From the NCBI GenBank assembly GCA_964635475.1, contig CAZWPY010000003.1:6303-70302 (forward strand): a stretch of 64,000 bases of DNA, given 5' to 3'. The position numbers were made by a program, and so were the translations under genes. Below the pieces are notes generated by a model. The model saw only the letters and a program-made list of their open reading frames with translations. It was not told where the DNA came from and did no database searches. Position 1 is the first letter of the stretch. The number at the start of each line of letters is the position of its first letter. This stretch comes from an uncultured Acidimicrobiia bacterium (GTDB lineage: Bacteria; Actinomycetota; Acidimicrobiia; Acidimicrobiales; CAZWPY01). Positions 1 through 64,000 of this stretch are shown one piece after another.

Positions 1-2
1 AT

Positions 3-116
3 CCGCTTCCGCGTTACTTCTTCTTGATGAAGGAGCTGGAGCTGCTACTCGGCGGCGCGACACTGCAGCTGCGCGAATTGGGACGAGTACTGGCGGGAGC
101 TGCGACACCCGCGTGA
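3..116 (+). CDS. Acyl-CoA dehydrogenase, C-terminal fragment (gene enters from the left edge)
   Basis: My translation of frame 3 gives PLPRYFFLMKELELLLGGATLQLRELGRVLAGAATPA*. This resembles the C-terminal helix of FadE27-type actinobacterial ACAD subunits (consensus like PLHRYFLxAKxLExxLGG). Confidence 0.7.
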   Translation, partial: PLPRYFFLMKELELLLGGATLQLRELGRVLAGAATPA

Positions 117-145
117 TGAGCCCGTTAGGGCTCGACCGGCGCTGA

Positions 146-1369
146 TCAGCAGACCGTGGCCATGATGCGGATCGGTGAGCGCATCAAATTGGTTGCCATC
201 CAGTCGATTTCGATGACGTCGATTCGGGAGAAGCTGGTGGCGAGCGCGTGGAGCAGCGAACGCGCTTGCATTCTGGCGAACTCGCGACCAATGCAGAGGT
301 GCGGTCCGTAGCCGAAGGCCAACGCGGGGTTGGGGTCGCGGTCGGCGATGAGTTCGTCGGGGCGGGTGAACACGGCGGGATCGCGGTTGGCCGCCCCCAG
401 CGAGCACACGATGCGGTCACCCGCGTGCAGCTCCGCGCCCGCGAGCTGTCGTGTGGTCGTGACGGTGCGCGTCGCCCACTGCGACGGCGACGACAAACGT
501 AAAACCTCGCCGAGAAAGAGCTCGCTGCTGCGCGGGTCGGCAGCGACCAGTGCGAGGGGGCGTGTGACCCCCGAGTCGACGGCGGGCCACGGCGTGATTC
601 GTCCGGTGCTCGCCGACTCGAGCAGCACGTGCGCGAGTAGCGACGATACCGAGTTGAGCCCGCCGTTGGGCAACGTCAGCCACGCGCCTGCGCCGACGAG
701 GGTCGCAGCTCTGATCGCGGCCCGAGTTGGTTCAACAGGCCCGCCGAGGATCTGTGTGGTCAAGTCAGCGGGCCAGTTGCCCGTGCTGGCCCGTGAGCGC
801 ACGATTTGCCGAAACGCTGCCGCTTGCTGGCGGATCGCGCTTCTCCCAAGACCGTGGCGCTGCTCGCTGAGCTCGTCGCCGCCGGTGATGAGCCAATCGA
901 GGCGCGAGAGTTCGATCAACCCGCCGAGTTCCCGCAACATGTCGAGCGTCGCGACGTCGACGCCGGTGAGCGCGGCCATGGCCCGACGGCTCATCGGCAG
1001 TGACAGCGCCGCGTGGACGTCGACGGGAGTCCCGCGAGGGACCGACGCGACGAGTTCGGCGGCTAGTTCATCGAGTTGCGGCTGAATCCAGCCGAGCGCC
1101 TTTCGGCCAAAGCTCGGGGCGATCCGCTGCCGTTCAGCGCCATGAGCCCCCGGCGGAAGCGAGACGATGCCGAATATCGCCGCGTCACCGTCGATGCCCG
1201 ACGACGAGAAGTCATCCGGGTTGCCGAGCACCTCAAGGGTGTGGCGGTGTGACACCACGATCCAGCCGGGCCGGTCGGGAATCCGTATGACGTCGCCCCG
1301 CTCGCGGATCGCCGCGAAGGCCGCGCTCGGGTCCTGCCTCGCGTCTGGCCCCAGCATCGAGAGGTACAC
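146..1369 (-). CDS. Cytochrome P450 with atypical I-helix
   Basis: Heme motif FGYGPHLCIG, ExxR (EVLR), SLGAANRDP and FTRPDELIADR meander; 407 aa; GTG start. Confidence 0.9.
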   Translation of the reverse strand: MYLSMLGPDARQDPSAAFAAIRERGDVIRIPDRPGWIVVSHRHTLEVLGNPDDFSSSGIDGDAAIFGIVSLPPGAHGAERQRIAPSFGRKALGWIQPQLDELAAELVASVPRGTPVDVHAALSLPMSRRAMAALTGVDVATLDMLRELGGLIELSRLDWLITGGDELSEQRHGLGRSAIRQQAAAFRQIVRSRASTGNWPADLTTQILGGPVEPTRAAIRAATLVGAGAWLTLPNGGLNSVSSLLAHVLLESASTGRITPWPAVDSGVTRPLALVAADPRSSELFLGEVLRLSSPSQWATRTVTTTRQLAGAELHAGDRIVCSLGAANRDPAVFTRPDELIADRDPNPALAFGYGPHLCIGREFARMQARSLLHALATSFSRIDVIEIDWMATNLMRSPIRIMATVC

Positions 1370-1378
1370 GCGTGCACT

Positions 1379-2566
1379 CTAAGAGCCACGCGCCGCGCCG
1401 TCGTGAGTGTCGTTGGGCCTGAACGTCACGACGAGGCGCGTGAGCCCGCCGAATACTGAGGCTGAGGGGCGCGCGGCGTCGTCGATCCTCGCGAGCGGTG
1501 CGGCGCTGACGCAGGCGAGCAACATCTCTTTGAGTTGTTGTTGAGCCAGGGGAGCACCAAGGCAGTGGTGGATACCGCCGCCAAAAGCGAGTGGCGTGTC
1601 GGTGCGACCCCGCCGCAAGCGATACGGGTCGGAGAAGACGTGCCCATCGTGGTTCGCGGCCTCAAGCCACACCGTGAGCAGTTCTCCGCGACGAACGTCG
1701 AGCCCGCCCAAGGAGTGTGGCTCGATCACGACCCGGCCCGTCACGCGGGTCGGGCTCGCGCTACGTAGGCACTCCGACACCCACCACGCGGGCGGCTGGC
1801 CCGCGATCACCTCTGCCGGGTCGAGCGCGAGTGCGCCACTCAGTGTCGCGGCCAGCGTCCAGGTGAGCAGCAGCGCAGTGGTGTGGAAGCCGGCGACGGC
1901 GAGGTCGCACCACACGTCGAGGGCCTCACTGGGGTCGAGCAGATCGGCCGCGACGGCTTCACGTAACACGTGCGGCGCGGGCGCGTCGGTGGCCAGCGCG
2001 GCGGCCGCTAGACCCCGCAGGTCGCCAGCCGCGGTCGCGAGTCGCGTGCCGCCGATCGATTGGCCGTACACACCGAGCAGAGCCATCGCGGGAGCGCGGA
2101 GGGCGTCGGCCTCGGTTCCCAGCAGGTGCGCGACCCGCCGACGGGCAAGTGGTTCGCACAGGTGTGTGTAGAGATCGACCGGCGCGCGCTGGGCGACAAA
2201 CGAATCGAAACGATCGATGATCGAATCGATGGGCTGCTGCGTGATCTGGCGGAACAGGGGAGCGATCGCTGCACGTACTCGGGTGTGTTGCGGCGGATTC
2301 ATTGCCGTCAGTGAACGGCGCAGGTCGAAAGGCTCGTGTTCGAGGAACGCGCTGACCGCTGCGTTGTGGTCGACGGCGACGTGCGTGCTGCGTAGGACCG
2401 CGTGACACATCTGATAACTGGCGACCACGACACCGAGCCGTCGGGTACGAAGAATGCCGCCGTGCGCGTGCGCGAGCGCGATCGACTCGCGCACCGCGGC
2501 GGGCTCAGTGTCGTTCCAACTGCTGTCGAGTTGCTCGCGAGCGCGGCGGCGCGATTCCCGATTCAC
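1379..2566 (-). CDS. Cytochrome P450
   Basis: Heme motif FGGGIHHCLG, ECLR, AGFHTT and LTAMNPPQHTRVR. Start moved from the ORF-track 3082 to the GTG at 2566, 2 bp after the methyltransferase stop and preceded by AGGA. Confidence 0.88.
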   Translation of the reverse strand: MNRESRRRAREQLDSSWNDTEPAAVRESIALAHAHGGILRTRRLGVVVASYQMCHAVLRSTHVAVDHNAAVSAFLEHEPFDLRRSLTAMNPPQHTRVRAAIAPLFRQITQQPIDSIIDRFDSFVAQRAPVDLYTHLCEPLARRRVAHLLGTEADALRAPAMALLGVYGQSIGGTRLATAAGDLRGLAAAALATDAPAPHVLREAVAADLLDPSEALDVWCDLAVAGFHTTALLLTWTLAATLSGALALDPAEVIAGQPPAWWVSECLRSASPTRVTGRVVIEPHSLGGLDVRRGELLTVWLEAANHDGHVFSDPYRLRRGRTDTPLAFGGGIHHCLGAPLAQQQLKEMLLACVSAAPLARIDDAARPSASVFGGLTRLVVTFRPNDTHDGAARGS

Positions 2567-2568
2567 GG

Positions 2569-3474
2569 CTAGTCCTGCGTGTCGAGCAGTGAACGTTCGA
2601 GCAGGTTCCGCGTTTGTCGGCGCAGGCGACGGGCGGGCACTCCCAGTACGTGGCGCCAGGAATCGGCGACCGGTTGGGCAGCGGCGGGTGCGCGTCCGGC
2701 CCACGTCCAGTAGGACATGAGCCCTCGTTCCATCGCCGTAAACACCGTTGCGTTCGTTGCGTCGAAGGAGCGCATCGCAGCAACGAGGCGTGGATCGTGT
2801 GATCCGCGCGAGCTGTCGGCGACCCACTCGCGTCGCTGGCGAGCGGCCCGCAGTACTCCCTCGGTGATGTCTCGCGAGCGGAAGTCGGTCAACCCCAAGC
2901 CGTCCTCGGCCGCGAGGAATCGAGCGAAGTCCGCTGGCTCGGACCCGACGCCGATCCCGGCGATCGCAACCCAACCTCCCGTTATGCATACCCGTCGCAT
3001 CTCGCAGGAGGCCGCAACTACGTCGGCGCAGTAGTGCAACGTCTCGATCGCCATGACGAGCGCCGCGCTCGCCGTGCGGCACGGAGCGTGTTGGGTGTCG
3101 CCGACGGCGCCGAGGTGATGCGCGCCAGGCCGACGAACACCGGTTCGCACGAGCGCCTCGACAAGGTCGATTGCGACGCAGTGCACAGCGGTCGCGGGCG
3201 ATGTGGTGGTGAATGCAGCCGTTGCGTTATCGAGGTTGGCGCCCAGACCTGCGCCGAGCTCGATGATGGGCCCGGCTGCGAGCGGGCCGACGATCGAGGC
3301 CAACGCGTCGCGAACCCCCATCGCGTCGGGTCGCCAGGTCTGGCCCCGCTCGGTATGGCCGACGTTGAGGCTCGCGATCGATCCGAGCTGCGCGAGCCGA
3401 GACGGCGTGAGGTGGTACGCCCTACGAACCGCAGCGTGTAGTTCGGCTTCCGCTCGCGGCGTGGGCGTGGTCAC
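2569..3474 (-). CDS. Class I SAM-dependent methyltransferase (resembles Rv2952/fatty-acid O-methyltransferase type)
   Basis: Motif I IELGAGLG, AIETLHY, RDITEGVLRA and C-terminal VFTAMERGLMSYW. GTG start at 3474 overlaps the upstream stop (GTGA). The ORF-track extension to 4449 is spurious. Confidence 0.8.
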   Translation of the reverse strand: MTTPTPRAEAELHAAVRRAYHLTPSRLAQLGSIASLNVGHTERGQTWRPDAMGVRDALASIVGPLAAGPIIELGAGLGANLDNATAAFTTTSPATAVHCVAIDLVEALVRTGVRRPGAHHLGAVGDTQHAPCRTASAALVMAIETLHYCADVVAASCEMRRVCITGGWVAIAGIGVGSEPADFARFLAAEDGLGLTDFRSRDITEGVLRAARQRREWVADSSRGSHDPRLVAAMRSFDATNATVFTAMERGLMSYWTWAGRAPAAAQPVADSWRHVLGVPARRLRRQTRNLLERSLLDTQD

Positions 3475-4421
3475 GGCCGGCTCGTGCGAGTTGCGCCGGG
3501 TTCGGGCGCCCGGAAACGCTCGAGGTCGCGCCGAATTTTCAGGATCCCGTTCTCCCCAGGTGCCAGCAACGGATCGCTGAGCCATACCTTGTGGTTCCAG
3601 ATCGCGGCGTCCTGTTCCATTTGCACGTGCACGGCTCGGAAGAATTGCCGGGAGAGCGATGTGAGAAGCGTTGTCGAGGCCGCGCCGGGGGTGTGAGCTC
3701 GGCCGGGCCCCGCCGGCTGTGTCGAGAGCCCGACGTGAACCGTCACCTCGGTGGCGCCTCGTGGCACGACCGAGGTGATCAGCATCGCGTCGAGCAGGCC
3801 CGCGACCCGCAGTGTCGACAGGAGCAGTCCTGGGCCGTGCGCGGTGGAGTGCACCTCGGTTGTGCCGTCGCTGCCGTCGAGCGTGGGCATACGTTGCAGC
3901 GAGCGGATATGACGGATCGGGCCCACCCAGCGGTCTTCCAGCACTACGGGTGTCGTCGCCGGGGCATGGATCGTCGAGAAGTGGGCCCAGTCGACTGAGT
4001 TCTCTGCGATGTCCATCCACGTCGTGTGGATCGGGTAACTCGACCAGTGCCAAGCAGCCACGGGCACCGGGTCGGGCGGGAGTTCCCAGTGCGGCGCGTC
4101 GCCGCCAGGGTGCCACCAAAACCACGTCCGACCGGCCCACACGCCGACAGGCAGTCCGTCTGCTGCTGGCGGTCTCCCACAGCGCGGGCACCGCAGCTGT
4201 CCTCGGGCTGGCGCTGGTTTGACCCACAGCGGCGCGCCGTCGTGTTGGCATCGCGGCGACGACACGGCAGCGGGTTCGCGGGTGTTGAGCCACTCGCGAC
4301 CAAAGGCCACGAAACGCCCGACGCGGTGTGTGTCGTGCGGCGGCAACTCGGGTGTGACGTACCAGCCGAAGGGGAACCAGCCCGGTGAGTTTGCCCGCGA
4401 CGCGCCGGGCGCGGGGTTCAT
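3471..4421 (-). CDS. KshA/Neverland-like Rieske oxygenase variant (CxH-x17-CxxC)
   Basis: FPFGWY N-terminus, non-heme iron motif ENSVDWAHFSTIH, C-terminal EQDAAIWNHK. ATG at 4421 overlaps the upstream stop (ATGA). Confidence 0.8.
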   Translation of the reverse strand: MNPAPGASRANSPGWFPFGWYVTPELPPHDTHRVGRFVAFGREWLNTREPAAVSSPRCQHDGAPLWVKPAPARGQLRCPRCGRPPAADGLPVGVWAGRTWFWWHPGGDAPHWELPPDPVPVAAWHWSSYPIHTTWMDIAENSVDWAHFSTIHAPATTPVVLEDRWVGPIRHIRSLQRMPTLDGSDGTTEVHSTAHGPGLLLSTLRVAGLLDAMLITSVVPRGATEVTVHVGLSTQPAGPGRAHTPGAASTTLLTSLSRQFFRAVHVQMEQDAAIWNHKVWLSDPLLAPGENGILKIRRDLERFRAPEPGATRTSRP

Positions 4422-5095
4422 TGCGGTCGGGCCGGCTCGCGCACGACAAACGCCGAGATCGCGGGACTGAGTGCTCGTGTCGCGGTTGCAGTGACCTCGT
4501 CGGCCACGGGCTCGCCCGGCACTGTGGTGAGCGGAATCACGCCCGCCCACACCGGCCACTTGGTCAGGTCGTCCTCGTCATCGATCGGAGCGCCGGAACG
4601 GACCTTCGCCGAGGCTTCGTCGAGTGAGAACGCAAACACCATGGTCGCGGCCAGTTCCTTTGCGGTTGGCGGACGAGTTTCGCCGCTGCGGCCGGGCAGC
4701 ACGTGATCGGTCAATGTCTTCAGCAGTTCGAGCTTTTCGTCGGCGTCGGTGACAACTCGGGCGGACCCTTGCACCACCACAGCGCGGTAGTTCATCGAGT
4801 GGTGAAACCACGAGCGCGCCGCGACGATTCCATCGAGCGACCACGCGGTTACGCATGCTTGCGCGCCAGCCTTGAGCGCGCGGCTGAGCCGTGATGCGGG
4901 TGACGCGTGTGTGACGAGTTCGTCGCCGCACCGAGCGATTACCTGCGGCAGCGCGAGGGGGCCAGCTTGATCGGCGATGGCGACGACACCGATCGAGACC
5001 GAGTCGAGGATCGTGTCGACGGTCTCGCGGTCGTAGCGGCCGCGGCCGCTGAAACGAACCTTCGAACGAGCTGAGGGCGAGGTTGCGTCGATCAC
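4418..5095 (-). CDS. Pyridoxamine 5'-phosphate oxidase-like (Pyridox_ox_2) flavin-binding protein
   Basis: RGRYDRETVDTILD, LDGIVAARSWFHHSMNYRAVVVQG, SAKVRSGAPIDDEDD and WAGVIPL are typical of the family. Start estimated at GTG 5095. Confidence 0.85.
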   Translation of the reverse strand: MIDATSPSARSKVRFSGRGRYDRETVDTILDSVSIGVVAIADQAGPLALPQVIARCGDELVTHASPASRLSRALKAGAQACVTAWSLDGIVAARSWFHHSMNYRAVVVQGSARVVTDADEKLELLKTLTDHVLPGRSGETRPPTAKELAATMVFAFSLDEASAKVRSGAPIDDEDDLTKWPVWAGVIPLTTVPGEPVADEVTATATRALSPAISAFVVREPARPQ

Positions 5096-5264
5096 CGCGC
5101 CATTGTGGCGCACCGGCGGTGCCGCGCCACCGTGATGGGGTGTGGCGCACAGGCGATGCTGCGAACGGGGGGTCGAGCCTCTTGTTCCCCCTCGTGGCTG
5201 AGGAGTCTCTACGATGCGTGCCGACACGGCGGCGGGGGTCGGCCGTGACGATGGAGGAGTCGAC

Positions 5265-7046
5265 ATGTCAGCTCACACCGCTCGTCGTGGGATCCACGGC
5301 CGACGTCTGTTGCGTTCGCGTCGAGTTCGTGCTGGCGTCGCACTCGCGCTGTTATTGACCGCGGGCGCGTGTGGCGAGACCGACAAGCAGACATCGGGTT
5401 CATCGGCGCTCGACACGACTCGCGCCGAGAAGGTGGCCGAACTCGCGGCCGGCATGGAACCACAGGGCGGCCCGGGCGAAACCGTCAAAGTGATCGTGCG
5501 CGACAACGTCTTTGACCCTGAGGTGCTCGTGATCAAGCCGGGCACAACGGTGCAGTGGGTCAACGAGGGCCGCAATTCGCACAACATCTACCCTGCGCTG
5601 GAGGGCGACTTTGCACCGGTCAAGACCGGTGACTTTGGCCCCGGCGATGTGGCGTCGATCACCTTCGACGATCCGGCGGAGATCTTCTACTACTGCACGA
5701 TTCACGGAACTCTCGACAAAAACAAGCTGCCCAAAGGCCAAAAGGGTCTGATCGTTGTCAGCGAAACTCCTGTCGACGCCGCGGCCACCGACGAATCAAG
5801 CTCGGTGGACGGTGGCGATGACGAAGCTGCGGCAACGATTAACGTCCCCGACGACTACCCAACCATCCAAGCTGCTGTCGACGCCGCCGAGCCGGGCGCT
5901 TTGATCTTGATCGCTCCCGGCACGTATCACGAAGCCGTTGTCGTGACGACGCCGGAGTTGGTGATTCGCGGTCTCGATCGCAACGAGGTCGTGCTTGATG
6001 GCGAGTTCGAACTAGAGAACGGTTTTAAGGTTGTTGAAGCCGATGGCGTCGCGATCGAAAACATGACCGCGATCAACTACACACGTAACGGATTCTTCTG
6101 GACCGGCGTGACCGGTTACCGCGGCTCATACCTCTCCACGACACGTACGGGCGACTACGGGATTTACGCGTTCGACTCGACAAAGGGTCAATTCGACCAC
6201 TCGTACGGGTCGGGTTCGCCCGACGCCGGGTTCTACATCGGGCAGTGCAACCCGTGCGACGCGGTCCTCGACAACGTGATCGCCGAGTACAACGGACTGG
6301 GCTGGTCGGGCACGAACGCGAGCAAGAACTTGCTGATCGTGAACTCGATTTTCCGTTACAACCGCGCGGGGATTGTGCCCAACTCCGGCGATGGTGAAGC
6401 GCTACCGCCAGAGGACGAGCAAACGATCGTCGGCAACCTCGTCTATTCCAATAACAACGGCCAGACTCCCGCTATCGACGCGGCCAAGTTGGGTCAAGGC
6501 AACGGCATTCTCGTCGCCGGCGGTATCAACAACGTGATCGAGCGAAACCTCGTATGGGATCACGAGGTTGCGGGTATTGCCGCGGTTCCCAACCCCGACA
6601 AGACGTTCTGGATCTCGTCGGGCAACAAAGTGCGCGGCAATGTCGTGAGCGACTCGGGGGAGGCCGACCTCGCCTACTTCGGCGGCGAGGGCAACTGTTT
6701 TGAAGGCAACACGTTCGCCACGTCGCGGCCGTCGAACATCGAGCAGGTCGCGCCCTGTTCGGGGACCGGAATCGAGGCGACCGACGCGCTCGATTTGCAG
6801 AAGTACATCGACGCGACCAAACCAGCCTCGGTCGACTACAAGACCGCGCCGACACCACCGTTGCCCAAACTTGAGGGCATGAAGGACCCGAAGACGGCCA
6901 AGGCTGAGCCGGCGACCAACGTGCCGATGAAGATCGACCTCGCGGCGATCAAGGTGCCGACGAAGCCGACTGATCTTGGTGTTGCGCCGACCCCGGCGCC
7001 CGCCGGCGGATCGACCGCCGCGCCGAGCACGACGTCGAGCAACTAA
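5265..7046 (+). CDS. Lipoprotein with cupredoxin (plastocyanin-like) domain and right-handed parallel beta-helix domain
   Basis: GGAGGAG RBS before ATG 5265; lipobox-like TAGAC; HN..YYCTIHG copper-ligand loop; VPDDYPTIQAAVDAA and repeated G-x-Y/N beta-helix turns; Pro/Thr-rich tail. Confidence 0.8.
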   Translation: MSAHTARRGIHGRRLLRSRRVRAGVALALLLTAGACGETDKQTSGSSALDTTRAEKVAELAAGMEPQGGPGETVKVIVRDNVFDPEVLVIKPGTTVQWVNEGRNSHNIYPALEGDFAPVKTGDFGPGDVASITFDDPAEIFYYCTIHGTLDKNKLPKGQKGLIVVSETPVDAAATDESSSVDGGDDEAAATINVPDDYPTIQAAVDAAEPGALILIAPGTYHEAVVVTTPELVIRGLDRNEVVLDGEFELENGFKVVEADGVAIENMTAINYTRNGFFWTGVTGYRGSYLSTTRTGDYGIYAFDSTKGQFDHSYGSGSPDAGFYIGQCNPCDAVLDNVIAEYNGLGWSGTNASKNLLIVNSIFRYNRAGIVPNSGDGEALPPEDEQTIVGNLVYSNNNGQTPAIDAAKLGQGNGILVAGGINNVIERNLVWDHEVAGIAAVPNPDKTFWISSGNKVRGNVVSDSGEADLAYFGGEGNCFEGNTFATSRPSNIEQVAPCSGTGIEATDALDLQKYIDATKPASVDYKTAPTPPLPKLEGMKDPKTAKAEPATNVPMKIDLAAIKVPTKPTDLGVAPTPAPAGGSTAAPSTTSSN

Positions 7047-7056
7047 CTCGCGGCAG

Positions 7057-7091
7057 GCCTGGCGGTCAGGGGGCGTCCCCGGCCGCCAGGC
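7057..7091. terminator. GC-rich hairpin between convergent genes
   Basis: GCCTGGCGGTC (7057-7067) pairs with GGCCGCCAGGC (7081-7091) with one G-T wobble; no poly-U tract. Confidence 0.45.
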
Positions 7092-7149
7092 TCGGCTGTG
7101 CCGTTAGCGGCTGTCAGGGACAGCCTGTGCCGTTAGGCAAGCTGCGCGG

Positions 7150-7698
7150 TTAGGGGCACGCAGGGCCGCCGGAGAGTTCGGCCAGACCGCAGAATGTGTT
7201 GCGGCTCATCACCCACGACTCACCCGCGAGCACAGCAAAACCTTTCTGCGCTTTGAGCAACTCGGTGCCGCTGCTCGCCACCGTGTAGATCACCTCGGCG
7301 CACGGCGACGACTCGCCGGCGAGGTCGCACTCCTCGGCCTCGACGAACTTCACCGAGTCGACTGTGGTCGTGAGGGTCTGCGCGATCGTGTTGGAACCAT
7401 TGGCCTCAAGGATCGGCCTCATCGATGGGTCGGTCGCGCCTTCGATTCGTTGCGCCTCGAAGTCGATGTTCGCGACGTTCGCGCCGTTGAGTACTTCGCC
7501 GAACAACGTCGTGATCTGTGTCGTCGCGGCGGCCTCATCGAAGCTGGCGACCGAACTCGAGGAGGCGACCTCGGCTGAATTCGCGCTCGATTGTAGGGCG
7601 ACGCCGGAGGTATCGAGCTCGACGCGACTGCCGCAGGCCGCCACGCCCACGACCGCGAGACACGTTGCCACTCCCCACACCGCTTGAAATCGACGCAT
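7150..7698 (-). CDS. Hypothetical lipoprotein (weak resemblance to MTB12/CFP-2-like lipoproteins)
   Basis: ATG 7698, lipobox VAAC, C-terminal WVMSRNTFCGL..GGPACP with a Cys pair. KstR-type box 10 bp upstream. Confidence 0.7.
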   Translation of the reverse strand: MRRFQAVWGVATCLAVVGVAACGSRVELDTSGVALQSSANSAEVASSSSVASFDEAAATTQITTLFGEVLNGANVANIDFEAQRIEGATDPSMRPILEANGSNTIAQTLTTTVDSVKFVEAEECDLAGESSPCAEVIYTVASSGTELLKAQKGFAVLAGESWVMSRNTFCGLAELSGGPACP

Positions 7699-7708
7699 GG
7701 GGCGTGAG

Positions 7709-7722
7709 TAGAACACGTTCTG
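7709..7722. promoter_or_regulatory. KstR-type operator TAGAACACGTTCTG
   Basis: Differs from TnnAACnnGTTnnA only at the last base; intergenic between the divergent lipoprotein and ABC substrate-binding genes. Confidence 0.75.
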
Positions 7723-7834
7723 CTCGCCTGGGCAAGCGACCCGCGACCTCGCCGCCGCGTAACCATTGCCCGCGATCTGACATGTCGTTAGATTCGGGAC
7801 TCGTCTCGCGAATCTGTGTGGGGCCGGTGAGGGG

Positions 7835-9157
7835 GTGGGTGTGTTCAGAGTCGGTCCGCGGCTCACTTCACGACGTGGTGGTCCGACCCTGATCGCGGGT
7901 CTGCTTCTCGCGGCCCTAGCGGCCAGTTGCGCGGCTCGGGCGAAAGGCCCCGACGTCGTTGGCGTCGCCGATGTTGCTGGCACCGGCGGCGTGTTGGTTG
8001 CCGGTGGTGCGTCGGCCACGCAACAGCCGGGCCTTACCGAGGACACGATCACGTTGTCGGTGCTCGCCGATATCTCGGGTCCGGTTCCCGGCCTTTTCCA
8101 AGGGGCACTCGATGGAATGAAGGCGTGGGCGGCCTACATCAATTCCACCGGTGGAATCGACGGGCGCAAAGTCGAACTCATGACCTTCGACACGAACACC
8201 AACGCGACCGAACATCGCATCGCGACGAAGAAGTCGTGTAACGACGCTTTTGCCATCGTCGGCGGGTTTTCCGTTGCCGACAACGGCGGTGCGGCGGTGG
8301 GCGAGGAGTGTGGGATCCCGACGATCCTGGGTGTCGCAACGTCGGCGTTGGCGAACAATGCGAAAAACACGGTGTCGCCGGTGCCGATTCAGCCGAACAA
8401 GTGGCCGACCGGCCCGGGTCTGTGGATCAAGGAGAACTATCCGGAGGCCATCAAGCGGGCAGCGTTTATGGGCAACGACCACGCGATCTCGGTCAACCAG
8501 CTCGAACGAGCCCGCTACACCTTGGCGAAAATCGGCTTCAACTTTGTGTACGAGGGCCTGACGCCGCAGGTCGAGGCCAACTTGACGCCGTACGTCTTGG
8601 AGATGAAGTCGAAAGACATCGGCTATTTCTCGTGGTCCGCCGAACGCGACACTCTGGCGCGGATCTTGAAGGCGATGGACCAACAGAATTGGCGTCCGGA
8701 AGTTCGCGACTTCACGTCGGTGGTGTACCACAAGCAGTTTCTCGAACTCGCAGGTGATTCGGCCGAAGGTGTGTTGTTCCCGCTGACGAACCCCTTCTGG
8801 TTCGAGGCCGACAAGGTTCCCGAACTGAAGCTGTATCTCGACTGGCTGGAGAAGACGAGTCCTGGCGCCGAGCCCGACATCTTCGGCGTTTACGCGTGGG
8901 CTTCGGGGGTGTTGTTCGAACAAGCTGTCGAGGCCGCGGGCGACGACTTCACCCGCGAGCAGGTTTTGGCCGAAGCACAGGACGTCGACGAGTTCACCGC
9001 CCGCGGCCTGCTGGCCCCGACCAGTCCGAAACGCAAAGAGGCCTCCACGTGTTTCGCTTATGGCTCGGTGAAAGACGGCGAGTTCGTCAGAGTGTTTCCC
9101 GAGGAGGGTTACGACTGTCGAGGCGAGATGTACGTGATTCCAGAGATCAAGGTCTGA
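7835..9157 (+). CDS. ABC transporter substrate-binding lipoprotein (Liv/Peripla_BP_6 type)
   Basis: Lipobox LAASC; GALDGMKAWAAYINSTGGIDGRKVEL; followed by permease and ATPases. Confidence 0.9.
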   Translation: MGVFRVGPRLTSRRGGPTLIAGLLLAALAASCAARAKGPDVVGVADVAGTGGVLVAGGASATQQPGLTEDTITLSVLADISGPVPGLFQGALDGMKAWAAYINSTGGIDGRKVELMTFDTNTNATEHRIATKKSCNDAFAIVGGFSVADNGGAAVGEECGIPTILGVATSALANNAKNTVSPVPIQPNKWPTGPGLWIKENYPEAIKRAAFMGNDHAISVNQLERARYTLAKIGFNFVYEGLTPQVEANLTPYVLEMKSKDIGYFSWSAERDTLARILKAMDQQNWRPEVRDFTSVVYHKQFLELAGDSAEGVLFPLTNPFWFEADKVPELKLYLDWLEKTSPGAEPDIFGVYAWASGVLFEQAVEAAGDDFTREQVLAEAQDVDEFTARGLLAPTSPKRKEASTCFAYGSVKDGEFVRVFPEEGYDCRGEMYVIPEIKV

Positions 9158-9158
9158 C

Positions 9159-11066
9159 GTGGACGATGCACTGAAGTTTGCGATCGCGGGTATCTCTGCG
9201 GGGGCGGTCTACGCCATAGCCGCGTCGGGCCTGGTGGTCACCTACACCACCTCGGGCATCTTCAACTTCGCCCACGGTGCGATCGGGATGCTGGCCGCGT
9301 TTGCCTACTGGCAGTTTCGGGTCCACTGGGATTGGCCGACGCCGTTGGCGCTGATCGTGGTTGTCGTTGTGCTCGCGCCGCTGCTCGGGGCCGTAATCGA
9401 GCGCACGATGTTGCGCGGGTTACAAGGCGCAAGCCTGGCCACGACGTTGACCGTCACCGTCGGCCTGATGGTTTTTTTGATCGGGCTCGCGCAGTGGACG
9501 TGGCCGCCGGAGAGTCGCAACTTGTCGGGATTCTTTGGCGATAGCGGTTTTGAACTGGCGGGCGTAAACGTCTTATGGCACCAGGTGATCACGGTCGCGG
9601 TGGCCGCGGCGGTGGCCTTTGGGTTGCGGTTTTTGCTGTTCAATACGCGACTGGGCGTGGCAATGCGCGCGCAGGTCGATGATCGGGTCTTGACGTCGCT
9701 AAACGGCGCGCAGCCCGAACGGGTCGCGCTGGCCAGCTGGGCGTTGGGTTCGATGCTCGCCGCCTTGTCGGGCGTATTGCTCGCGTCGGTCCTGCAACTC
9801 AACGTGTTGCCGTTGACGTTGCTGGTTGTCAACGGTTACGCCGCGGCCATGGTCGGGCGACTGAAGAGCCTGCCGCTCACGTTTCTCGGCGCCGTCGCTC
9901 TCGGGCTCGTCGAGAGTTTCGCCATCGGCTATCTGCCCAGCGAGGGTTTGTGGTCGAACGCCAAGGCGGCGATTCCGATCTTGTTCCTCTTTATCGTTTT
10001 GTTGGTGTTGCCCGAGGAGCGCTTGCGGGTAGGTCGTTTGGCTCGTGTGGCGCCGAACCGGATCGCGTCGTGGCCAAGGGCCGCTGCTGCGGGCGTGGCG
10101 TTGGTCGCGCTCATCTGGTTTGTCACCGCGTCACTCGCTGAGTCGAACGTCACCCGTCTCGAGTTGGGTATCGCGACCGCGCTGGTGATGTTGTCGTTGG
10201 TGCCGCTGGTCGGTTATGGCGGACAGGTTTCGTTGTGTCAGATGACCTTTGCGGGAATCGGCGCATTTTTGGTGTCGAAGTGGGGCGTGCACGGCGAACC
10301 GTGGGCGTTTCTCGCCGCCGCCGTGGTGACCGGCATTGTCGGAGCGTTGGTTGCCTTACCAGCGCTGCGGCTCCAGGGCCTTTATCTGGCGCTGTCGACG
10401 ATGGCCTTTGCTCTGTTGGCTGAACGGGTGTTTTTCAGTGATTCCCGCGTGTTCGGCGCTGCGGGCACGGCGGAGATCGCTCGTTTCGATGTGCCCGGGG
10501 TGTCGCTCGCGTCCGAACGGGCCCACGCCGTGTTCCTCGCCGTCGTCTTCGCTTTGCTGGGCTTTGCGGTGGTGGCGTTACGGCGCAGTCGTTTGGGGCG
10601 TCGTTTGATCGCGATGAAGGACTCGCCAGCCGCGTGCGCGACGTTGGGCATGAACTTGCAGTGGACCAAACTGGCGCTGTTCGGGTTTTCCGCTGCACTC
10701 GCGGGTTTTGCTGGCGCCCTTTATGGCGGGGTCAACCAATCGGCGGGCACGAACGACTTCGTGATGTTGCAAAGCTTGGTCGTACTGCTGCCTGTCGTGA
10801 TCTGGTCGATCTCGACCGCGAGCGGCGCACTGGTCGGCGGGCTCTCGCTCGCGATGTTGCTGCCGATGGTGGCTGAAAAGTTCCCGTGGTTGCCGGCGGA
10901 GTTGCCGCTGCTCGCGACCGGCCTCGGCGCAGTCGGCCTCGGCCGTCGCCCCGATGGCGTGATTCTCGACGCGAGCCAGCGGCTCCACGCGGAGGTGCAG
11001 TCGGCCCGCGATGCCGCAGAAGCTGAGTCGCAACTCGTGGGGGGACTGTCTCGTGAATTCGCCTGA
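9159..11066 (+). CDS. ABC permease, fused LivH-LivM type
   Basis: GLVVTYTTSGIFNFAHG, TRLGVAMRA, GYGGQVSLCQ, LRLQGLYLALSTMAF, RLGRRLIAMKDS; many transmembrane segments. Confidence 0.92.
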   Translation: MDDALKFAIAGISAGAVYAIAASGLVVTYTTSGIFNFAHGAIGMLAAFAYWQFRVHWDWPTPLALIVVVVVLAPLLGAVIERTMLRGLQGASLATTLTVTVGLMVFLIGLAQWTWPPESRNLSGFFGDSGFELAGVNVLWHQVITVAVAAAVAFGLRFLLFNTRLGVAMRAQVDDRVLTSLNGAQPERVALASWALGSMLAALSGVLLASVLQLNVLPLTLLVVNGYAAAMVGRLKSLPLTFLGAVALGLVESFAIGYLPSEGLWSNAKAAIPILFLFIVLLVLPEERLRVGRLARVAPNRIASWPRAAAAGVALVALIWFVTASLAESNVTRLELGIATALVMLSLVPLVGYGGQVSLCQMTFAGIGAFLVSKWGVHGEPWAFLAAAVVTGIVGALVALPALRLQGLYLALSTMAFALLAERVFFSDSRVFGAAGTAEIARFDVPGVSLASERAHAVFLAVVFALLGFAVVALRRSRLGRRLIAMKDSPAACATLGMNLQWTKLALFGFSAALAGFAGALYGGVNQSAGTNDFVMLQSLVVLLPVVIWSISTASGALVGGLSLAMLLPMVAEKFPWLPAELPLLATGLGAVGLGRRPDGVILDASQRLHAEVQSARDAAEAESQLVGGLSREFA

Positions 11067-11080
11067 TCTGAGGAGTAGTT

Positions 11081-11506
11081 GTGGACACTGACGTCTCTCG
11101 CGTGACTGTCGAACCGCCCGCGGTCGATCCGGCCGCGAAAGCGAGGCTCGACGCGCTCGCGCAGAAGGTGGAGAACTTCTCGGTCCGTGGGTCGGCGAGC
11201 AGCTCCGAACGGCGTGTGCAAGTGGGCGCGGAGGTGTTGATGGCGCTCGGCGTGCTTTTTGTTGCTGGCGCGTGGTGGGGCGCGTCGGGCACGACGCGGC
11301 TGCATGAGCAGATGAGTTACATGATCTCCGGCGGCCTCGGAGGGATCGCACTGATTTTGGTTGGCGCGGTCTTGTACATACGCGTGTGGCTCGCGCGGCA
11401 GCGTTATTGGCTCGCTCGCCTCGTCGTCGAACAGCAAGCGGCCAACTCGGTGTTGCTGGCCGGCGCTTCTAAGGCTGGTTCGTCGAGCCTGCCAGAGCGC
11501 GGGTGA
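11081..11506 (+). CDS. Small membrane protein embedded in the ABC operon
   Basis: Two hydrophobic helices, QMSYMISGGLGGIALI motif, stop overlaps the next start (GTGA). Confidence 0.75.
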   Translation: MDTDVSRVTVEPPAVDPAAKARLDALAQKVENFSVRGSASSSERRVQVGAEVLMALGVLFVAGAWWGASGTTRLHEQMSYMISGGLGGIALILVGAVLYIRVWLARQRYWLARLVVEQQAANSVLLAGASKAGSSSLPERG

Positions 11507-12249
11507 GCGCCACGGTGGCTGAGCCGCTGCTCGATGTGCGGGGGGCCTCGGTTCGTTTCGGCGGCATCAACGCGTTGACCGACGTGGAAATGCAGGTTTT
11601 CCCGGGCGAGGTTGTCGGGTTGCTCGGGCCCAACGGCGCTGGCAAGACCACGTTGTTCAACGTGATTTCCGGGCTACAACCTCCGACCAGTGGCCGCGTG
11701 TGGTTTGGCGGCAACGACGTCAGTGCGCTGCCCACGTTCAAACGAGCCCGCCGTGGGGTGGCCCGCACGTTTCAGCGCCTCGAGGTGTTCTCGACGTTGA
11801 GCGCGCTCGACAACGTTTCGATTGCCGCGGAGCTCGCGAACGGCTGGACCGATTCGGTCGACGTCGACGCGACAGCGCGGGCGCTGTTGACGCGGGTGGG
11901 GTTGGACGACGTCATGGATCGGCAAGTCGGCAACTTGTCGACGGGTCACGCTCGTTTGGTGGAGTTGGCCCGTGCGCTGGCCGCGCGGCCGACGCTGTTG
12001 CTTCTCGACGAACCCAGCTCCGGGCTTGATGAACGCGAGTCCGAGGCCTTCGGCGACCTCTTGGTCGAATTGGCCGCAAGCGATGGCATCGCGATTCTGC
12101 TTGTCGAACACGACATTCCACTGGTGATGCGGGTGAGCGATCGGATCTACGTGTTGGAGTTTGGGCAGATCATCTCTACGGGCACGCCCGCCGAAGTCCA
12201 AGCTGACCCGAAGGTGCAAGAGGCTTACCTGGGAGCGGCCAATGCCTAA
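11503..12249 (+). CDS. ABC ATP-binding protein (LivG-like)
   Basis: Walker A GPNGAGKTT, ARTFQ, LLLLDEP, EHD, DPKVQEAYLG. Confidence 0.93.
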   Translation: MSATVAEPLLDVRGASVRFGGINALTDVEMQVFPGEVVGLLGPNGAGKTTLFNVISGLQPPTSGRVWFGGNDVSALPTFKRARRGVARTFQRLEVFSTLSALDNVSIAAELANGWTDSVDVDATARALLTRVGLDDVMDRQVGNLSTGHARLVELARALAARPTLLLLDEPSSGLDERESEAFGDLLVELAASDGIAILLVEHDIPLVMRVSDRIYVLEFGQIISTGTPAEVQADPKVQEAYLGAANA

Positions 12250-12988
12250 CGACGGTGTGTCGTCCGCAGTGGAACCCGACCACTCAGCACCGGTGTTGTC
12301 GATGCACGACGTAACAGCGGCCTATGGCCGCATCCAGGTCCTGCACGGAGTTACCTTCGAGGTCGCGGCCGGATCGGTGGTCGCACTGCTCGGGCCGAAT
12401 GGGGCGGGCAAGACGACCGCGCTCAAGGTCGCCAGTGGGCAGATGCGCCCGACGTCTGGCGATGTTCGGGTGCTCGGTCGTTCGATCGCGGGGGCGGCTC
12501 CCCATCGGCTAGTCCGTGCGGGAATTTGCACGGTCCCCGAGGGCCGTGGAGTCTTTCCGAACTTGACGGTCACCGAAAACCTCAAGATGGTCACCTACTC
12601 CGGCAGTGCGTTTCGCGACGTACTCGACGTTGCTTTTGCCCAGTTTCCACGGCTGAAGGAACGGCGCTCGCAGTTGGCGGGCACGATGTCGGGTGGTGAG
12701 CAACAGATGCTCGCGATGGCCCGGGCGCTGGCGTCGGATCCAGCGGTACTGCTGCTCGACGAGTTGTCGATGGGTCTCGCGCCCCTGATCGTCGACGAGC
12801 TCTACGACGTCGTCGCGCGGATCGCGAGCACCGGGGTATCGATCCTGGTCGTGGAACAGTTCGCCCGCACGGTGTTGAAAGTGGCGCACCACGCGGTGCT
12901 GATGGTTCACGGCAAAGTCGTCGGCGAAGGTCCGCCAGCTGAATTGGAACAACGGCTGAGCGAGCTGTACCTCGGTGCGGGGGCCTAA
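12242..12988 (+). CDS. ABC ATP-binding protein (LivF-like)
   Basis: Walker A GPNGAGKTT, VPEGRGVF, MSGGEQQMLA, LLLDE. Start moved to ATG 12242. Confidence 0.93.
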   Translation: MPNDGVSSAVEPDHSAPVLSMHDVTAAYGRIQVLHGVTFEVAAGSVVALLGPNGAGKTTALKVASGQMRPTSGDVRVLGRSIAGAAPHRLVRAGICTVPEGRGVFPNLTVTENLKMVTYSGSAFRDVLDVAFAQFPRLKERRSQLAGTMSGGEQQMLAMARALASDPAVLLLDELSMGLAPLIVDELYDVVARIASTGVSILVVEQFARTVLKVAHHAVLMVHGKVVGEGPPAELEQRLSELYLGAGA

Positions 12989-13115
12989 CGGCTCGTCTCC
13001 ACTGGGACCGTCGGGTCGCTAACGCGACTGGGACTTGGTCGCTAACAGGCATAGCGGCCGGCGGGGCCGGCTATGGGTATGCGGGAGCGTTCGGCGGGTT
13101 TGGCGATCGCGCACG

Positions 13116-15131
13116 GTGGTGAGCGACACTCGTGTCGTGCGGAACCGGGTGCGCGGGCTCGACGGCTTACGCGGCCTGGCGCTGCTGGGGATGCTCGGAT
13201 GGCACGCGCAACTGGATTGGGTGCGCGGCGGATTTGCCCGTATGACGATCTTTTTCGTCTTGTCGGGATATTTGGCGGCGCGCAGTCTGTTGCGCACGGG
13301 TGACGGAGTAGGGATCGCGCAGCTACGGCGATTCTGGGGTCGCCGCGCCCGTCGTTTGTTGCCGATGACCTTGGTCGGGGTCGCGAGCGCGATCGCTGTC
13401 ACTGTCGTGTGGGGTGCCAGTGCGGCTCGCAACCAGGTTTTCGGCGACACGGTGTCGGTGTTGACGTCGTGGTCGAACTGGCGATTCCTGTTCCAAGAGC
13501 GTTCCTACGCCGAGCTCTTCCAAGCGCCGTCGGCTTTTCAGCATTTCTGGTCGTTGTCGGTGGAGGAGCAGTGTTTGATCGTGTTCCCGCTGGTGTGTTG
13601 GGCCCTGAGCCGCGTGTCGGGTCGCCGCCGGCTCGATGCGGCGCTGGGTGTTGTGGGCGCCGCCATCTGCGCGGTCCCGTTAGTGATCGTGATGGCGCCC
13701 GACACTGCGTATTACGGCACGCACGTGCGTGTTGGCGAGTTCCTGCTTGGAGCGGCCCTCGGCGTTGCTTGGTCGAGCGGTGTGCCGGAAGTTGGCTCGC
13801 GTGCGCGGGGCTGGCTGGGCGCGGCCGGCGCTGCCGGGCTTTTGTCGCTAGTGGTTGTCATGGCCACGGTCGACCCGCAGTCGTCGTGGGTTTATCGCGG
13901 CGGCATGGGTTTGATGGCCGTGCCCGTCTTGGCGGTGATCGCGGCGGTTGTGCAGGACAGCGGGCCGGCGCCGAGGGTCCTTTCGCTGCGTCCGCTTTGT
14001 GCGTTGGGGCGCGCCGCCTTCTCCATTTACGTGATCCATTGGCCGATTTATCAGGCGGTGGAGGCCGTGCTCGACCAGGCGTCGCGCAACGTCGTCGTCG
14101 TGGTCGAGCTGTCGGTGTCGCTGTTTGTCGGTTTCGTTTGTTACCGGCTGATCGAACGCCCGTTGATGCCCGACTCACGATCGGCCGTCGGGCAACGGTG
14201 GCGCCGTCGTTCCAGTGTCCTGGCAGTCGCCGCGCTGGGCGGCACGTGTTGCGTCTCTGCGGCCGCCGCGGTGCCGCGAGCCGAACCGGAAATTGATTTC
14301 GCGTCGTTGAACCTTGCTCAACGTGACTTGTCCGAGCTCACCGTCGAACAAGCCGCGTGGATCGTGACGAGTTCCGATCCTCGGGCGACGATTCCGCCCT
14401 TTGCGCGCGACTCAAACCTCGTTGGAATCGGACTGTTTGGTGGTTCGACCGCGCTGACATGGGCCTTAGGAGCTGACCGCTGGGAACAAGGCACACCGCG
14501 CTGGGCCGAGCCGACTCGGGGGTACTCGCCACTCGGTTGCGGCGTGCTCGACGAGGGCGTGCGCGGCGGCGCGGCCGACCCGGGAAATCAGCTCGATTAC
14601 GGACCGGTCCCACCCGAATGTCGCGCGCCGACGATACGGTGGGCTGCCGCGGCTAAGGCGTTCGACGTGCAAGCGGCGGTGATCGTTGCGAGCATCTCTG
14701 ACCTCACGCGATGGCGTTTTGCCACGGGCGACCCCTGGCGTGTTTTGGGTGACGACGAATTCGACCGACGACTCGCACAGGGCCTCGTGGACGCGATTGC
14801 ACAGCTGCGAGCTGTTGGGGTGCAGCAGGTGCTGTTGAGCACGCCGATGGCGGCGCGCAACGTCACCAACTCCCGGGCCGCCAAGGTGCGAGCCGATCGA
14901 ATCGAACGTTATTCGCGCCTCGTGAGGGCGGTCGCGAAACAACACGACGCGGTCGTGGTCGACGTGTGGGGTTGGTCGAGCTCACTGAGCGACTCGCAGT
15001 ACTCGCGTTATGTGCCCGACGGCGTGCACTTCTCCGTCGAGGGATCCGCCGCGGCTTGGGATGAGTTGCTCGGACCCGCGCTTGAGTCGTTGCGAGATCG
15101 GGGTGCGTTGCGCGCGCCGGCCGAGCAGTAG
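13116..15131 (+). CDS. Acyltransferase-3 family protein with C-terminal SGNH-like domain (OatA-like)
   Basis: GLDGLRGLA, FFVLSGYL, FWGRRARRLLP, FQHFWSLSVEEQ, SIYVIHWP, C-terminal DGVH. Start uncertain (13035-13119). Confidence 0.88.
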   Translation: MVSDTRVVRNRVRGLDGLRGLALLGMLGWHAQLDWVRGGFARMTIFFVLSGYLAARSLLRTGDGVGIAQLRRFWGRRARRLLPMTLVGVASAIAVTVVWGASAARNQVFGDTVSVLTSWSNWRFLFQERSYAELFQAPSAFQHFWSLSVEEQCLIVFPLVCWALSRVSGRRRLDAALGVVGAAICAVPLVIVMAPDTAYYGTHVRVGEFLLGAALGVAWSSGVPEVGSRARGWLGAAGAAGLLSLVVVMATVDPQSSWVYRGGMGLMAVPVLAVIAAVVQDSGPAPRVLSLRPLCALGRAAFSIYVIHWPIYQAVEAVLDQASRNVVVVVELSVSLFVGFVCYRLIERPLMPDSRSAVGQRWRRRSSVLAVAALGGTCCVSAAAAVPRAEPEIDFASLNLAQRDLSELTVEQAAWIVTSSDPRATIPPFARDSNLVGIGLFGGSTALTWALGADRWEQGTPRWAEPTRGYSPLGCGVLDEGVRGGAADPGNQLDYGPVPPECRAPTIRWAAAAKAFDVQAAVIVASISDLTRWRFATGDPWRVLGDDEFDRRLAQGLVDAIAQLRAVGVQQVLLSTPMAARNVTNSRAAKVRADRIERYSRLVRAVAKQHDAVVVDVWGWSSSLSDSQYSRYVPDGVHFSVEGSAAAWDELLGPALESLRDRGALRAPAEQ

Positions 15132-15240
15132 CCGCGCTGGTCCACTGGCCCCGCGCTCGCCGCGCTGTGCACAAATCCGCAAACTGCCCCTTGCCCGCGG
15201 TGGGCCCGGCTGGCAGGCTCACGACGGCGGAAGGGGGCTC

Positions 15241-16707
15241 ATGAGCGACTCGGCAGTGGCGCAACACGGCGCGCCGCGTATCGAAGTACGGGAAGTCACA
15301 CGCAAGCTCGGGCTGGCGGGAATAGTCGGCATCATCTTCTTTTCCGTGTCGGGTGGCCCGTACGGGCTCGAAGACACGATCGGCGAGTCGGGCGCCGGGA
15401 TCGGCTTGCTGCTGATCTTGATCACGCCACTGATTTGGAGCCTGCCGACCTCGCTCATGGTGGCCGAGATGGCCACGATGATGCCGGTGCAAGGTGGGTA
15501 CTACCAGTGGGTCAAAACCGGGCTCGGCGAGTTCTGGGGGTTTTGCGAAGGCTGGTGGAGTTGGGTTGTCTCGTGGGTCGACTTGGCGATCTACCCGGTT
15601 TTGTTTGTCGACTACGCGAGCTACTTCTTCCCCGAATTGGGGACCAACGCCTGGTTGCGTTGGTCGGTGTGTGTCGTGGTGATCTGGGGGCTCGCGCTGG
15701 TGAACATGCGTGGCGCGTCGGTAGTGGGGGATTCGTCGAAGATCTTCTTGATTGTCGTGATCGCGCCGTTTCTGATCGTGACGATCATCGGCTTGCTGAA
15801 AATGAAGTACTCGCCGTTTGATCCGGTCCATCCGCCGGGAGTGGGGATCGGCCCGGCGTTTGGCGCAGGCTTGTTTGTGATCATGTGGAACTACATGGGC
15901 TGGGACGGACTGTCGACCGTCGCGGGGGAAATCGAAAACCCACGCCGCAACTACCCGCGTGCCCTTGCGATCACCATCCCGCTCATCACGATTCTCTACT
16001 TGGTCCCCACACTGGTTTCTTTGGCGGTCGTCGGAACCGACAATGTGGAGTGGACCGCTGGTGCGTACAACTTGGTCGCCGAAGAGGTGGGCGGCAAGTG
16101 GTTGGGCACGGTGATGTCGATAACAGCGCTCGTGTCGGCGGTGGGTCTGTTCTCTGCATGGTTGCTGAGTTACTCGCGGATCCCCTTCGCGTTGTCCGAC
16201 GATGGATGGCTGCCGCCGGCGCTCAGCAAGCTGCACCCGCGTTTTGGCACGCCCACCTTCGCGATCGTGGTCGCTGCGATCATCTGCTCGGCCGCGGCGA
16301 CAGGACCGTTCCAGTCGCTCGTGGCCATCGACGTCACGGTGTACGCGTGCGCGTTGATGCTGGAGTTCGCAGCGCTCATCGCGATGCGCCGCAAGTACCC
16401 CGACCTCGCCCGGCCGTTTCGGGTTCCCGGCGGTTGGTTTGGCGTGTCGGTCATCACGTTGTTGCCGGCGCTGGTGATCGTTGCGGCGGTGTATTACCAA
16501 GTGAAAGACGTCGGCGCCGTTCAAGGTATTGGCTGGGCGGCGGCCGCGCTGTTGACTGGCCCGCTCGCATACGTGGTGTTGCGACCGTCGCGGCGTAAAC
16601 GTGGGATCGATAAACGTGTCGAGTTGGCCACGGGGGAATTGGTCGATGTCGGCATCGTCACGAACGCACAGCACACGAACGCACAGCAAACGAATGGACA
16701 GCCATGA
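15241..16707 (+). CDS. APC family permease, polyamine-transporter (PUT/RMV1-like) type
   Basis: FSVSGGPYGLED, AEMATMMPVQGGYYQWV, WNYMGWD..STVAGEIENPRRNYPRAL, YPDLARPFRVP. Confidence 0.88.
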   Translation: MSDSAVAQHGAPRIEVREVTRKLGLAGIVGIIFFSVSGGPYGLEDTIGESGAGIGLLLILITPLIWSLPTSLMVAEMATMMPVQGGYYQWVKTGLGEFWGFCEGWWSWVVSWVDLAIYPVLFVDYASYFFPELGTNAWLRWSVCVVVIWGLALVNMRGASVVGDSSKIFLIVVIAPFLIVTIIGLLKMKYSPFDPVHPPGVGIGPAFGAGLFVIMWNYMGWDGLSTVAGEIENPRRNYPRALAITIPLITILYLVPTLVSLAVVGTDNVEWTAGAYNLVAEEVGGKWLGTVMSITALVSAVGLFSAWLLSYSRIPFALSDDGWLPPALSKLHPRFGTPTFAIVVAAIICSAAATGPFQSLVAIDVTVYACALMLEFAALIAMRRKYPDLARPFRVPGGWFGVSVITLLPALVIVAAVYYQVKDVGAVQGIGWAAAALLTGPLAYVVLRPSRRKRGIDKRVELATGELVDVGIVTNAQHTNAQQTNGQP

Positions 16708-17222
16708 ATACCCTCGCACGACCTCACGACTGGGAGGCGCCCGTCACGTTGCCGGCGGTGAGCGCGCCGGCGCGGATCCTCGTGCCGTTCGACGGCAGCC
16801 ATTGCGCTGAGCGCGCGTTGTCGTGGGCGGCGACGGTGGCCGACGCGGCGGGCTCAGAAATCGTGGTTGTCGTGGCCTATGAACAGCCGATGACCATGCG
16901 TGGCCGAGGTGCGTCCTACGTGGAGATGGCCCGCGACGAACTCGCGAGCGAAGCGCGGGAACTCGCATCGGAATCGGTGCAGTTGTTGACCAGCCGCGGC
17001 TTGTCCGCTCGCGGGGTGGTGGTCCGTGGCGACCCTGCATTGGCGATCTTGGAGACCGCCGAGGAGGAGGAGGTCGGGTTGATCATCTGCGGCCGAATGG
17101 GGCTCACGGCCGAAATGGGAGGAATTTCTGGCGCGGTGTCACGTATTCGAGGTCTGCTCACCGGTGGGGTCGCGGAGAAGATCCACCGTCACAGCTCAGT
17201 TCCCGTCTTGTTGGTGGTCTGA
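16704..17222 (+). CDS. Universal stress protein
   Basis: ILVPFDGSHCAERAL, GDPALAILETA, LIICGRMG, GGVAEKIHRHSSVPVLLV. Confidence 0.88.
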   Translation: MNTLARPHDWEAPVTLPAVSAPARILVPFDGSHCAERALSWAATVADAAGSEIVVVVAYEQPMTMRGRGASYVEMARDELASEARELASESVQLLTSRGLSARGVVVRGDPALAILETAEEEEVGLIICGRMGLTAEMGGISGAVSRIRGLLTGGVAEKIHRHSSVPVLLVV

Positions 17223-17224
17223 AT

Positions 17225-18310
17225 ATGGCCCGCGACCTTGCCGTATCGTCTCGACGGGCGTTTCTTCGATCTTCGCTCGCCGTCGCTGGCGCCGCTGTGC
17301 TGGTAAACGCGTGCGGGTCCGATGGCTCGTCGGCATTGCGTTTCGCCAACTGGCAGGACTACATCGACCCCGAGTTGCTGGAGATCTACCGCCGCACGAC
17401 TGGCCGGCGGGTTAGTTACTCCACGTACGCGTCCAACGACGAGTTGGCCGACCGCTTGGCGCTCGCGGGTGTCTCGCGTCGCCGTGGTCGTAAACCCGAG
17501 CAGTACGACCTGATCGTCCCATCCGACAGCTTGTTCCGCGAACTGCTCAACCAGGACCGCCTGGCCAAACTCGACACGTCGATCGTGACAACAGCGCTCC
17601 TCGGCAATCTCGACATGGCTGTGTACACCGACCCGAAGTGGGCCGCGTATGGCATTCCCTGGGCGACGGGCATGACGGGAATCGGTTACGACAGCGATGT
17701 TTTCGACGAACCGCCGACTTGGTCGGTGTTCGCCGACGTTGCCTACGAGGGAAAGGCGACCTTGCTCGACGAGATGCGTGAAGCATTCTCAGCGGCCTTC
17801 TTTGATCTCGGCGAGGACCCCAACACGACCGACGTCGCGACGATCGAGGCGGCCACGCAGCGTCTCACCGAGTTCGCCGCGGTTGTCGAGTTCGACTCAA
17901 AGACCTACCTCGATCGACTGCAAAGCGGCGACATCGTGGTTGCGCAAGCGTTCAACACCGACGTCTTGCAGGCAAAGGAGAAGCGGCCGAGCCTCGAGTT
18001 CGTCGTTCCCGAGTCGGGCGGCACGTTGTGGACCGACTTGCTCGCCATTCCGGCCGACGCCGCGCGCGAGCGTGACGCAAACCGGTTTGTCGCGTTCATG
18101 TTGGATCCGACCAACGCCGCGCGTAACGCCGAGTATCTCTCGGTCAACACCGCCAACGTTGCCGCGGTCGCGACGTTGCCCGACGAGTTCACCTCCGATC
18201 CGGCTGTGTTCCCCGACGACGTCACTCGCTCGCATCTGGCGAGAATTGTGCCGGCGAGCGGCGCGGCTGCGACCGCCTTTGATAGCGGCTGGAGTTCGGT
18301 CACGTCGTGA
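17225..18310 (+). CDS. Spermidine/putrescine-binding lipoprotein (PotD/PotF-like), Tat-exported
   Basis: SRRAFL Tat motif followed by VNAC, LRFANWQDYID, YDLIVPSD, PWATGMTGIGY, PESGGTLWTD. Confidence 0.88.
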   Translation: MARDLAVSSRRAFLRSSLAVAGAAVLVNACGSDGSSALRFANWQDYIDPELLEIYRRTTGRRVSYSTYASNDELADRLALAGVSRRRGRKPEQYDLIVPSDSLFRELLNQDRLAKLDTSIVTTALLGNLDMAVYTDPKWAAYGIPWATGMTGIGYDSDVFDEPPTWSVFADVAYEGKATLLDEMREAFSAAFFDLGEDPNTTDVATIEAATQRLTEFAAVVEFDSKTYLDRLQSGDIVVAQAFNTDVLQAKEKRPSLEFVVPESGGTLWTDLLAIPADAARERDANRFVAFMLDPTNAARNAEYLSVNTANVAAVATLPDEFTSDPAVFPDDVTRSHLARIVPASGAAATAFDSGWSSVTS

Positions 18311-18654
18311 TCGCGGTCGCGCGGCGGCGCTTCGAGGAGTTGGTTGCCGACGCGCTCGATGAGCTACCCGAGACGCTCGCGCGGGCAGTCGAAAACGTGG
18401 CGATTGTTGTCGAGGAGCAAAACCCCGACGAACCCGAGCTGCTTGGGCTCTACGACGGCGTCGCGTTGACCGATCGAAGCGACTATGGAGTGGGCGAGCT
18501 GCCCGACCACATCGCCGTGTACCGACTTCCGATTTGCGCAATGTGCGACTCGGAGGCCGAGGTTGTCGAAGAGGTTCGGGTGACCGTGTTGCACGAACTG
18601 GCGCACTACTTCGGCCTCGACGACGACGACTTGGAGCGCCTCGGCTGGGACTGA
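18307..18654 (+). CDS. Zincin-like metallopeptidase (Zincin_1 family)
   Basis: LLGLYDGVALTDR, PDHIAVYRLPI, TVLHELAHYFG (HExxH). Confidence 0.9.
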   Translation: MIAVARRRFEELVADALDELPETLARAVENVAIVVEEQNPDEPELLGLYDGVALTDRSDYGVGELPDHIAVYRLPICAMCDSEAEVVEEVRVTVLHELAHYFGLDDDDLERLGWD

Positions 18655-18761
18655 GCCGGTCTGGTGTCTCGACAGGCCGGTTCGAGTCGCGCCCGCGGGT
18701 CTGGCCGGTTCGGGCCGGGCCGGGCCGGGCCGCGCCGGGCTGAGCGTGTGTGTGGACCGGC

Positions 18762-19979
18762 CTACAGCCGCACTGGCAGTTGTTTGATCCCGTTGATGAA
18801 ATTCGATCGCAGACGCCGGGGATCGCCCGCCAAAGTGAGGCCCGGCGCCCGAGTGACGAGTTCGTCAAACATGACGGCGATTTCGAGCCGCGCAAGGCTG
18901 GCGCCGAGGCAGAAGTGCGGTCCGCCGCCGCCGAAAGCCACGTGTTCGTTGGGGTCGCGGGTGATGTCGAAGGCGTGCGGGCGGTCGAAGACCCGTTCGT
19001 CACGGTTGGCCGCGAGATACCACAACGTCACCTTTTCGCCCTCGCGGATCAGTTGCCCGCCGAGCTCGGTGTCGCAGGTGGCTGTGCGGCGGAAGTACAT
19101 CACCGGCGTCGCCCAGCGGATGATCTCCTCGACGGCGCTGGGTATCAGTTCTGGCCGGTCGCGCAGGAGTTGCCACTGGTCGGGGTTACGCATAAATGCC
19201 AAGGCCCCATGCGAGATGGCATTGCGGGTTGTCTCGTTGCCCGCGACCGACAGCAGCAGGAAAAACATGTTGTATTCCATCTCCGTCAGCCGTTCGCCAT
19301 CGACCTCGCCCTCCAGCAGCGCCCCGACGATGTCGTTTGCCGGAGCGGCCCGGTGTCGTTGTGCAAGTTCGTTGGCGTAGGCCCACATCTCTGCGGCCGC
19401 TGCCAAAGAATCCTCGGGGGTGTTGTTGAACTCCGGGTCGTCGAAACCGATCAGGCGATTCGACCAGTCGAAGAGTTTGCTGCGGTCGTGACGCGGCACC
19501 CCGAGCAGTTCCGCGATCATCTGCAGCGGGAGCTCGGCAGCGAGTGACTCGACAAAGTCGATCTCGCGGCCGGCGCGTTGCTCGTCGATCGCGGTGTCGA
19601 TCAGCTCGACGGCGATCTCGCGGACCCGATGGTGCAGGCTCGCAACCATCTTGGGTGTAAATCCACGATTCACGAGCCGCCGCAGCCGAGTGTGGTGCGG
19701 CGGATCGTTGTTGAGCATGAGTAGCGAGTCGCTGTTGTCGCCCTGGGGATCGCGGTCCTCCATCATCGTGCCGCCTCGACCTGACGAGAAGGTTGCCGCG
19801 TCGCGGTTGGCGGCGACGACGTCGGCGTGGCGTGTCAACACCCAAAAGCCCGGACCACGGCGGCCGGGCGCCGATTGCCAGGTGACTCCCTGCTCGCGTA
19901 AGTCCGCAAAGTGTTCCCACGGTGGCTCGTGTTCAAACGTGGCGGGGTCGGCGAGGTCGGCGGGTGCCATCGTCGTCAC
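18762..19979 (-). CDS. Cytochrome P450, CYP125-like steroid C26 monooxygenase
   Basis: LLSVAGNETTRN I-helix, EEIIRWATPVMYFRRTAT, FGGGGPHFCLG. GTG start overlaps the fadD19 stop. Confidence 0.88.
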   Translation of the reverse strand: MTTMAPADLADPATFEHEPPWEHFADLREQGVTWQSAPGRRGPGFWVLTRHADVVAANRDAATFSSGRGGTMMEDRDPQGDNSDSLLMLNNDPPHHTRLRRLVNRGFTPKMVASLHHRVREIAVELIDTAIDEQRAGREIDFVESLAAELPLQMIAELLGVPRHDRSKLFDWSNRLIGFDDPEFNNTPEDSLAAAAEMWAYANELAQRHRAAPANDIVGALLEGEVDGERLTEMEYNMFFLLLSVAGNETTRNAISHGALAFMRNPDQWQLLRDRPELIPSAVEEIIRWATPVMYFRRTATCDTELGGQLIREGEKVTLWYLAANRDERVFDRPHAFDITRDPNEHVAFGGGGPHFCLGASLARLEIAVMFDELVTRAPGLTLAGDPRRLRSNFINGIKQLPVRL

Positions 19980-21616
19980 GCAGACGTGGTTGCGCTCGAC
20001 TCCTCGGCGATACGTTTGGCCTCGCGATAGTCGGGTTTGGCGTTGGGCAGGCGCGGCACGGTGTCGACGAGCACCAACGCGCGGGGGAGTTTGTAGCCAG
20101 CGAGCTGCGCGCGGCAGTGCGCGCTGAGGGCTTCGAGTGTCGGCTGCGCGTCGGGGCGGGCTTGCACGACGGCGGCGACACGTTGGCCGAATCGATCGTC
20201 GGGGATCCCGACAACCAAGACGTCGAAGACATCTGGGTGTTCCTTCAAGATCGCCTCGACCTCTTCGGGATACACCTTCTCTCCGCCGGTGTTGATGCAC
20301 TGCGACCCGCGCCCGAGCAAGGTGATCGTGCCGTCGGCTTCATAGATCGCGAAGTCGCCGGGGATCACGTACCGCACGCCATTGACCACGGGAAACGTCG
20401 CGGCAGTTTTGTCGGGGTCCTTGTAGTACCCGAGCGGGACGTGGCCGCTGCGTGCGATGCGGCCCGTTTGGCCGGTCCCGGGGGGCAGCGGGTTCATGTC
20501 GTCATCGACCACGATCGTCTCGGCGCCGGGAACCACGGTCGGCCCGGCCTTCATGTCGGTGTCCTTGGTGACCTGCGCGAGGCCGGAGAAGCCCGTCTCG
20601 GTCGAGCCAATCGAATCGGTCAGCACGATGTTGGGCATGAGTTCGAAAAACTGGTTCTTCACTGCGCGGCTGAAGATCGCCGCCGTCGAGCCGAACGCGA
20701 GCAACGACGAGGTGTCGAACCGAGTCGGGTCGGCGGCGAGGGTTTCGACCAGCGGTCGAGCCATCGCGTCGCCGGTCGCGATGATCACGTTGACTCGGGC
20801 GTCGGCGACGGTTTGCCACGCGGCCTCGGGGTCGAAACTCGCCGCGGGAGACAACACGATCGTGTGTCCCTCGAACAGCGATCGCAGTGATCCCCACTGA
20901 CCCGCGCCGTGCATCAGCGGCGGGAGCACGAAGTACGTGAGGTTGAAACCCTCGGCGGCACGTTCGGCCAACGTCAGCGGCGACGCCACGGCGTTGCCGT
21001 CGATATCGAATCCTCCGCCGAGCGTGAAAAACACGTCCTCGTGGCGCCACATGACACCCTTTGGCATCCCGGTCGTGCCGCCCGTGTAGAGGATGTAGAG
21101 GTCATCGGGCGAGCGACCCTCGGTCGGACGCTCGGTCGGCGCCGCCGCGAGTTCGGTTTCGTAGTCGCGCGGTTCGGGCACCGAGTCGGGCCGCTCGCCC
21201 TGTGCGTGGGTCGCGTCGGTCTCGATTCGTAACGCGAGTCGCAGACCCGGCGCCGCGTGTCCGGCATCAAAAACAAGTTGCTCGTAACGGTCTTGGTAGA
21301 TCAGCCCGACGAGGTCGGCGTTGTCGAATAAGTATCGGCACTCGTCGGCTGTGTAGCGGTAGTTGACGTTGATCGGAACGACCCCGGCCTTAAACGCACC
21401 GAGCAAACACTCGACCCATTCGTGGCCGTTCATCGCGATGATCCCGATGTGGTCGCCACGGCGGATCCCTGACGCGAGCAATACGTTGGCGAGGCGGGTG
21501 GCTCGTTCATCCAGCTCGGCGAAGGTGAACGATCGGTCGCCGCTGATTAGGGCCGTCCGCGGCCCAACCCGGTCGGCAGCGGCTTCAAAAAGGTCGGCGA
21601 GCTGGAACTGTGTCAC
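19976..21616 (-). CDS. fadD19: Steroid side-chain acyl-CoA synthetase (FadD19-like)
   Basis: YILYTGGTTGMPKGVMW AMP-binding motif, VPINVNYRY, GRGSQCINTGGEKVYPEEVE, KPDY. Divergent from echA19, as in mycobacteria. Confidence 0.85.
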   Translation of the reverse strand: MTQFQLADLFEAAADRVGPRTALISGDRSFTFAELDERATRLANVLLASGIRRGDHIGIIAMNGHEWVECLLGAFKAGVVPINVNYRYTADECRYLFDNADLVGLIYQDRYEQLVFDAGHAAPGLRLALRIETDATHAQGERPDSVPEPRDYETELAAAPTERPTEGRSPDDLYILYTGGTTGMPKGVMWRHEDVFFTLGGGFDIDGNAVASPLTLAERAAEGFNLTYFVLPPLMHGAGQWGSLRSLFEGHTIVLSPAASFDPEAAWQTVADARVNVIIATGDAMARPLVETLAADPTRFDTSSLLAFGSTAAIFSRAVKNQFFELMPNIVLTDSIGSTETGFSGLAQVTKDTDMKAGPTVVPGAETIVVDDDMNPLPPGTGQTGRIARSGHVPLGYYKDPDKTAATFPVVNGVRYVIPGDFAIYEADGTITLLGRGSQCINTGGEKVYPEEVEAILKEHPDVFDVLVVGIPDDRFGQRVAAVVQARPDAQPTLEALSAHCRAQLAGYKLPRALVLVDTVPRLPNAKPDYREAKRIAEESSATTSA

Positions 21617-21649
21617 CCTGCCATGTCAACACGATCCGCGCCGACGAGC

Positions 21650-21663
21650 AAGAACGTGTTCTC
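21650..21663. promoter_or_regulatory. KstR-type operator AAGAACGTGTTCTC
   Basis: Core AACnnGTT intact, both terminal bases deviate; lies in the fadD19/echA19 divergent gap. Confidence 0.72.
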
Positions 21664-21753
21664 ATTTGTACGCTGACCTGCGCCTACGATGATCACGACG
21701 AGACTGGCGCGGTCGCGAAGCGTGCCGTTGTGCCCAAGGAGAAGGCAACGAAC

Positions 21754-22560
21754 ATGGTGGAGCTGGGAAACGATCACTGCTCGGTTGTGCACGACGGCCA
21801 CATTGTGACGATCACGATGAACCGACCCGAACGAAAAAACGCGTTGTCGGCTCGGATGCTCGTCGCAATGTACGACGCGTGGCACTACATCGATGCAACG
21901 CCCGAGGTGCGGGTCGCGGTGTTGACGGGTGCGGGCGGCGATTTCTGCTCGGGTGCCGACCTCAAGGCGATGGCCTCAGATGACCAAGCGGATCAAGCCG
22001 TGATGCACCGTTGGGGCGACGACCCAGATCTGCACTGGAAGGCCCTGCTTCGCCATCACCGGGTCTCCAAGCCACTGATCGCTGCGGTGGAGGGGATTGC
22101 TGTCGCCGGCGGGACCGAGATCCTGCAAGCCACCGATATCCGTGTGGCGGCCCAGGGCGCGACGTTTGGCGTCAGCGAGGTCCGCCGCGGCTTGTTCCCT
22201 CTCGGCGGGTCGACGGTGCGACTGCGCCGGCAGATCCCGCACACGGTTGCGATGGACCTGTTGCTGACCGGCCGCTTCATCACAGCGACCGAGGCGAAGG
22301 AGATTGGTTTGGTCGGCCGTGTTGTGCCCGATGGCGCCGCGCTCGACACTGCGTTGGAAATTGCCGAGCAGATTGCTGCCAACGGTCCGCTTGCCGTGCA
22401 AGCCGTAAAACGCTCGGTGGTCGAAGGCGCCGACATGTCCGAGGTCGACGCGTTGGCCCATGAGCTGGAGATCGGGCAACCGATCTTTGCCACCAAGGAC
22501 GCGAAAGAGGGTCCGCGGGCGTTTGCCGAAAAGCGCGCTGCGGTGTTTACCGGTGAGTGA
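21754..22560 (+). CDS. echA19: Enoyl-CoA hydratase (EchA19-like)
   Basis: TMNRPERKNAL, FCSGADLK, AVAGGTEILQATDIRVA, GSTVRLRRQIP, DAKEGPRAFAEKR. AAGGAG RBS upstream of ATG 21754. Confidence 0.85.
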   Translation: MVELGNDHCSVVHDGHIVTITMNRPERKNALSARMLVAMYDAWHYIDATPEVRVAVLTGAGGDFCSGADLKAMASDDQADQAVMHRWGDDPDLHWKALLRHHRVSKPLIAAVEGIAVAGGTEILQATDIRVAAQGATFGVSEVRRGLFPLGGSTVRLRRQIPHTVAMDLLLTGRFITATEAKEIGLVGRVVPDGAALDTALEIAEQIAANGPLAVQAVKRSVVEGADMSEVDALAHELEIGQPIFATKDAKEGPRAFAEKRAAVFTGE

Positions 22561-23140
22561 CGCGCCAGACGCGACCGTCACTGTGCTTCGCGGCTCCGCC
22601 GCGCGGCGGCAACGGGTGATTGCGGCGGCGATGGAACTCGCGGCCTCGGGTGGTTACGACGCGGTGCAGTTGCGTGAAGTTTCGGCCCGGGCCAATGTGG
22701 CGCTCGGCACGATCTACCGGTATTTCACGTCGAAAGACGCGTTGTTGTCGGCTGTGTCGATCGAGTGGACCAACGAACTGCAACGACGGGTCCAGCGCCG
22801 ACCACTTCAAGCAACCTCGGCGACCGAACGAGTGGTGGAGCTGTTGCGGCGGGCGACCAACGGCATGGAACGCCAGCCGCGTTTGTCGGCGGCGCTCGTG
22901 CGTGCGATGTCGTCGGTCGACTCGACGTCGTCGGGTGTACAGGTCGAAGCCGCGAGCGTGATCCAAGTGTTGGTCGAACAAGCGGTCGCGGACACGGGCG
23001 TGGAGCTGCGGCCCGGCGTTGCGCGCACGATTGGGTTCGTCTGGTTTGCCGCGCTCGTGGGTTGGGTGGCCGAATGGCCGACGGTGCCCTCGCCCGGCGA
23101 TGAAGTCGAAGCAGCAGTACGGCTACTGATTCCTGAGTAA
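22553..23140 (+). CDS. kstR: TetR-family regulator, KstR-like
   Basis: HTH GYDAVQLREVSARANVALGTIYRYFTSKDALL closely resembles mycobacterial KstR; translationally coupled to echA19. Confidence 0.78.
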   Translation: MSDAPDATVTVLRGSAARRQRVIAAAMELAASGGYDAVQLREVSARANVALGTIYRYFTSKDALLSAVSIEWTNELQRRVQRRPLQATSATERVVELLRRATNGMERQPRLSAALVRAMSSVDSTSSGVQVEAASVIQVLVEQAVADTGVELRPGVARTIGFVWFAALVGWVAEWPTVPSPGDEVEAAVRLLIPE

Positions 23141-23208
23141 TTCCGGCTTCCTGAGTAGTGCCGGCGAGTCCCGCGTGGGCGCTGGCTCGCGGCCGCCAAT
23201 CGCGTTGG

Positions 23209-23952
23209 CTACTGCCGCGGCAAACGCAACGAGTACCCGACACCACGAGCGGTGTGAATGAGCGGTGGCTCAAATGCGTCGATTTTCTGCCGCAGATAGG
23301 AGATGTAGGTCTCAAGCACCGATGCGTTTGTGGTGAAGGAGTACTCCCAGACGTGATCGAGGATCTGTTCGCGGGTCAACACGCGGCGGGCGTTCACGAG
23401 TAGGTACTTGAGCAGCTTGTATTCGGTCGGCGTGAGTTCGATCAGTTGTCCGGCGCGGTACACCTCGCGGGTGTCCTCGTCGAGGGTCAAGTCGGCGAAT
23501 TCCAAACGGGTCGATTCGCCCGCTGACCCCCGCGATCGGCGCAAGACCGCCTCAACGCGCAACGCGAGCTCCTCGACGGAAAACGGTTTGGTCAGGTAGT
23601 CGTCGGCGCCGAGGCGGAGGCCGCCGAGCCGGTCGTCGAGGGTGTCGCGTGCGGTGAGGAAGATGATCGGTACTCGGGTGGATGCGCCCTCTGACTGGCG
23701 CAGCCGGCGAGCAACTTCGAAACCATCGAGTTCGGGCATGTTGACGTCGAGGATGATCATGTCGGGGCGTTGTGTTTCAACGGCCGCGAGCGCCGATCGA
23801 CCGTCGTGGGCGACCCGCACGTTCATGCCCCGCATGCCCAGCGCCATCGAAATGAGTTCGGTGATGTGGATCTCGTTGTCGACGGCCAATATGGTCGGGC
23901 CCGCGGCCGAGTGTGCGGCCTCGGGGGTCGACGAGGCAGATGCGGCGCTCAT
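23209..23952 (-). CDS. OmpR-family response regulator
   Basis: Receiver domain (LAVDNE, ILDVNMP, DDYLTKPF) and winged helix (LTPTEYKLL, YISYLRQKI, HTARGVGY). Confidence 0.93.
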   Translation of the reverse strand: MSAASASSTPEAAHSAAGPTILAVDNEIHITELISMALGMRGMNVRVAHDGRSALAAVETQRPDMIILDVNMPELDGFEVARRLRQSEGASTRVPIIFLTARDTLDDRLGGLRLGADDYLTKPFSVEELALRVEAVLRRSRGSAGESTRLEFADLTLDEDTREVYRAGQLIELTPTEYKLLKYLLVNARRVLTREQILDHVWEYSFTTNASVLETYISYLRQKIDAFEPPLIHTARGVGYSLRLPRQ

Positions 23953-23990
23953 TGCACGATCCTGTCACTCTCGCGGTGGCGCGGCCGTGT

Positions 23991-24106
23991 TGGCCGGAGT
24001 GTGAACGGGTTCTGAGGGGCCGGCCGGAGTGTGAACGGGTTCTGAGCGGCCGGCCCGAGTGCGACCGGGTTCTGGGCCGCCGGTCGTGGTGCGACCGGGT
24101 TCTGAG
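23991..24106. repeat. 30-bp tandem repeat x4 in the divergent promoter region
   Basis: Units start at 23991, 24021, 24051 and 24081; consensus about cGGcCggaGT-G(t/c)GA(a/c)CGGGT-TCTGAG. Confidence 0.9.
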
Positions 24107-24128
24107 CAAAGTCTGAGGAACGTTTGAG
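24101..24128 (+). promoter_or_regulatory. Putative OmpR-type tandem box TCTGAG-N5-TCTGAG-N5-TTTGAG
   Basis: Hexamers at 24101, 24112 and 24123 (11-bp period), upstream of the GT2 gene. Confidence 0.55.
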
Positions 24129-24161
24129 TCGCCGCGGATGTTGCGGGCGCAGAGTCCGAGC

Positions 24162-25370
24162 ATGGCAACGACACTCACCATCAGCGAACCCGAGCGGGCG
24201 ACCTTCACTCGTACCGTCGACGTGGAGATCGTGATCCCCGTCTACAACGAAGCGCACGGCCTCGAAGCGTCGGTGCGGGCGTTGCACAGCTACCTGCGCG
24301 GATCCTTTCCGTTCTCGTGGCTGATCACGATTGCCGACAACGCGAGCAGCGATGCGACGCTCGGCGTCGCGCTGGATCTCGCGCAAAGCCTCGAGGGTGT
24401 CCGAGTGGCGCATCTCGACCAGAAGGGTCGTGGGCGAGCGTTGCGAGCCACGTGGCTCGCGTCTGAGGCAGCCGTTGTTGCCTACATGGATGTCGACCTC
24501 TCGACCTCGCTTTCATGTTTGTTGCCCCTTGTTGCGCCCTTGGTCAGTGGTCACTCCGATGTGGCGATCGGCACACGGCTGGCCAAAGGCGCGCAAGTGG
24601 TTCGGGGCCCGAAACGTGAGCTGATCTCTCGTTGTTACAACCTGATCCTGCGCTCGACGATGGGAGCCAGTTTCACCGACGCGCAGTGTGGATTTAAGGC
24701 CGTTCGCAGCGACGTGGCCCGATCGTTGTTGCCTCTGGTCGAGGACAACGCCTGGTTTTTCGACACGGAGCTGCTCGTGGTCGCCGAATACAACGGGCTG
24801 CGGATCCACGAGGTCCCCGTCGACTGGGTCGACGATCCCGACTCGCGTGTCGATATCGTGTCGACGGCGACCGACGACCTCAAGGGGATTGGGCGCATGC
24901 TCGGCCGTTTGGCCCATGGGCAAATCGAGCTCGACGCTCCGCAGCGTTCGGCCGAGCCGGTTCGCGGCGTGGCCGATCAGATGGTGCGTTTCGCAAGCAT
25001 CGGCATCATGTCGACGGTTGTCGCGTCTGTGTTGTTCGTCTTGTTGCGACCCGCGCTCGGACTGCTGGGCGGTTACCTCGTGTCGTACCTGGCGTGCGCG
25101 GCCTGGAACGTTGCGGCGCAACGGCGTTACACGTTTGCGATCCGCGGCCGAGCCGGCCGGCGACAACATTGGCTAGTCGCGTCGTTGCTCGGGGCCGGCT
25201 GTCTTGTGGCCTCGGCGGGTGCACTGCTCGTCGCGTCGTCGTTTGCTCCGCTCGACACCGCCCATGCGTTGGCCGTCGTTACCGCGGCCAACGCGGTCAT
25301 GACGGTGGTGCGTTTTGCCGCACTGCGGCGGCTGTTTGTGCCCGCCCGCGACGAGCGGCGAGGTGCGTGA
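24162..25370 (+). CDS. GT2 polyprenol-phosphate glycosyltransferase fused to a GtrA flippase domain
   Basis: IVIPVYNE, IADNASSD, KGRG, YMDVDLS (DxD), DAQCGFKA, WFFDTELL; C-terminal transmembrane GtrA-like domain. Confidence 0.9.
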   Translation: MATTLTISEPERATFTRTVDVEIVIPVYNEAHGLEASVRALHSYLRGSFPFSWLITIADNASSDATLGVALDLAQSLEGVRVAHLDQKGRGRALRATWLASEAAVVAYMDVDLSTSLSCLLPLVAPLVSGHSDVAIGTRLAKGAQVVRGPKRELISRCYNLILRSTMGASFTDAQCGFKAVRSDVARSLLPLVEDNAWFFDTELLVVAEYNGLRIHEVPVDWVDDPDSRVDIVSTATDDLKGIGRMLGRLAHGQIELDAPQRSAEPVRGVADQMVRFASIGIMSTVVASVLFVLLRPALGLLGGYLVSYLACAAWNVAAQRRYTFAIRGRAGRRQHWLVASLLGAGCLVASAGALLVASSFAPLDTAHALAVVTAANAVMTVVRFAALRRLFVPARDERRGA

Positions 25371-26044
25371 TGGCTGTCGTGGAGCGCTGCGCGGGAGTGC
25401 CGAGAAGGCGGCCCGTGGTCGAGATGTTCGTGGCGCTGTGGGGCCGTCGACAACTGCTGGCGCGGTACTGCTCAGTGTCGGTCATTGCCACGGCGACGAG
25501 CCAGACCGTCTTGTTCGTCTTGTTGGCGTCGTCGTGGACTTCGGCGGGCCGGGCCAACGTTGTTGCGACCGCGGTGGGCACTGTCCCTTCCTTCGTTCTC
25601 AATCGTCGGTGGGTGTGGGGCCGCAAAGATCGGACACACTCGCGTGAGGTCGTCGCCTTCGTGGCGCTGTCGGCTGCGGGCCTGGTGTTGTCGACCTTGG
25701 CTGTGTCGGCGGTCGCGGCGCAGGCCGACACGTTTGCCGTTTCTGCCGGAGTGCGTCTCGTGTTGTGCCAAATGGCCAACCTGGCTGCGTTTGGCTCGCT
25801 GTGGGTCCTGCAGTTTCTCGTGCTCGATCGAGTGTTGTTTGGACGACGGGCGTCGGACGACTCCGTTGTCCCTCGGTCGCAGCCATCGACCACGTCCGCA
25901 GTGGAGGTGAGGTTTGTCGTGCTGGGACAGTCGCTGCGGGCGAGCGGCGCCGGTCGCGTCGGTCCCGACTTCTCTTCGGCCGCCCCTCTGTTCGCAGCGG
26001 ATCGCACGATGGTGGGTGCTGGCGCGGCAAACATGTCGGCGTGA
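25367..26044 (+). CDS. GtrA family flippase-like protein
   Basis: RYCSVSVIATATSQ, ANVVATAVGTVPSFVLNRRWVWG, QFLVLDRVLF. GTGA-coupled to the upstream gene. Confidence 0.8.
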   Translation: MMAVVERCAGVPRRRPVVEMFVALWGRRQLLARYCSVSVIATATSQTVLFVLLASSWTSAGRANVVATAVGTVPSFVLNRRWVWGRKDRTHSREVVAFVALSAAGLVLSTLAVSAVAAQADTFAVSAGVRLVLCQMANLAAFGSLWVLQFLVLDRVLFGRRASDDSVVPRSQPSTTSAVEVRFVVLGQSLRASGAGRVGPDFSSAAPLFAADRTMVGAGAANMSA

Positions 26045-27696
26045 CACTTCGTTCGCGTTTGGTTGCTGGTTTGGTCGCCTTGTCGGCGGTCGCGCTCGTG
26101 GCCTTTGCCTTTGTCACGACGCAGGCCTACGACCGCTCGCAGCGGCAGGACTTTGATCGCCAGCTCGACGCGGCCGTGCCGCACGTCGCGCGGGAGCTCT
26201 TTGAGGCCGCAGGACTGAGCGACACCCGACCGCGACCGCCGCAAGACGAGGCCGAGGGGCCGCTGCAAATTCCAGCTGGTTACGCCGCGCGGCTCTACTC
26301 CACCGAGGGCGAGGTACTCGGTGAAGTCACCACCACGGCCGACGCGAGCCCGGATTTTGACGATGTCGAGGAGGAGTTTCTTGTCGCTACCGACACGCCC
26401 GACACGCCCGACACGCCCGACACGCCCGTCGCGCCGCAGCGGGGTTCAAAGTTTGTCACCGTTGGTTCCGAGTCGGGCGGTGCGTCGTGGCGCGTCGTGG
26501 TGCCGGCTGCGTTCGGGCCAACGCAACTCGTGTTGGCCGCGCCCCTGTCCGACGTCGAGAGCGGCACACGCCGGTTGGTAGTCATCGAGGGCATTGGCGT
26601 CGCATTGATGTTGCTGGCGTTGGGCGCAGGTTCGTGGCTGATCGTCCGCCGCGGTTTACGACCCTTGGAGTCGATGGCGAATCAGGCGCGTACGTTGCAC
26701 GCCGGAGAACTCGACCGGCGGGTGCAACCCGCGGACGCACGCAGCGAGGTCGGCGAGTTGGGGCTGGCGATCAACTCGATGCTCGACCGAATCCAGACGG
26801 CCTTCGACGAACGGGCGGCTACCGAAGCAAAGTTGCGGCAATTCCTTGCCGACGCCTCACACGAACTGCGCACACCACTCACGTCGATCCGCGGGTTTGC
26901 CGAGGTTGCCGGCCACACACAAGCCGAACCGGCCCACGTGCAACACGCTCTCAAGCGGATCGAGGACGAGTCGGCTCGGATGGGACGTTTGATCGAGGAG
27001 CTACTTCTGCTGGCTCGGCTCGACCAACGCCGGCCGCTCGAGTCGAGCGCGCTCGACCTGGTGGTGCTGGCCGACGAGGTGTGTACCAACGCTGCGGCCG
27101 CTCATCCCGGTCGATCGATCACGCTCGACGCGGCGGGCCCGACGCGAGTGATGGGTGATGCCGACCTGTTGCGGCAAGCGCTGAGCAATCTCGTCTCGAA
27201 CGCGTTGCGCCACACGCCAGCATCGGCATCGGTCACCGTCGAGGTCCGCGCGATTGGTCATCTGGTCGAAGTGGTCGTTTCCGACACGGGACCAGGACTA
27301 GCGCCCGAGTCGCTCGCAAGAGTGTTTGACCGCTTCTGGCAGGCCGACCCGTCGCGCGCGGCCGGGGGATCGGGGCTTGGGCTGGCGATCGTGGCGGCGA
27401 TCGTGGCCGAACACGGCGGGACGGTGCTGGCCGCCAATCGGCCAGCTGACGTCGGTGGCGGTGCGCGATTTACGTTGCGGATCCCGGTCGATGCCCGCGG
27501 TTCGGCCAGTTCGGCCAGTCCGGCCAGTCCCAGTAGTTCGGGCGGTCCGGCCAGTCCCGGCAGTTCGGGCGGTTCTGGCGGTTCGGGCGTTGCGAGCGAC
27601 TCAGATCTCGGAGCATTCAGTGCCGGTTCTGAGGTTTCTCTGAGTCGGCGCCGTGATGCTGGCTCGTATGACGACCCTTCTAGATCCTTCGACTGA
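26041..27696 (+). CDS. HAMP-domain sensor histidine kinase
   Basis: H-box FLADASHELRTPLT, N-box LSNLVSNALRH, DTGPG, GGSGLGLAIV; two transmembrane helices; low-complexity C-terminal tail. Confidence 0.92.
   Translation: MTLRSRLVAGLVALSAVALVAFAFVTTQAYDRSQRQDFDRQLDAAVPHVARELFEAAGLSDTRPRPPQDEAEGPLQIPAGYAARLYSTEGEVLGEVTTTADASPDFDDVEEEFLVATDTPDTPDTPDTPVAPQRGSKFVTVGSESGGASWRVVVPAAFGPTQLVLAAPLSDVESGTRRLVVIEGIGVALMLLALGAGSWLIVRRGLRPLESMANQARTLHAGELDRRVQPADARSEVGELGLAINSMLDRIQTAFDERAATEAKLRQFLADASHELRTPLTSIRGFAEVAGHTQAEPAHVQHALKRIEDESARMGRLIEELLLLARLDQRRPLESSALDLVVLADEVCTNAAAAHPGRSITLDAAGPTRVMGDADLLRQALSNLVSNALRHTPASASVTVEVRAIGHLVEVVVSDTGPGLAPESLARVFDRFWQADPSRAAGGSGLGLAIVAAIVAEHGGTVLAANRPADVGGGARFTLRIPVDARGSASSASPASPSSSGGPASPGSSGGSGGSGVASDSDLGAFSAGSEVSLSRRRDAGSYDDPSRSFD
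26392..26427 (+). repeat. 9-bp in-frame tandem repeat GACACGCCC x4 (Asp-Thr-Pro)
   Basis: Perfect units at 26392, 26401, 26410 and 26419 in the kinase sensor region. Confidence 0.9.
27628..27644 (+). promoter_or_regulatory. Second TCTGAG-N5-TCTGAG box
   Basis: Hexamers at 27628 and 27639, just upstream of the GT39-like gene start. Confidence 0.5.
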
Positions 27697-29872
27697 GCCG
27701 CCCATGTCTGCGGGTCCTGCCACACAGGTGTGGGAACGCCCCGAGGACCTCGCACACGCGCCACAAAGCGCGAGCGCCGAGGCGGTAGAAACCGCAGTGC
27801 CGCGTTACCCGACGCCGCCGTGGTATCGACCTGTCGCCGCGGCGATCGTGCTCGCGGCCTTGTGTGCGTACTTGTGGACCCTCGCCGACTCGGGCTGGGC
27901 AAACGCGTACTACTCCGCTGCTGCTCAAGCCGCGTCGAAGAGTTGGAAGGCGTGGTTCTTCGGCTCGTTCGACTGGTCAAACGGGATCACCGTCGACAAA
28001 CCCCCGGCCGCGTTGTGGGTGATGGGATTGTCGACGCGGGTGTTCGGGGTCAACAGTTGGGCGATCTTGGCGCCCGAGGCGGTGATGGGCGCGGCGACCG
28101 TCGCGGTGGTGATGGCGACGGTCAAACGGTGGTTCCACCCGGTCGCGGCCGTGGTGGCCGGCTTGGTCGTGGCCACGACGCCGGTCGCTGCGTTGATGTT
28201 TCGCTACAACAACCCCGACGCGTTGTTGGTCTTGTGCCTGACGGCTGGCGCGTACTTCCTGACTCGGGCGCTCGAAGGAGCGAGGTTGCGGTGGGTCGTG
28301 TTGGCTGGCGCGGCGGTCGGGTTCGGTTTCCTCGCCAAGATGTTGCAGGCCTTCGTGGTCCTACCGGCGTTTGGTCTCACCTACCTGGTCGCTGCTCCCA
28401 CCACGCTGCCGCGACGTCTGCGCCACGGCGTCGTGTTGGGCCTGTCGACCATCGCCGCTGCGGGTTGGTGGGTTGCGATTGTCGAGCTGTGGCCGAAGAG
28501 CTCACGGCCCTATATCGGCGGCAGCCAGACCAACAGCGTGCTCGACTTGATGTTCGGCTACAACGGGTTAGGGCGAGTCACCGGCAACGAGACCGGTTCG
28601 GTAACCCCGGGCGGCGCAGGCGCCTCGCGCTGGGGTGAGACGGGCTGGCTGCGGATGTTCAACTCGCAGTTCGGCCATCAAGCGTCGTGGCTGTTGGTGG
28701 CTGCGCTCCTCGTGATCGTGGTCGTGGGCGTGACGACATTGCGTCGCCCCCGGACCGACAAGACGCGTGCCGCGCTGATGTTGTGGGGTGGCTGGCTCGT
28801 CACCACTGCCGTGGTGTTCAGCCTTTCTCAGGGAATCATCCACGAGTACTACACGGTTGCTCTTGTGCCGGCGATCGGTGCGGTGCTCGGCATCGGCGTC
28901 TCGGAGGCGTGGCGCAACTGGAGCTCCGCCGCCACGAGAGTGTTGTTCAGCGTCGCGGTGTTGGCGACCGCGTGGTGGACGTGGGTACTGCTCGGACGAA
29001 CGCCAGACTGGTATCCGGGCCTTCGTGTCGGGGTCGTGGCGGTCGCGGTGGTTGCGGTGCTCGGCGCGATGTCACAACGAAAGTGGCGCGGTGCGGTGCT
29101 GGTCGCGGCGATGAGCAGCGCGCTGATCGCTCCAACGTTGGCCTCAGCGACCACAATCGACGCAACCCACTCCGGCGGCATTGTCACGGCCGGGCCGACC
29201 GTGACCGGGTCGGGTCCCGGCGGCGGGCGTTTCCCCGGCGGCGGAGCTGGGTTCCCCGGCGGCGGGCGTTTCCCCGGCGGCGCAGGAGGCTTCCCCGGCG
29301 GGACCAGTACGACGGGCGGATTCCCCGGCGGCGCAGGCGGATTTCCCGGCGGGACCGGTACGACGGGCGGGTTCCCCGGTGGGAGCGGCACGACAGGCGG
29401 ATTCCCCGGTGGTGCAGGTGGGTTCCCCGGCGGGACCGGCACGACCGGTGGATTCCCCGGCGGAGCCGGCCGAGGTCCCGGCGGCTTGCTCGACGCTGCG
29501 GAGCCGTCCGATGCAGTGGTCGCGGCGGTGCAGGCCGACGCGTCGTCGTATCGCTGGCCCGTGGTCACGACCTCGGCCAACAGTGCGGCCGGCGTGCAGT
29601 TGGGCGCCGACGTGGCAGTGCTCGCCCTCGGCGGTTTTAACGGTAGCGATCCCGCCTTCACGCTCGAGGACTTTCAGCAGATGATCGCCGACGGCGAGGT
29701 CCACTACTTCATGGCTGGGTTCAGCGCCGGCGGCGGCGGCCCCGGCGGCGGGCTTGGTCAAAACGGCGGCTCCACGTCTGCCAGCGACATCTCGACGTGG
29801 GTGCAGGAGAACTTCACTGCCGTCGATGTCGACGGGACGACCCTCTACGACTTGACCCAGCCGCTGAACTAG
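27668..29872 (+). CDS. GT-C glycosyltransferase (ArnT/PMT_2, GT39/GT83-like) with Gly-rich repeat loop
   Basis: WANAYYSAA, ITVDKPP, MFRYNNPDALL, GFGFLAKM, RPYIGGS, YNGLGR, IHEYY, LYDL C-terminus. Start could be 27653, 27668 or 27704. Confidence 0.9.
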   Translation: MTTLLDPSTEPPMSAGPATQVWERPEDLAHAPQSASAEAVETAVPRYPTPPWYRPVAAAIVLAALCAYLWTLADSGWANAYYSAAAQAASKSWKAWFFGSFDWSNGITVDKPPAALWVMGLSTRVFGVNSWAILAPEAVMGAATVAVVMATVKRWFHPVAAVVAGLVVATTPVAALMFRYNNPDALLVLCLTAGAYFLTRALEGARLRWVVLAGAAVGFGFLAKMLQAFVVLPAFGLTYLVAAPTTLPRRLRHGVVLGLSTIAAAGWWVAIVELWPKSSRPYIGGSQTNSVLDLMFGYNGLGRVTGNETGSVTPGGAGASRWGETGWLRMFNSQFGHQASWLLVAALLVIVVVGVTTLRRPRTDKTRAALMLWGGWLVTTAVVFSLSQGIIHEYYTVALVPAIGAVLGIGVSEAWRNWSSAATRVLFSVAVLATAWWTWVLLGRTPDWYPGLRVGVVAVAVVAVLGAMSQRKWRGAVLVAAMSSALIAPTLASATTIDATHSGGIVTAGPTVTGSGPGGGRFPGGGAGFPGGGRFPGGAGGFPGGTSTTGGFPGGAGGFPGGTGTTGGFPGGSGTTGGFPGGAGGFPGGTGTTGGFPGGAGRGPGGLLDAAEPSDAVVAAVQADASSYRWPVVTTSANSAAGVQLGADVAVLALGGFNGSDPAFTLEDFQQMIADGEVHYFMAGFSAGGGGPGGGLGQNGGSTSASDISTWVQENFTAVDVDGTTLYDLTQPLN
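29215..29485 (+). repeat. In-frame GG(x)FPGG repeat array
   Basis: About nine FPGG units with AGG/TGTT spacers in the translation. Confidence 0.85.
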
Positions 29873-29892
29873 GGCGCTGGCCAGCGCGCTGG

Positions 29893-29938
29893 CTAGCGGA
29901 CAACAACAACACTTGGCCTAACGGACAACAACAACACT
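29893..29938. repeat. 21-bp direct repeat duplicating the 3' end of the CASTOR-like gene
   Basis: CTAGCGGACAACAACAACACT (29893-29913) and CTAACGGACAACAACAACACT (29918-29938), 20/21 identical. Confidence 0.85.
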
Positions 29939-31915
29939 GTCGTCGACGGCAAGGCTGATCGACTCCGACTTCGCGGGGTTGACATGCACCTTGCCGTCGA
30001 CGGCTGTTCGGTAGCCGATGGCGCTGTGACCTTGCGCCGAGGCGGCCGCAACGAGTTGCCCCCACGTCGAGCACGACGTGCCGGCGTATCGATCAACGGG
30101 GCCGACCTCGATGGTCGATCCGCTGCGGTCGAAAAGGTCGCTGAAGACCCGGTCGAGCTCGTGGCGTTCGGAGAGCTGAGCGATCATCAGACTCGTGAGC
30201 TCATCGCTCACGATGAAGTCGTCGGCACCGGTGGCTTGTGCGAGTGGCGCGTGGCGTTGTTCGAGCAGTTCCGCGACGATTCGAACAGGCCCGAGATTTT
30301 GTGCCGTGGCAACTTGGGTAAAGGCGAGCAAGGTCAGCAAGGTGTTGGCGTCGGCCTCCTCGGCCGACACGCCGTCGCGGCGGCCGAGCACGATCACTTC
30401 GTGAAACGCTCGCCGCGCGGCGTGCAGCGCCACGTCTTCGGGCCCACCTTCGTGCGTCGTGATTTCGACGTTGACGTTGTGGACCTTGACCGACGCGGTC
30501 ACCCGATCGACGTTGACCACCTCGGGGTCGAGCACGATCTCCAACGTCGTCTCAGGGCCGAGGAACTCGTCGAGTTCGGCGACGACTCGAGGCCCGAGTT
30601 TGCTCCAGCCGACCAGCACCATCCGGCGGGCTTGCTCCTCGACAATCTCGTTGTGTGGGCTCGGAACCTCGGGCGTGTCCACCAGTCCGGTGAAGGTGAA
30701 TTCGCTGTCGTCTGACGCGATGCCGAGTAGTTGGTCGCCGGCGCGCAGCACCCGGTGCGGCTCGGGATTGAGCTCGATCGTTCCGTCGGTGCCCATGACC
30801 CCCATGACGCTCGACTTCTCGAATGCGAGTTGCGCCTCGGCATACGTGCGGTCGGTCAACGCGTCGAAAGGGGCGAAATACAACTCGTCGCCGTCGAAGT
30901 CGAGCAGCTCTCGAAACACTTGGCTGAGTCCGCGTTGGCGACACGCTTGTGCGGTCAGCTCAGCCACGACGGCATCAGAGTTCACGATCACCACCGCGTC
31001 GCCAAACAACGCCCGCACCGAGCGAGTCGTGGAGTAGTCGCCAATCTCGGCGATGAGCGGTGGCAGGGTCGGCCGCAGCCCGGGGTCGGCTTCCGCCGCG
31101 GTGTCGGCAGCCGCTCCCGCCCTTACGGCCAAAAGCGTCTTGACGACCGCCGCGTCGTTACCGCCGATCACAACCACGCTTCGCGCGGCCTTGAGGTTCA
31201 CTAGGGCGAGATCAGCGGGCGACGACGGGTTGCCGCTGCGGCAGACAAGTCGTGTCGTTCGCAGGTCCTCGATCTGGTCGCGCAACGTGTCTTCCATCAA
31301 GGTCTTGTCGACGTCGGCAAGCACCACGACCGCGGCCCTCTTGCGGCTTTCGTTGGCGACCACGAGTTCACGAACCACCGCAGGGACACGATCGCTCCAC
31401 CCGAGGATCAACGAGTGATCGCTTTCGAGGACAGCGCTGCGACCCTTACGCAGCTGCTCGATTCGTTGGTCGACGGCGTTGGCGATCAAGCCGATCAGGC
31501 TGCCGGCGATGAAGATCCCCGCGAGCGTGACGACGAGCCCGAGCGCGCGAGCGCCCCAGTTGCTGTCGCCTGCAAATGTGCCCGCGTCAAGGATTCGCAA
31601 CATCGATTGCCAAAACGCCTCAGCAAATCCGAGGCGCGGGCCGGAGTTGATACCGGTGAGGCGCAACACCGTCATGATGAGCGCCGACAGCACGATCACG
31701 GCCAGGGTCAAGGCCCCGAGCCAGCCGATGACTACCGACGGGCCTCGCGAGAGCGCCGTGTCGAACCAGTAGCGGACTCGCGCGCCGAGTTTGTGTTTGG
31801 GCGCGGGCGCGGGCGGGACTGGGTCGGCTGTGGCCGCGCGGAAACGACGGTTCACAGCCTTGTTCTGCCGTTTGAGCGCGCCCCGCTCAAAGTTGCCGCG
31901 CGAGTCGTCAGCCAC
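29918..31915 (-). CDS. CASTOR/POLLUX(DMI1)-related ion channel with RCK domains
   Basis: RVRYWFDTALS, WQSMLRILDAG pore region, IEQLRKGRSAVLESDHSLILGWS, ELLDFDGDELYF, ADDFIVSDELTSLMIAQLSE. Confidence 0.85.
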   Translation of the reverse strand: MADDSRGNFERGALKRQNKAVNRRFRAATADPVPPAPAPKHKLGARVRYWFDTALSRGPSVVIGWLGALTLAVIVLSALIMTVLRLTGINSGPRLGFAEAFWQSMLRILDAGTFAGDSNWGARALGLVVTLAGIFIAGSLIGLIANAVDQRIEQLRKGRSAVLESDHSLILGWSDRVPAVVRELVVANESRKRAAVVVLADVDKTLMEDTLRDQIEDLRTTRLVCRSGNPSSPADLALVNLKAARSVVVIGGNDAAVVKTLLAVRAGAAADTAAEADPGLRPTLPPLIAEIGDYSTTRSVRALFGDAVVIVNSDAVVAELTAQACRQRGLSQVFRELLDFDGDELYFAPFDALTDRTYAEAQLAFEKSSVMGVMGTDGTIELNPEPHRVLRAGDQLLGIASDDSEFTFTGLVDTPEVPSPHNEIVEEQARRMVLVGWSKLGPRVVAELDEFLGPETTLEIVLDPEVVNVDRVTASVKVHNVNVEITTHEGGPEDVALHAARRAFHEVIVLGRRDGVSAEEADANTLLTLLAFTQVATAQNLGPVRIVAELLEQRHAPLAQATGADDFIVSDELTSLMIAQLSERHELDRVFSDLFDRSGSTIEVGPVDRYAGTSCSTWGQLVAAASAQGHSAIGYRTAVDGKVHVNPAKSESISLAVDDSVVVVR

Positions 31916-31948
31916 CGGGCCCTCCTTGGGCTCAACGTGTGCTCGCCG

Positions 31949-33664
31949 TCACGCCGACGCGAGCACCACCCCTTCAAACGGACGCAGATCGTAGGTGGGT
32001 GTGTCGATCGGGCCCGCATTGCGGTCCGGTCGTGTGGAGATGACGAGTTCTCGATTGGGCCCAACGAGCGCAGCGAGGTTGATCGGGCCGGCATTGCCGG
32101 CGAGGTCGAGCACGACAGTGTGCTGTTGTCCGTCGAACGAGCGGCGGTAGGCGAGGCATCCCGCGGGCACCTGCTCGGCCGCGGGCCCGGGCGCCAACAG
32201 CTCGATGTCGCCGAGTTGCAGGCACGGCGTCGCCTTGCGGATCGCGAGCAGCGCGCGGTACAGCGCCAGCACCGACTCGGGGTCGCCCGCTTGTGTGGCA
32301 CCGTCGTTGCCGTCGGTCGCTTGCGGTGGCCACGGCAGCCACGGATCGACAGTCGGCCAGCCATGGGTGGGTTCGGCGTCCCATGGAATCGGCGCGCGGC
32401 ACCCGTCTCGTCCGCCGGGATCGACCACTCGATCGGCGGGCACCTCGGCACTTTCGAGCCCGAGCTCCTCGCCTGCGTAGAGCAGCGGGGTGCCGCGCAA
32501 CGTCAGCAGCATCAGTGCGGCGAGGCGCGCGCTGCGTTCGTCGCCGCCGTAGCGAGTGCGGTGCCGTTGGCAGTCGTGGTTCGACAACACCCACGTCGGC
32601 CACGCGCCGGTGGAGCCGATGAGCTCCTCCGCGCTGCGAATGTGATGACCCCACGACCCGGCATCGAGCGTTGTGTACAGCGGCGCAAAGTTGAAGTTCT
32701 GATGCAGTTCATCGTGGTCGCCGTAGAACTTGACGACTTCGGAAGGGTCGGGCACCGCGATCTCGCCCACAAGCATTCGATCACCGTCGTACCCGTCGAC
32801 AACGCTGCGCAGTCGGCGCAAGATCTCGTGCGTGTAGGGGTCACGCACGTGCAAGAAGTAGGGCAGTCCCGCGCCAATCGGTGAGGCGTGCACGTCGGAC
32901 ACGTCTTTGCCGATCAGGTGAACCACGTCGATTCGAAAGCCATCGATCCCGCGGTCGAGCCACCACGTGATGACGTCGAACATGGCGGCCTCCACTTCGG
33001 GATTACGCCAGTCGAGGTCGGGTTGGCTGGGCAGAAAACTGTGCAAGTACCACTGCTGGGTGGGCGCGTCGAAGGTCCACGCCGACCCGGATCCGAAGGC
33101 CGCCGACCAGCCGTTGGGCGGCTCGCTCCCCGGCGCAGTCCCAGCCGGGCCGTCTCGCCACACGTACCAGTTGCGCCGCGGCGACCTTGTCGACGAGCGG
33201 CTGTCGCGAAACCATTCGTGTTCATCAGACGTGTGGTTCGGCACCCAGTCGAGCAGAACCCGCAGGCCCTTGCGGTGGGCTTGCTCGACTAAGGCGTCGA
33301 GATCGGCAAGACGGCCGAATAGGGGGTGGACGTCTTGGTAGTCGGCCACGTCGTATCCGAAGTCACGCATCGGCGAGGGGTACATCGGCGACAACCAGAT
33401 CGCGTCGACCCCGAGGTCGACGAGGTAGTCGAGCCGCGACGTGATCCCCGCGAGGTCGCCCACTCGCGGGTCGGTTCCCGAACCGCCGTGTGCGAACGAT
33501 CGGGGATAGATCTGATAGATCACGCCCGTTTTCCACCACGGCGGGGCGCTGACATCGGCGGCGTGGTCGTTGTCGCTCGCTTGGTCGTTCGCCTCGTCGT
33601 TCTCTTCGTCGTTCGTTTCGTCGTTCTCTTTGGGCGTGGACACGTGTGTGCGCGGGGCTGTCAT
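31949..33664 (-). CDS. GH13 alpha-glucosidase/oligo-1,6-glucosidase
   Basis: YQIYPRSF, DFGYDVADY, DWVPNHTS, GIDGFRIDVV (nucleophile Asp), VGE, LSNHD, YAGEELGL. Confidence 0.93.
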   Translation of the reverse strand: MTAPRTHVSTPKENDETNDEENDEANDQASDNDHAADVSAPPWWKTGVIYQIYPRSFAHGGSGTDPRVGDLAGITSRLDYLVDLGVDAIWLSPMYPSPMRDFGYDVADYQDVHPLFGRLADLDALVEQAHRKGLRVLLDWVPNHTSDEHEWFRDSRSSTRSPRRNWYVWRDGPAGTAPGSEPPNGWSAAFGSGSAWTFDAPTQQWYLHSFLPSQPDLDWRNPEVEAAMFDVITWWLDRGIDGFRIDVVHLIGKDVSDVHASPIGAGLPYFLHVRDPYTHEILRRLRSVVDGYDGDRMLVGEIAVPDPSEVVKFYGDHDELHQNFNFAPLYTTLDAGSWGHHIRSAEELIGSTGAWPTWVLSNHDCQRHRTRYGGDERSARLAALMLLTLRGTPLLYAGEELGLESAEVPADRVVDPGGRDGCRAPIPWDAEPTHGWPTVDPWLPWPPQATDGNDGATQAGDPESVLALYRALLAIRKATPCLQLGDIELLAPGPAAEQVPAGCLAYRRSFDGQQHTVVLDLAGNAGPINLAALVGPNRELVISTRPDRNAGPIDTPTYDLRPFEGVVLASA

Positions 33665-33812
33665 CGGCTTGGATCGTACGTGGCTCGCACTGTCGTCACG
33701 CTGGTCACGGGTTTGCCGCGCGCGGCTCGGCCCCGTGTCGGCTGCGGCTCGACCGCGATCGGTCTGCGCCGGCGCTGTGGCGTGCGCGGCCGGCAGATTT
33801 CGCTCGCGAACT

Positions 33813-33826
33813 TGGAACGTGTTCTA
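33813..33826. promoter_or_regulatory. KstR-type operator TGGAACGTGTTCTA
   Basis: Perfect TnnAACnnGTTnnA match, 9 bp upstream of the acyl-CoA dehydrogenase start. Confidence 0.8.
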
Positions 33827-33835
33827 CTTCGCGCC

Positions 33836-35023
33836 GTGGACTTCGACGACTCGCCGGAGCAGGCGGCGTTTCGGCGTGAGGCGCGAGAGTGGCTCGAAGC
33901 GCACGCGCCGCGCCGAACCGAGGGCGACTCAGGCATGTCGTACCTCGCGGGCGCAATCGACGAGGACGTCTACCTGCGGCAGGCCCGTGAGTGGCAAGCG
34001 TTGTTGTACGACGAAGGCTGGGCGGGGATCACCTGGCCCAAGGAGTACGGCGGCCGCTGCGGTACGGCCATGCAGGCATTGATCTTCTCGCAGGAGTTGC
34101 GCCATTTCGATCCACCCGATGGAGCGTTCGTCGTGGGTGTTGCGATGGCGGGACCGACCTTGCTCGCGTTTGGTTCGGCTGAACAGAAACAGCGGTACTT
34201 ACGTCCGATGTTGCGAGGCGAGGAAATCTGGTGCCAGCTCTTCAGCGAGCCCGGAGCCGGTTCTGACCTGGCGAGTCTCACGACGCGTGCGGTACGCGAC
34301 GGCGAGGAATGGGTGGTCAACGGCCAGAAGGTTTGGACGTCGGGCGCGCACTTTTCCGACTTCGCGATCCTGCTGGCGCGCACCGACCCCGACGCGGCAA
34401 AACACAGAGGAATTTCCTACTTCCTGCTCGACATGCGCTCGCCCGGGATCGAGGTGCGCCCGCTGCGGCAAGCCAACGGCGCCAGTCACTTCAACGAAGT
34501 GTTTCTTACCGACGTGCGGATCCCCGCGTCGGGGCTCGTGGGCGAGGCCGGCCGGGGTTGGTCGGTGGCGATGAGCACGCTGGGGGCCGAACGAGCGGTG
34601 ATCGGCGAGGGCGGCGCGGGCCCGACCGTGGGTCAACTGGTGAAGTGGGCCAAAGAGCGCGACTGGACTCGCGGCGCGGGCCGTGATCGTGTCGCCAACG
34701 CGGTGATTCTGGCGAGATTGTTGGAGTTTCTCGGTTACCGCGCGCAAACCAAACTGGCTCGGGGGCAGGACCTTTCGACGGACGCCTCGGTGATGAAGCT
34801 CGCGTTTTGCCACTACTTGAGCGTGGCCGCGCCGCTAGGGATCGACGTGGCTGGCCCGCGAGGGATGTTGAGCGACCAATACGCGGGCGAGGCGCTGCGC
34901 TGGCAGCAGTATTTCCTCACGCAGTGGTCAAGCCGGATCGGCGGCGGCACCGAACAGATCCAACGCAACATCATCGCTGAACGAATTCTCGGACTTCCGC
35001 CCGAGCCTCGACCCGGCGCGTAG
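33836..35023 (+). CDS. Acyl-CoA dehydrogenase
   Basis: WCQLFSEPGAGSDLASLTTRA, NGQKVWTSGA, HFNEVF, IGGGTEQIQRNIIAERILGLP. Start moved to GTG 33836. Confidence 0.92.
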   Translation: MDFDDSPEQAAFRREAREWLEAHAPRRTEGDSGMSYLAGAIDEDVYLRQAREWQALLYDEGWAGITWPKEYGGRCGTAMQALIFSQELRHFDPPDGAFVVGVAMAGPTLLAFGSAEQKQRYLRPMLRGEEIWCQLFSEPGAGSDLASLTTRAVRDGEEWVVNGQKVWTSGAHFSDFAILLARTDPDAAKHRGISYFLLDMRSPGIEVRPLRQANGASHFNEVFLTDVRIPASGLVGEAGRGWSVAMSTLGAERAVIGEGGAGPTVGQLVKWAKERDWTRGAGRDRVANAVILARLLEFLGYRAQTKLARGQDLSTDASVMKLAFCHYLSVAAPLGIDVAGPRGMLSDQYAGEALRWQQYFLTQWSSRIGGGTEQIQRNIIAERILGLPPEPRPGA

Positions 35024-35063
35024 GGCCCAGCGTGCGTTTCGTGGTGGGTGTAGTCGGGAACGT

Positions 35064-35912
35064 TTGATCCGAGCTCGGCGTCGAGTGTGTCGTGGGCATG
35101 TCGTGGGTGTGTCGTGGCAGCGTTGTGGCGCAGCGGTGCGGGTCGTGGTGACGAGAGCCCCGCGCCGACGTCAGGCGGCCGCGCTCGTTGCGGTGGTCGT
35201 CGCCACATGCGCGAGCCCGGCGGCTGCGCGCGCCCCAGGCGACCCGGCGCCTGCCGCGGTGGCGAGTTCGAGCGTGAGCGCGGCCGTGAGCTCGGCGAGT
35301 TCGCTTTCGAGCTCGGCAGACTCAGCGCTTCGCGCTGGTCCGGTGACGAGTTCGGGTCGCGCTCAGCCCAGCGCCGAAGTCAGATATGCGACCTTGACCT
35401 GCGAGGCCAATGGGGTCCGCGCGCCCGCGCCGGACTTTGCGGCGTCGGTGTCGGACCAGCCCGCGGCGCCCGGGTGGGTGCGAGTGTGGAAGTTCGCCGT
35501 GCCGGCTTCTCCGGCCGGCGGTGTCGAGGCTGCCGGCGTGAGGACGACGCGGATGTCGGAGATCAGCGCCCGTTTCGCGGCTCCGACCGACGCCGTGGCC
35601 GCGCCAGTTGCGACATCGAGCGGTCCGCGGGTGTACGCGTCGATTGTCGACGGCACTGTCGTGGTGACCCAAGACGGTTACCGCGACCTCGAAAAGGGAT
35701 CCCCCGGTTACACCGTCGAGGTCGTCGTCGCGCACGGCGGAGCGACCCCGCCGCCGCCGTCGTGGGAGTTCCGATTCACCGCCAGCGGGACGTGGCTCGC
35801 GGCGGGCGACCCCTTCTCATCGGCGGTGGTGTGCAGTTCGGCCCCGCCGCAGCGTGCGACGGCGCAGCCGGCCGCCGGGTTGTCGGACGTCGCCGTGACG
35901 GTGTGCGGTTGA
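35064..35912 (+). CDS. Hypothetical, probably secreted protein
   Basis: Fills the gap between two genes; hydrophobic AxA signal-like segment (ALVAVVVATCASPAAA); no recognisable family; start uncertain. Confidence 0.45.
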   Translation: MIRARRRVCRGHVVGVSWQRCGAAVRVVVTRAPRRRQAAALVAVVVATCASPAAARAPGDPAPAAVASSSVSAAVSSASSLSSSADSALRAGPVTSSGRAQPSAEVRYATLTCEANGVRAPAPDFAASVSDQPAAPGWVRVWKFAVPASPAGGVEAAGVRTTRMSEISARFAAPTDAVAAPVATSSGPRVYASIVDGTVVVTQDGYRDLEKGSPGYTVEVVVAHGGATPPPPSWEFRFTASGTWLAAGDPFSSAVVCSSAPPQRATAQPAAGLSDVAVTVCG

Positions 35913-35952
35913 GAGACGTGGGCCGCACCGCGTCGATCGGGTCCTGTGCAAT

Positions 35953-35966
35953 GAGAACGTGTTCTA
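35953..35966. promoter_or_regulatory. KstR-type operator GAGAACGTGTTCTA
   Basis: Differs from the consensus only at the first base; upstream of the Zn-ADH/Rv3521/ltp operon. Confidence 0.78.
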
Positions 35967-36034
35967 GTTCCTGCTAGGTTCACCGGCCGACGTCGGGTCG
36001 CCGCGCGGCGCCCGCTCACGACGACGGGAGGCCC

Positions 36035-37108
36035 ATGCGCGGAGCAGTGTTGATGGCGATCGGCGATGAGGAACTGCACGTGCGCAACCTCGAACTCGAC
36101 GGGCCTGGCCCCGGTGAGGTGCGCATCCGAATCGCGGCCACGGGAATCTGCCATTCCGACTTGTCGGGGATGACCGGCACCATTCCGTGCCCGACTCCCG
36201 CCGTGTTGGGTCATGAGGGTGCGGGCGAGGTTGTGGCCGTTGGCGACGGCGTGACCGGCATCGCAGTCGGCGACCACGTGGTTGTGGCGTGGAGCCCGCC
36301 GTGTGGAACCTGCACGACGTGCCTGCGTGGGCAGCCGCACCTGTGTACCGCGCTGATGGGTTCGGCGTTCAGCCCGAAGTGGCGTCTCGACGGCGACCCG
36401 TGCTTCTCGTTTGCCGGCGCGGGAACCTTCGCACAAGAGGTAGTGCTTGCCGCGCAGGCGGCGATCGTTATCGACAAAGACGTTCCGTGGGAGATTGCCA
36501 GCCTGATCGGCTGTGCGGTCACTACTGGTGTGGGCGCCGCAATCAATTCCGCTCGCGTGACGCCGGGCTCGTCGGTGGTCGTGCTCGGCTGCGGGGGAGT
36601 GGGCATCTCGGTGATCCAGGGCGCGCGTATCGCGGGTGCTGCGGAGATCGTCGCGGTCGACACGATGGCTGCGAAACACGAGTGGGCAAAGAAGTTTGGC
36701 GCGACCCACGCCGCCACGCCCGACGAAGTGGGGGAGCTGCTCAACTCGATTACGGGGGGCGAGGGATTCGACTACGCGTTCGAGTGTGTCGGCAGCCCGA
36801 CCACGATCCGATCGGCCTTCGACCTCACACGCCGGGGCGGAACCACAACCGTGGTGGGAGTGGGTCGCCAAGATGCCGAGGTCACGTTTAACGCGTTCGA
36901 ATTGTTTTTTGCCGAAAAGACCCTACGCGGCACGTACTACGGCTCGGCCGACGTGCGGACCGACTTCCACCGCCTGTTGCGTCTGTGGCGTGCGGGTCGT
37001 TTGGATCTGGAGTCGATGATCTCGCGCCGGTTGCAGCTCGACGAGATCAATGACGGCATTGCCTCGTTGCGCCGCGGCGAAGTGATTCGCCAAGTCATCA
37101 CCTTCTAG
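36035..37108 (+). CDS. Zn-dependent alcohol dehydrogenase
   Basis: GICHSD, GHEGAG, structural CxxCxxC..C, GCAVTTG, GCGGVG. Confidence 0.92.
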   Translation: MRGAVLMAIGDEELHVRNLELDGPGPGEVRIRIAATGICHSDLSGMTGTIPCPTPAVLGHEGAGEVVAVGDGVTGIAVGDHVVVAWSPPCGTCTTCLRGQPHLCTALMGSAFSPKWRLDGDPCFSFAGAGTFAQEVVLAAQAAIVIDKDVPWEIASLIGCAVTTGVGAAINSARVTPGSSVVVLGCGGVGISVIQGARIAGAAEIVAVDTMAAKHEWAKKFGATHAATPDEVGELLNSITGGEGFDYAFECVGSPTTIRSAFDLTRRGGTTTVVGVGRQDAEVTFNAFELFFAEKTLRGTYYGSADVRTDFHRLLRLWRAGRLDLESMISRRLQLDEINDGIASLRRGEVIRQVITF

Positions 37109-37159
37109 GCCTCGAGACCTAAGAGCCACGAGACCTTCGCACGATTCGGAAGGGCGTTT

Positions 37160-37615
37160 ATGTCAGAAGTGTTCTACGCCGACAGGCGGCTGACGTATAC
37201 CTACAAAAGGACGACAGGGCCCGTGCTTGGCCGGTTCTTCACGGGCTTACGTGACGGTCGGATCGAAGCCGTGGTCGCGGCGGACGGCACGGTGTTGTGT
37301 CCACCAACCGAGTACGACCCAAGAACGAGTGAGAGTTTGCTCGACGCGCCGTGGGTCGAGGTCGGGCCCGGCGGCGTCGTACAGACGTGGAGCTGGGTCG
37401 ACCAACCGCGGCCGACCCACCCATTGCCGTCGCCGTTTGCGTGGGCGCTGGTAACGCTCGATGGGGCATCGACGCCGATGCTGCATGCCGTCGATACCGG
37501 TGGCGACCCGATGGCGCTTGCCAACGGCGCGCGGGTAACGGTGCGCTGGGCGCAGGATCGTGTGGGCCAGATTCGCGACATCGAGTGTTTCGTTCCAGAG
37601 GGGGCCCAGCAGTGA
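37160..37615 (+). CDS. DUF35/OB-fold protein matching the N-terminal half of Rv3521
   Basis: GPVLGRFFTGLR, PPTEYDP, PFAWALVTLDGA, RVTVRWA, IRDIECF. Confidence 0.85.
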   Translation: MSEVFYADRRLTYTYKRTTGPVLGRFFTGLRDGRIEAVVAADGTVLCPPTEYDPRTSESLLDAPWVEVGPGGVVQTWSWVDQPRPTHPLPSPFAWALVTLDGASTPMLHAVDTGGDPMALANGARVTVRWAQDRVGQIRDIECFVPEGAQQ

Positions 37616-38118
37616 ACTCGACCGAGGAAGAACTCGCGCCGGTCACGGTGATTCGAACACCGATCGACTTGCCGTACACCTACAGCGCGGGCCACGCGCA
37701 GTCGCGGTTCTTGGCCGGGCTCGCGCACGGCAAGTTTCTCGGCCAGCGCTGCCCCGTGTGTTCCAAGGTGACGGTGCCGCCGCGTGGTGCGTGTCCCACG
37801 TGCGGCGTGCCCACTACTGATGAGGTCGAGTGCGCCAACACGGGGACCATCACCACGTTTTGTGTGGTCAACATCAACTTCACCGGACAGCAGATCCAAG
37901 TGCCCTACGTGTGTGCTCAGGTTTTGCTCGACGGCTCGAACCAGTCGTTTATGGCGCTGGTGCAGGAGTGCGATGCGGCCGACGTGCGTATGGGAATGAG
38001 GGTCGAGGCGTTGTGGAACGACCCCGAGACCTGGACTCCGTCGTTTAACAACATTCGATATTTCCGGCCGACAGGTGAACCCGATGCGGCCTACGACACG
38101 TTCGCGGAGTACTTGTGA
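37612..38118 (+). CDS. DUF35 Zn-ribbon/OB-fold protein matching the C-terminal half of Rv3521
   Basis: CPVC..CPTC, GTITTFCVVNI, PYVCAQVLLDG, MGMRVEA, YFRPTGEPDA. GTG 37612 overlaps the upstream TGA. Confidence 0.87.
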   Translation: MNSTEEELAPVTVIRTPIDLPYTYSAGHAQSRFLAGLAHGKFLGQRCPVCSKVTVPPRGACPTCGVPTTDEVECANTGTITTFCVVNINFTGQQIQVPYVCAQVLLDGSNQSFMALVQECDAADVRMGMRVEALWNDPETWTPSFNNIRYFRPTGEPDAAYDTFAEYL

Positions 38119-39194
38119 TGAGGCGCCCCGTTGCCATAGTCGGCTTTGGCCAAACCCCTGCCGTGCGTTCTGATGAACGCAACGAGGTCGAACTCGTGAT
38201 GGAGGCGACGTCGAAGGCGTTGGCCGACGCGAATGCCTCGGTGAAACAGATGGGTTTCATCTGCTCGGGGAGCTGCGACTTCATCGTCGGGTTGCCCTTC
38301 TCCTTTGTTGTCGCGCTCGACGCAGTCGGTGCGTGGCCGCCGGTGTCGGAGAGCCACGTCGAGATGGACGGCGCGTGGGCACTCGCCGAGGCGGTGACCC
38401 GTTTGCAACACGACGACACCGACGCGGCGCTCGTGTACGGCTTTGGCAAGTCGTCGCTCGCGCCGCTGCGTGACGTGTTGTGCCTGCAGCTCGACCCCTA
38501 CACGATGGCGCCGCTGTGGCCCGACTCGGTCAGCCTCGCAGCGCTGCAGGCCAAAGCCTGCCTCGACGCGGGGACCGTGACTGAGCAGCAAATGGCCGAG
38601 GTGGTGGCACGTTCGCGCCGGGCAGCGCTCAACAACCCCCATGCGCAGCTGAGCGGCAGCCTGAGCGTCGATGAGCTTCTGGCCGAACCGATGTTCTCAG
38701 CGCCGCTGCGTAAACACGACCTGCCGCCGATCAGCGACGCAGGTTGCGCGGTCGTGCTCGCGGCCGGCGACGCGGCCTACGAGTTCAGTGAGCGGCCGGC
38801 GTGGATCACGGGTCTGGATCACCGAATCGAGGCGCACCAGCTCGGCTTACGCGACTTGACGACTTCTGTGTCGACTCGACTCGCTGGCCAACACGCGGGC
38901 GTGGCTGACGGTCCGGTCGACGTCGCCGAGTTGTACGGCACGTTTAGTCATCAGGAGGTGATGATCGCCAACGCACTAGGGCTCGATCCTTCGACCACAG
39001 TGATCAATCCCTCCGGTGGGCCCCTCGCGGCCCACGCCATCATGTCGGCGGGCCTCACTCGTTTTGGCGAGGCGGCTGCTCGCATCACACGAGGCGAGGC
39101 GCAGCGAGTGGTCGCGCATGCGACCTCGGGACCGCTCTTGCAACAGAACCTGGTCGGCGTGATGTCGGCCGCACGCCCGGAGGGATCGAAGTGA
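38115..39194 (+). CDS. ltp4: Thiolase-like lipid-transfer protein (Ltp4)
   Basis: CSGSCDFIVGLPFSFV, ESHVEMDGAWAL, LVYGFGKSS, NPSGGPLAAH, AHATSGPLLQQNLV. Confidence 0.85.
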   Translation: MMRRPVAIVGFGQTPAVRSDERNEVELVMEATSKALADANASVKQMGFICSGSCDFIVGLPFSFVVALDAVGAWPPVSESHVEMDGAWALAEAVTRLQHDDTDAALVYGFGKSSLAPLRDVLCLQLDPYTMAPLWPDSVSLAALQAKACLDAGTVTEQQMAEVVARSRRAALNNPHAQLSGSLSVDELLAEPMFSAPLRKHDLPPISDAGCAVVLAAGDAAYEFSERPAWITGLDHRIEAHQLGLRDLTTSVSTRLAGQHAGVADGPVDVAELYGTFSHQEVMIANALGLDPSTTVINPSGGPLAAHAIMSAGLTRFGEAAARITRGEAQRVVAHATSGPLLQQNLVGVMSAARPEGSK

Positions 39195-40363
39195 ACGAGC
39201 GTGTTGCAGTTATTGGTTGCGGGCAGACGAAACACGCGTCGAGCCGCAGCGACGTGAGCGTGGCTGGCATGGTTCGTGAGGCGGCCTTGCGGGCGCTCGA
39301 CGATGCCGAACTCACCTTTGCCGACATCGACGCAGTCGTGATCGGCAAGGCGCCCGACATGTTCGAAGGCGTGATGATGCCCGAGCTGATGCTCGCGGAG
39401 GCGCTCGGCGCGGTCGGCAAGCCGATGATTCGTGTGCACACCGCGGGATCAGTCGGCGGCTCGACAGCGCTTGTTGCCGCACAACTGGTGTCGTCGGGTG
39501 AGTTCGCCCGAGTGTTGACCGTCACGTATGAAAAGCAGTCGGAAAGCGACGCGATGTGGGCGTTGTCGATTCCGATTCCGTTCGCGCAACCACTGCTCGC
39601 GGGCGCCGGCGGCTACTTCGCGCCGCTCATTCGCGCCTACATCGAACGTTCGCACGCGCCGAGCCACATTGGCACGCTGGTGGCCTTGAAAGACCGGCGC
39701 CACGCGTTACGTAATCCCTACGCGCACCTCCACGAACACGACATCACGCTCGAGTCGGTGCAGGCGTCGCCGATCTTGTGGGACCCGTTGCGTTACTCAG
39801 AGACCTGCCCGTCTTCCGATGGCGCAGCCGCGCTCGTTTTGGTCAACGAAGCCGCGGCCGCGAGTCACGTGGGTGGCGCCCGCCCGCCCGCATGGGTTCA
39901 CGCGACGGCGATGCGCTCGGAGCCGACGATGTTTCCCGGCCGTGATCAGGTAAACCCGCAGGCCGGTCGCGACTGTGCTGCCGACGTCTATCGGCAGGCG
40001 GGAATCACCGATCCACGGTCGCAGCTCGACATGGCTGAGGTTTACGTGCCGTTCAGTTGGTACGAGCCGATGTGGCTTGAAAACCTCGGCTTTTGCGCGG
40101 AGGGCGACGGTTGGAAAGTCACCGAATCGGGGGCGACTTCGCTGATCGACGGCGGCGACATCCCGTGGAACTGCTCCGGGGGTGTTTTGTCGACGAACCC
40201 AATCGGCGCGTCGGGCATGATCCGTTTCCTGGAAACCGCGCTGCAAGTGCGAGGACTCGCCGGCGAGCACCAGGTTCCCGACGCACGGCGAGCACTTGGC
40301 CACGCATACGGCGGCGGCTCGCAGTTTTTCGCGATGTGGGTTGTCGGCAGCGACAAGCCATAG
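39191..40363 (+). CDS. ltp3: Thiolase-like lipid-transfer protein/aldolase (Ltp3)
   Basis: GKAPDMFEGVMMPE, RVHTAGSVGGST, ETCPSSDGA, YVPFSWYEPMWLENLGF, GHAYGGGSQFF. Confidence 0.88.
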   Translation: MNERVAVIGCGQTKHASSRSDVSVAGMVREAALRALDDAELTFADIDAVVIGKAPDMFEGVMMPELMLAEALGAVGKPMIRVHTAGSVGGSTALVAAQLVSSGEFARVLTVTYEKQSESDAMWALSIPIPFAQPLLAGAGGYFAPLIRAYIERSHAPSHIGTLVALKDRRHALRNPYAHLHEHDITLESVQASPILWDPLRYSETCPSSDGAAALVLVNEAAAASHVGGARPPAWVHATAMRSEPTMFPGRDQVNPQAGRDCAADVYRQAGITDPRSQLDMAEVYVPFSWYEPMWLENLGFCAEGDGWKVTESGATSLIDGGDIPWNCSGGVLSTNPIGASGMIRFLETALQVRGLAGEHQVPDARRALGHAYGGGSQFFAMWVVGSDKP

Positions 40364-40417
40364 GTCAGCCAACCGCGGGTAATCACGGGTAACGCCTCGC
40401 CGTGGCACGATGGCGCC

Positions 40418-42211
40418 GTGAGCCATCTGAGTCCGCCAGATCTACGGGCGCGTTATCGCGCTGAACGCGACAAACGAATCCGCGCCGAGGGCAACGAGCA
40501 GTATCTCCAGCCGACAGGCCGCTTCGCTTCGTTGCTCGACGACCCCTACGTCGAGGTGCAGCCCCGCGCTGCGGTCGAACGTGATGTCGACGCGTTGGTG
40601 ATCGGCGCTGGCTTTTCCGGTCTCGTGACCGGCGCGCGGCTGCGACAGGCCGGGGTCGCCGACATCGTGTTGGTCGACAAGGCCGGCGACGTAGGCGGCG
40701 TGTGGTACTGGAACCGCTACCCGGGCGCGATGTGTGACACGGCGGCGATGATCTACCTGCCGCTGTTGGAGGAGACCGGTACGGTTCCCAGTCGCAAGTA
40801 CGTCAACGGGCCCGAGATCTACGCGCACGCGCAACGTATCGCCCGCACCTTCGACCTCTACCGCGACGCGTTGTTGTCGACGGGGATCGAGTCGGTTCGC
40901 TGGGACGAACCCACGCACCGGTGGCACGTTCACACCGACCGCGGCGACGTGTTGCGGGCCCGTTTTGTCACGATGGGCACCGGTCCGCTGCACCGCCCGA
41001 AATTGCCCGGCATCGAGGGCATCGAGCGTTTCACTGGGCATTCGTTTCACACGAGCCGCTGGGACTACGACTACACGGGCGGCTCGCCCGCTGGTGAGCC
41101 GATGGATCGGCTGGCCGACAAACGTGTGGGGATCATCGGAACCGGCGCCACGGCGGTGCAGTGCATTCCGCATCTGGCCGTTGCTGCAAAAGAGCTTTTC
41201 GTCTTTCAGCGCACCCCATCGTCGATCGACGTGCGGGGAAACCACGACATCGACCCGGATTGGTTCTCGGAGCTGAAGCCAGGCTGGCAAAAGGAGTGGC
41301 TGGTCAACTTTGCGACCCTGCAGATGGGCGGTTTTGCCGACGTCGACCTTGTTAAGGACGGCTGGACCGACATCGCGCAGCGAATCCGCGACAAAGCCGT
41401 TGCTGCGGTGCAAGGCGGCGCCGAGTTTTCGGCCGAGACCTTGCTCAAGGCCTACGAGGACAGCGACGACGAAAAGATGAACGAGATCCGCGACCGCGTC
41501 GACTCGATCGTCGCCGACTCCACGACCGCCGAAGCGTTGAAGCCGTGGTACCGCCAGTTGTGTAAACGACCGTGTTTTCACGACGAGTACCTACAGAGCT
41601 ACAACCAACCGAGCGCCCACTTGGTCGACACCGACGGGCAAGGCGTGCGTCTCATCGACGAAACGGGTGTCTGGGTTGGTGACACGCACTACGAACTCGA
41701 CTGTTTGGTGTTCGCATCTGGGTTTGAGGTCGGCACCGACTACGCGCGCCGCAGCGGGTTCGACGTCGTCGGCCGAAACGGCACGACCTTGAGTGATCAC
41801 TGGCGTGAGGGGATGCGTTCACTTCACGGCATCCACGTTGCGGGCTTTCCCAACCTTTTTGTGTTGGGTATCGCGCAAGGTGGCGCCTTGATCTCGAACA
41901 TTCCTCACAACTTCGTCGAAGCGGCCGAGGCGATCGCGGCGGTGATCAACGAGGTCGACGCGCGGGGAGCGCAGGTCGCCGAGGTGACGGCTGAAGCGGA
42001 GGATGCGTGGGTTACCCAGTTGCAGTCGCGGATCGGCGGGATTTTCGGTAACCCCGACTGCACGCCGGGTTACTACAACAACGAGGGCCATCCGATGGGT
42101 CGCAAGGAGCAGCTCGACACAGCGGGTTATCCGGCCGGCCCCGTTGCGTTTTTCGACTACCTCGCGCGCTGGCGCAACTCTGGCGAGTTCGTCGGTCTCG
42201 AGTTTTCCTGA
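40418..42211 (+). CDS. Type I Baeyer-Villiger monooxygenase
   Basis: GAGFSG, GGVWYWNRYPG, fingerprint FTGHSFHTSRW, GTGATAVQ, CKRPCFHD, CTPGYYNNEG. Confidence 0.92.
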   Translation: MSHLSPPDLRARYRAERDKRIRAEGNEQYLQPTGRFASLLDDPYVEVQPRAAVERDVDALVIGAGFSGLVTGARLRQAGVADIVLVDKAGDVGGVWYWNRYPGAMCDTAAMIYLPLLEETGTVPSRKYVNGPEIYAHAQRIARTFDLYRDALLSTGIESVRWDEPTHRWHVHTDRGDVLRARFVTMGTGPLHRPKLPGIEGIERFTGHSFHTSRWDYDYTGGSPAGEPMDRLADKRVGIIGTGATAVQCIPHLAVAAKELFVFQRTPSSIDVRGNHDIDPDWFSELKPGWQKEWLVNFATLQMGGFADVDLVKDGWTDIAQRIRDKAVAAVQGGAEFSAETLLKAYEDSDDEKMNEIRDRVDSIVADSTTAEALKPWYRQLCKRPCFHDEYLQSYNQPSAHLVDTDGQGVRLIDETGVWVGDTHYELDCLVFASGFEVGTDYARRSGFDVVGRNGTTLSDHWREGMRSLHGIHVAGFPNLFVLGIAQGGALISNIPHNFVEAAEAIAAVINEVDARGAQVAEVTAEAEDAWVTQLQSRIGGIFGNPDCTPGYYNNEGHPMGRKEQLDTAGYPAGPVAFFDYLARWRNSGEFVGLEFS

Positions 42212-42215
42212 GGTC

Positions 42216-42584
42216 GTGGCCGCCGAAGATCGTCCGCCGATTGCCCATCGGGTTCATACCCACGAGTTGCCGGCCTTGCCGCAACGGCACTACTTGATCC
42301 CCGCGACCGCGTGGATCGAGGCACCCGCAACGCTGCTCGATCTCGGTCACGACTTTGGCGTCACGCTGGTTGCGTACAAACGGCGCATCGGCCGATATCT
42401 GCTCTGGCGGGCGGGACCAGCCGTCGGCGCCGACGCTCGTTATGCGGCGGTGCACGATTCGCTCGCCGCCCCGCTGCTCACGTATCGGCTGCACCCCGAC
42501 GGTTCGGGTAGCGGCATCGGTCCCGACGCAGTGCTGTACACGCGTTTTCGTGAGTGGAAGCAGGCCCTGCTGTCCGACTCGTGA
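42216..42584 (+). CDS. Hypothetical protein
   Basis: Typical codon usage from GTG 42216; YKRRIGRYLLWRAGP and FREWKQAL look like conserved segments. Confidence 0.65.
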   Translation: MAAEDRPPIAHRVHTHELPALPQRHYLIPATAWIEAPATLLDLGHDFGVTLVAYKRRIGRYLLWRAGPAVGADARYAAVHDSLAAPLLTYRLHPDGSGSGIGPDAVLYTRFREWKQALLSDS

Positions 42585-42606
42585 GGACGAGGGTCCCGCG
42601 CCCCTT

Positions 42607-42655
42607 CTCGGTTCGTGTTGGCTCGGTTCGTGTTGGCTCGGCTCGGTCGTGTTGG
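42607..42655. repeat. 15-bp tandem repeat CTCGGTTCGTGTTGG (2 perfect + 1 degenerate)
   Basis: Units at 42607, 42622 and about 42642. Confidence 0.8.
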
Positions 42656-42657
42656 TA

Positions 42658-43197
42658 ATGAGGTCACTGAGGTCTAGAGTTGCCAAAGTGGTACAGCTCA
42701 ATCGTGTTGAACGAGCCGTGGTCGCAGGGATCCGCGCGGCAGTGGTAGCGCCGCGGGTCGAACCCGGGGATCGGGTCGGCGCGTGGTCTGTGCCGGCGCG
42801 GCTGGCACGGGGGGTCAACTCCGCTCGAGTGGCCGCGTGCGCCCGCGGCGACTCGCGCCCAGGGCGAAAGGTCAAAGCGTTTTTTGGCCTGCTGCTAGCA
42901 GTGCTGGTCGTGGGCGTTGTGTTGTTTGTCGTAACCCGCCAGGTTGTGGGCCTGTTGGCTGAACCTGTCGTGTGGGTCGCGCTCGCGGCGAGTGTTGGAG
43001 TCGCGTGTGCCGTCGGCCAAGGCGAATCGCTCGGCGGAATCGGCGACCGGGTGCGCACCCGATGGAGTGCGCACCGCACCCTTCGCCTCGAGGCCGCTGA
43101 ACTCAGCCGCCTGCGGCGACTGCGCGAGACGATGCCCGAGCGTGAATGGCGCCGGCTCGTGATCGCGGTCGTCGAGGGTGACCACCGGCGCCGATAG
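42658..43197 (+). CDS. Hypothetical membrane protein
   Basis: Two transmembrane-like segments (FFGLLLAVLVVGVVLFVV; VVWVALAASVGVAC); start uncertain. Confidence 0.5.
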   Translation: MRSLRSRVAKVVQLNRVERAVVAGIRAAVVAPRVEPGDRVGAWSVPARLARGVNSARVAACARGDSRPGRKVKAFFGLLLAVLVVGVVLFVVTRQVVGLLAEPVVWVALAASVGVACAVGQGESLGGIGDRVRTRWSAHRTLRLEAAELSRLRRLRETMPEREWRRLVIAVVEGDHRRR

Positions 43198-43199
43198 CG

Positions 43200-44930
<1,731 letters not shown>

Positions 44931-44998
44931 GGCGGGGCGCGAGGCTAAACGGGTCTCGGCGCGTCCGCGGCACGGGCGTTTCGTGAGTAATTTCAGGC

Positions 44999-46363
44999 AT
45001 GGCTTTGGATCGACGGGATTTCTTACGTGCCGCGGCGGGCGCGGTCGTGCTGGGTGCGTGCGGGGCCGACAACACGAAGGTTCTCAAGGACGCATCGAAG
45101 GCCGCAGCAGCGTCGTCGAGCGCACGAACGGCTACGGCCGCCGGCAAACTCAGCGACATCGAGCACGTGATCATCCACATGCAAGAGAACCGCAGTTACG
45201 ACAACTACTTCGGTGCCTACAAGGCGGGGAGCGGCTTCGCCGATACGCGTAACGCCGACGCTTTTGAGCAGCCCTGGGATGGCCACGCGGACGGGTTTAT
45301 CTATCCCTGGCGGGCAGTCAAGCCGTGTCAGCCAGACCCGGATCATTCTTGGCGTGGCCAACACGTGATGATCAACGGCGGAGCGATGGATCGTTTCGCA
45401 CAGAACACTGGTCCGTGGTCGATGTCGTACTTCGACCGTGAGCAGTTGCCGTACTACTACGCGTTGGCCGATGAGTTCACGTTGTGCGACCGTTGGTTTT
45501 GCTCGGTGGCTGGGCCGACCACGCCGAACCGTTTGTATCTCATGACCGGATCAAGTGTCGATCCCGCTGGTAACCCGGAAACGACTCGATCGAACCTTGA
45601 GTCGTTCGACTGGGAGACCTATCCCGAGCGATTGCAGGCCGCCGGGGTGAGCTGGCGGGTGTACCACGAGGCCGACGACTACGGCGACAATCCGCTGAAG
45701 TACTTCGCTCGTTTCCGCGACTTGCCGACCAGCGATCCGTTATGGGACGCGGCCATTCGCAACCGTGGGCCGTTGGACCTCGTGAACGACATCGAGGGCG
45801 ACAACTTGCCGCAGGTGAGCTGGCTCGTCTCGCCAGCCGCGGAATCTGAGCACCCGGTGTGGTCCCCACAGGCAGGCGCGGCGTACACCGCGCGTTACCT
45901 CGACGCGCTGCTCCGCACAGAAAAGGTGTTTCGCAAGACCTTGTTCATCATGACCTACGACGAAAACGGTGGGTTCTTTGACCACGTGGCGCCACCGACT
46001 CCCGAGCCGGGAACTGCCGACGAATTCATCGAGGGCGAGGCCATCGGCTTAGGGCCCCGCGTTCCGGGCCTGTTGATCTCTCCGTGGACTCGTGGCGGCC
46101 GGATCGAGTCGGCGACGTTTGATCACACGTCGATCCTGCGGTTTCTTGAGACCCGCTTCGGAGTGGAAGCGCCACGGATCTCGGCGTGGCGCCGCGAGAA
46201 GCTCACCGATATCGCGGATGTCTTGGATCTCGGCGTGGCCGACCTGTCGCCGCTACCGACGTTGCCAGATCCCGCACTGGCTCTCGCCGCTGCCCAACTC
46301 GCCTGTTCCGGTCCCGCCGACGGACCGCCGGCGAATCAGAAGATGCCCACGATCGAGGCGTAA
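44999..46363 (+). CDS. Tat-exported phospholipase C/phosphoesterase family protein
   Basis: DRRDFL Tat motif, [58 protein letters not shown]. Confidence 0.92.
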
Positions 46364-46400
46364 GCAGCGCCCTCGTCGGCGCTGCGCGGGCCGCGTCGAT

Positions 46401-47336
46401 TCAGTTCGCGTAGAACTGTGCGGCCCACTTGCGGTACTGCATGATCGGCCCATCAGTGTCGGCCAACGCGGGCACCGGCAAGTAGTCCTTGTGCTCCCAG
46501 ATCGGCATGTCCTCGCGGATCTGGTCGCAGACCATTTTCACGAACGCGTCGCCGACTGCCTTTGTGAAGTGTTCGTCGCCGGACTTGCGGACCTGGAAGT
46601 GGAAACGCACAACCGAGCGTTCGTCGGTGATCGCGGTGGTGGTGCTGACCAAGAAGGTGTCGATGATCCCGGAGAACAACGTTGTCTGTAGGCCGGGCCC
46701 GTAGGCCGTCACGTTGATGTTGCCGACGACGTTGCCGCGAGGCGTCACGTAGACCTGCTTGGACTCCATCTTGGAAAACGGCCCGTCGGTGTCGTAGCGC
46801 TCGATGGTCGGCACTTCGCCGGTGCGGTGAACGTAACGAAAGTGTGGACCGTCGACGGAGTTCTCCGACATCTCTTGCCACACGGAATCGATCGTGAAGT
46901 CGTGGACTTCGTAGGAGGTCCACTCGTCGTTGTTGTACTGAATCAGTTCGGGAATTTCGAAGCTCGGGGCTTCGCGCTGCGGGTGGTACCAGGCCATCAC
47001 AAAGCCGTTACGTTCGATCACTGGGTAGGTGAAAACCCGCGCCTTGCGGTTGATGCGGTCCGAATAGGGGATGTTGGTGCACGCCCCTTGTGGATCGAAG
47101 GCCCAGTGGTGAAAGGGGCAGCGAATGCATGTGTCGTCGACGAAGCCGCCGTAGCCGAGGTGTGCGCCCAGGTGCGGGCAATACGCGTCTTGAACCACGA
47201 CCTCGCCGGCGTTGTTGCGCCACGCGACGAGCTCTTGGCCGAAGTACATGAGCGGCTTCACCGTCCCGGGTACCAATTCGTCGGGGTAGGCGACGTGGAA
47301 CCAGCCAAACGGGATCGGGAATGGGAACCTGCTCAT
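46401..47336 (-). CDS. Rieske non-heme iron oxygenase, KshA/Neverland family
   Basis: Intact CPHLGAHLG..CPFH Rieske motif, ENSVDGPHFRYVH iron site, EDMPIWEHK; KstR box upstream. Confidence 0.88.
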   Translation of the reverse strand: MSRFPFPIPFGWFHVAYPDELVPGTVKPLMYFGQELVAWRNNAGEVVVQDAYCPHLGAHLGYGGFVDDTCIRCPFHHWAFDPQGACTNIPYSDRINRKARVFTYPVIERNGFVMAWYHPQREAPSFEIPELIQYNNDEWTSYEVHDFTIDSVWQEMSENSVDGPHFRYVHRTGEVPTIERYDTDGPFSKMESKQVYVTPRGNVVGNINVTAYGPGLQTTLFSGIIDTFLVSTTTAITDERSVVRFHFQVRKSGDEHFTKAVGDAFVKMVCDQIREDMPIWEHKDYLPVPALADTDGPIMQYRKWAAQFYAN

Positions 47337-47362
47337 TGTCGCCACCTCTCGCGTACCGCGAT

Positions 47363-47376
47363 TAGAACACGTTCTA
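47363..47376. promoter_or_regulatory. KstR-type operator TAGAACACGTTCTA
   Basis: Perfect TnnAACnnGTTnnA match, 26 bp upstream of the Rieske gene ATG. Confidence 0.82.
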
Positions 47377-47442
47377 CTTTATGCAGGCCGCGCGGCCCAG
47401 CCAAAACGACCTCGTCGGGATCGGTGGCGGTGCCGCCGGTAG

Positions 47443-48315
47443 TCAGAGCTTGAAGACCCGTTGGGCGTTCTCGCGCAAGAACTTCGGCCAGACGTGATCG
47501 CGGAAGGGAACGTCGGCCATCTCGGTCATGATGCGTTCCATCGACAGCCCCATCGGGTAGTAGCCCGCGTAGAGGATCTTGTCGGTGCCGCGGGTGTTGG
47601 CGAAGTCGATGATCGCCTTGGGGTAGTACCGCGGCGCGAAGGCCGACGTCGAGTAGTAGAGGTTCGGCCACTTCAACATGAGCTTGACGGCGAGCTCGGT
47701 CCACGGCTCACAACCGTGGCGCGTGACGAACTTGAGCTCGGGGAAAAACCAACACACCTCGTCGACGAGTTCCATGTGTTGTGGCGCTGCGGGAACGCGG
47801 GGCCCAGGGATTCCGACACACACGCAGATCGGGATGTCGAGCTCGACGCATTTCGCGTAGATCGGGTAGAAGCGTTTGTCGTTGATCGGCACCTGCGGCG
47901 TGTAGCCAGCGGGGAACGCGGTGGCTGCCTTCACGCCGTGTTCACGGACCATGAACTCGAGCTCGCGCACGCCGTCCATACCCCTGTTCGGGTCGACTTC
48001 GTAGCTGCCGAAAAAGCGCTCAGGGAAACGAGCGAGCGCTTCGTTGGCTAGTTCGTTGCCCGGCTTGGTTCCGATCATCGCTTGCGAGACGCCCCAACGG
48101 TCGAGCTCGCGCAACATCTGCTCGACGTAGTCGTCGGACTCCTCGTTGATCGGGATGTCCTTAAACATGTACTGCGCGGGCATCTCGAACTTCTCTTGGC
48201 TCTCCTTGTCGCGAAGACCAGGGGCGAGGAACGAGTACCACTTCCGCCGATCCGCGGGGCTTCCCGGCAGTCCGACCATCAGGTCGATGATTCCGATATC
48301 ACTCGGCAAAGGCAT
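47443..48315 (-). CDS. Amidohydrolase_2 family protein
   Basis: IIDLMVG, YPIYAKCVELDIP, LKFVTRHGCEPW, NLYYSTSAFAPRYY, DKILYAGYYP, FLRENAQRVF. Confidence 0.85.
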   Translation of the reverse strand: MPLPSDIGIIDLMVGLPGSPADRRKWYSFLAPGLRDKESQEKFEMPAQYMFKDIPINEESDDYVEQMLRELDRWGVSQAMIGTKPGNELANEALARFPERFFGSYEVDPNRGMDGVRELEFMVREHGVKAATAFPAGYTPQVPINDKRFYPIYAKCVELDIPICVCVGIPGPRVPAAPQHMELVDEVCWFFPELKFVTRHGCEPWTELAVKLMLKWPNLYYSTSAFAPRYYPKAIIDFANTRGTDKILYAGYYPMGLSMERIMTEMADVPFRDHVWPKFLRENAQRVFKL

Positions 48316-48389
48316 GGCCCGAGACGTTAGGCCGTCCCCGCGTCTCACGGTGTGTGGTCGAGTACGGAACGTGATTACACTTTCACGCT

Positions 48390-49322
48390 ATGTCATTGCG
48401 GTTGCCGGTTCAGGTATTCCTCGACCAGGTAGAGGCGGCTGGCCCGGATCGGCTCGAGGATCGCTCGATCGACGACGCACGGGCGGTGTTCGAGACGTTC
48501 CACAGCTTGGGTGACGCACCCGAAGCGGTCGAGCACGTGAGCGACACGGCCATCGGGCCCGTCCCCGTGCGGGTGTATCGACCCCGCCGGGTCAGTGGTC
48601 CGGTGGTCTTGTGGATCCATGGCGGCGGCTGGATCGTCGGGTCGTTGGAGTCAGCTGATCGGCTCTGTCGGGCGTTGGCTAACGCGTCGGGCGCCGTTGT
48701 GGTGAGTGTCGACTATCGCCTCGCCCCGGAGCACGCGTTTCCCGCCGCGTTGGAGGATTGCTGGGCCGTGTTGTGCGCGCTACCGCAGCTGGCGCTCGAC
48801 TGGGGTGGCGATCCGGCTCGCATCGTTGTCGGCGGCCACGACGTCGGAGCGGCGATGGCTGCGGTGATGTGTTTGATGGCTCGCGGCGGGCAGGGACCAG
48901 CGATCGCGCAGCAGATACTGGTGGCGCCGATCACGCGCGTCGCCGCGCAAACGGCCTCTCGACGGGAGTTTGGGTCCGGCTACCTGCTGACCGAGGCTGC
49001 CTTGCAGCGCGCGGCACGTGTTGCGCGGGTCTCGCCCGACGATTGGCGGGCTTCGCCGCTGCTGGCCGACTCGTTTGCCGACCTGCCGCCGGCGCTGGTG
49101 TACACGTGCGAGTACGACCCGCTGCGAGACGAGGGTGAAGCGTTCGCGGCGGCGTTGGTTGCCGGCGGGGGATTCGTGATGCAGCGTCGCTGGTTGGGTC
49201 AGATCCACGGCTTTTGGGCGCAACTCGGGCTTTTCGAAGACGCTCGGCTGGCGATCGACGAAATCGCGGCCGTCGTGTCCGCAGCAGCGCGAACCGAGCA
49301 ACTAACCAACGTCGGCGTGTAA
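48390..49322 (+). CDS. HSL-family alpha/beta hydrolase with GHDVG at the nucleophile elbow
   Basis: HGGGW oxyanion hole, VSVDYRLAPEH, DPLRDEG, IHGF; the expected GDSAG reads GHDVG. Confidence 0.88.
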   Translation: MSLRLPVQVFLDQVEAAGPDRLEDRSIDDARAVFETFHSLGDAPEAVEHVSDTAIGPVPVRVYRPRRVSGPVVLWIHGGGWIVGSLESADRLCRALANASGAVVVSVDYRLAPEHAFPAALEDCWAVLCALPQLALDWGGDPARIVVGGHDVGAAMAAVMCLMARGGQGPAIAQQILVAPITRVAAQTASRREFGSGYLLTEAALQRAARVARVSPDDWRASPLLADSFADLPPALVYTCEYDPLRDEGEAFAAALVAGGGFVMQRRWLGQIHGFWAQLGLFEDARLAIDEIAAVVSAAARTEQLTNVGV

Positions 49323-49409
49323 GCCCAGCCGATAAGCAGGCGGAACGCACTGTCAACGGGTCCTTGACACCCACCGTGGCAACCTGTTAACAACTGAGGG
49401 GCAACTTGG

Positions 49410-52400
49410 TTGAGTTGCCACAGTGGAGGGGATCCGCACAGTGCGTCACACACACACAGGGTTTCGCTTTTCATAGCTGCGCTTATGGTCGCTGGGAGCT
49501 CGGTTCTCCCAAACCGGCTGATTGCGCCAGCGTTAGCGCAGGCCAAGCCCAAGGGAGACCAGGCTGCAGAGCTCAACGCCAGCAAGGTTGCACTGCTTGA
49601 ATCGGTGAAGGAGAAGTCCCGCGAAGTGGCGCCGGTCGAGGGCGACTTTTGGCCGCTTCCGCCCGTGGAGTCGCCCGTCGCCGACACCTCGGCCAGGACC
49701 GAACTACCCGATGACGGCGGCTCAGCGCCGACCACGACGACGTCGGTCGCGACACCCGCCGGGCGCGAAGGCGGGAGCAACACACCGCGCAAACGAGATA
49801 AGTCAGGTGATCGAACTCAGGGTTCGAGCAATGCGTCCGATCGGGCGGAGGCGAAGAGGGCAGGGGAGTCCGGCGCGGCGTTCAGCCCGATCGTTGTCAA
49901 AGACAAGACGGGCAAGGTGCTCAGCGCAGGGCGGGCCGCAACGCTGATCGATTCCCCCGAGCCAAAAGATGATGGAAAAGCTGACTCATCTGACCGCGCC
50001 AGCGCAAGCGAGCGCAAAGTTGGCTTCGACGCGGGCAGTTCCAAGGAAGCTAGGAAAGAGGCAGCGTCGGTGATCTACGACAACGCGGACGGCTCGCAGA
50101 CTGCGGTGGTCTATGGCTCGGACGTCAACGTCGCGGACGAGACCGGGAAGCTCGCACCAATCGACACCAACTTGGCCGAGAGCGCCGATGGTCGCATGAG
50201 GCCTAAGCGGGCGAAGGTCGCAGTTGAGCTTGCGAGGAGTGCTGACGATCCGGAGCTGATTTCAATAGCTGACCAAGGCGTTGAGCTGTCTCTGTCGCTA
50301 GTCGGGGCGAGTGGCGCGGAGGCGGTACTCGATGGGGATACCGCCACCTACGTTGAGGCTGTCGAAGGGATCGACCTCCTTGAGCAGGTGCTACCCGGAG
50401 GCGTCAAGGAGACCATCGTGGTCAAGGCGATCACCCCGGCCCTCGGTGCTGATGCGGCGGTCGCCAAAGTGAGTTTCGCCGCAACCGGGGCATCGCTCGA
50501 GCCCCAGGCGGATGGATCAATCGCAGTTACCGGTCCTGCGGGCCGAGTCGGCACGATTCCAGCACCTAGCGCCACTACAGCCGATGGCACTCCGATCAAA
50601 AGCGACGGCTTGTCGTACGAGGTGACGTCCGACGCTACCGCGGGATCGACGGTGCTGGCCGTGGTGATAAACCGGGAATGGCTCGCCAGCCAGGCGCTAC
50701 CGCTTCTCATCTACCCCACTTATGTGTCCGTCCTCACCGGCGCGTCCGACACGTTCGTGCAAGGCGGGATCTTCGCAAACTCGAACTTTGGGGCAACCTC
50801 AATCCTGCACACCGGATATTGGTGCCAGATGCTCCCCTTCGACAACTACTGTCAAGAGCCGGCGGCCAGCCTATGGCGGCCTGCCGACATCAGTTCCTTT
50901 GTTGGTAGCCACGTGCTTCGGGCCTGTGCACGATTCCGCATCCACGACCTCGCCGAGGAGCCAGAGCTTGGTGGCCCGCGGATCGCCCTTGCGTCTCCTC
51001 AATGGGATGCGAACACAGTCACGTGGAACACGGGGCCGGGTTTCCTTAGTCCAAGTGCGGCCGAGCATCTCAACCTGCCGATCGGAACCGGCACCTGCCA
51101 GAAGCCAGGCCCGGAGTGGGTGGTATTCGACGTTACCGAAATGGTCCGGGCGCTGGCATCGGGAGCGATACCCAACAATGGTTTCCGGCTCTGGGATGAG
51201 AGCTACTTCTCCTACAGCTCTGGCTACGACTCGCAAGAGGCGCCAATCGGGCAGATCCCTCACTTACAGGTCGACTTCAATTCGCCTCCCGCGCCAGCGG
51301 TGATGCTGGCGCCGGCCGACGACTCGGTGATAGTCGATGACACGCCGACGCTCACCGTTGCTAACTCCTTCTCCGACCCCGACAACGAGCTGAGCTACAT
51401 CGACGTGTGGTATCGCGTTTCCACTGGTTCTGATTGCTCTAGCGGCAACTTTGTGGCGTCGTCTGGTTGGCTCCCGGCCACAACGAACTCGAGTTGGACA
51501 GTTCCGCAAGGCTCTCTTGTCGATGGTGTCACCTATACGTGGTGTGCGCTGACCTGGGATGGATCAACTGTTGTTGCTCCGAACAAGGGCTTTTCGTTTC
51601 GATATACGAAACGATTAGGTACCTCCCAGCCGAGTCCCTTCCAGCAGGTCGGCCCAGTAGCGGTGAACGCGGCGACTGGCAACATGGTCGTAGCGGGCAG
51701 CACACGGCAGATCCCGACCGTCGGTGGCAACCTCGGCATCAACCTGACCTACAACTCTCAGGAGGAGAAGCGAGGCCTGCGTGGCGTGTACACCGGGGCT
51801 GGTGGGTCGTTCGTGCGGCTGACCAATGTTGGCTACGACACTGGGCTGCTAGAAGTCAACGGGCCAAACGTGTGGACCTGTTCGGCCACCCGGAGTGCAA
51901 CCTGGCGAGGTCTGCTCACGGTTCCGACATCGGGCCAGTGGCAACTCGGCATCCTTGTAACAAACGGCCAGCCCACGTCAGCGATCGCCGATCTGGAGTT
52001 GAACGGAAGTTCGCAGTCACAGCTCGCGGTTACCGCTGGCACGACACTATGGGGACCAGCGGCGACAATGAGCGCTGCTTCACCGGCTCGGCTGGTCGCA
52101 AAGCTGTCAATGACCGGCGGAGCGCCCTGCACTCAGGTCGCTCAGCTCCTAATCCGACAAAATGGAGGCCCTAGTCAGACCCTTCCGCTCGACTGGCTTA
52201 CCCCTGAATTGGAGAACACGCCCCCACGGTGGGCGCTCGTCCCAGAGTCGTCTGGCACTGGATTCACTCGTGCCTCGCGCACCGGAGACAATGTAGTGCT
52301 CACCGACTATGACGGCGCAGCGCACTCCTACACCAAGCGGCAAGTCGTCTATCCAGCGATCGTCGACGGGGACGGCAACCTGCAGTGCAGCCTTGCGTAC

Positions 52401-53348
52401 AGCGTGTACTTGGGTGCCAACACGTGCCAAGGCCCATCTTCCGCGTACTACCCGGCCAGTGGTGAGCAGATCAGAGCGGTTATTGTCGATGGCCCAGGAG
52501 GAGAGCTTGTTGCTACCACCGAGGACGGCTTCACCACGACGTTTAACAGCAGCGGTGCGGTGCAGAGTGCGTCGAGCGGCGCCGATGACCGTAGTCCCGG
52601 CGGCCACTTGCTCACCTACATCCCCGCGCCGAACTGGGAGGCCGATCATGAAGCGCTGTTGCGCAAGGTAGAGGATCCGGTGTCCGGCCAGTCGCTCACA
52701 TTGAGCTACTACGCCGTGCCGGGCGATTCGTGCTCGACACCAGCAGGCGCTTCGGCGCCTGCGGTTCCTTTGGTTTGTAAGGTCACTCAGGCGGATGGAT
52801 CCGTAACCCAGTTCATTTACAACTCGGCAGGTCAATTGACCCGAATTCTGGCTCCTGGCACCTCTGCTACAGATTTTGGGTACGGCGCGAACGGGAGGAT
52901 CTCCACTATTCGCACCCCCGAGGCAGTAGACGCTTTGGTGACTGGCTCGTTTGTCGGGAGCGCGGCAACGGTCAACACAGATATCGCATATGACACCTCA
53001 AGCCTTCCTCGGGTGTCGTCAATCACGTCACCCGCGCCGGTTCCGGGCGCGACCCGGCTCGTCACCTCGTTTAGCTATGGCAGTTCGTCCACCACGATCA
53101 CGCTTCCTGGTGGCGTAGGGAGTCGAGTGGTCGGCTTCGACGCAGCGTTGCGTCAAACAACTGACACTGATCCAAGCGGGACCACGGCGACGGCCACCTG
53201 GCGCAAGTTCGATCAACCAGCTACGACAACCGATCCAAAAGGCAGGGTAACGACTCTGACTTACGACGACGGCATCGAGGGTCGTAGACCCGGACGTCGC
53301 CGAGGGTCGAGCGCCACCCCTGCGTCGTGGCCAACAGGTCAGCCTTGA
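49410..53348 (+). pseudogene. Large secreted RHS/YD-repeat protein, C-terminally truncated
   Basis: Signal-like N-terminus; DNRLRE-like segment (ASDTFVQ..WDANTVTWN); VGPVAVNAATGNMV (DUF6531-like); YD repeats (FIYNSAGQLTRI, FGYGANGRI, TTTDPKGRVTTLTYDDG) that end abruptly; no RHS core terminus or toxin tip. Confidence 0.8.
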
Positions 53349-53976
53349 CCGAGGACAGCACGGCGGGGCCGTCCCACTCGAGGATGCCAGCGACAGCCGC
53401 AGTGGTCTTGCCCGACCTCGACGGTCCGACCAGCGCCACCGCGCCGCGGTCACCCCGGCGGGAGCGACGCCCCGTCCGGCCGACCTTGCGCTGTGTGTGA
53501 GCTGGTGGGGACTCAGTGGCGACCAGGCGTCGACCGAAACGAGCGAGGATCAGCCGCCCCGGCGTCGGACCCGATACCAATAGCGGCTCAAGATCCCGAC
53601 GCTTCGCGAACCTCGTTCTGCCGTCGACGCCAAGAGGGCGGCGCCTGGCGGTCCCCACCTTCGAACGGGTCAACCAGCGGACGACGAGCGCTGCCACGCC
53701 CCCGATGACCGTGATCGCGAGTGCGGTGCAAAGCCAGTAGAGCGGCGCACCCGGGAGCGCCTCGGCGTAAGGCTCGGCCCACGCCCGGGCAGGTGTGCTC
53801 AGGTTCGCCGGGAGGCGCGGCGCAGCGTCCGCCGCCGCGGCGAACGGGAGGTGCCCCGCGCCCGACATGGCGAGCGCCAGCCACGCTCCCGCCCACACCG
53901 CCCCAACCACCACCAGCCCGATGCCGGCGATGACGACGACGAGCAGTTCAAAGCCACCCAGACCCTCGCGATCCAT
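53275..53976 (-). pseudogene. VirD4/TraG type IV coupling protein, N-terminal fragment
   Basis: N-terminal transmembrane helices, RFAKRRDL, Walker A GPSRSGKT, ILEWDGPAVLSSVKADL, VRVYDP, then out-of-family sequence to a stop at 53221. Confidence 0.8.
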
Positions 53977-54042
53977 ACCCACGTAGGCCCCTCGACGAGG
54001 CAAAACTTCGCGGACCGATCGCGTTCGGTCCGACGACGGTGC

Positions 54043-54297
54043 TCAGCGCACGGTGCGGTTCAGCTCGTTGAGGAGCTGTCGAACCTCGCCGAAGCTCTCG
54101 GGCAGCCGAGCGAGGACGACTCGGATGCGCTTGCGCTCCTCGATGAGATTGGCCGTGATCGCGATCATCTCGCTGATCTGCTCGCGGTTCAGCTGGGCGC
54201 AGGCGGCGCTTCGCCGAAGGCCCTCAAAGCGCTGCTCCAGGTTCCGCAATGCCTGCGACCGTATCGAACGTTTGTTCGCCCCGCTAGAGTGCAGCAT
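54043..54297 (-). CDS. Small hypothetical protein upstream of the coupling protein
   Basis: High-GC third positions, helical amphipathic sequence, co-oriented with the T4CP fragment. Confidence 0.6.
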   Translation of the reverse strand: MLHSSGANKRSIRSQALRNLEQRFEGLRRSAACAQLNREQISEMIAITANLIEERKRIRVVLARLPESFGEVRQLLNELNRTVR

Positions 54298-54327
54298 CTG
54301 TCATGGGGCGGGCGTACGCTTGGCGGC

Positions 54328-54909
54328 ATGGATGCGACGTGGAGTCGCGGCGACATCGGCACCGAGTGGACTGCCGCGACCGACCTGGCTGAGCACATCG
54401 CCGCCGGTGGGAAGTTGCCGAGCATCCCGAGTCCGGTGCTACTGAATGCGGGAGAGGTGCTCCACGCTGACCTTCCTGCGCATGGTTGGCGCTTCGAGGG
54501 AGCTGACGTCTCCTACGTCGCGCCGCGCGTCGTTGCGATCGGTGGTCCGCTCATGTTCGGGCTGACCGCAGCGGGCAGCGCCGTGGCTCGTCGCCGTGCG
54601 CGTCGCGAGGCCGAGACGCTGGCGGCACCGCAGTGGCGACCGTTGGGTGCGCTGCGAATCCTCGTGACCGACCGGCGATTGCTTGTGTGGCACAAGGGCG
54701 CGTGGGCGTCGGTCTGGTACAGCGTGATCCGTGAGTTCCGACCGGACCTGGCGACGGGTCGTCTCGACATGACCTTCGAGAGCGACCCGCCCTACTGCCT
54801 TGCGGGGCCGTGGGTGCCGTACCTGACGGTCATCGTGACGACACTCCTCGCGGGTGATCGCGGCGTTGCAGCGGTCGAGGACGCTCTCGCTGCCCCGCTT
54901 GGTGTCTGA
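54328..54909 (+). CDS. Hypothetical protein
   Basis: ATG 54328, typical codon usage, and a decayed paralog immediately downstream supports a real family. Confidence 0.7.
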   Translation: MDATWSRGDIGTEWTAATDLAEHIAAGGKLPSIPSPVLLNAGEVLHADLPAHGWRFEGADVSYVAPRVVAIGGPLMFGLTAAGSAVARRRARREAETLAAPQWRPLGALRILVTDRRLLVWHKGAWASVWYSVIREFRPDLATGRLDMTFESDPPYCLAGPWVPYLTVIVTTLLAGDRGVAAVEDALAAPLGV

Positions 54910-54937
54910 TCATCACCACGCGCTCGCGACGCGAGAG

Positions 54938-55139
54938 TTCGGGACGGTCGCCGCCGCGAGCGCCGCAGCCCGTCGTCGAGCGCGCCAGTGGACGGAAGCA
55001 CTCGCCGCCCCTCAGTGGCGCCTCAGGGCGGCCCTATCCGCATCCCCACCACGGATCGGTGGTTGCTCTTGTGGCCCGAGGACGCATAGGCATCGGTCTG
55101 GTACCAGGCGCGATCCGCGAGTTCCGTCTGGAGTTGCCC
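54938..55139 (+). pseudogene. Degenerate partial paralog of the 54328-54909 gene
   Basis: AAASAAARRRAR..LAAPQWR and RIPTTDRWLLLW..A*ASVWY..IREFR match 54556-54750, with frameshifts and TGG>TAG at 55087. Confidence 0.75.
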
Positions 55140-55282
55140 CGATCTTGTGGACACCGTGTCCATCAGCCGCCAGCGGTTCCAAGGCATGGGTCCTCTTTCA
55201 CGCCCACCGGTTGGCGGCGAGGTGGTCGGGTCCGGTCTGGGGGACGTTGCGGGGGGTGTGGTGTCCCCGCCCCGGCGGAGGC

Positions 55283-55921
55283 TCAGGCGGGAGGCGGGTT
55301 GCGGATCGATGCGATCAGGTGGTTGATCAGCGCAGACCATCCGTCCTCGTTGACTGCGGGGAGGTCCATGACCCCGGCGAGCCGGGCGCCGAGGTCGACG
55401 AATGTTGTGAACCGGGCGAGGGCAGCGGCGTCGACGCCGCTGTCGACGGAGCCGCTCTCCTGGTCCGAGGCGATCGCCGAGGCGATTAGGCCCTCGACCT
55501 CGAGGATCCAGGTTGTGATGAGATCCGAGACTTCGGGGTCCCGCTTGGATGCCATGATTGCCTCGACGAGGATCGGGGCGTCGGCGGGCGGCCGGGATGC
55601 GAACGAGGTGCCGACGAGAGTGAGGAACTCGATGACGTCGCCGACGAGCGTCGAGACGTCGGCGATGTCGGCGACGTCCGCAGTCAGCTCGAGCCCGATC
55701 AGATCGAGGTAGTCCTGGCGGCCGTACTCGCGAACGACTGCCACGAAGAGCTCCGCCTTCGATTGGAAGTGCGTGTACACCGAGCCCAGCGACAGTCCTG
55801 CCTCGTCAGTGATGTCGGCGATGCTCGCGCCGTCGTAGCCCTTGAGACCGAACACGCGCGCTGCGGCTTCGACAAGTTCGGCTCGGGTCTGCGCGGGGGT
55901 GACTCCGGTCTTGCGGCCCAT
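55283..55921 (-). CDS. TetR-family regulator
   Basis: AAARVFGLKGYDGASIADI..GSVYTHFQSKAELF HTH. Confidence 0.92.
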   Translation of the reverse strand: MGRKTGVTPAQTRAELVEAAARVFGLKGYDGASIADITDEAGLSLGSVYTHFQSKAELFVAVVREYGRQDYLDLIGLELTADVADIADVSTLVGDVIEFLTLVGTSFASRPPADAPILVEAIMASKRDPEVSDLITTWILEVEGLIASAIASDQESGSVDSGVDAAALARFTTFVDLGARLAGVMDLPAVNEDGWSALINHLIASIRNPPPA

Positions 55922-55994
55922 TGTGGCTCCTGGGTTCAGGGCCGGCGCTGGGGCGCTGCCGGCACGTCGTTGGCCCTCGATGTTGGCACGGCGG

Positions 55995-56828
55995 CTAGCC
56001 GCGACGGTTGGCGAGTCGTCCGGCGATCACCTGGGGTGCCTGGTTCACCCAGGCCGGGAGCCGTCCGATGAGGTCGATGATCTTCCCGTCCCACCCGATG
56101 ACCAGGCGCCGCTTGTCGCGCAGGACGGCTGCGAGGATCGCGGCGGCGGCGGCGGGCGCGGTGGTGCGGGCGAACTGCTGGAAGGCTTCGTTCGGGTCCT
56201 TCTTCGCCTTGCTCAGCACCACAGGGTCGATGCGTCCGTTGCCGACGATGTTCGTCTTCACCCCACCGGGGTGCACCGTGGTGCACGAGACGTGGCTGCG
56301 GTCGATCTTGAGCTCCATGCGCAGCGCGTCAGTGAAGCCGCGCACACCGAACTTGGCTGCGTTGTACGCAGCCTGTCGGGGCACGCTGACGAGCCCGAAC
56401 ACGCTCGACACGTTGACGATGTGACCGTCACCGGACGCCCGCAGGTGGGGCAGGAAGGCTCGCGTCCCGTGGTACACCCCCCAGAAGTTGATGTTCATGA
56501 GCCAATGCATGTCCTCGTCGCTCATGCCCTCGAACGTGTAGTCGAGCGAGACCCCGGCGTTGTTGAACACCAAGTTGACCTTCCCGTGGTCGAGCGCGGC
56601 AGCGGCGGCCCAGTCGTACACGGCCTCTGGGTCGGCGACGTCGAGCCGTGCGCTAGTGACCTTGACACCGTGGCCCTCGCAGAGGGCGACAGTCTCGGCA
56701 AGGCCGGCTTCGTCGATGTCGCTGATGGCTACCGCGCACCCCCGCCGGGTGAGGTCAACGGCGAGCGCGCGACCGATCCCAGAGGCAGCGCCGGTGATGG
56801 CAGCGACCTTTCCGTCGAAGGTCTTCAT
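55995..56828 (-). CDS. Short-chain dehydrogenase/reductase (SadH-like)
   Basis: TGAASGIG, NNAG, NVSSVFG, YNAAK, VHPGGVKTNI. Start at ATG 56828. Confidence 0.92.
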   Translation of the reverse strand: MKTFDGKVAAITGAASGIGRALAVDLTRRGCAVAISDIDEAGLAETVALCEGHGVKVTSARLDVADPEAVYDWAAAAALDHGKVNLVFNNAGVSLDYTFEGMSDEDMHWLMNINFWGVYHGTRAFLPHLRASGDGHIVNVSSVFGLVSVPRQAAYNAAKFGVRGFTDALRMELKIDRSHVSCTTVHPGGVKTNIVGNGRIDPVVLSKAKKDPNEAFQQFARTTAPAAAAAILAAVLRDKRRLVIGWDGKIIDLIGRLPAWVNQAPQVIAGRLANRRG

Positions 56829-58336
56829 GCAGGTGCTCCTTGCGGTGCCGGGATGCTCGTTGCGGCTCGGGCAGGAACCAGAGGGGTCGGGTTGGTGAGC
56901 GTGAGGATGCCGTCGTCGACCGCGTTGAGGCGCATCGCCCGGTAGTCGCGCAGATAGTTCTGGTGGACCTGCCACGGGAATGTGTCGCCGCTCTTGGGGA
57001 ACCGGCCGGCTCCTCGCCTGACGTACCCCGACGTGAGGTCAAGGAAATCCTGGGGCGCCACGGACCCACCGGTCTGGATCGGAGTCGCCTGACGGAGCCC
57101 GGTGTCTCGCATCCGGGTGAGCACGTCAGTGACGTACGCAGCCGACAGCTCGCACTTGAGGGTCCAGGACGCGTTTGTGTAGCCGAACGCGAACGCGACG
57201 TTCGGCACGCCTTCGAGCATCGTGCCCTTGTAGATGAGCCGGTCGCTGCTGATGACCTCTGTCCCGTCGACCGAGAGTGCGATACCGCCGAGGAACAGCA
57301 TTTCGAGGCCAGTCGCGGTCACGACGATGTCAGCATCGATGTGCGCCCCGGATCGGAGCCGGATGCCAGTCGCGGTGAACGCGTCGATGTGGTCGGTGAC
57401 GATGTCGGCCCGGCCGTTGGACACGGCGGTGAAGAGGTCGGCGTCGGGGACCATGCACATGCGCTGGTCCCACGGTTCGTAGGGCGGTGTGAAGTGGGTG
57501 TCCACGTCGTAGCCGTCGGGAAGGTGGCGGGTGACCCCCCGGCGGACCAACTTCTTCGTCGTCTTGGGGAAGGTGCGGCACCCCCAGTACGACACGACGC
57601 CTCCGATGGCGTAGAGCCAGCGCATCAGGGACCGCTTCGGGCCAGCGAAGGAACCGCCCGGCTTCAGCGGACTGAGCGGCGAGGCGGACACGACGTACGT
57701 CGGAGATCTCTGGAGCATGGTGACATGGCCGGCGTCCGCGGCCAGCGCCGGCACGAGGGTGACGGCCGTAGCCCCGCTCCCGATCACGACGACGTTCTTA
57801 CCGCTGAGCTCGAGGTCCTTGGGCCAGTGCTGCGGGTGGATCGTCGTCCCCTCGAAATCGGCGTAGCCATCCCATTCGGGCAGGTAGCCGCGGTCGTAGC
57901 GGTAGTAGCCAGTGCACGAATAGAGGAAGCCGCAGGTGACCGTGGAAGTGTCGCCGGTCGCGACGGCCTCAATCTCGACCGTCCACGCAGCGTCGTCGCT
58001 GGACCATGCGGCGGTCGTCGCCTTCTGGCCGAAGCGGATCCGCTCCACGGTGCCGTCCGCTTCCGCCGTCGCGACGATGTAGTCACGGATCGAGGCCCCG
58101 TCGGCGATGGCGTCCTCGCCGTCCCATGGCCGGAACCCGTAGCCGAGGGTGAACATGTCGGAGTCGGACCGCACCCCGGGGTACCGGAATAGGTCCCAGG
58201 TGCCTCCGATCGCGTCCCGGCTCTCGACGATGGCGAAGCTCAGCCAGGGCGTCTTCTCGAGCAGGTGGTGCGCAGCGCCGATCCCTGACAGCCCGGCGCC
58301 GACGATCAGCACGTCGAAGTGCTCAGCGCCGCCCAT
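56825..58336 (-). CDS. EthA/MymA/AlmA-type flavin monooxygenase
   Basis: GAGLSG, GGTWDLFRYPGVRSDSDM, FEGTTIHPQHW, GSGATAVT, HFTPPYEPWDQRMC, GYTNASWTLK. Confidence 0.92.
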   Translation of the reverse strand: MGGAEHFDVLIVGAGLSGIGAAHHLLEKTPWLSFAIVESRDAIGGTWDLFRYPGVRSDSDMFTLGYGFRPWDGEDAIADGASIRDYIVATAEADGTVERIRFGQKATTAAWSSDDAAWTVEIEAVATGDTSTVTCGFLYSCTGYYRYDRGYLPEWDGYADFEGTTIHPQHWPKDLELSGKNVVVIGSGATAVTLVPALAADAGHVTMLQRSPTYVVSASPLSPLKPGGSFAGPKRSLMRWLYAIGGVVSYWGCRTFPKTTKKLVRRGVTRHLPDGYDVDTHFTPPYEPWDQRMCMVPDADLFTAVSNGRADIVTDHIDAFTATGIRLRSGAHIDADIVVTATGLEMLFLGGIALSVDGTEVISSDRLIYKGTMLEGVPNVAFAFGYTNASWTLKCELSAAYVTDVLTRMRDTGLRQATPIQTGGSVAPQDFLDLTSGYVRRGAGRFPKSGDTFPWQVHQNYLRDYRAMRLNAVDDGILTLTNPTPLVPARAATSIPAPQGAPA

Positions 58337-59208
58337 CAAACCGCAGCTGACGCAAGCAGCTTGTCGTTCAGCTCGCCCTCGGACCCGAACAGGCGCTCGC
58401 TCCATTCGGCGAGCATCGCGTCGGTGTTGCGCTGGTCGGGGTGGAAGCCCGGGCGCTCGAAGTCCTTGATCGCCTCCCACATGTCCTTGCTGAACAGAGG
58501 GTTCTTCAGAAACCGCTTCAAGCTCGCACGCATCGCTCCGGGCTTTCGGGCGGCCTTGTCGCTCATCCACACCTGCACGAGCAGCTGCACGGCCATGATC
58601 GGAATGGTCCAGCGCATGACCTTCATCGACCAGATCCGCTTGCGCTCGCTGCCGCCGATCGCACGGTAGACGTCGAACGCGACGGCCTTGTGCTCAGACT
58701 CCTCGAGTGAGTGCCACACCAGCAGGTCCCGGATCGCCTGGTGCCCGAGCGACTCACGGACCGCCTCGTCCTCGAGGCACTTCTCGGCTAGGAGCGCTGT
58801 CATGTGCTCCGAGACCACAGTCTGCGCCAGGCACAGCTCCGGCGACAGGTACTTCTCGAACATCTCGTTGTTCCACCTGGTGAAGCTCTCAAGCTTCTCG
58901 ATCGGGTACCCCAGCGTGGCCAGGTGATTGTTGAGGGCCCGGTGGACACGGCCGTGCATCGCCTCCTGCCCGATGAACCCGGCGACCTGCCGCTTGAGCA
59001 CCGGGTCGGTGATCTGATCGCGGTAGTGCCGCACCGTCTTGACGAAGAAGTCCTCCCCGTCGGGGAACATCGCCGAGAGCCCAGCCCAGAAGTGGCTCGT
59101 GACAATGTCGCCGCCCCCGGCGAAGTGCTTCGGCACCTGAGCGAGATCTTCCTCGAACTGCATCCGACGGGTCTGCACCTGCCGGTCCGGATTGCTGGTC
59201 TGTTGCAT
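58336..59208 (-). CDS. Predicted metal-dependent hydrolase (Metal_hydrol family)
   Basis: LSAMFPDGEDFFV, FIGQEAMHGRVH, EHMTA, WHSLEESEHKAVAFDVY, PGFHP; GAGGAG RBS. Confidence 0.88.
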   Translation of the reverse strand: MQQTSNPDRQVQTRRMQFEEDLAQVPKHFAGGGDIVTSHFWAGLSAMFPDGEDFFVKTVRHYRDQITDPVLKRQVAGFIGQEAMHGRVHRALNNHLATLGYPIEKLESFTRWNNEMFEKYLSPELCLAQTVVSEHMTALLAEKCLEDEAVRESLGHQAIRDLLVWHSLEESEHKAVAFDVYRAIGGSERKRIWSMKVMRWTIPIMAVQLLVQVWMSDKAARKPGAMRASLKRFLKNPLFSKDMWEAIKDFERPGFHPDQRNTDAMLAEWSERLFGSEGELNDKLLASAAV

Positions 59209-59236
59209 GTTTCTGCTCTCCTCAAGATCGACGATC

Positions 59237-59264
59237 ACAAACTAATGAACGTTCAGTTGTTTGT
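59237..59264. promoter_or_regulatory. 28-bp imperfect palindrome, putative TetR operator
   Basis: ACAAACTAATGAAC|GTTCAGTTGTTTGT, 12/14 symmetric, 28 bp upstream of the operon's first ATG. Confidence 0.65.
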
Positions 59265-59429
59265 AAACCCAGGCGATCGAAAGAGAGAACTGCTTGGCGG
59301 TTGGAGTGCGGTCCTCTCTCGTGCTCGCTGATGCCCGCGCGTTCAGTGGGCGAGTAGAGGCTGCGCCGCCGCCGGGGAGGTCGCTGACGACGGTCGGGGC
59401 CGCGACCGGCCGAGCCGGTTGGCCACGGC

Positions 59430-59723
59430 GAGGTGCTCGCCAAGCGCAACACCGACATCGGCAACCAGCGGATCAGGCTCGTGTGCCGGATGCATGCGCT
59501 GCTCATCGAGCCGGGTCCCGGCCGGGATCTCCAAGGAGACCAACGACTCTGACCTGGACCGCTTTCTCGCCGACGTCTCGCCCGCAACACCCGCCCAGCA
59601 GATCCGGTTCGGCCAAGCCGTCGAGATCCACGACGACATTCGTCCGCTCGACGAACACTCAAGGCATCGCACACGCGGATCCGCACCGCCAGCGCGGCAT
59701 GCGGGACGAGCGTCACCGATGTC
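59430..59723 (+). mobile_element. IS110-family transposase remnant
   Basis: Across frameshifts it reads VLAKRNTDIGNQRIRLVCRMHALLIE / GISKE..DRFLADV..QQIRF..DDIR.LDE / LKASH.RIRTA..GTSVTDV, typical of the IS110 central region. Confidence 0.7.
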
Positions 59724-60242
59724 CGCAGCGCCGTGACCGCAGCCGACAGCGCGTTGTTGGGGTCGCTCTTGGGGTCCGGCCCGACCCGAGCAGACGCGTC
59801 CGGGCGGCGAGGGTGGTGGGCACGTTCAGGACGTGCTCGCCGGCGACGAACTGCTGCGCGAGCTGGAAGCCCCTCCCGTCAGCACCCTCGATCGACCACG
59901 TCCGCGCCGGGATCTCCAACACCACTACCAGCACCTCGTCGCCGACGCCGCCACCCGACGCGGCTGACAGCAGGCCCGGGAGGACAAGCGGGAACGAGTT
60001 GAAGCCAGCGTGACCAGCCCTGCATCCGTGAACGGCTGGCTCTTCGGCGAGGTCACTCCCGCCCGACCCAACGCTACGACCACGATGCGACGCCGTCTCC
60101 TCGACGCGCGCCACGAAGTCTCCATGAAGGACCTCTTAGACTGGACCTCAACCCGAGATGCCCCTGACAACTTCGTTGATCCAACAGACCCGGCACTCAT
60201 GCGCCGTCAGGTCAGGGCTCCTCCGGAGAATCCTCTTATCAC

Positions 60243-60845
60243 TCAGAACCCTCTTAGAAGTGAGATTGCCATCGTTGCAAAGTCCTCGACCAAGGTGTCG
60301 GCCTCGGCGGCATCGAGCTGAACAGCGGTGAGCATGAGGCTGTCAAGTAGCGAGATGATGAGGAAGATTTGCCGCTCGACGACAGCCGGGTCCCTGTCGT
60401 CGAGGTGCGTGACATGACTGCATAGAACCTGAGCGTTCCGACGGCTGTCGGCGAGGTCGAGCGCACTTAGCTCGGCGTCGCCTTGAATGGCGACTCTGAG
60501 CCGGAGTCGAAACGGCTCATCGCGGTGCACGTGCCAATAGGCGGCAATCGACTCGCGAATTAGGTCGTCAATCGCCCCCTCCGAGGCGACGAGGGGGGTA
60601 ATGAACATCTGTCGGTTGAGCTCGAGCACGGACAGCGCTAGCTCGCGGAGGATCGCCCGCTTGTTCGGGAAGTAGCGGTACAGGGCGGTAAGGCCCATCC
60701 CAGCGCGCACCGCGATGTCCGTCATCGTCGGCGGCTCGGTGCCGTAGTCCGCGATCAGCTGGGTCGCTGCAGTGAGGATGGCGTCGACGCGGTCGCGACT
60801 GCGCGACTGCTCGGGTTGGCGTCGAAGGGGACGTTGGTCGGCCAC
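60243..60845 (-). CDS. TetR-family regulator
   Basis: RRQPEQSRSRDRVDAIL, TMTDIAVRAGMGLTALYRYFPNK. Start moved to GTG 60845. Confidence 0.9.
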   Translation of the reverse strand: MADQRPLRRQPEQSRSRDRVDAILTAATQLIADYGTEPPTMTDIAVRAGMGLTALYRYFPNKRAILRELALSVLELNRQMFITPLVASEGAIDDLIRESIAAYWHVHRDEPFRLRLRVAIQGDAELSALDLADSRRNAQVLCSHVTHLDDRDPAVVERQIFLIISLLDSLMLTAVQLDAAEADTLVEDFATMAISLLRGF

Positions 60846-60867
60846 AGGTTCTTGACTATAGCCCCAA

Positions 60868-60910
60868 ACGTGAGATACCTTCACGTCCGAAACGTGAGGA
60901 CTACTCACGT
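60868..60910. promoter_or_regulatory. Two tandem inverted-repeat operators ACGTGA-N7-TCACGT
   Basis: Copies at 60868-60886 and 60892-60910 in the TetR/FMO divergent gap. Confidence 0.75.
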
Positions 60911-60921
60911 GTTGGGAGGCA

Positions 60922-62316
60922 GTGATGGACAGTTCGAACGGGCAGGACTACGACAGTCTGGACGTTGCTGTCGTCGGAGCCGGGCCAGCCGGCCTGTGCC
61001 TCGCGCGTCGTCTCGCAGGGACTGACACCAGCTTTGCGGTGTTCGAACGGAACGGTGACGTGGGCGGCGTCTGGGACATCGATGCGCCAGGCTCGCCAAT
61101 GTACGAATCGGCCCATTTCATCTCGTCGAAGACGCTGTCGGGATTCCCCGGATTCCCCATGCCAGACCGGTACCCGGACTACCCGAACCACCGCCAGATC
61201 CTTGATTACATTCGCTCCTACGCGGACCGCTTCGACCTTCGCCGCCATATCCAGTTCGACTGCGGTGTCCTCCACGCCGCGCTCGACGCCGACGGGAGCT
61301 GGAAACTCGACCTGAGCGACGGCAAATCGGTCAAAGCCCGCTACCTGGTGTGTGCCAACGGCGTGACCTGGGAGCCACACATAGTCACCTGGCCCGGGAG
61401 GTTCGACGGGGAGATTCGGCACTCAGTCACATACCGGGATGTGGGCGAACTCGCAGGTAGACGCGTCCTCGTGATCGGCGCTGGCAACTCCGGCGTCGAT
61501 ATCGCGTGCGACGCTGCCTTCGCTGCCGAGCAGGCATTCCTCAGCGTTCGACGCGGGTACCACTTCATCCCGAAGCACATCTTCGGGACTCCGTCGGACG
61601 TCTTCGCCCACGACGGGCCCAGGGTGCCTCACTGGCTCGAGGTGCGCGCCTTTGGACTCATGCTCCGACTAGTGAACGGCGACCTCACCCGGCTCGGCCT
61701 TCCCAAGCCGGACCACCGAGTGTTCGAGTCGCACCCGCTCATGAACACGCAGATTCTCCACTACCTCAGCCACGGCGACTGCATCGCGAAGCCAGACGTC
61801 AGATCATTCGACGGGCCCGAAGTGGTCTTCGCCGATGGCTCCCGTGAACGGATCGATCTCATCCTCACCGCCACCGGCTATCACCACGTGAGCCCCTACC
61901 TCGACGAGGGCACGTTCGAACTGAGTGGCGGGCGGCCCGACCTGTATCTCGGCATGTTCGCAAGAGACCACGCCAACCTTGCGGTGCTCGGCTTCGTCGA
62001 GTTCGCGTCAGCCGCCTACACCAACTTCGATACCATGGCGGAACTCATCGTCGCTGATGCGACAGCGCCGGCTGACTCGATCGTGCGAAGGCGCTTTTCT
62101 GACCTGAAGGCGACCCATCGCCCCGATCTCAAGGGCGGGCACCGCTACGTCAGTTCCGAACGCCACGCCAACTACGTCGACGTCGACGCCTACTTGCGTG
62201 CGCTCGCCGAAGTGAAGGCCCACGTGCTAGCCGGGGCGACTCTGCCGCCTTCAGCTCGGAGACCGCAGAGAAGAGTTCAGCTCGTAGGACGCCGCCGTTC
62301 GGTGGTCGGTCGATGA
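60922..62316 (+). CDS. Flavin-containing monooxygenase (FMO)
   Basis: GAGPAG, GGVW, SAHFISSK, FDGEIRHSVTY fingerprint, GAGNSG, TATGY. Confidence 0.92.
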   Translation: MMDSSNGQDYDSLDVAVVGAGPAGLCLARRLAGTDTSFAVFERNGDVGGVWDIDAPGSPMYESAHFISSKTLSGFPGFPMPDRYPDYPNHRQILDYIRSYADRFDLRRHIQFDCGVLHAALDADGSWKLDLSDGKSVKARYLVCANGVTWEPHIVTWPGRFDGEIRHSVTYRDVGELAGRRVLVIGAGNSGVDIACDAAFAAEQAFLSVRRGYHFIPKHIFGTPSDVFAHDGPRVPHWLEVRAFGLMLRLVNGDLTRLGLPKPDHRVFESHPLMNTQILHYLSHGDCIAKPDVRSFDGPEVVFADGSRERIDLILTATGYHHVSPYLDEGTFELSGGRPDLYLGMFARDHANLAVLGFVEFASAAYTNFDTMAELIVADATAPADSIVRRRFSDLKATHRPDLKGGHRYVSSERHANYVDVDAYLRALAEVKAHVLAGATLPPSARRPQRRVQLVGRRRSVVGR

Positions 62317-63131
62317 GCCCGCGACCATCAACCGCTTTGGTGACCGGCGCGGCGAGCGGGATCGGACTAGAGGTGGCGATCCGGCTGCATCGCCGGGGGC
62401 ATCAGGTCGTCGCCGTCGACCGCGATGGCCAACACCTCCCGGCCGCTGTCAGTCGAATCGGCGACGGAACAGTCGCCTTCGAGTGCGACCTGGCCGACCC
62501 GGCACAGCAGCGACATCTCGCCGAAGCGCTCACGACGACATGGCGCGACTCTCTCGACCTGATGGTCTGCAACGCCGGGGTGATCGCGCCCGGCGACCTG
62601 ATCCACGTCGACCCCATGACGATCGACCTTCAACTAGATGTGATGCTCCGCAGCGTCGTGCATCTCACTCGCTCTGTCCTACCCCAGTTCCTCGAGCGAA
62701 ATCGTGGCCATGTGCTCGCAACCGTGTCGATGGGCGGCATCATCGCTCTTCCCACATCCGCTACCTACTCCGCGGCCAAGGCCGGCTTGCGAGCCTTCCT
62801 GGCGGCGGTGAACGCGGAGGTCCATGGCACCGGAGTACACGTCAGTGGCATCTACCCCAGCGCAGTCGACACACCGATGCTGCTTAGAGAAGCTAAGGGA
62901 GGTGGCAGTCCCCTCAACTTTCTCGGCTCCGTCCGCACCGTCACGGAGGTCGCCGACGCCTACGAGCGCGCCCTCGAGAGCCATCGCCTGGAGAACTACG
63001 TTCCCTACGCCGACAGCCTGACAACGCGGCTTCTCAGCGCTTTCCCAGCCTTGACTCCGCGAATACTTCCCATCGCAAACCGCATCGGCGAGCGCGGGCG
63101 ACGCCGCTATCTCGCTACCCGACCTGATTGA
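62313..63131 (+). CDS. Short-chain dehydrogenase/reductase
   Basis: TGAASGIG, CNAG, YSAAK, YPSAVDTPML; ATGA-coupled to the FMO. Confidence 0.9.
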   Translation: MSPRPSTALVTGAASGIGLEVAIRLHRRGHQVVAVDRDGQHLPAAVSRIGDGTVAFECDLADPAQQRHLAEALTTTWRDSLDLMVCNAGVIAPGDLIHVDPMTIDLQLDVMLRSVVHLTRSVLPQFLERNRGHVLATVSMGGIIALPTSATYSAAKAGLRAFLAAVNAEVHGTGVHVSGIYPSAVDTPMLLREAKGGGSPLNFLGSVRTVTEVADAYERALESHRLENYVPYADSLTTRLLSAFPALTPRILPIANRIGERGRRRYLATRPD

Positions 63132-63280
63132 CACTCAGCGATTCGCCCACGAGGGATTGATCCCGCCCCATTTCCTCGACGCTGTCGCTGGCCCGCGATT
63201 CGGTGTCGCGACGTCGGGGAGGTTAGGCAGCGAACTGCCCGAGGCTTCATCGACGGACGCGGTGGGTGTGGGAGTCGATC

Positions 63281-63660
63281 GAGATGGCCGTCGCGATGGC
63301 GACGTCGCCGGCTCCGATCCCTGCTGCACTCGGACCGAGGATCGCCCAGTTCCGTGTCCGCAAGGTGCAGCACACGCTGACCCGACATCAAACAATCGGC
63401 TCCGAGGACGAAGTCGCCTCCGCCAGCGACAACGCCGCCATGGAATCGTTGTTTGCGCTCCTCCAGAAGAACGTGTTGAACCGCCAGTCCCTTGGTGACT
63501 CGCGACTAGCTCCGCATCAAGGATCGTGATCTGGATCGAACGCACTTAGCACCGCCGCCGCCAGACCCGACTCGGACGCTTGACCTCATCGGCCACGAGA
63601 TGATCCTGTCCCGTAAGACGGCAACCGCCTCGTGAATGTCACCTCACCGCGCGGCAGGCC
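63281..63660 (+). mobile_element. IS3-family transposase (OrfB) remnant with probable right end
   Basis: Frameshifted EMAV..GDVAG / LHSDRGS / QFR..DNAAMESLFALLQKNVLNR / IVIWIERT*HRR..RLGRLT; TGTCACC..GCAGGCCC end-like sequence at about 63636-63660. Confidence 0.78.
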
Positions 63661-63773
63661 CCATCCGACCTGCCACCCGCCGGCCCTCCGGCCACTGCTC
63701 ACGGTGATCGTGACCACGGCCCTTGCCCGCGACCTCACCCTCACGGCGATGGGCGATGCGCTCCACGTTGTGG

Positions 63774-63998
63774 TCAGCGGCTGACCGCCGCATCGAGCGA
63801 GGCCGATCGGTCAGCGACAGCTGACTTCACCATCTGCTGCATCCGTGACGGCCAGTCGTCTGCTTGACGCGTCATGTCGTTGAGATCGCCGCGGCCAAGA
63901 TTGAGCACCAAGGCTGGGCGCTGGCGTGCGATGAGGAGAGCTTCGAGTCGGTGCGCGCCAGCTCGGCCAGCGTCATCCGCGTCGAAGGCGAGGACGAG
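63774..63998 (-). CDS. Toprim-domain (primase-like) protein, C-terminal fragment; gene continues beyond the window
   Basis: My translation: LVLAFDADDAGRAGAHRLEALL..LGRGDLNDM..*, with the Toprim DxDxAG motif and a downstream DxN motif. Confidence 0.7.
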   Translation of the reverse strand, partial: LVLAFDADDAGRAGAHRLEALLIARQRPALVLNLGRGDLNDMTRQADDWPSRMQQMVKSAVADRSASLDAAVSR

Positions 63999-64000
63999 TG

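What the first reader, a model, noticed from the sequence alone, without database searches (positions are those of the whole stretch)
146..5095. Five-gene tailoring operon: flavoprotein, variant Rieske oxygenase, methyltransferase and two P450s, with no scaffold enzyme
Seen: five co-oriented genes joined by ATGA/GTGA overlaps or gaps of 10 bp or less, converging on an acyl-CoA dehydrogenase. There is no PKS, NRPS or terpene cyclase, no ferredoxin or reductase, and no KstR box upstream. Established: KshA/Neverland Rieske enzymes act on sterol rings, and Rv2952-type methyltransferases act on lipids. Inference: a dedicated pathway that modifies (oxidises and methylates) a pre-existing sterol or lipid rather than degrading it. 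I cannot match this combination to a described pathway.
Basis: partly seen in the sequence, partly recalled or inferred. Interest (0 to 1): 0.75.

Follow-up and report, generated by a model that had tools for sequence, protein, structure and literature searches.

The report
Orphan oxygenase–methyltransferase operon beside sterol-breakdown genes
A tightly packed, very rare five-gene operon (a flavin/haem protein, an iron oxygenase with an altered iron-sulfur site, a methyltransferase and two unusual P450s) sits in the middle of an uncultured actinobacterium's cholesterol-breakdown genes but outside their regulator's control, and probably oxidises and methylates a steroid-like molecule in a way not yet described.

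Summary
Five intact minus-strand genes (146-5113) are joined by ATGA and GTGA overlaps or gaps of 2 and 9 nt, and converge on an acyl-CoA dehydrogenase.

What the genes are:
- Gene 1 is an Anf3/MSMEG_4975-type FAD + haem b protein, with all three haem-binding residues conserved.
- Gene 2 has a KshA fold and an intact 2-His-1-carboxylate iron site, but its Rieske motif is CxH-x17-CxxC, with a ~25-residue deletion after it. All more distant relatives examined keep CxH...CxxH.
- The two P450s are orphans (best outside homolog 28% identical) and both lack the I-helix acid residue.

Four of the five proteins have almost no relatives among billions of sequences. In a sister lineage the methyltransferase and P450a are fused, and a B12 radical-SAM methylase is added.

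The operon lies inside a canonical KstR cholesterol-catabolism region: ChsE4-ChsE5, FdxD-like ferredoxin, CYP125, FadD19, EchA19, Ltp3/4 and a normal KshA-like gene. KstR boxes are enriched in the window (5 found, 0.57 expected), but none lies upstream of the operon.

Function and chemistry are untested. I rate it a new variant of known kinds, moderately interesting.

The parts
4418..5113 (-). Gene 1: Anf3/MSMEG_4975-type PNPOx-fold protein, predicted to bind FAD and haem b. Start is GTG 5113 or GTG 5095.
   Evidence: Pfam PF12900, 124 bits. PDB 6rk0 (Anf3) and 4ybn, E about 4e-36. The Anf3 haem ligand His and the propionate-binding Arg and Lys align to identical residues (PMC6579470). Belongs to a large family, more than 7000 clusters at E<1e-25.
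3471..4421 (-). Gene 2: KshA-fold non-haem-iron oxygenase with a Rieske-derived CxH-x17-CxxC site and a ~25-residue deletion in the Rieske domain.
   Evidence: PF19298 KshA_C at 77 bits, no PF00355 hit. Alignment with 22 canonical relatives. AF2 pLDDT 85. Foldseek top hits are KshA, TM about 0.7. Only 2 representatives below 1e-30 among 1.84 billion proteins.
2569..3474 (-). Gene 3: class I SAM-dependent methyltransferase of unknown acceptor. Motif I is ELGAGLG, followed by an acidic AIDL.
   Evidence: Pfam Methyltransf_11, 33 bits. Only sub-threshold NCBIfam hits. Fused to P450a in the sister lineage.
1379..2566 (-). Gene 4: orphan cytochrome P450a. Haem loop FGGGIHHCLG, ExxR = ECLR, I-helix AGFHTT.
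   Evidence: Pfam p450 hit on the C-terminal part only. Best PDB hit 79 bits. Motifs read from the alignment.
146..1369 (-). Gene 5: orphan cytochrome P450b. Haem loop FGYGPHLCIG, ExxR = EVLR, I-helix NGGLNS.
   Evidence: The best homolog outside the clade is 28% identical.
5096..5213 (.). Divergent promoter region. It has no KstR box and carries GCGCCAC/GTGGCGC four times plus the palindrome GCACCGcCGGTGC.
   Evidence: The palindrome is partly conserved in L008.
5214..7046 (+). Divergent neighbour: a secreted or lipoprotein-like cupredoxin + NosD-like beta-helix protein. It is kept next to the operon in all three lineages, but functional membership is unproven.
   Evidence: Pfam Copper-bind, Beta_helix and NosD. 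82% identical in the sister lineage. A Pyridox_ox_2 gene also lies near cupredoxin and beta-helix genes in an Acidimicrobiales MAG.
1..116 (+). 3' end of the convergent ChsE5/FadE27-like acyl-CoA dehydrogenase beta subunit. The rest of this gene, the ChsE4-like alpha subunit and a ferredoxin lie beyond the window edge.
   Evidence: L001 gene map. PDB 4x28_D 5e-54 and 4x28_A 4e-149. Ferredoxin. KstR box 32 nt upstream of the ferredoxin start.

Best explanation
This is a lineage-restricted, functional, co-translated oxidation-plus-methylation module that sits inside an actinobacterial KstR-type steroid-catabolism region but is regulated separately from it.

Most likely mechanism (inferred): a steroid-like or other polycyclic or isoprenoid lipid is hydroxylated by the two orphan P450s and by the KshA-fold non-haem-iron oxygenase. 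At least one new hydroxyl or carboxyl group is then methylated by the SAM methyltransferase. P450a and the methyltransferase act back to back, because they are a single polypeptide in the sister lineage. That lineage adds a B12 radical-SAM C-methylase.

Electrons for the P450s probably come from the neighbouring FdxD-like 3Fe-4S-type ferredoxin. The oxygenase has a Rieske-derived site with Cys3His ligation (Cys3 only in one lineage). This would be a lower-potential [2Fe-2S] centre that lacks the usual His-Asp-His bridge. It may be reduced by the translationally coupled Anf3-type FAD/haem protein rather than by a KshB-type reductase.

Shown: gene content, motifs, fold, rarity, synteny, the fusion, and the genomic context. 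Inferred: the substrate class, the order of reactions and the electron path.
For: - Operon structure: start/stop overlaps and tiny gaps. The genes are intact in three lineages whose synonymous sites are saturated, with dN/dS 0.19-0.37.
- Catalytic motifs are kept. In the oxygenase, E140-x3-D144-x2-H147-x4-H152 and D271 are invariant across 26 sequences. In the P450s, the haem Cys loop and ExxR are present. The methyltransferase keeps motif I. Gene 1 keeps the Anf3 haem His, Arg and Lys.
- A 710-aa MT-P450a fusion occurs in two independent assemblies.
- A KedN5-family B12 radical-SAM methylase is added in the sister lineage.
- Steroid context: ChsE4-ChsE5 homologs (4e-149 and 5e-54); an FdxD-like ferredoxin with a conserved KstR box; CYP125 (9e-157); FadD19-, EchA19-, Ltp4- and Ltp3-like genes, above or near the NCBIfam cut-offs; a ChsH2-like gene; a canonical KshA-like gene with a perfect KstR box.
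- The nearest outside homologs of P450b also sit beside ACAD pairs and ChsH2/Ltp2-like genes.
- An engineered Rieske ferredoxin with the same second-His-to-Cys change assembles a low-potential 3Cys-1His [2Fe-2S] cluster (PMC2946596).
Against: - There is no direct evidence for any substrate.
- The operon has no KstR box, although its neighbours do.
- The genome already has canonical CYP125 and KshA-like genes, so the operon is not needed for standard cholesterol catabolism.
- A methyltransferase has no known role in steroid degradation.
- The whole 20-kb neighbourhood is collinear between the lineages, so adjacency to steroid genes may be inherited position rather than functional linkage.
- Gene 1 belongs to a very common family found in unrelated contexts, so its role as reductase is speculative.
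- One lineage has Arg in place of the first Rieske His, so the site may bind no cluster at all.
- The P450 similarities to lipid-cluster P450s (27-28% identity) are at generic level.
Confidence: 0.45

Rival explanations
1. The operon provides tailoring steps for a secondary metabolite whose scaffold genes lie elsewhere in the genome. Its position next to steroid genes would then be coincidental.
For: - The cluster genes evolve 3-5 times faster than most of the flanking core genes, as accessory or secondary-metabolism genes typically do.
- The P450s are orphans with non-canonical I-helices.
- The extra enzyme in the sister lineage matches the KedN5 family of natural-product C-methylases best (213 bits).
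- There is no KstR box.
- Hydroxylation followed by O-methylation is a classic tailoring pattern (established knowledge).
Against: - No PKS, NRPS, terpene cyclase, RiPP precursor, transporter or resistance gene was found in the 64-kb window or in 10 kb beyond its edge.
- No room for a conserved small ORF is apparent in the intergenic spaces.
- Split clusters are unusual in bacteria.
- The immediate neighbours on both sides are KstR-regulon genes.
Confidence: 0.25
2. The operon is a catabolic or detoxifying module for a non-steroid hydrophobic compound, such as an aromatic, a terpenoid or a xenobiotic, that this organism meets in its habitat.
For: - Alpha3 Rieske oxygenases of this fold attack many substrates, including dicamba, caffeine, guaiacol and phthalate (Foldseek list).
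- The window is rich in other oxygenases: three FMO/BVMO-like genes and an esterase.
- Methylation of hydroxylated xenobiotics is a known detoxification route (established knowledge).
Against: - There are no ring-cleavage, dehydrogenase or CoA-activation genes inside the operon.
- The context is specifically steroid side-chain genes.
- Extreme rarity argues against a common pollutant pathway.
Confidence: 0.2
3. The operon is a decaying remnant. Under this reading the altered Rieske site marks a dead oxygenase, and the operon is drifting toward loss.
For: - dN/dS is higher than in most flanking genes (0.19-0.37 against 0.03-0.17).
- The canonical Rieske ligands are lost, and one lineage also lost the first His.
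- The radical-SAM gene is absent in the window's lineage.
Against: - All five reading frames are intact in three lineages separated by saturated synonymous divergence.
- All catalytic motifs outside the Rieske site are invariant.
- pN (0.20-0.37) is well below pS (0.59-0.68).
- The apparent truncations in L007 and L012 are 10-N assembly gaps, not mutations.
Confidence: 0.05

Closest known systems
KshA/KshB, 3-ketosteroid 9alpha-hydroxylase (class IA Rieske oxygenase; PDB 2zyl, 4qdc, 4qdf)
   Same: It is the best structural match (TM about 0.7 over the full length). It shares the KshA_C catalytic domain, the E/D-x3-D-x2-H-x4-H iron motif with the C-terminal Asp, and the bridging Asp. Like KshA, the gene lies among steroid-catabolism genes.
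   Different: About 21% identity. The Rieske motif is CxH...CxxC instead of CxH...CxxH, about 25 residues of the Rieske domain are deleted, and there is no PF00355 hit. No KshB-type reductase and no KstR box are present. A separate canonical KshA-like gene with a KstR box exists at 46401-47345.
Engineered H64C variant of Sulfolobus Rieske-type ferredoxin ARF (Kounosu et al. 2004, as reviewed in PMC2946596)
   Same: It has the same substitution, the second-motif His changed to Cys, giving a 3Cys-1His environment on a Rieske fold. That protein assembles a low-potential [2Fe-2S] cluster.
   Different: It is a laboratory mutant of a small ferredoxin. The window's protein is a natural, conserved variant inside an oxygenase alpha subunit. 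Its cluster content is unknown, and one lineage also has Arg for the first His.
Anf3 (Azotobacter vinelandii, PDB 6rk0) and MSMEG_4975 (PDB 4ybn)
   Same: PNPOx fold, E about 4e-36, with the haem-ligating His and the propionate-binding Arg and Lys conserved. Anf3 binds FAD and haem b and accepts electrons from ferredoxin (PMC6579470).
   Different: Anf3 is a terminal oxidase linked to the Fe-only nitrogenase. Here the gene is the first cistron of an oxygenase/methyltransferase operon, with no nitrogenase context.
CYP125/CYP142 with FdxD and ChsE4-ChsE5 in the mycobacterial cholesterol region
   Same: Two P450s lie next to ChsE4-ChsE5 and a small ferredoxin. Mycobacterium tuberculosis likewise uses two P450s of opposite stereochemistry on the sterol side chain (PMC8204306).
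   Different: P450a and P450b score only about 60-80 bits against CYP125, CYP142 and CYP124, and both lack the I-helix acid. The genome has its own true CYP125.
SxtT/GxtA and other biosynthetic alpha3 Rieske monooxygenases
   Same: They are the second-best structural matches and are short alpha-only oxygenases used for site-selective tailoring hydroxylation.
   Different: 15-16% identity. They have canonical Rieske ligands and a different pathway context.
KedN5-family B12 radical-SAM C-methyltransferases (sister lineage only)
   Same: It is the best NCBIfam match for the extra 836-aa gene (213 bits), placed after P450b in the same orientation.
   Different: The score is well below the family cut-off of 700 bits, and the gene is absent from the window's lineage.

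Membership tests
Rieske non-haem-iron oxygenase alpha subunit | Rieske [2Fe-2S] motif Cys-X-His-X(15-47)-Cys-X2-His (PMC12445004) | tested here: not met
   The window has C58-Q-H60-x17-C78-P-R-C81. All four members of the clade in the alignment have Cys in place of the last His, and one lineage has Arg in place of the first His. The 22 more distant relatives aligned all keep CxH...CxxH.
Rieske non-haem-iron oxygenase alpha subunit | Pfam Rieske domain (PF00355) detectable | tested here: not met
   No PF00355 hit at E<=0.01. The canonical paralogue at 46401-47345 scores 70 bits.
Rieske non-haem-iron oxygenase alpha subunit | Mononuclear iron 2-His-1-carboxylate site plus the bridging Asp | tested here: met
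   E140, N141, D144, H147, H152 and D271 are invariant in 26 aligned sequences.
Rieske non-haem-iron oxygenase alpha subunit | Overall fold: Rieske domain plus helix-grip catalytic domain | tested here: met
   AF2 model with pLDDT 85 and pTM 0.86. Foldseek gives KshA at E 1e-15 and TM 0.73 over about 330 columns.
KshA (3-ketosteroid 9alpha-hydroxylase) orthologue | Orthologue-level similarity, a KshB reductase partner and KstR control | tested here: not met
   E 2.7e-7 and about 21% identity. No reductase gene among the ORFs scanned in the window or the genes called in L001. No KstR box upstream.
Cytochrome P450 (both P450a and P450b) | Haem-thiolate loop FxxGxxxCxG and the ExxR motif | tested here: met
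   FGGGIHHCLG with ECLR, and FGYGPHLCIG with EVLR, conserved in the sister lineage.
Cytochrome P450 (both P450a and P450b) | I-helix acid-alcohol pair (A/G-G-x-D/E-T-T/S) | tested here: not met
   P450a has AGFHTT (His in place of the acid). P450b has NGGLNS (Asn in place of the acid, Ser in place of Thr). Both are conserved in the sister lineage.
A named CYP family (e.g. CYP125/142/124) | More than 40% identity to a family member (CYP nomenclature rule, established knowledge) | tested here: not met
   P450b's best non-clade hit among 5.8 billion proteins is 28% identical. The best PDB scores are about 80 bits for both. P450a was not searched against the large database.
Anf3/MSMEG_4975 flavin + haem PNPOx-like proteins | PF12900 domain plus the proximal haem His and the propionate-binding Arg and Lys | tested here: met
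   124 bits against a 27-bit cut-off. His, Arg and Lys align to Anf3 His70, Arg21 and Lys170 (PMC6579470). Cofactor content itself cannot be tested here.
Rv2952-type (phthiotriol) lipid O-methyltransferase | NCBIfam equivalog NF045823 above its cut-off | tested here: not met
   22 bits against a 300-bit cut-off, equal to the BioC and MenG noise hits. Only generic class I MT membership is met (Methyltransf_11 at 33 bits against 21; motif I intact).
KstR regulon | TnnAACnnGTTnnA operator in the promoter | tested here: not met
   None in 5096-5213, even with 2 mismatches. Boxes are present at 7709, 21650, 33813, 35953 and 47363, and upstream of the ferredoxin just outside the window.
Natural-product biosynthetic gene cluster | Core scaffold enzyme (PKS, NRPS, terpene synthase or RiPP precursor) in the neighbourhood | tested here: not met
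   None among the ORFs scanned in the window or in the 10-kb flanks of L001, L010 and L011.

The most novel reading that the evidence does not exclude
The clade may represent a natural new class of Rieske-derived oxygenase. Its [2Fe-2S] centre would be ligated by three Cys and one His, without the canonical His-Asp-His relay. It would be reduced by a dedicated Anf3-type FAD/haem flavocytochrome instead of a ferredoxin-NAD(P)H reductase. Together with an MT-P450 pair, which is fused in a sister lineage, it would convert environmental sterols into methoxylated or methyl-esterified steroid derivatives. That would be a sterol-modifying rather than sterol-degrading branch in uncultured Acidimicrobiia-like actinobacteria.
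Probability: 0.15. Interest if true: 0.8.

Novelty: new variant of a known kind. Interest (0 to 1): 0.55.

Why it matters
Rieske oxygenases are defined by their 2Cys-2His cluster and by the His-Asp-His relay to the catalytic iron. A conserved natural variant with Cys3His ligation and a trimmed Rieske domain would test how much of that design is essential. It would also give biocatalysis a lower-potential scaffold that so far has only been made by mutagenesis.

Pairing with an Anf3-type flavocytochrome would give that widespread but functionally obscure family a second physiological role.

An oxidise-and-methylate module inside a cholesterol-catabolism region, with an MT-P450 fusion in a relative, points to bacterial steroid modification chemistry not covered by the KstR paradigm.

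The organism appears in at least 51 assembly blocks with identical sequence in the six contigs compared, so the pathway may be environmentally relevant.

Tried and rejected
- **Wider synteny searches.** Two scans of the 185,579-species genome collection (oxygenase and beta-helix profiles) and two scans of JGI metagenomes (oxygenase and P450b profiles) returned no relatives. The beta-helix scan used poorly chosen patterns. Distribution therefore rests on the protein databases and 12 contigs.
- **Context of the nearest canonical Rieske relative (P0004).** Unrelated.
- **RiPP idea (small precursor ORF plus P450s, MT and rSAM).** No room for a conserved small ORF is apparent in the intergenic spaces. 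The '111-aa gene' after the rSAM in L007 is the antisense strand of the ACAD.
- **Decay idea.** The 674-aa truncated MT-P450a ORFs in L007 and L012 looked like a shared frameshift in the haem loop, but they are a run of 10 N.
- **AF2 model of the methyltransferase.** Failed (pLDDT 34 with a 2-sequence alignment), so no fold-based acceptor clue.
- **RNA and signal scans.** No Rfam family or tRNA in the window. No sigma-70 consensus promoter, and no more terminator-like sites than chance, in 1-5400.
- **Sample accessions.** Not found in the paper library, so the habitat is unknown.
- **Taxonomy.** Names are withheld for the relevant proteins. The only hint is that the best named homologs of gene 1 come from Acidimicrobiales MAGs.
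- **Horizontal-transfer signal.** GC of the operon (0.68) is within the window's range (0.61-0.68).

Full report
**Observation.** Reading the minus strand of 1-5400 with the ORF list gives five co-oriented genes.

| Gene | Window coordinates | Identity |
|---|---|---|
| 1 | 4418-5095 (or from GTG 5113) | Anf3-like / Pyridox_ox_2 |
| 2 | 3471-4421 | KshA_C-domain oxygenase |
| 3 | 2569-3474 | Methyltransf_11 |
| 4 | 1379-2566 | P450a |
| 5 | 146-1369 | P450b |

The junctions are an ATGA overlap, a GTGA overlap, a 2-nt spacer and a 9-nt spacer. Pfam assigns Pyridox_ox_2, KshA_C, Methyltransf_11, p450 and p450.

The plus-strand ORF that ends at position 116 is the tail of an acyl-CoA dehydrogenase. 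This is shown by a 62-kb metagenome contig (L001) that is 100% identical to the window over the 6.9 kb compared. The operon occurs with an identical sequence in six contigs from different samples, and the oxygenase protein is indexed in 51 assembly blocks, so it is not an assembly artefact.

**Gene 1 is more than a flavoprotein.** Its best solved relatives are Anf3 of Azotobacter (6rk0) and MSMEG_4975 (4ybn), both at E about 4e-36. Anf3 is a PNPOx-fold dimer that binds FAD and haem b. Its haem is ligated by His70 and held by Arg21 and Lys170, and it can be reduced through ferredoxin (PMC6579470). All three residues align to identical residues in the window protein. Unlike the other four genes, this family is very large (more than 7000 clusters at E<1e-25) and occurs in many unrelated contexts.

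**Gene 2 is a KshA-fold oxygenase with a non-canonical metal site.**
- Similarity: only the catalytic KshA_C domain is detected by Pfam, with no Rieske hit. Sequence similarity to KshA is remote (E 2.7e-7).
- Fold: an AlphaFold model built on 26 sequences is confident (pLDDT 85). It matches KshA structures over its whole length (TM about 0.7), followed by SxtT/GxtA, dicamba monooxygenase and NdmA/B.
- Canonical relatives: the alignment includes 21 of the best hits of an exhaustive profile search of 1.84 billion representatives, plus a canonical paralogue from the same window. All of these carry CPHLGAHLG...CPFHGW.
- This clade: its members carry C-(Q/P)-(H/R)-DGAPLW...C-P-(R/T)-C and lack about 25 residues after that motif.
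- Consequence for the ligands: the defining Cys-X-His...Cys-X2-His motif (PMC12445004) has become CxH...CxxC, and one lineage has also replaced the first His by Arg.
- Catalytic site: the iron motif (E140, D144, H147, H152, D271) is invariant.
- Electron relay: according to the reviews read, the bridging aspartate links the histidine ligands of both metal centres. In naphthalene dioxygenase the partner on the Rieske side is the second-motif His (my own recollection, not checked here). If so, the relay is broken on the Rieske side although the Asp is retained (inference).
- Precedent: the same His-to-Cys change engineered into a Sulfolobus Rieske ferredoxin yields a low-potential 3Cys-1His [2Fe-2S] cluster, whereas changing the first His abolishes assembly (PMC2946596).

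**Genes 3-5.**
- Methyltransferase: it has an intact motif I and post-I acidic residue but no informative family match. The 'Rv2952-type' hit is 22 bits against a 300-bit cut-off, level with BioC and MenG.
- P450s: both keep the haem-thiolate loop and ExxR. Both replace the I-helix acid (AGFHTT in P450a, NGGLNS in P450b), and this is conserved in the sister lineage.
- Similarity of the P450s: their best PDB scores are about 80 bits with no preference for any family. P450b's best homolog outside the clade is 28% identical, so by the 40% rule it would found a new CYP family. P450a, which was compared only with solved structures, probably would too.

**Rarity and relatives.** The oxygenase has three 90%-identity clusters among 5.8 billion proteins. 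The next-best representative scores 1e-26, against 1e-160 within the clade. No relative was found in the genome or JGI metagenome scans.

Related contigs define a sister lineage (L007, L010, L011, L012) and a third one (L008). They carry the same gene order, including the divergent cupredoxin/beta-helix gene.

In the sister lineage the methyltransferase and P450a form a single 710-aa protein in two independent assemblies. This is Rosetta-stone evidence that the two act together. A KedN5-family B12 radical-SAM methylase follows P450b there.

The shorter 674-aa ORFs in L007 and L012 are caused by a run of ten N, not by mutation.

**Selection.** Between the window and L011, synonymous sites are saturated (dS about 1.2-1.8).

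| Gene set | dN | dN/dS |
|---|---|---|
| Operon genes | 0.24-0.51 | 0.19-0.37 |
| Most flanking genes | 0.06-0.12 (up to 0.29) | 0.03-0.17 |

The operon therefore evolves faster than most of its neighbours but remains under purifying selection. This, together with intact frames and conserved catalytic residues, argues against decay.

**Context.** The whole 20-kb neighbourhood is collinear between the lineages and is a cholesterol-catabolism region of the mycobacterial type.
- The two convergent ACADs match both chains of 4x28 and of T. curvata Tcur3481/3483 (4e-149 and 5e-54). From my own knowledge 4x28 is ChsE4-ChsE5 (FadE26-FadE27), the enzyme that starts sterol side-chain beta-oxidation (function: PMC8204306; PMC10925408).
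- They are preceded by a 63-aa ferredoxin of the P450-partner type. A KstR box, GAGAACACGTTCTA, lies 32 nt upstream of the ferredoxin's start in both lineages.
- Inside the window there is a true CYP125 (18762-19970; 9e-157), 5 nt downstream of a FadD19-like ligase.
- The window also holds an EchA19-like hydratase, a ChsH2-like gene followed by Ltp4- and Ltp3-like genes, and a canonical Rieske + KshA_C gene preceded by the perfect box TAGAACACGTTCTA.
- KstR-like boxes are enriched (5 against 0.57 expected), yet none lies in the 118-bp promoter region of the operon. That region instead carries GCGCCAC/GTGGCGC four times.
- The nearest outside homologs of P450b also lie beside ACAD pairs and ChsH2/Ltp2-like genes.

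**Interpretation.** I think the operon is a lineage-specific oxidation-plus-methylation module acting on a steroid-like or related polycyclic lipid. This is guilt by association, confidence about 0.45. The P450s would be fed by the adjacent ferredoxin. The oxygenase would possibly be fed by the translationally coupled Anf3-type flavocytochrome, because neither a KshB nor a canonical Rieske relay is present.

Three readings remain open:
- Tailoring of a metabolite whose scaffold genes lie elsewhere. This is supported by the KedN5-like enzyme, fast evolution and the absence of a KstR box. It is weakened by the absence of any scaffold gene within about 75 kb.
- Catabolism of a non-steroid compound.
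- Decay, which is unlikely.

Its 'no ferredoxin' statement reflects the window edge.

**Novelty and score.** Every component belongs to a known superfamily, so this is not categorically new. Several things appear undescribed: the conserved natural Cys3His Rieske-derived oxygenase, its pairing with an Anf3-type protein, the MT-P450 fusion, and the placement inside but outside the control of a KstR steroid regulon. I found no matching description in the literature searches. Function is untested. I rate it a new variant of a known kind, interest 0.55.

Noticed in passing
window 18762-19970 (-): A bona fide CYP125 steroid C26-monooxygenase (E 9e-157 to CYP125MRCA, about 1e-102 to M. tuberculosis CYP125). 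It lies 5 nt downstream of a FadD19-like ligase (19976-21616), with an EchA19-like gene divergent from it (21610-22560) and a KstR-like box at 21650-21663. My first crude gene call put an ORF on the wrong strand here.
   Followed up: yes
window 7709-7722, 21650-21663, 33813-33826, 35953-35966, 47363-47376; L001 17065-17078; L011 16359-16372: KstR-type operators (core AGAACnnGTTCT) are strongly enriched: 5 in the window against 0.57 expected. This marks the window as part of a KstR steroid regulon. The box at 47363 is a perfect TAGAACACGTTCTA, 18 nt upstream of the canonical KshA-like gene.
   Followed up: yes
window 6321-6334 (+): A perfect KstR2-type palindrome, AGCAAGAACTTGCT (AnCAAGnnCTTGnT; 0.03 expected by chance), lies inside the coding sequence of the cupredoxin/beta-helix gene.
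   Followed up: no
window 5096-5150 (promoter of the operon): The heptamer GCGCCAC/GTGGCGC occurs four times within about 55 bp, including a 10-nt direct repeat GTGCGCCACA spaced 37 nt apart. There is also a 6-1-6 palindrome, GCACCGcCGGTGC, partly conserved in L008. This may be an operator array for an unknown regulator.
   Followed up: partly
window 37351-40363 (+): A ChsH2-like DUF35 gene followed by an Ltp4-like gene (PRK07937, 482 bits) and an Ltp3-like gene (PRK08313, 680 bits). From memory, this is the gene order of Rv3521-Rv3523 in M. tuberculosis.
   Followed up: partly
window 40418-42211 (+), 56825-58570 (-), 60922-62316 (+): Three flavin monooxygenase / Baeyer-Villiger-type genes. 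The first scores 704 bits against the PtlE (neopentalenolactone D synthase) model, below its 1100-bit cut-off.
   Followed up: no
window 49410-53348 (+): A 1312-aa protein with RHS repeats and a CBM96 domain, of lower GC3 than its neighbours. It is unrelated to the finding.
   Followed up: no
window 146-7046 compared with L001-L006: 6.9 kb is 100% identical at nucleotide level in six contigs from different ENA and SRA samples. This implies a clonal, widely sampled population or strain. The organism and habitat could not be identified with the tools.
   Followed up: partly
L013 5121-8809 (Acidimicrobiales MAG GCA_036506715.1): A 53%-identical homolog of gene 1 lies close to separate cupredoxin and beta-helix genes. 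The pairing of gene 1 with a cupredoxin/beta-helix protein may therefore be older than the four-gene oxygenase/MT/P450 block.
   Followed up: partly
L007 about 6300-6320 and about 10426; L012 about 4920: Runs of ten N inside the contigs create false truncations of the MT-P450a fusion, and possibly of the radical-SAM gene. The '111-aa' ORF after the rSAM in L007 is the antisense strand of the ACAD.
   Followed up: yes
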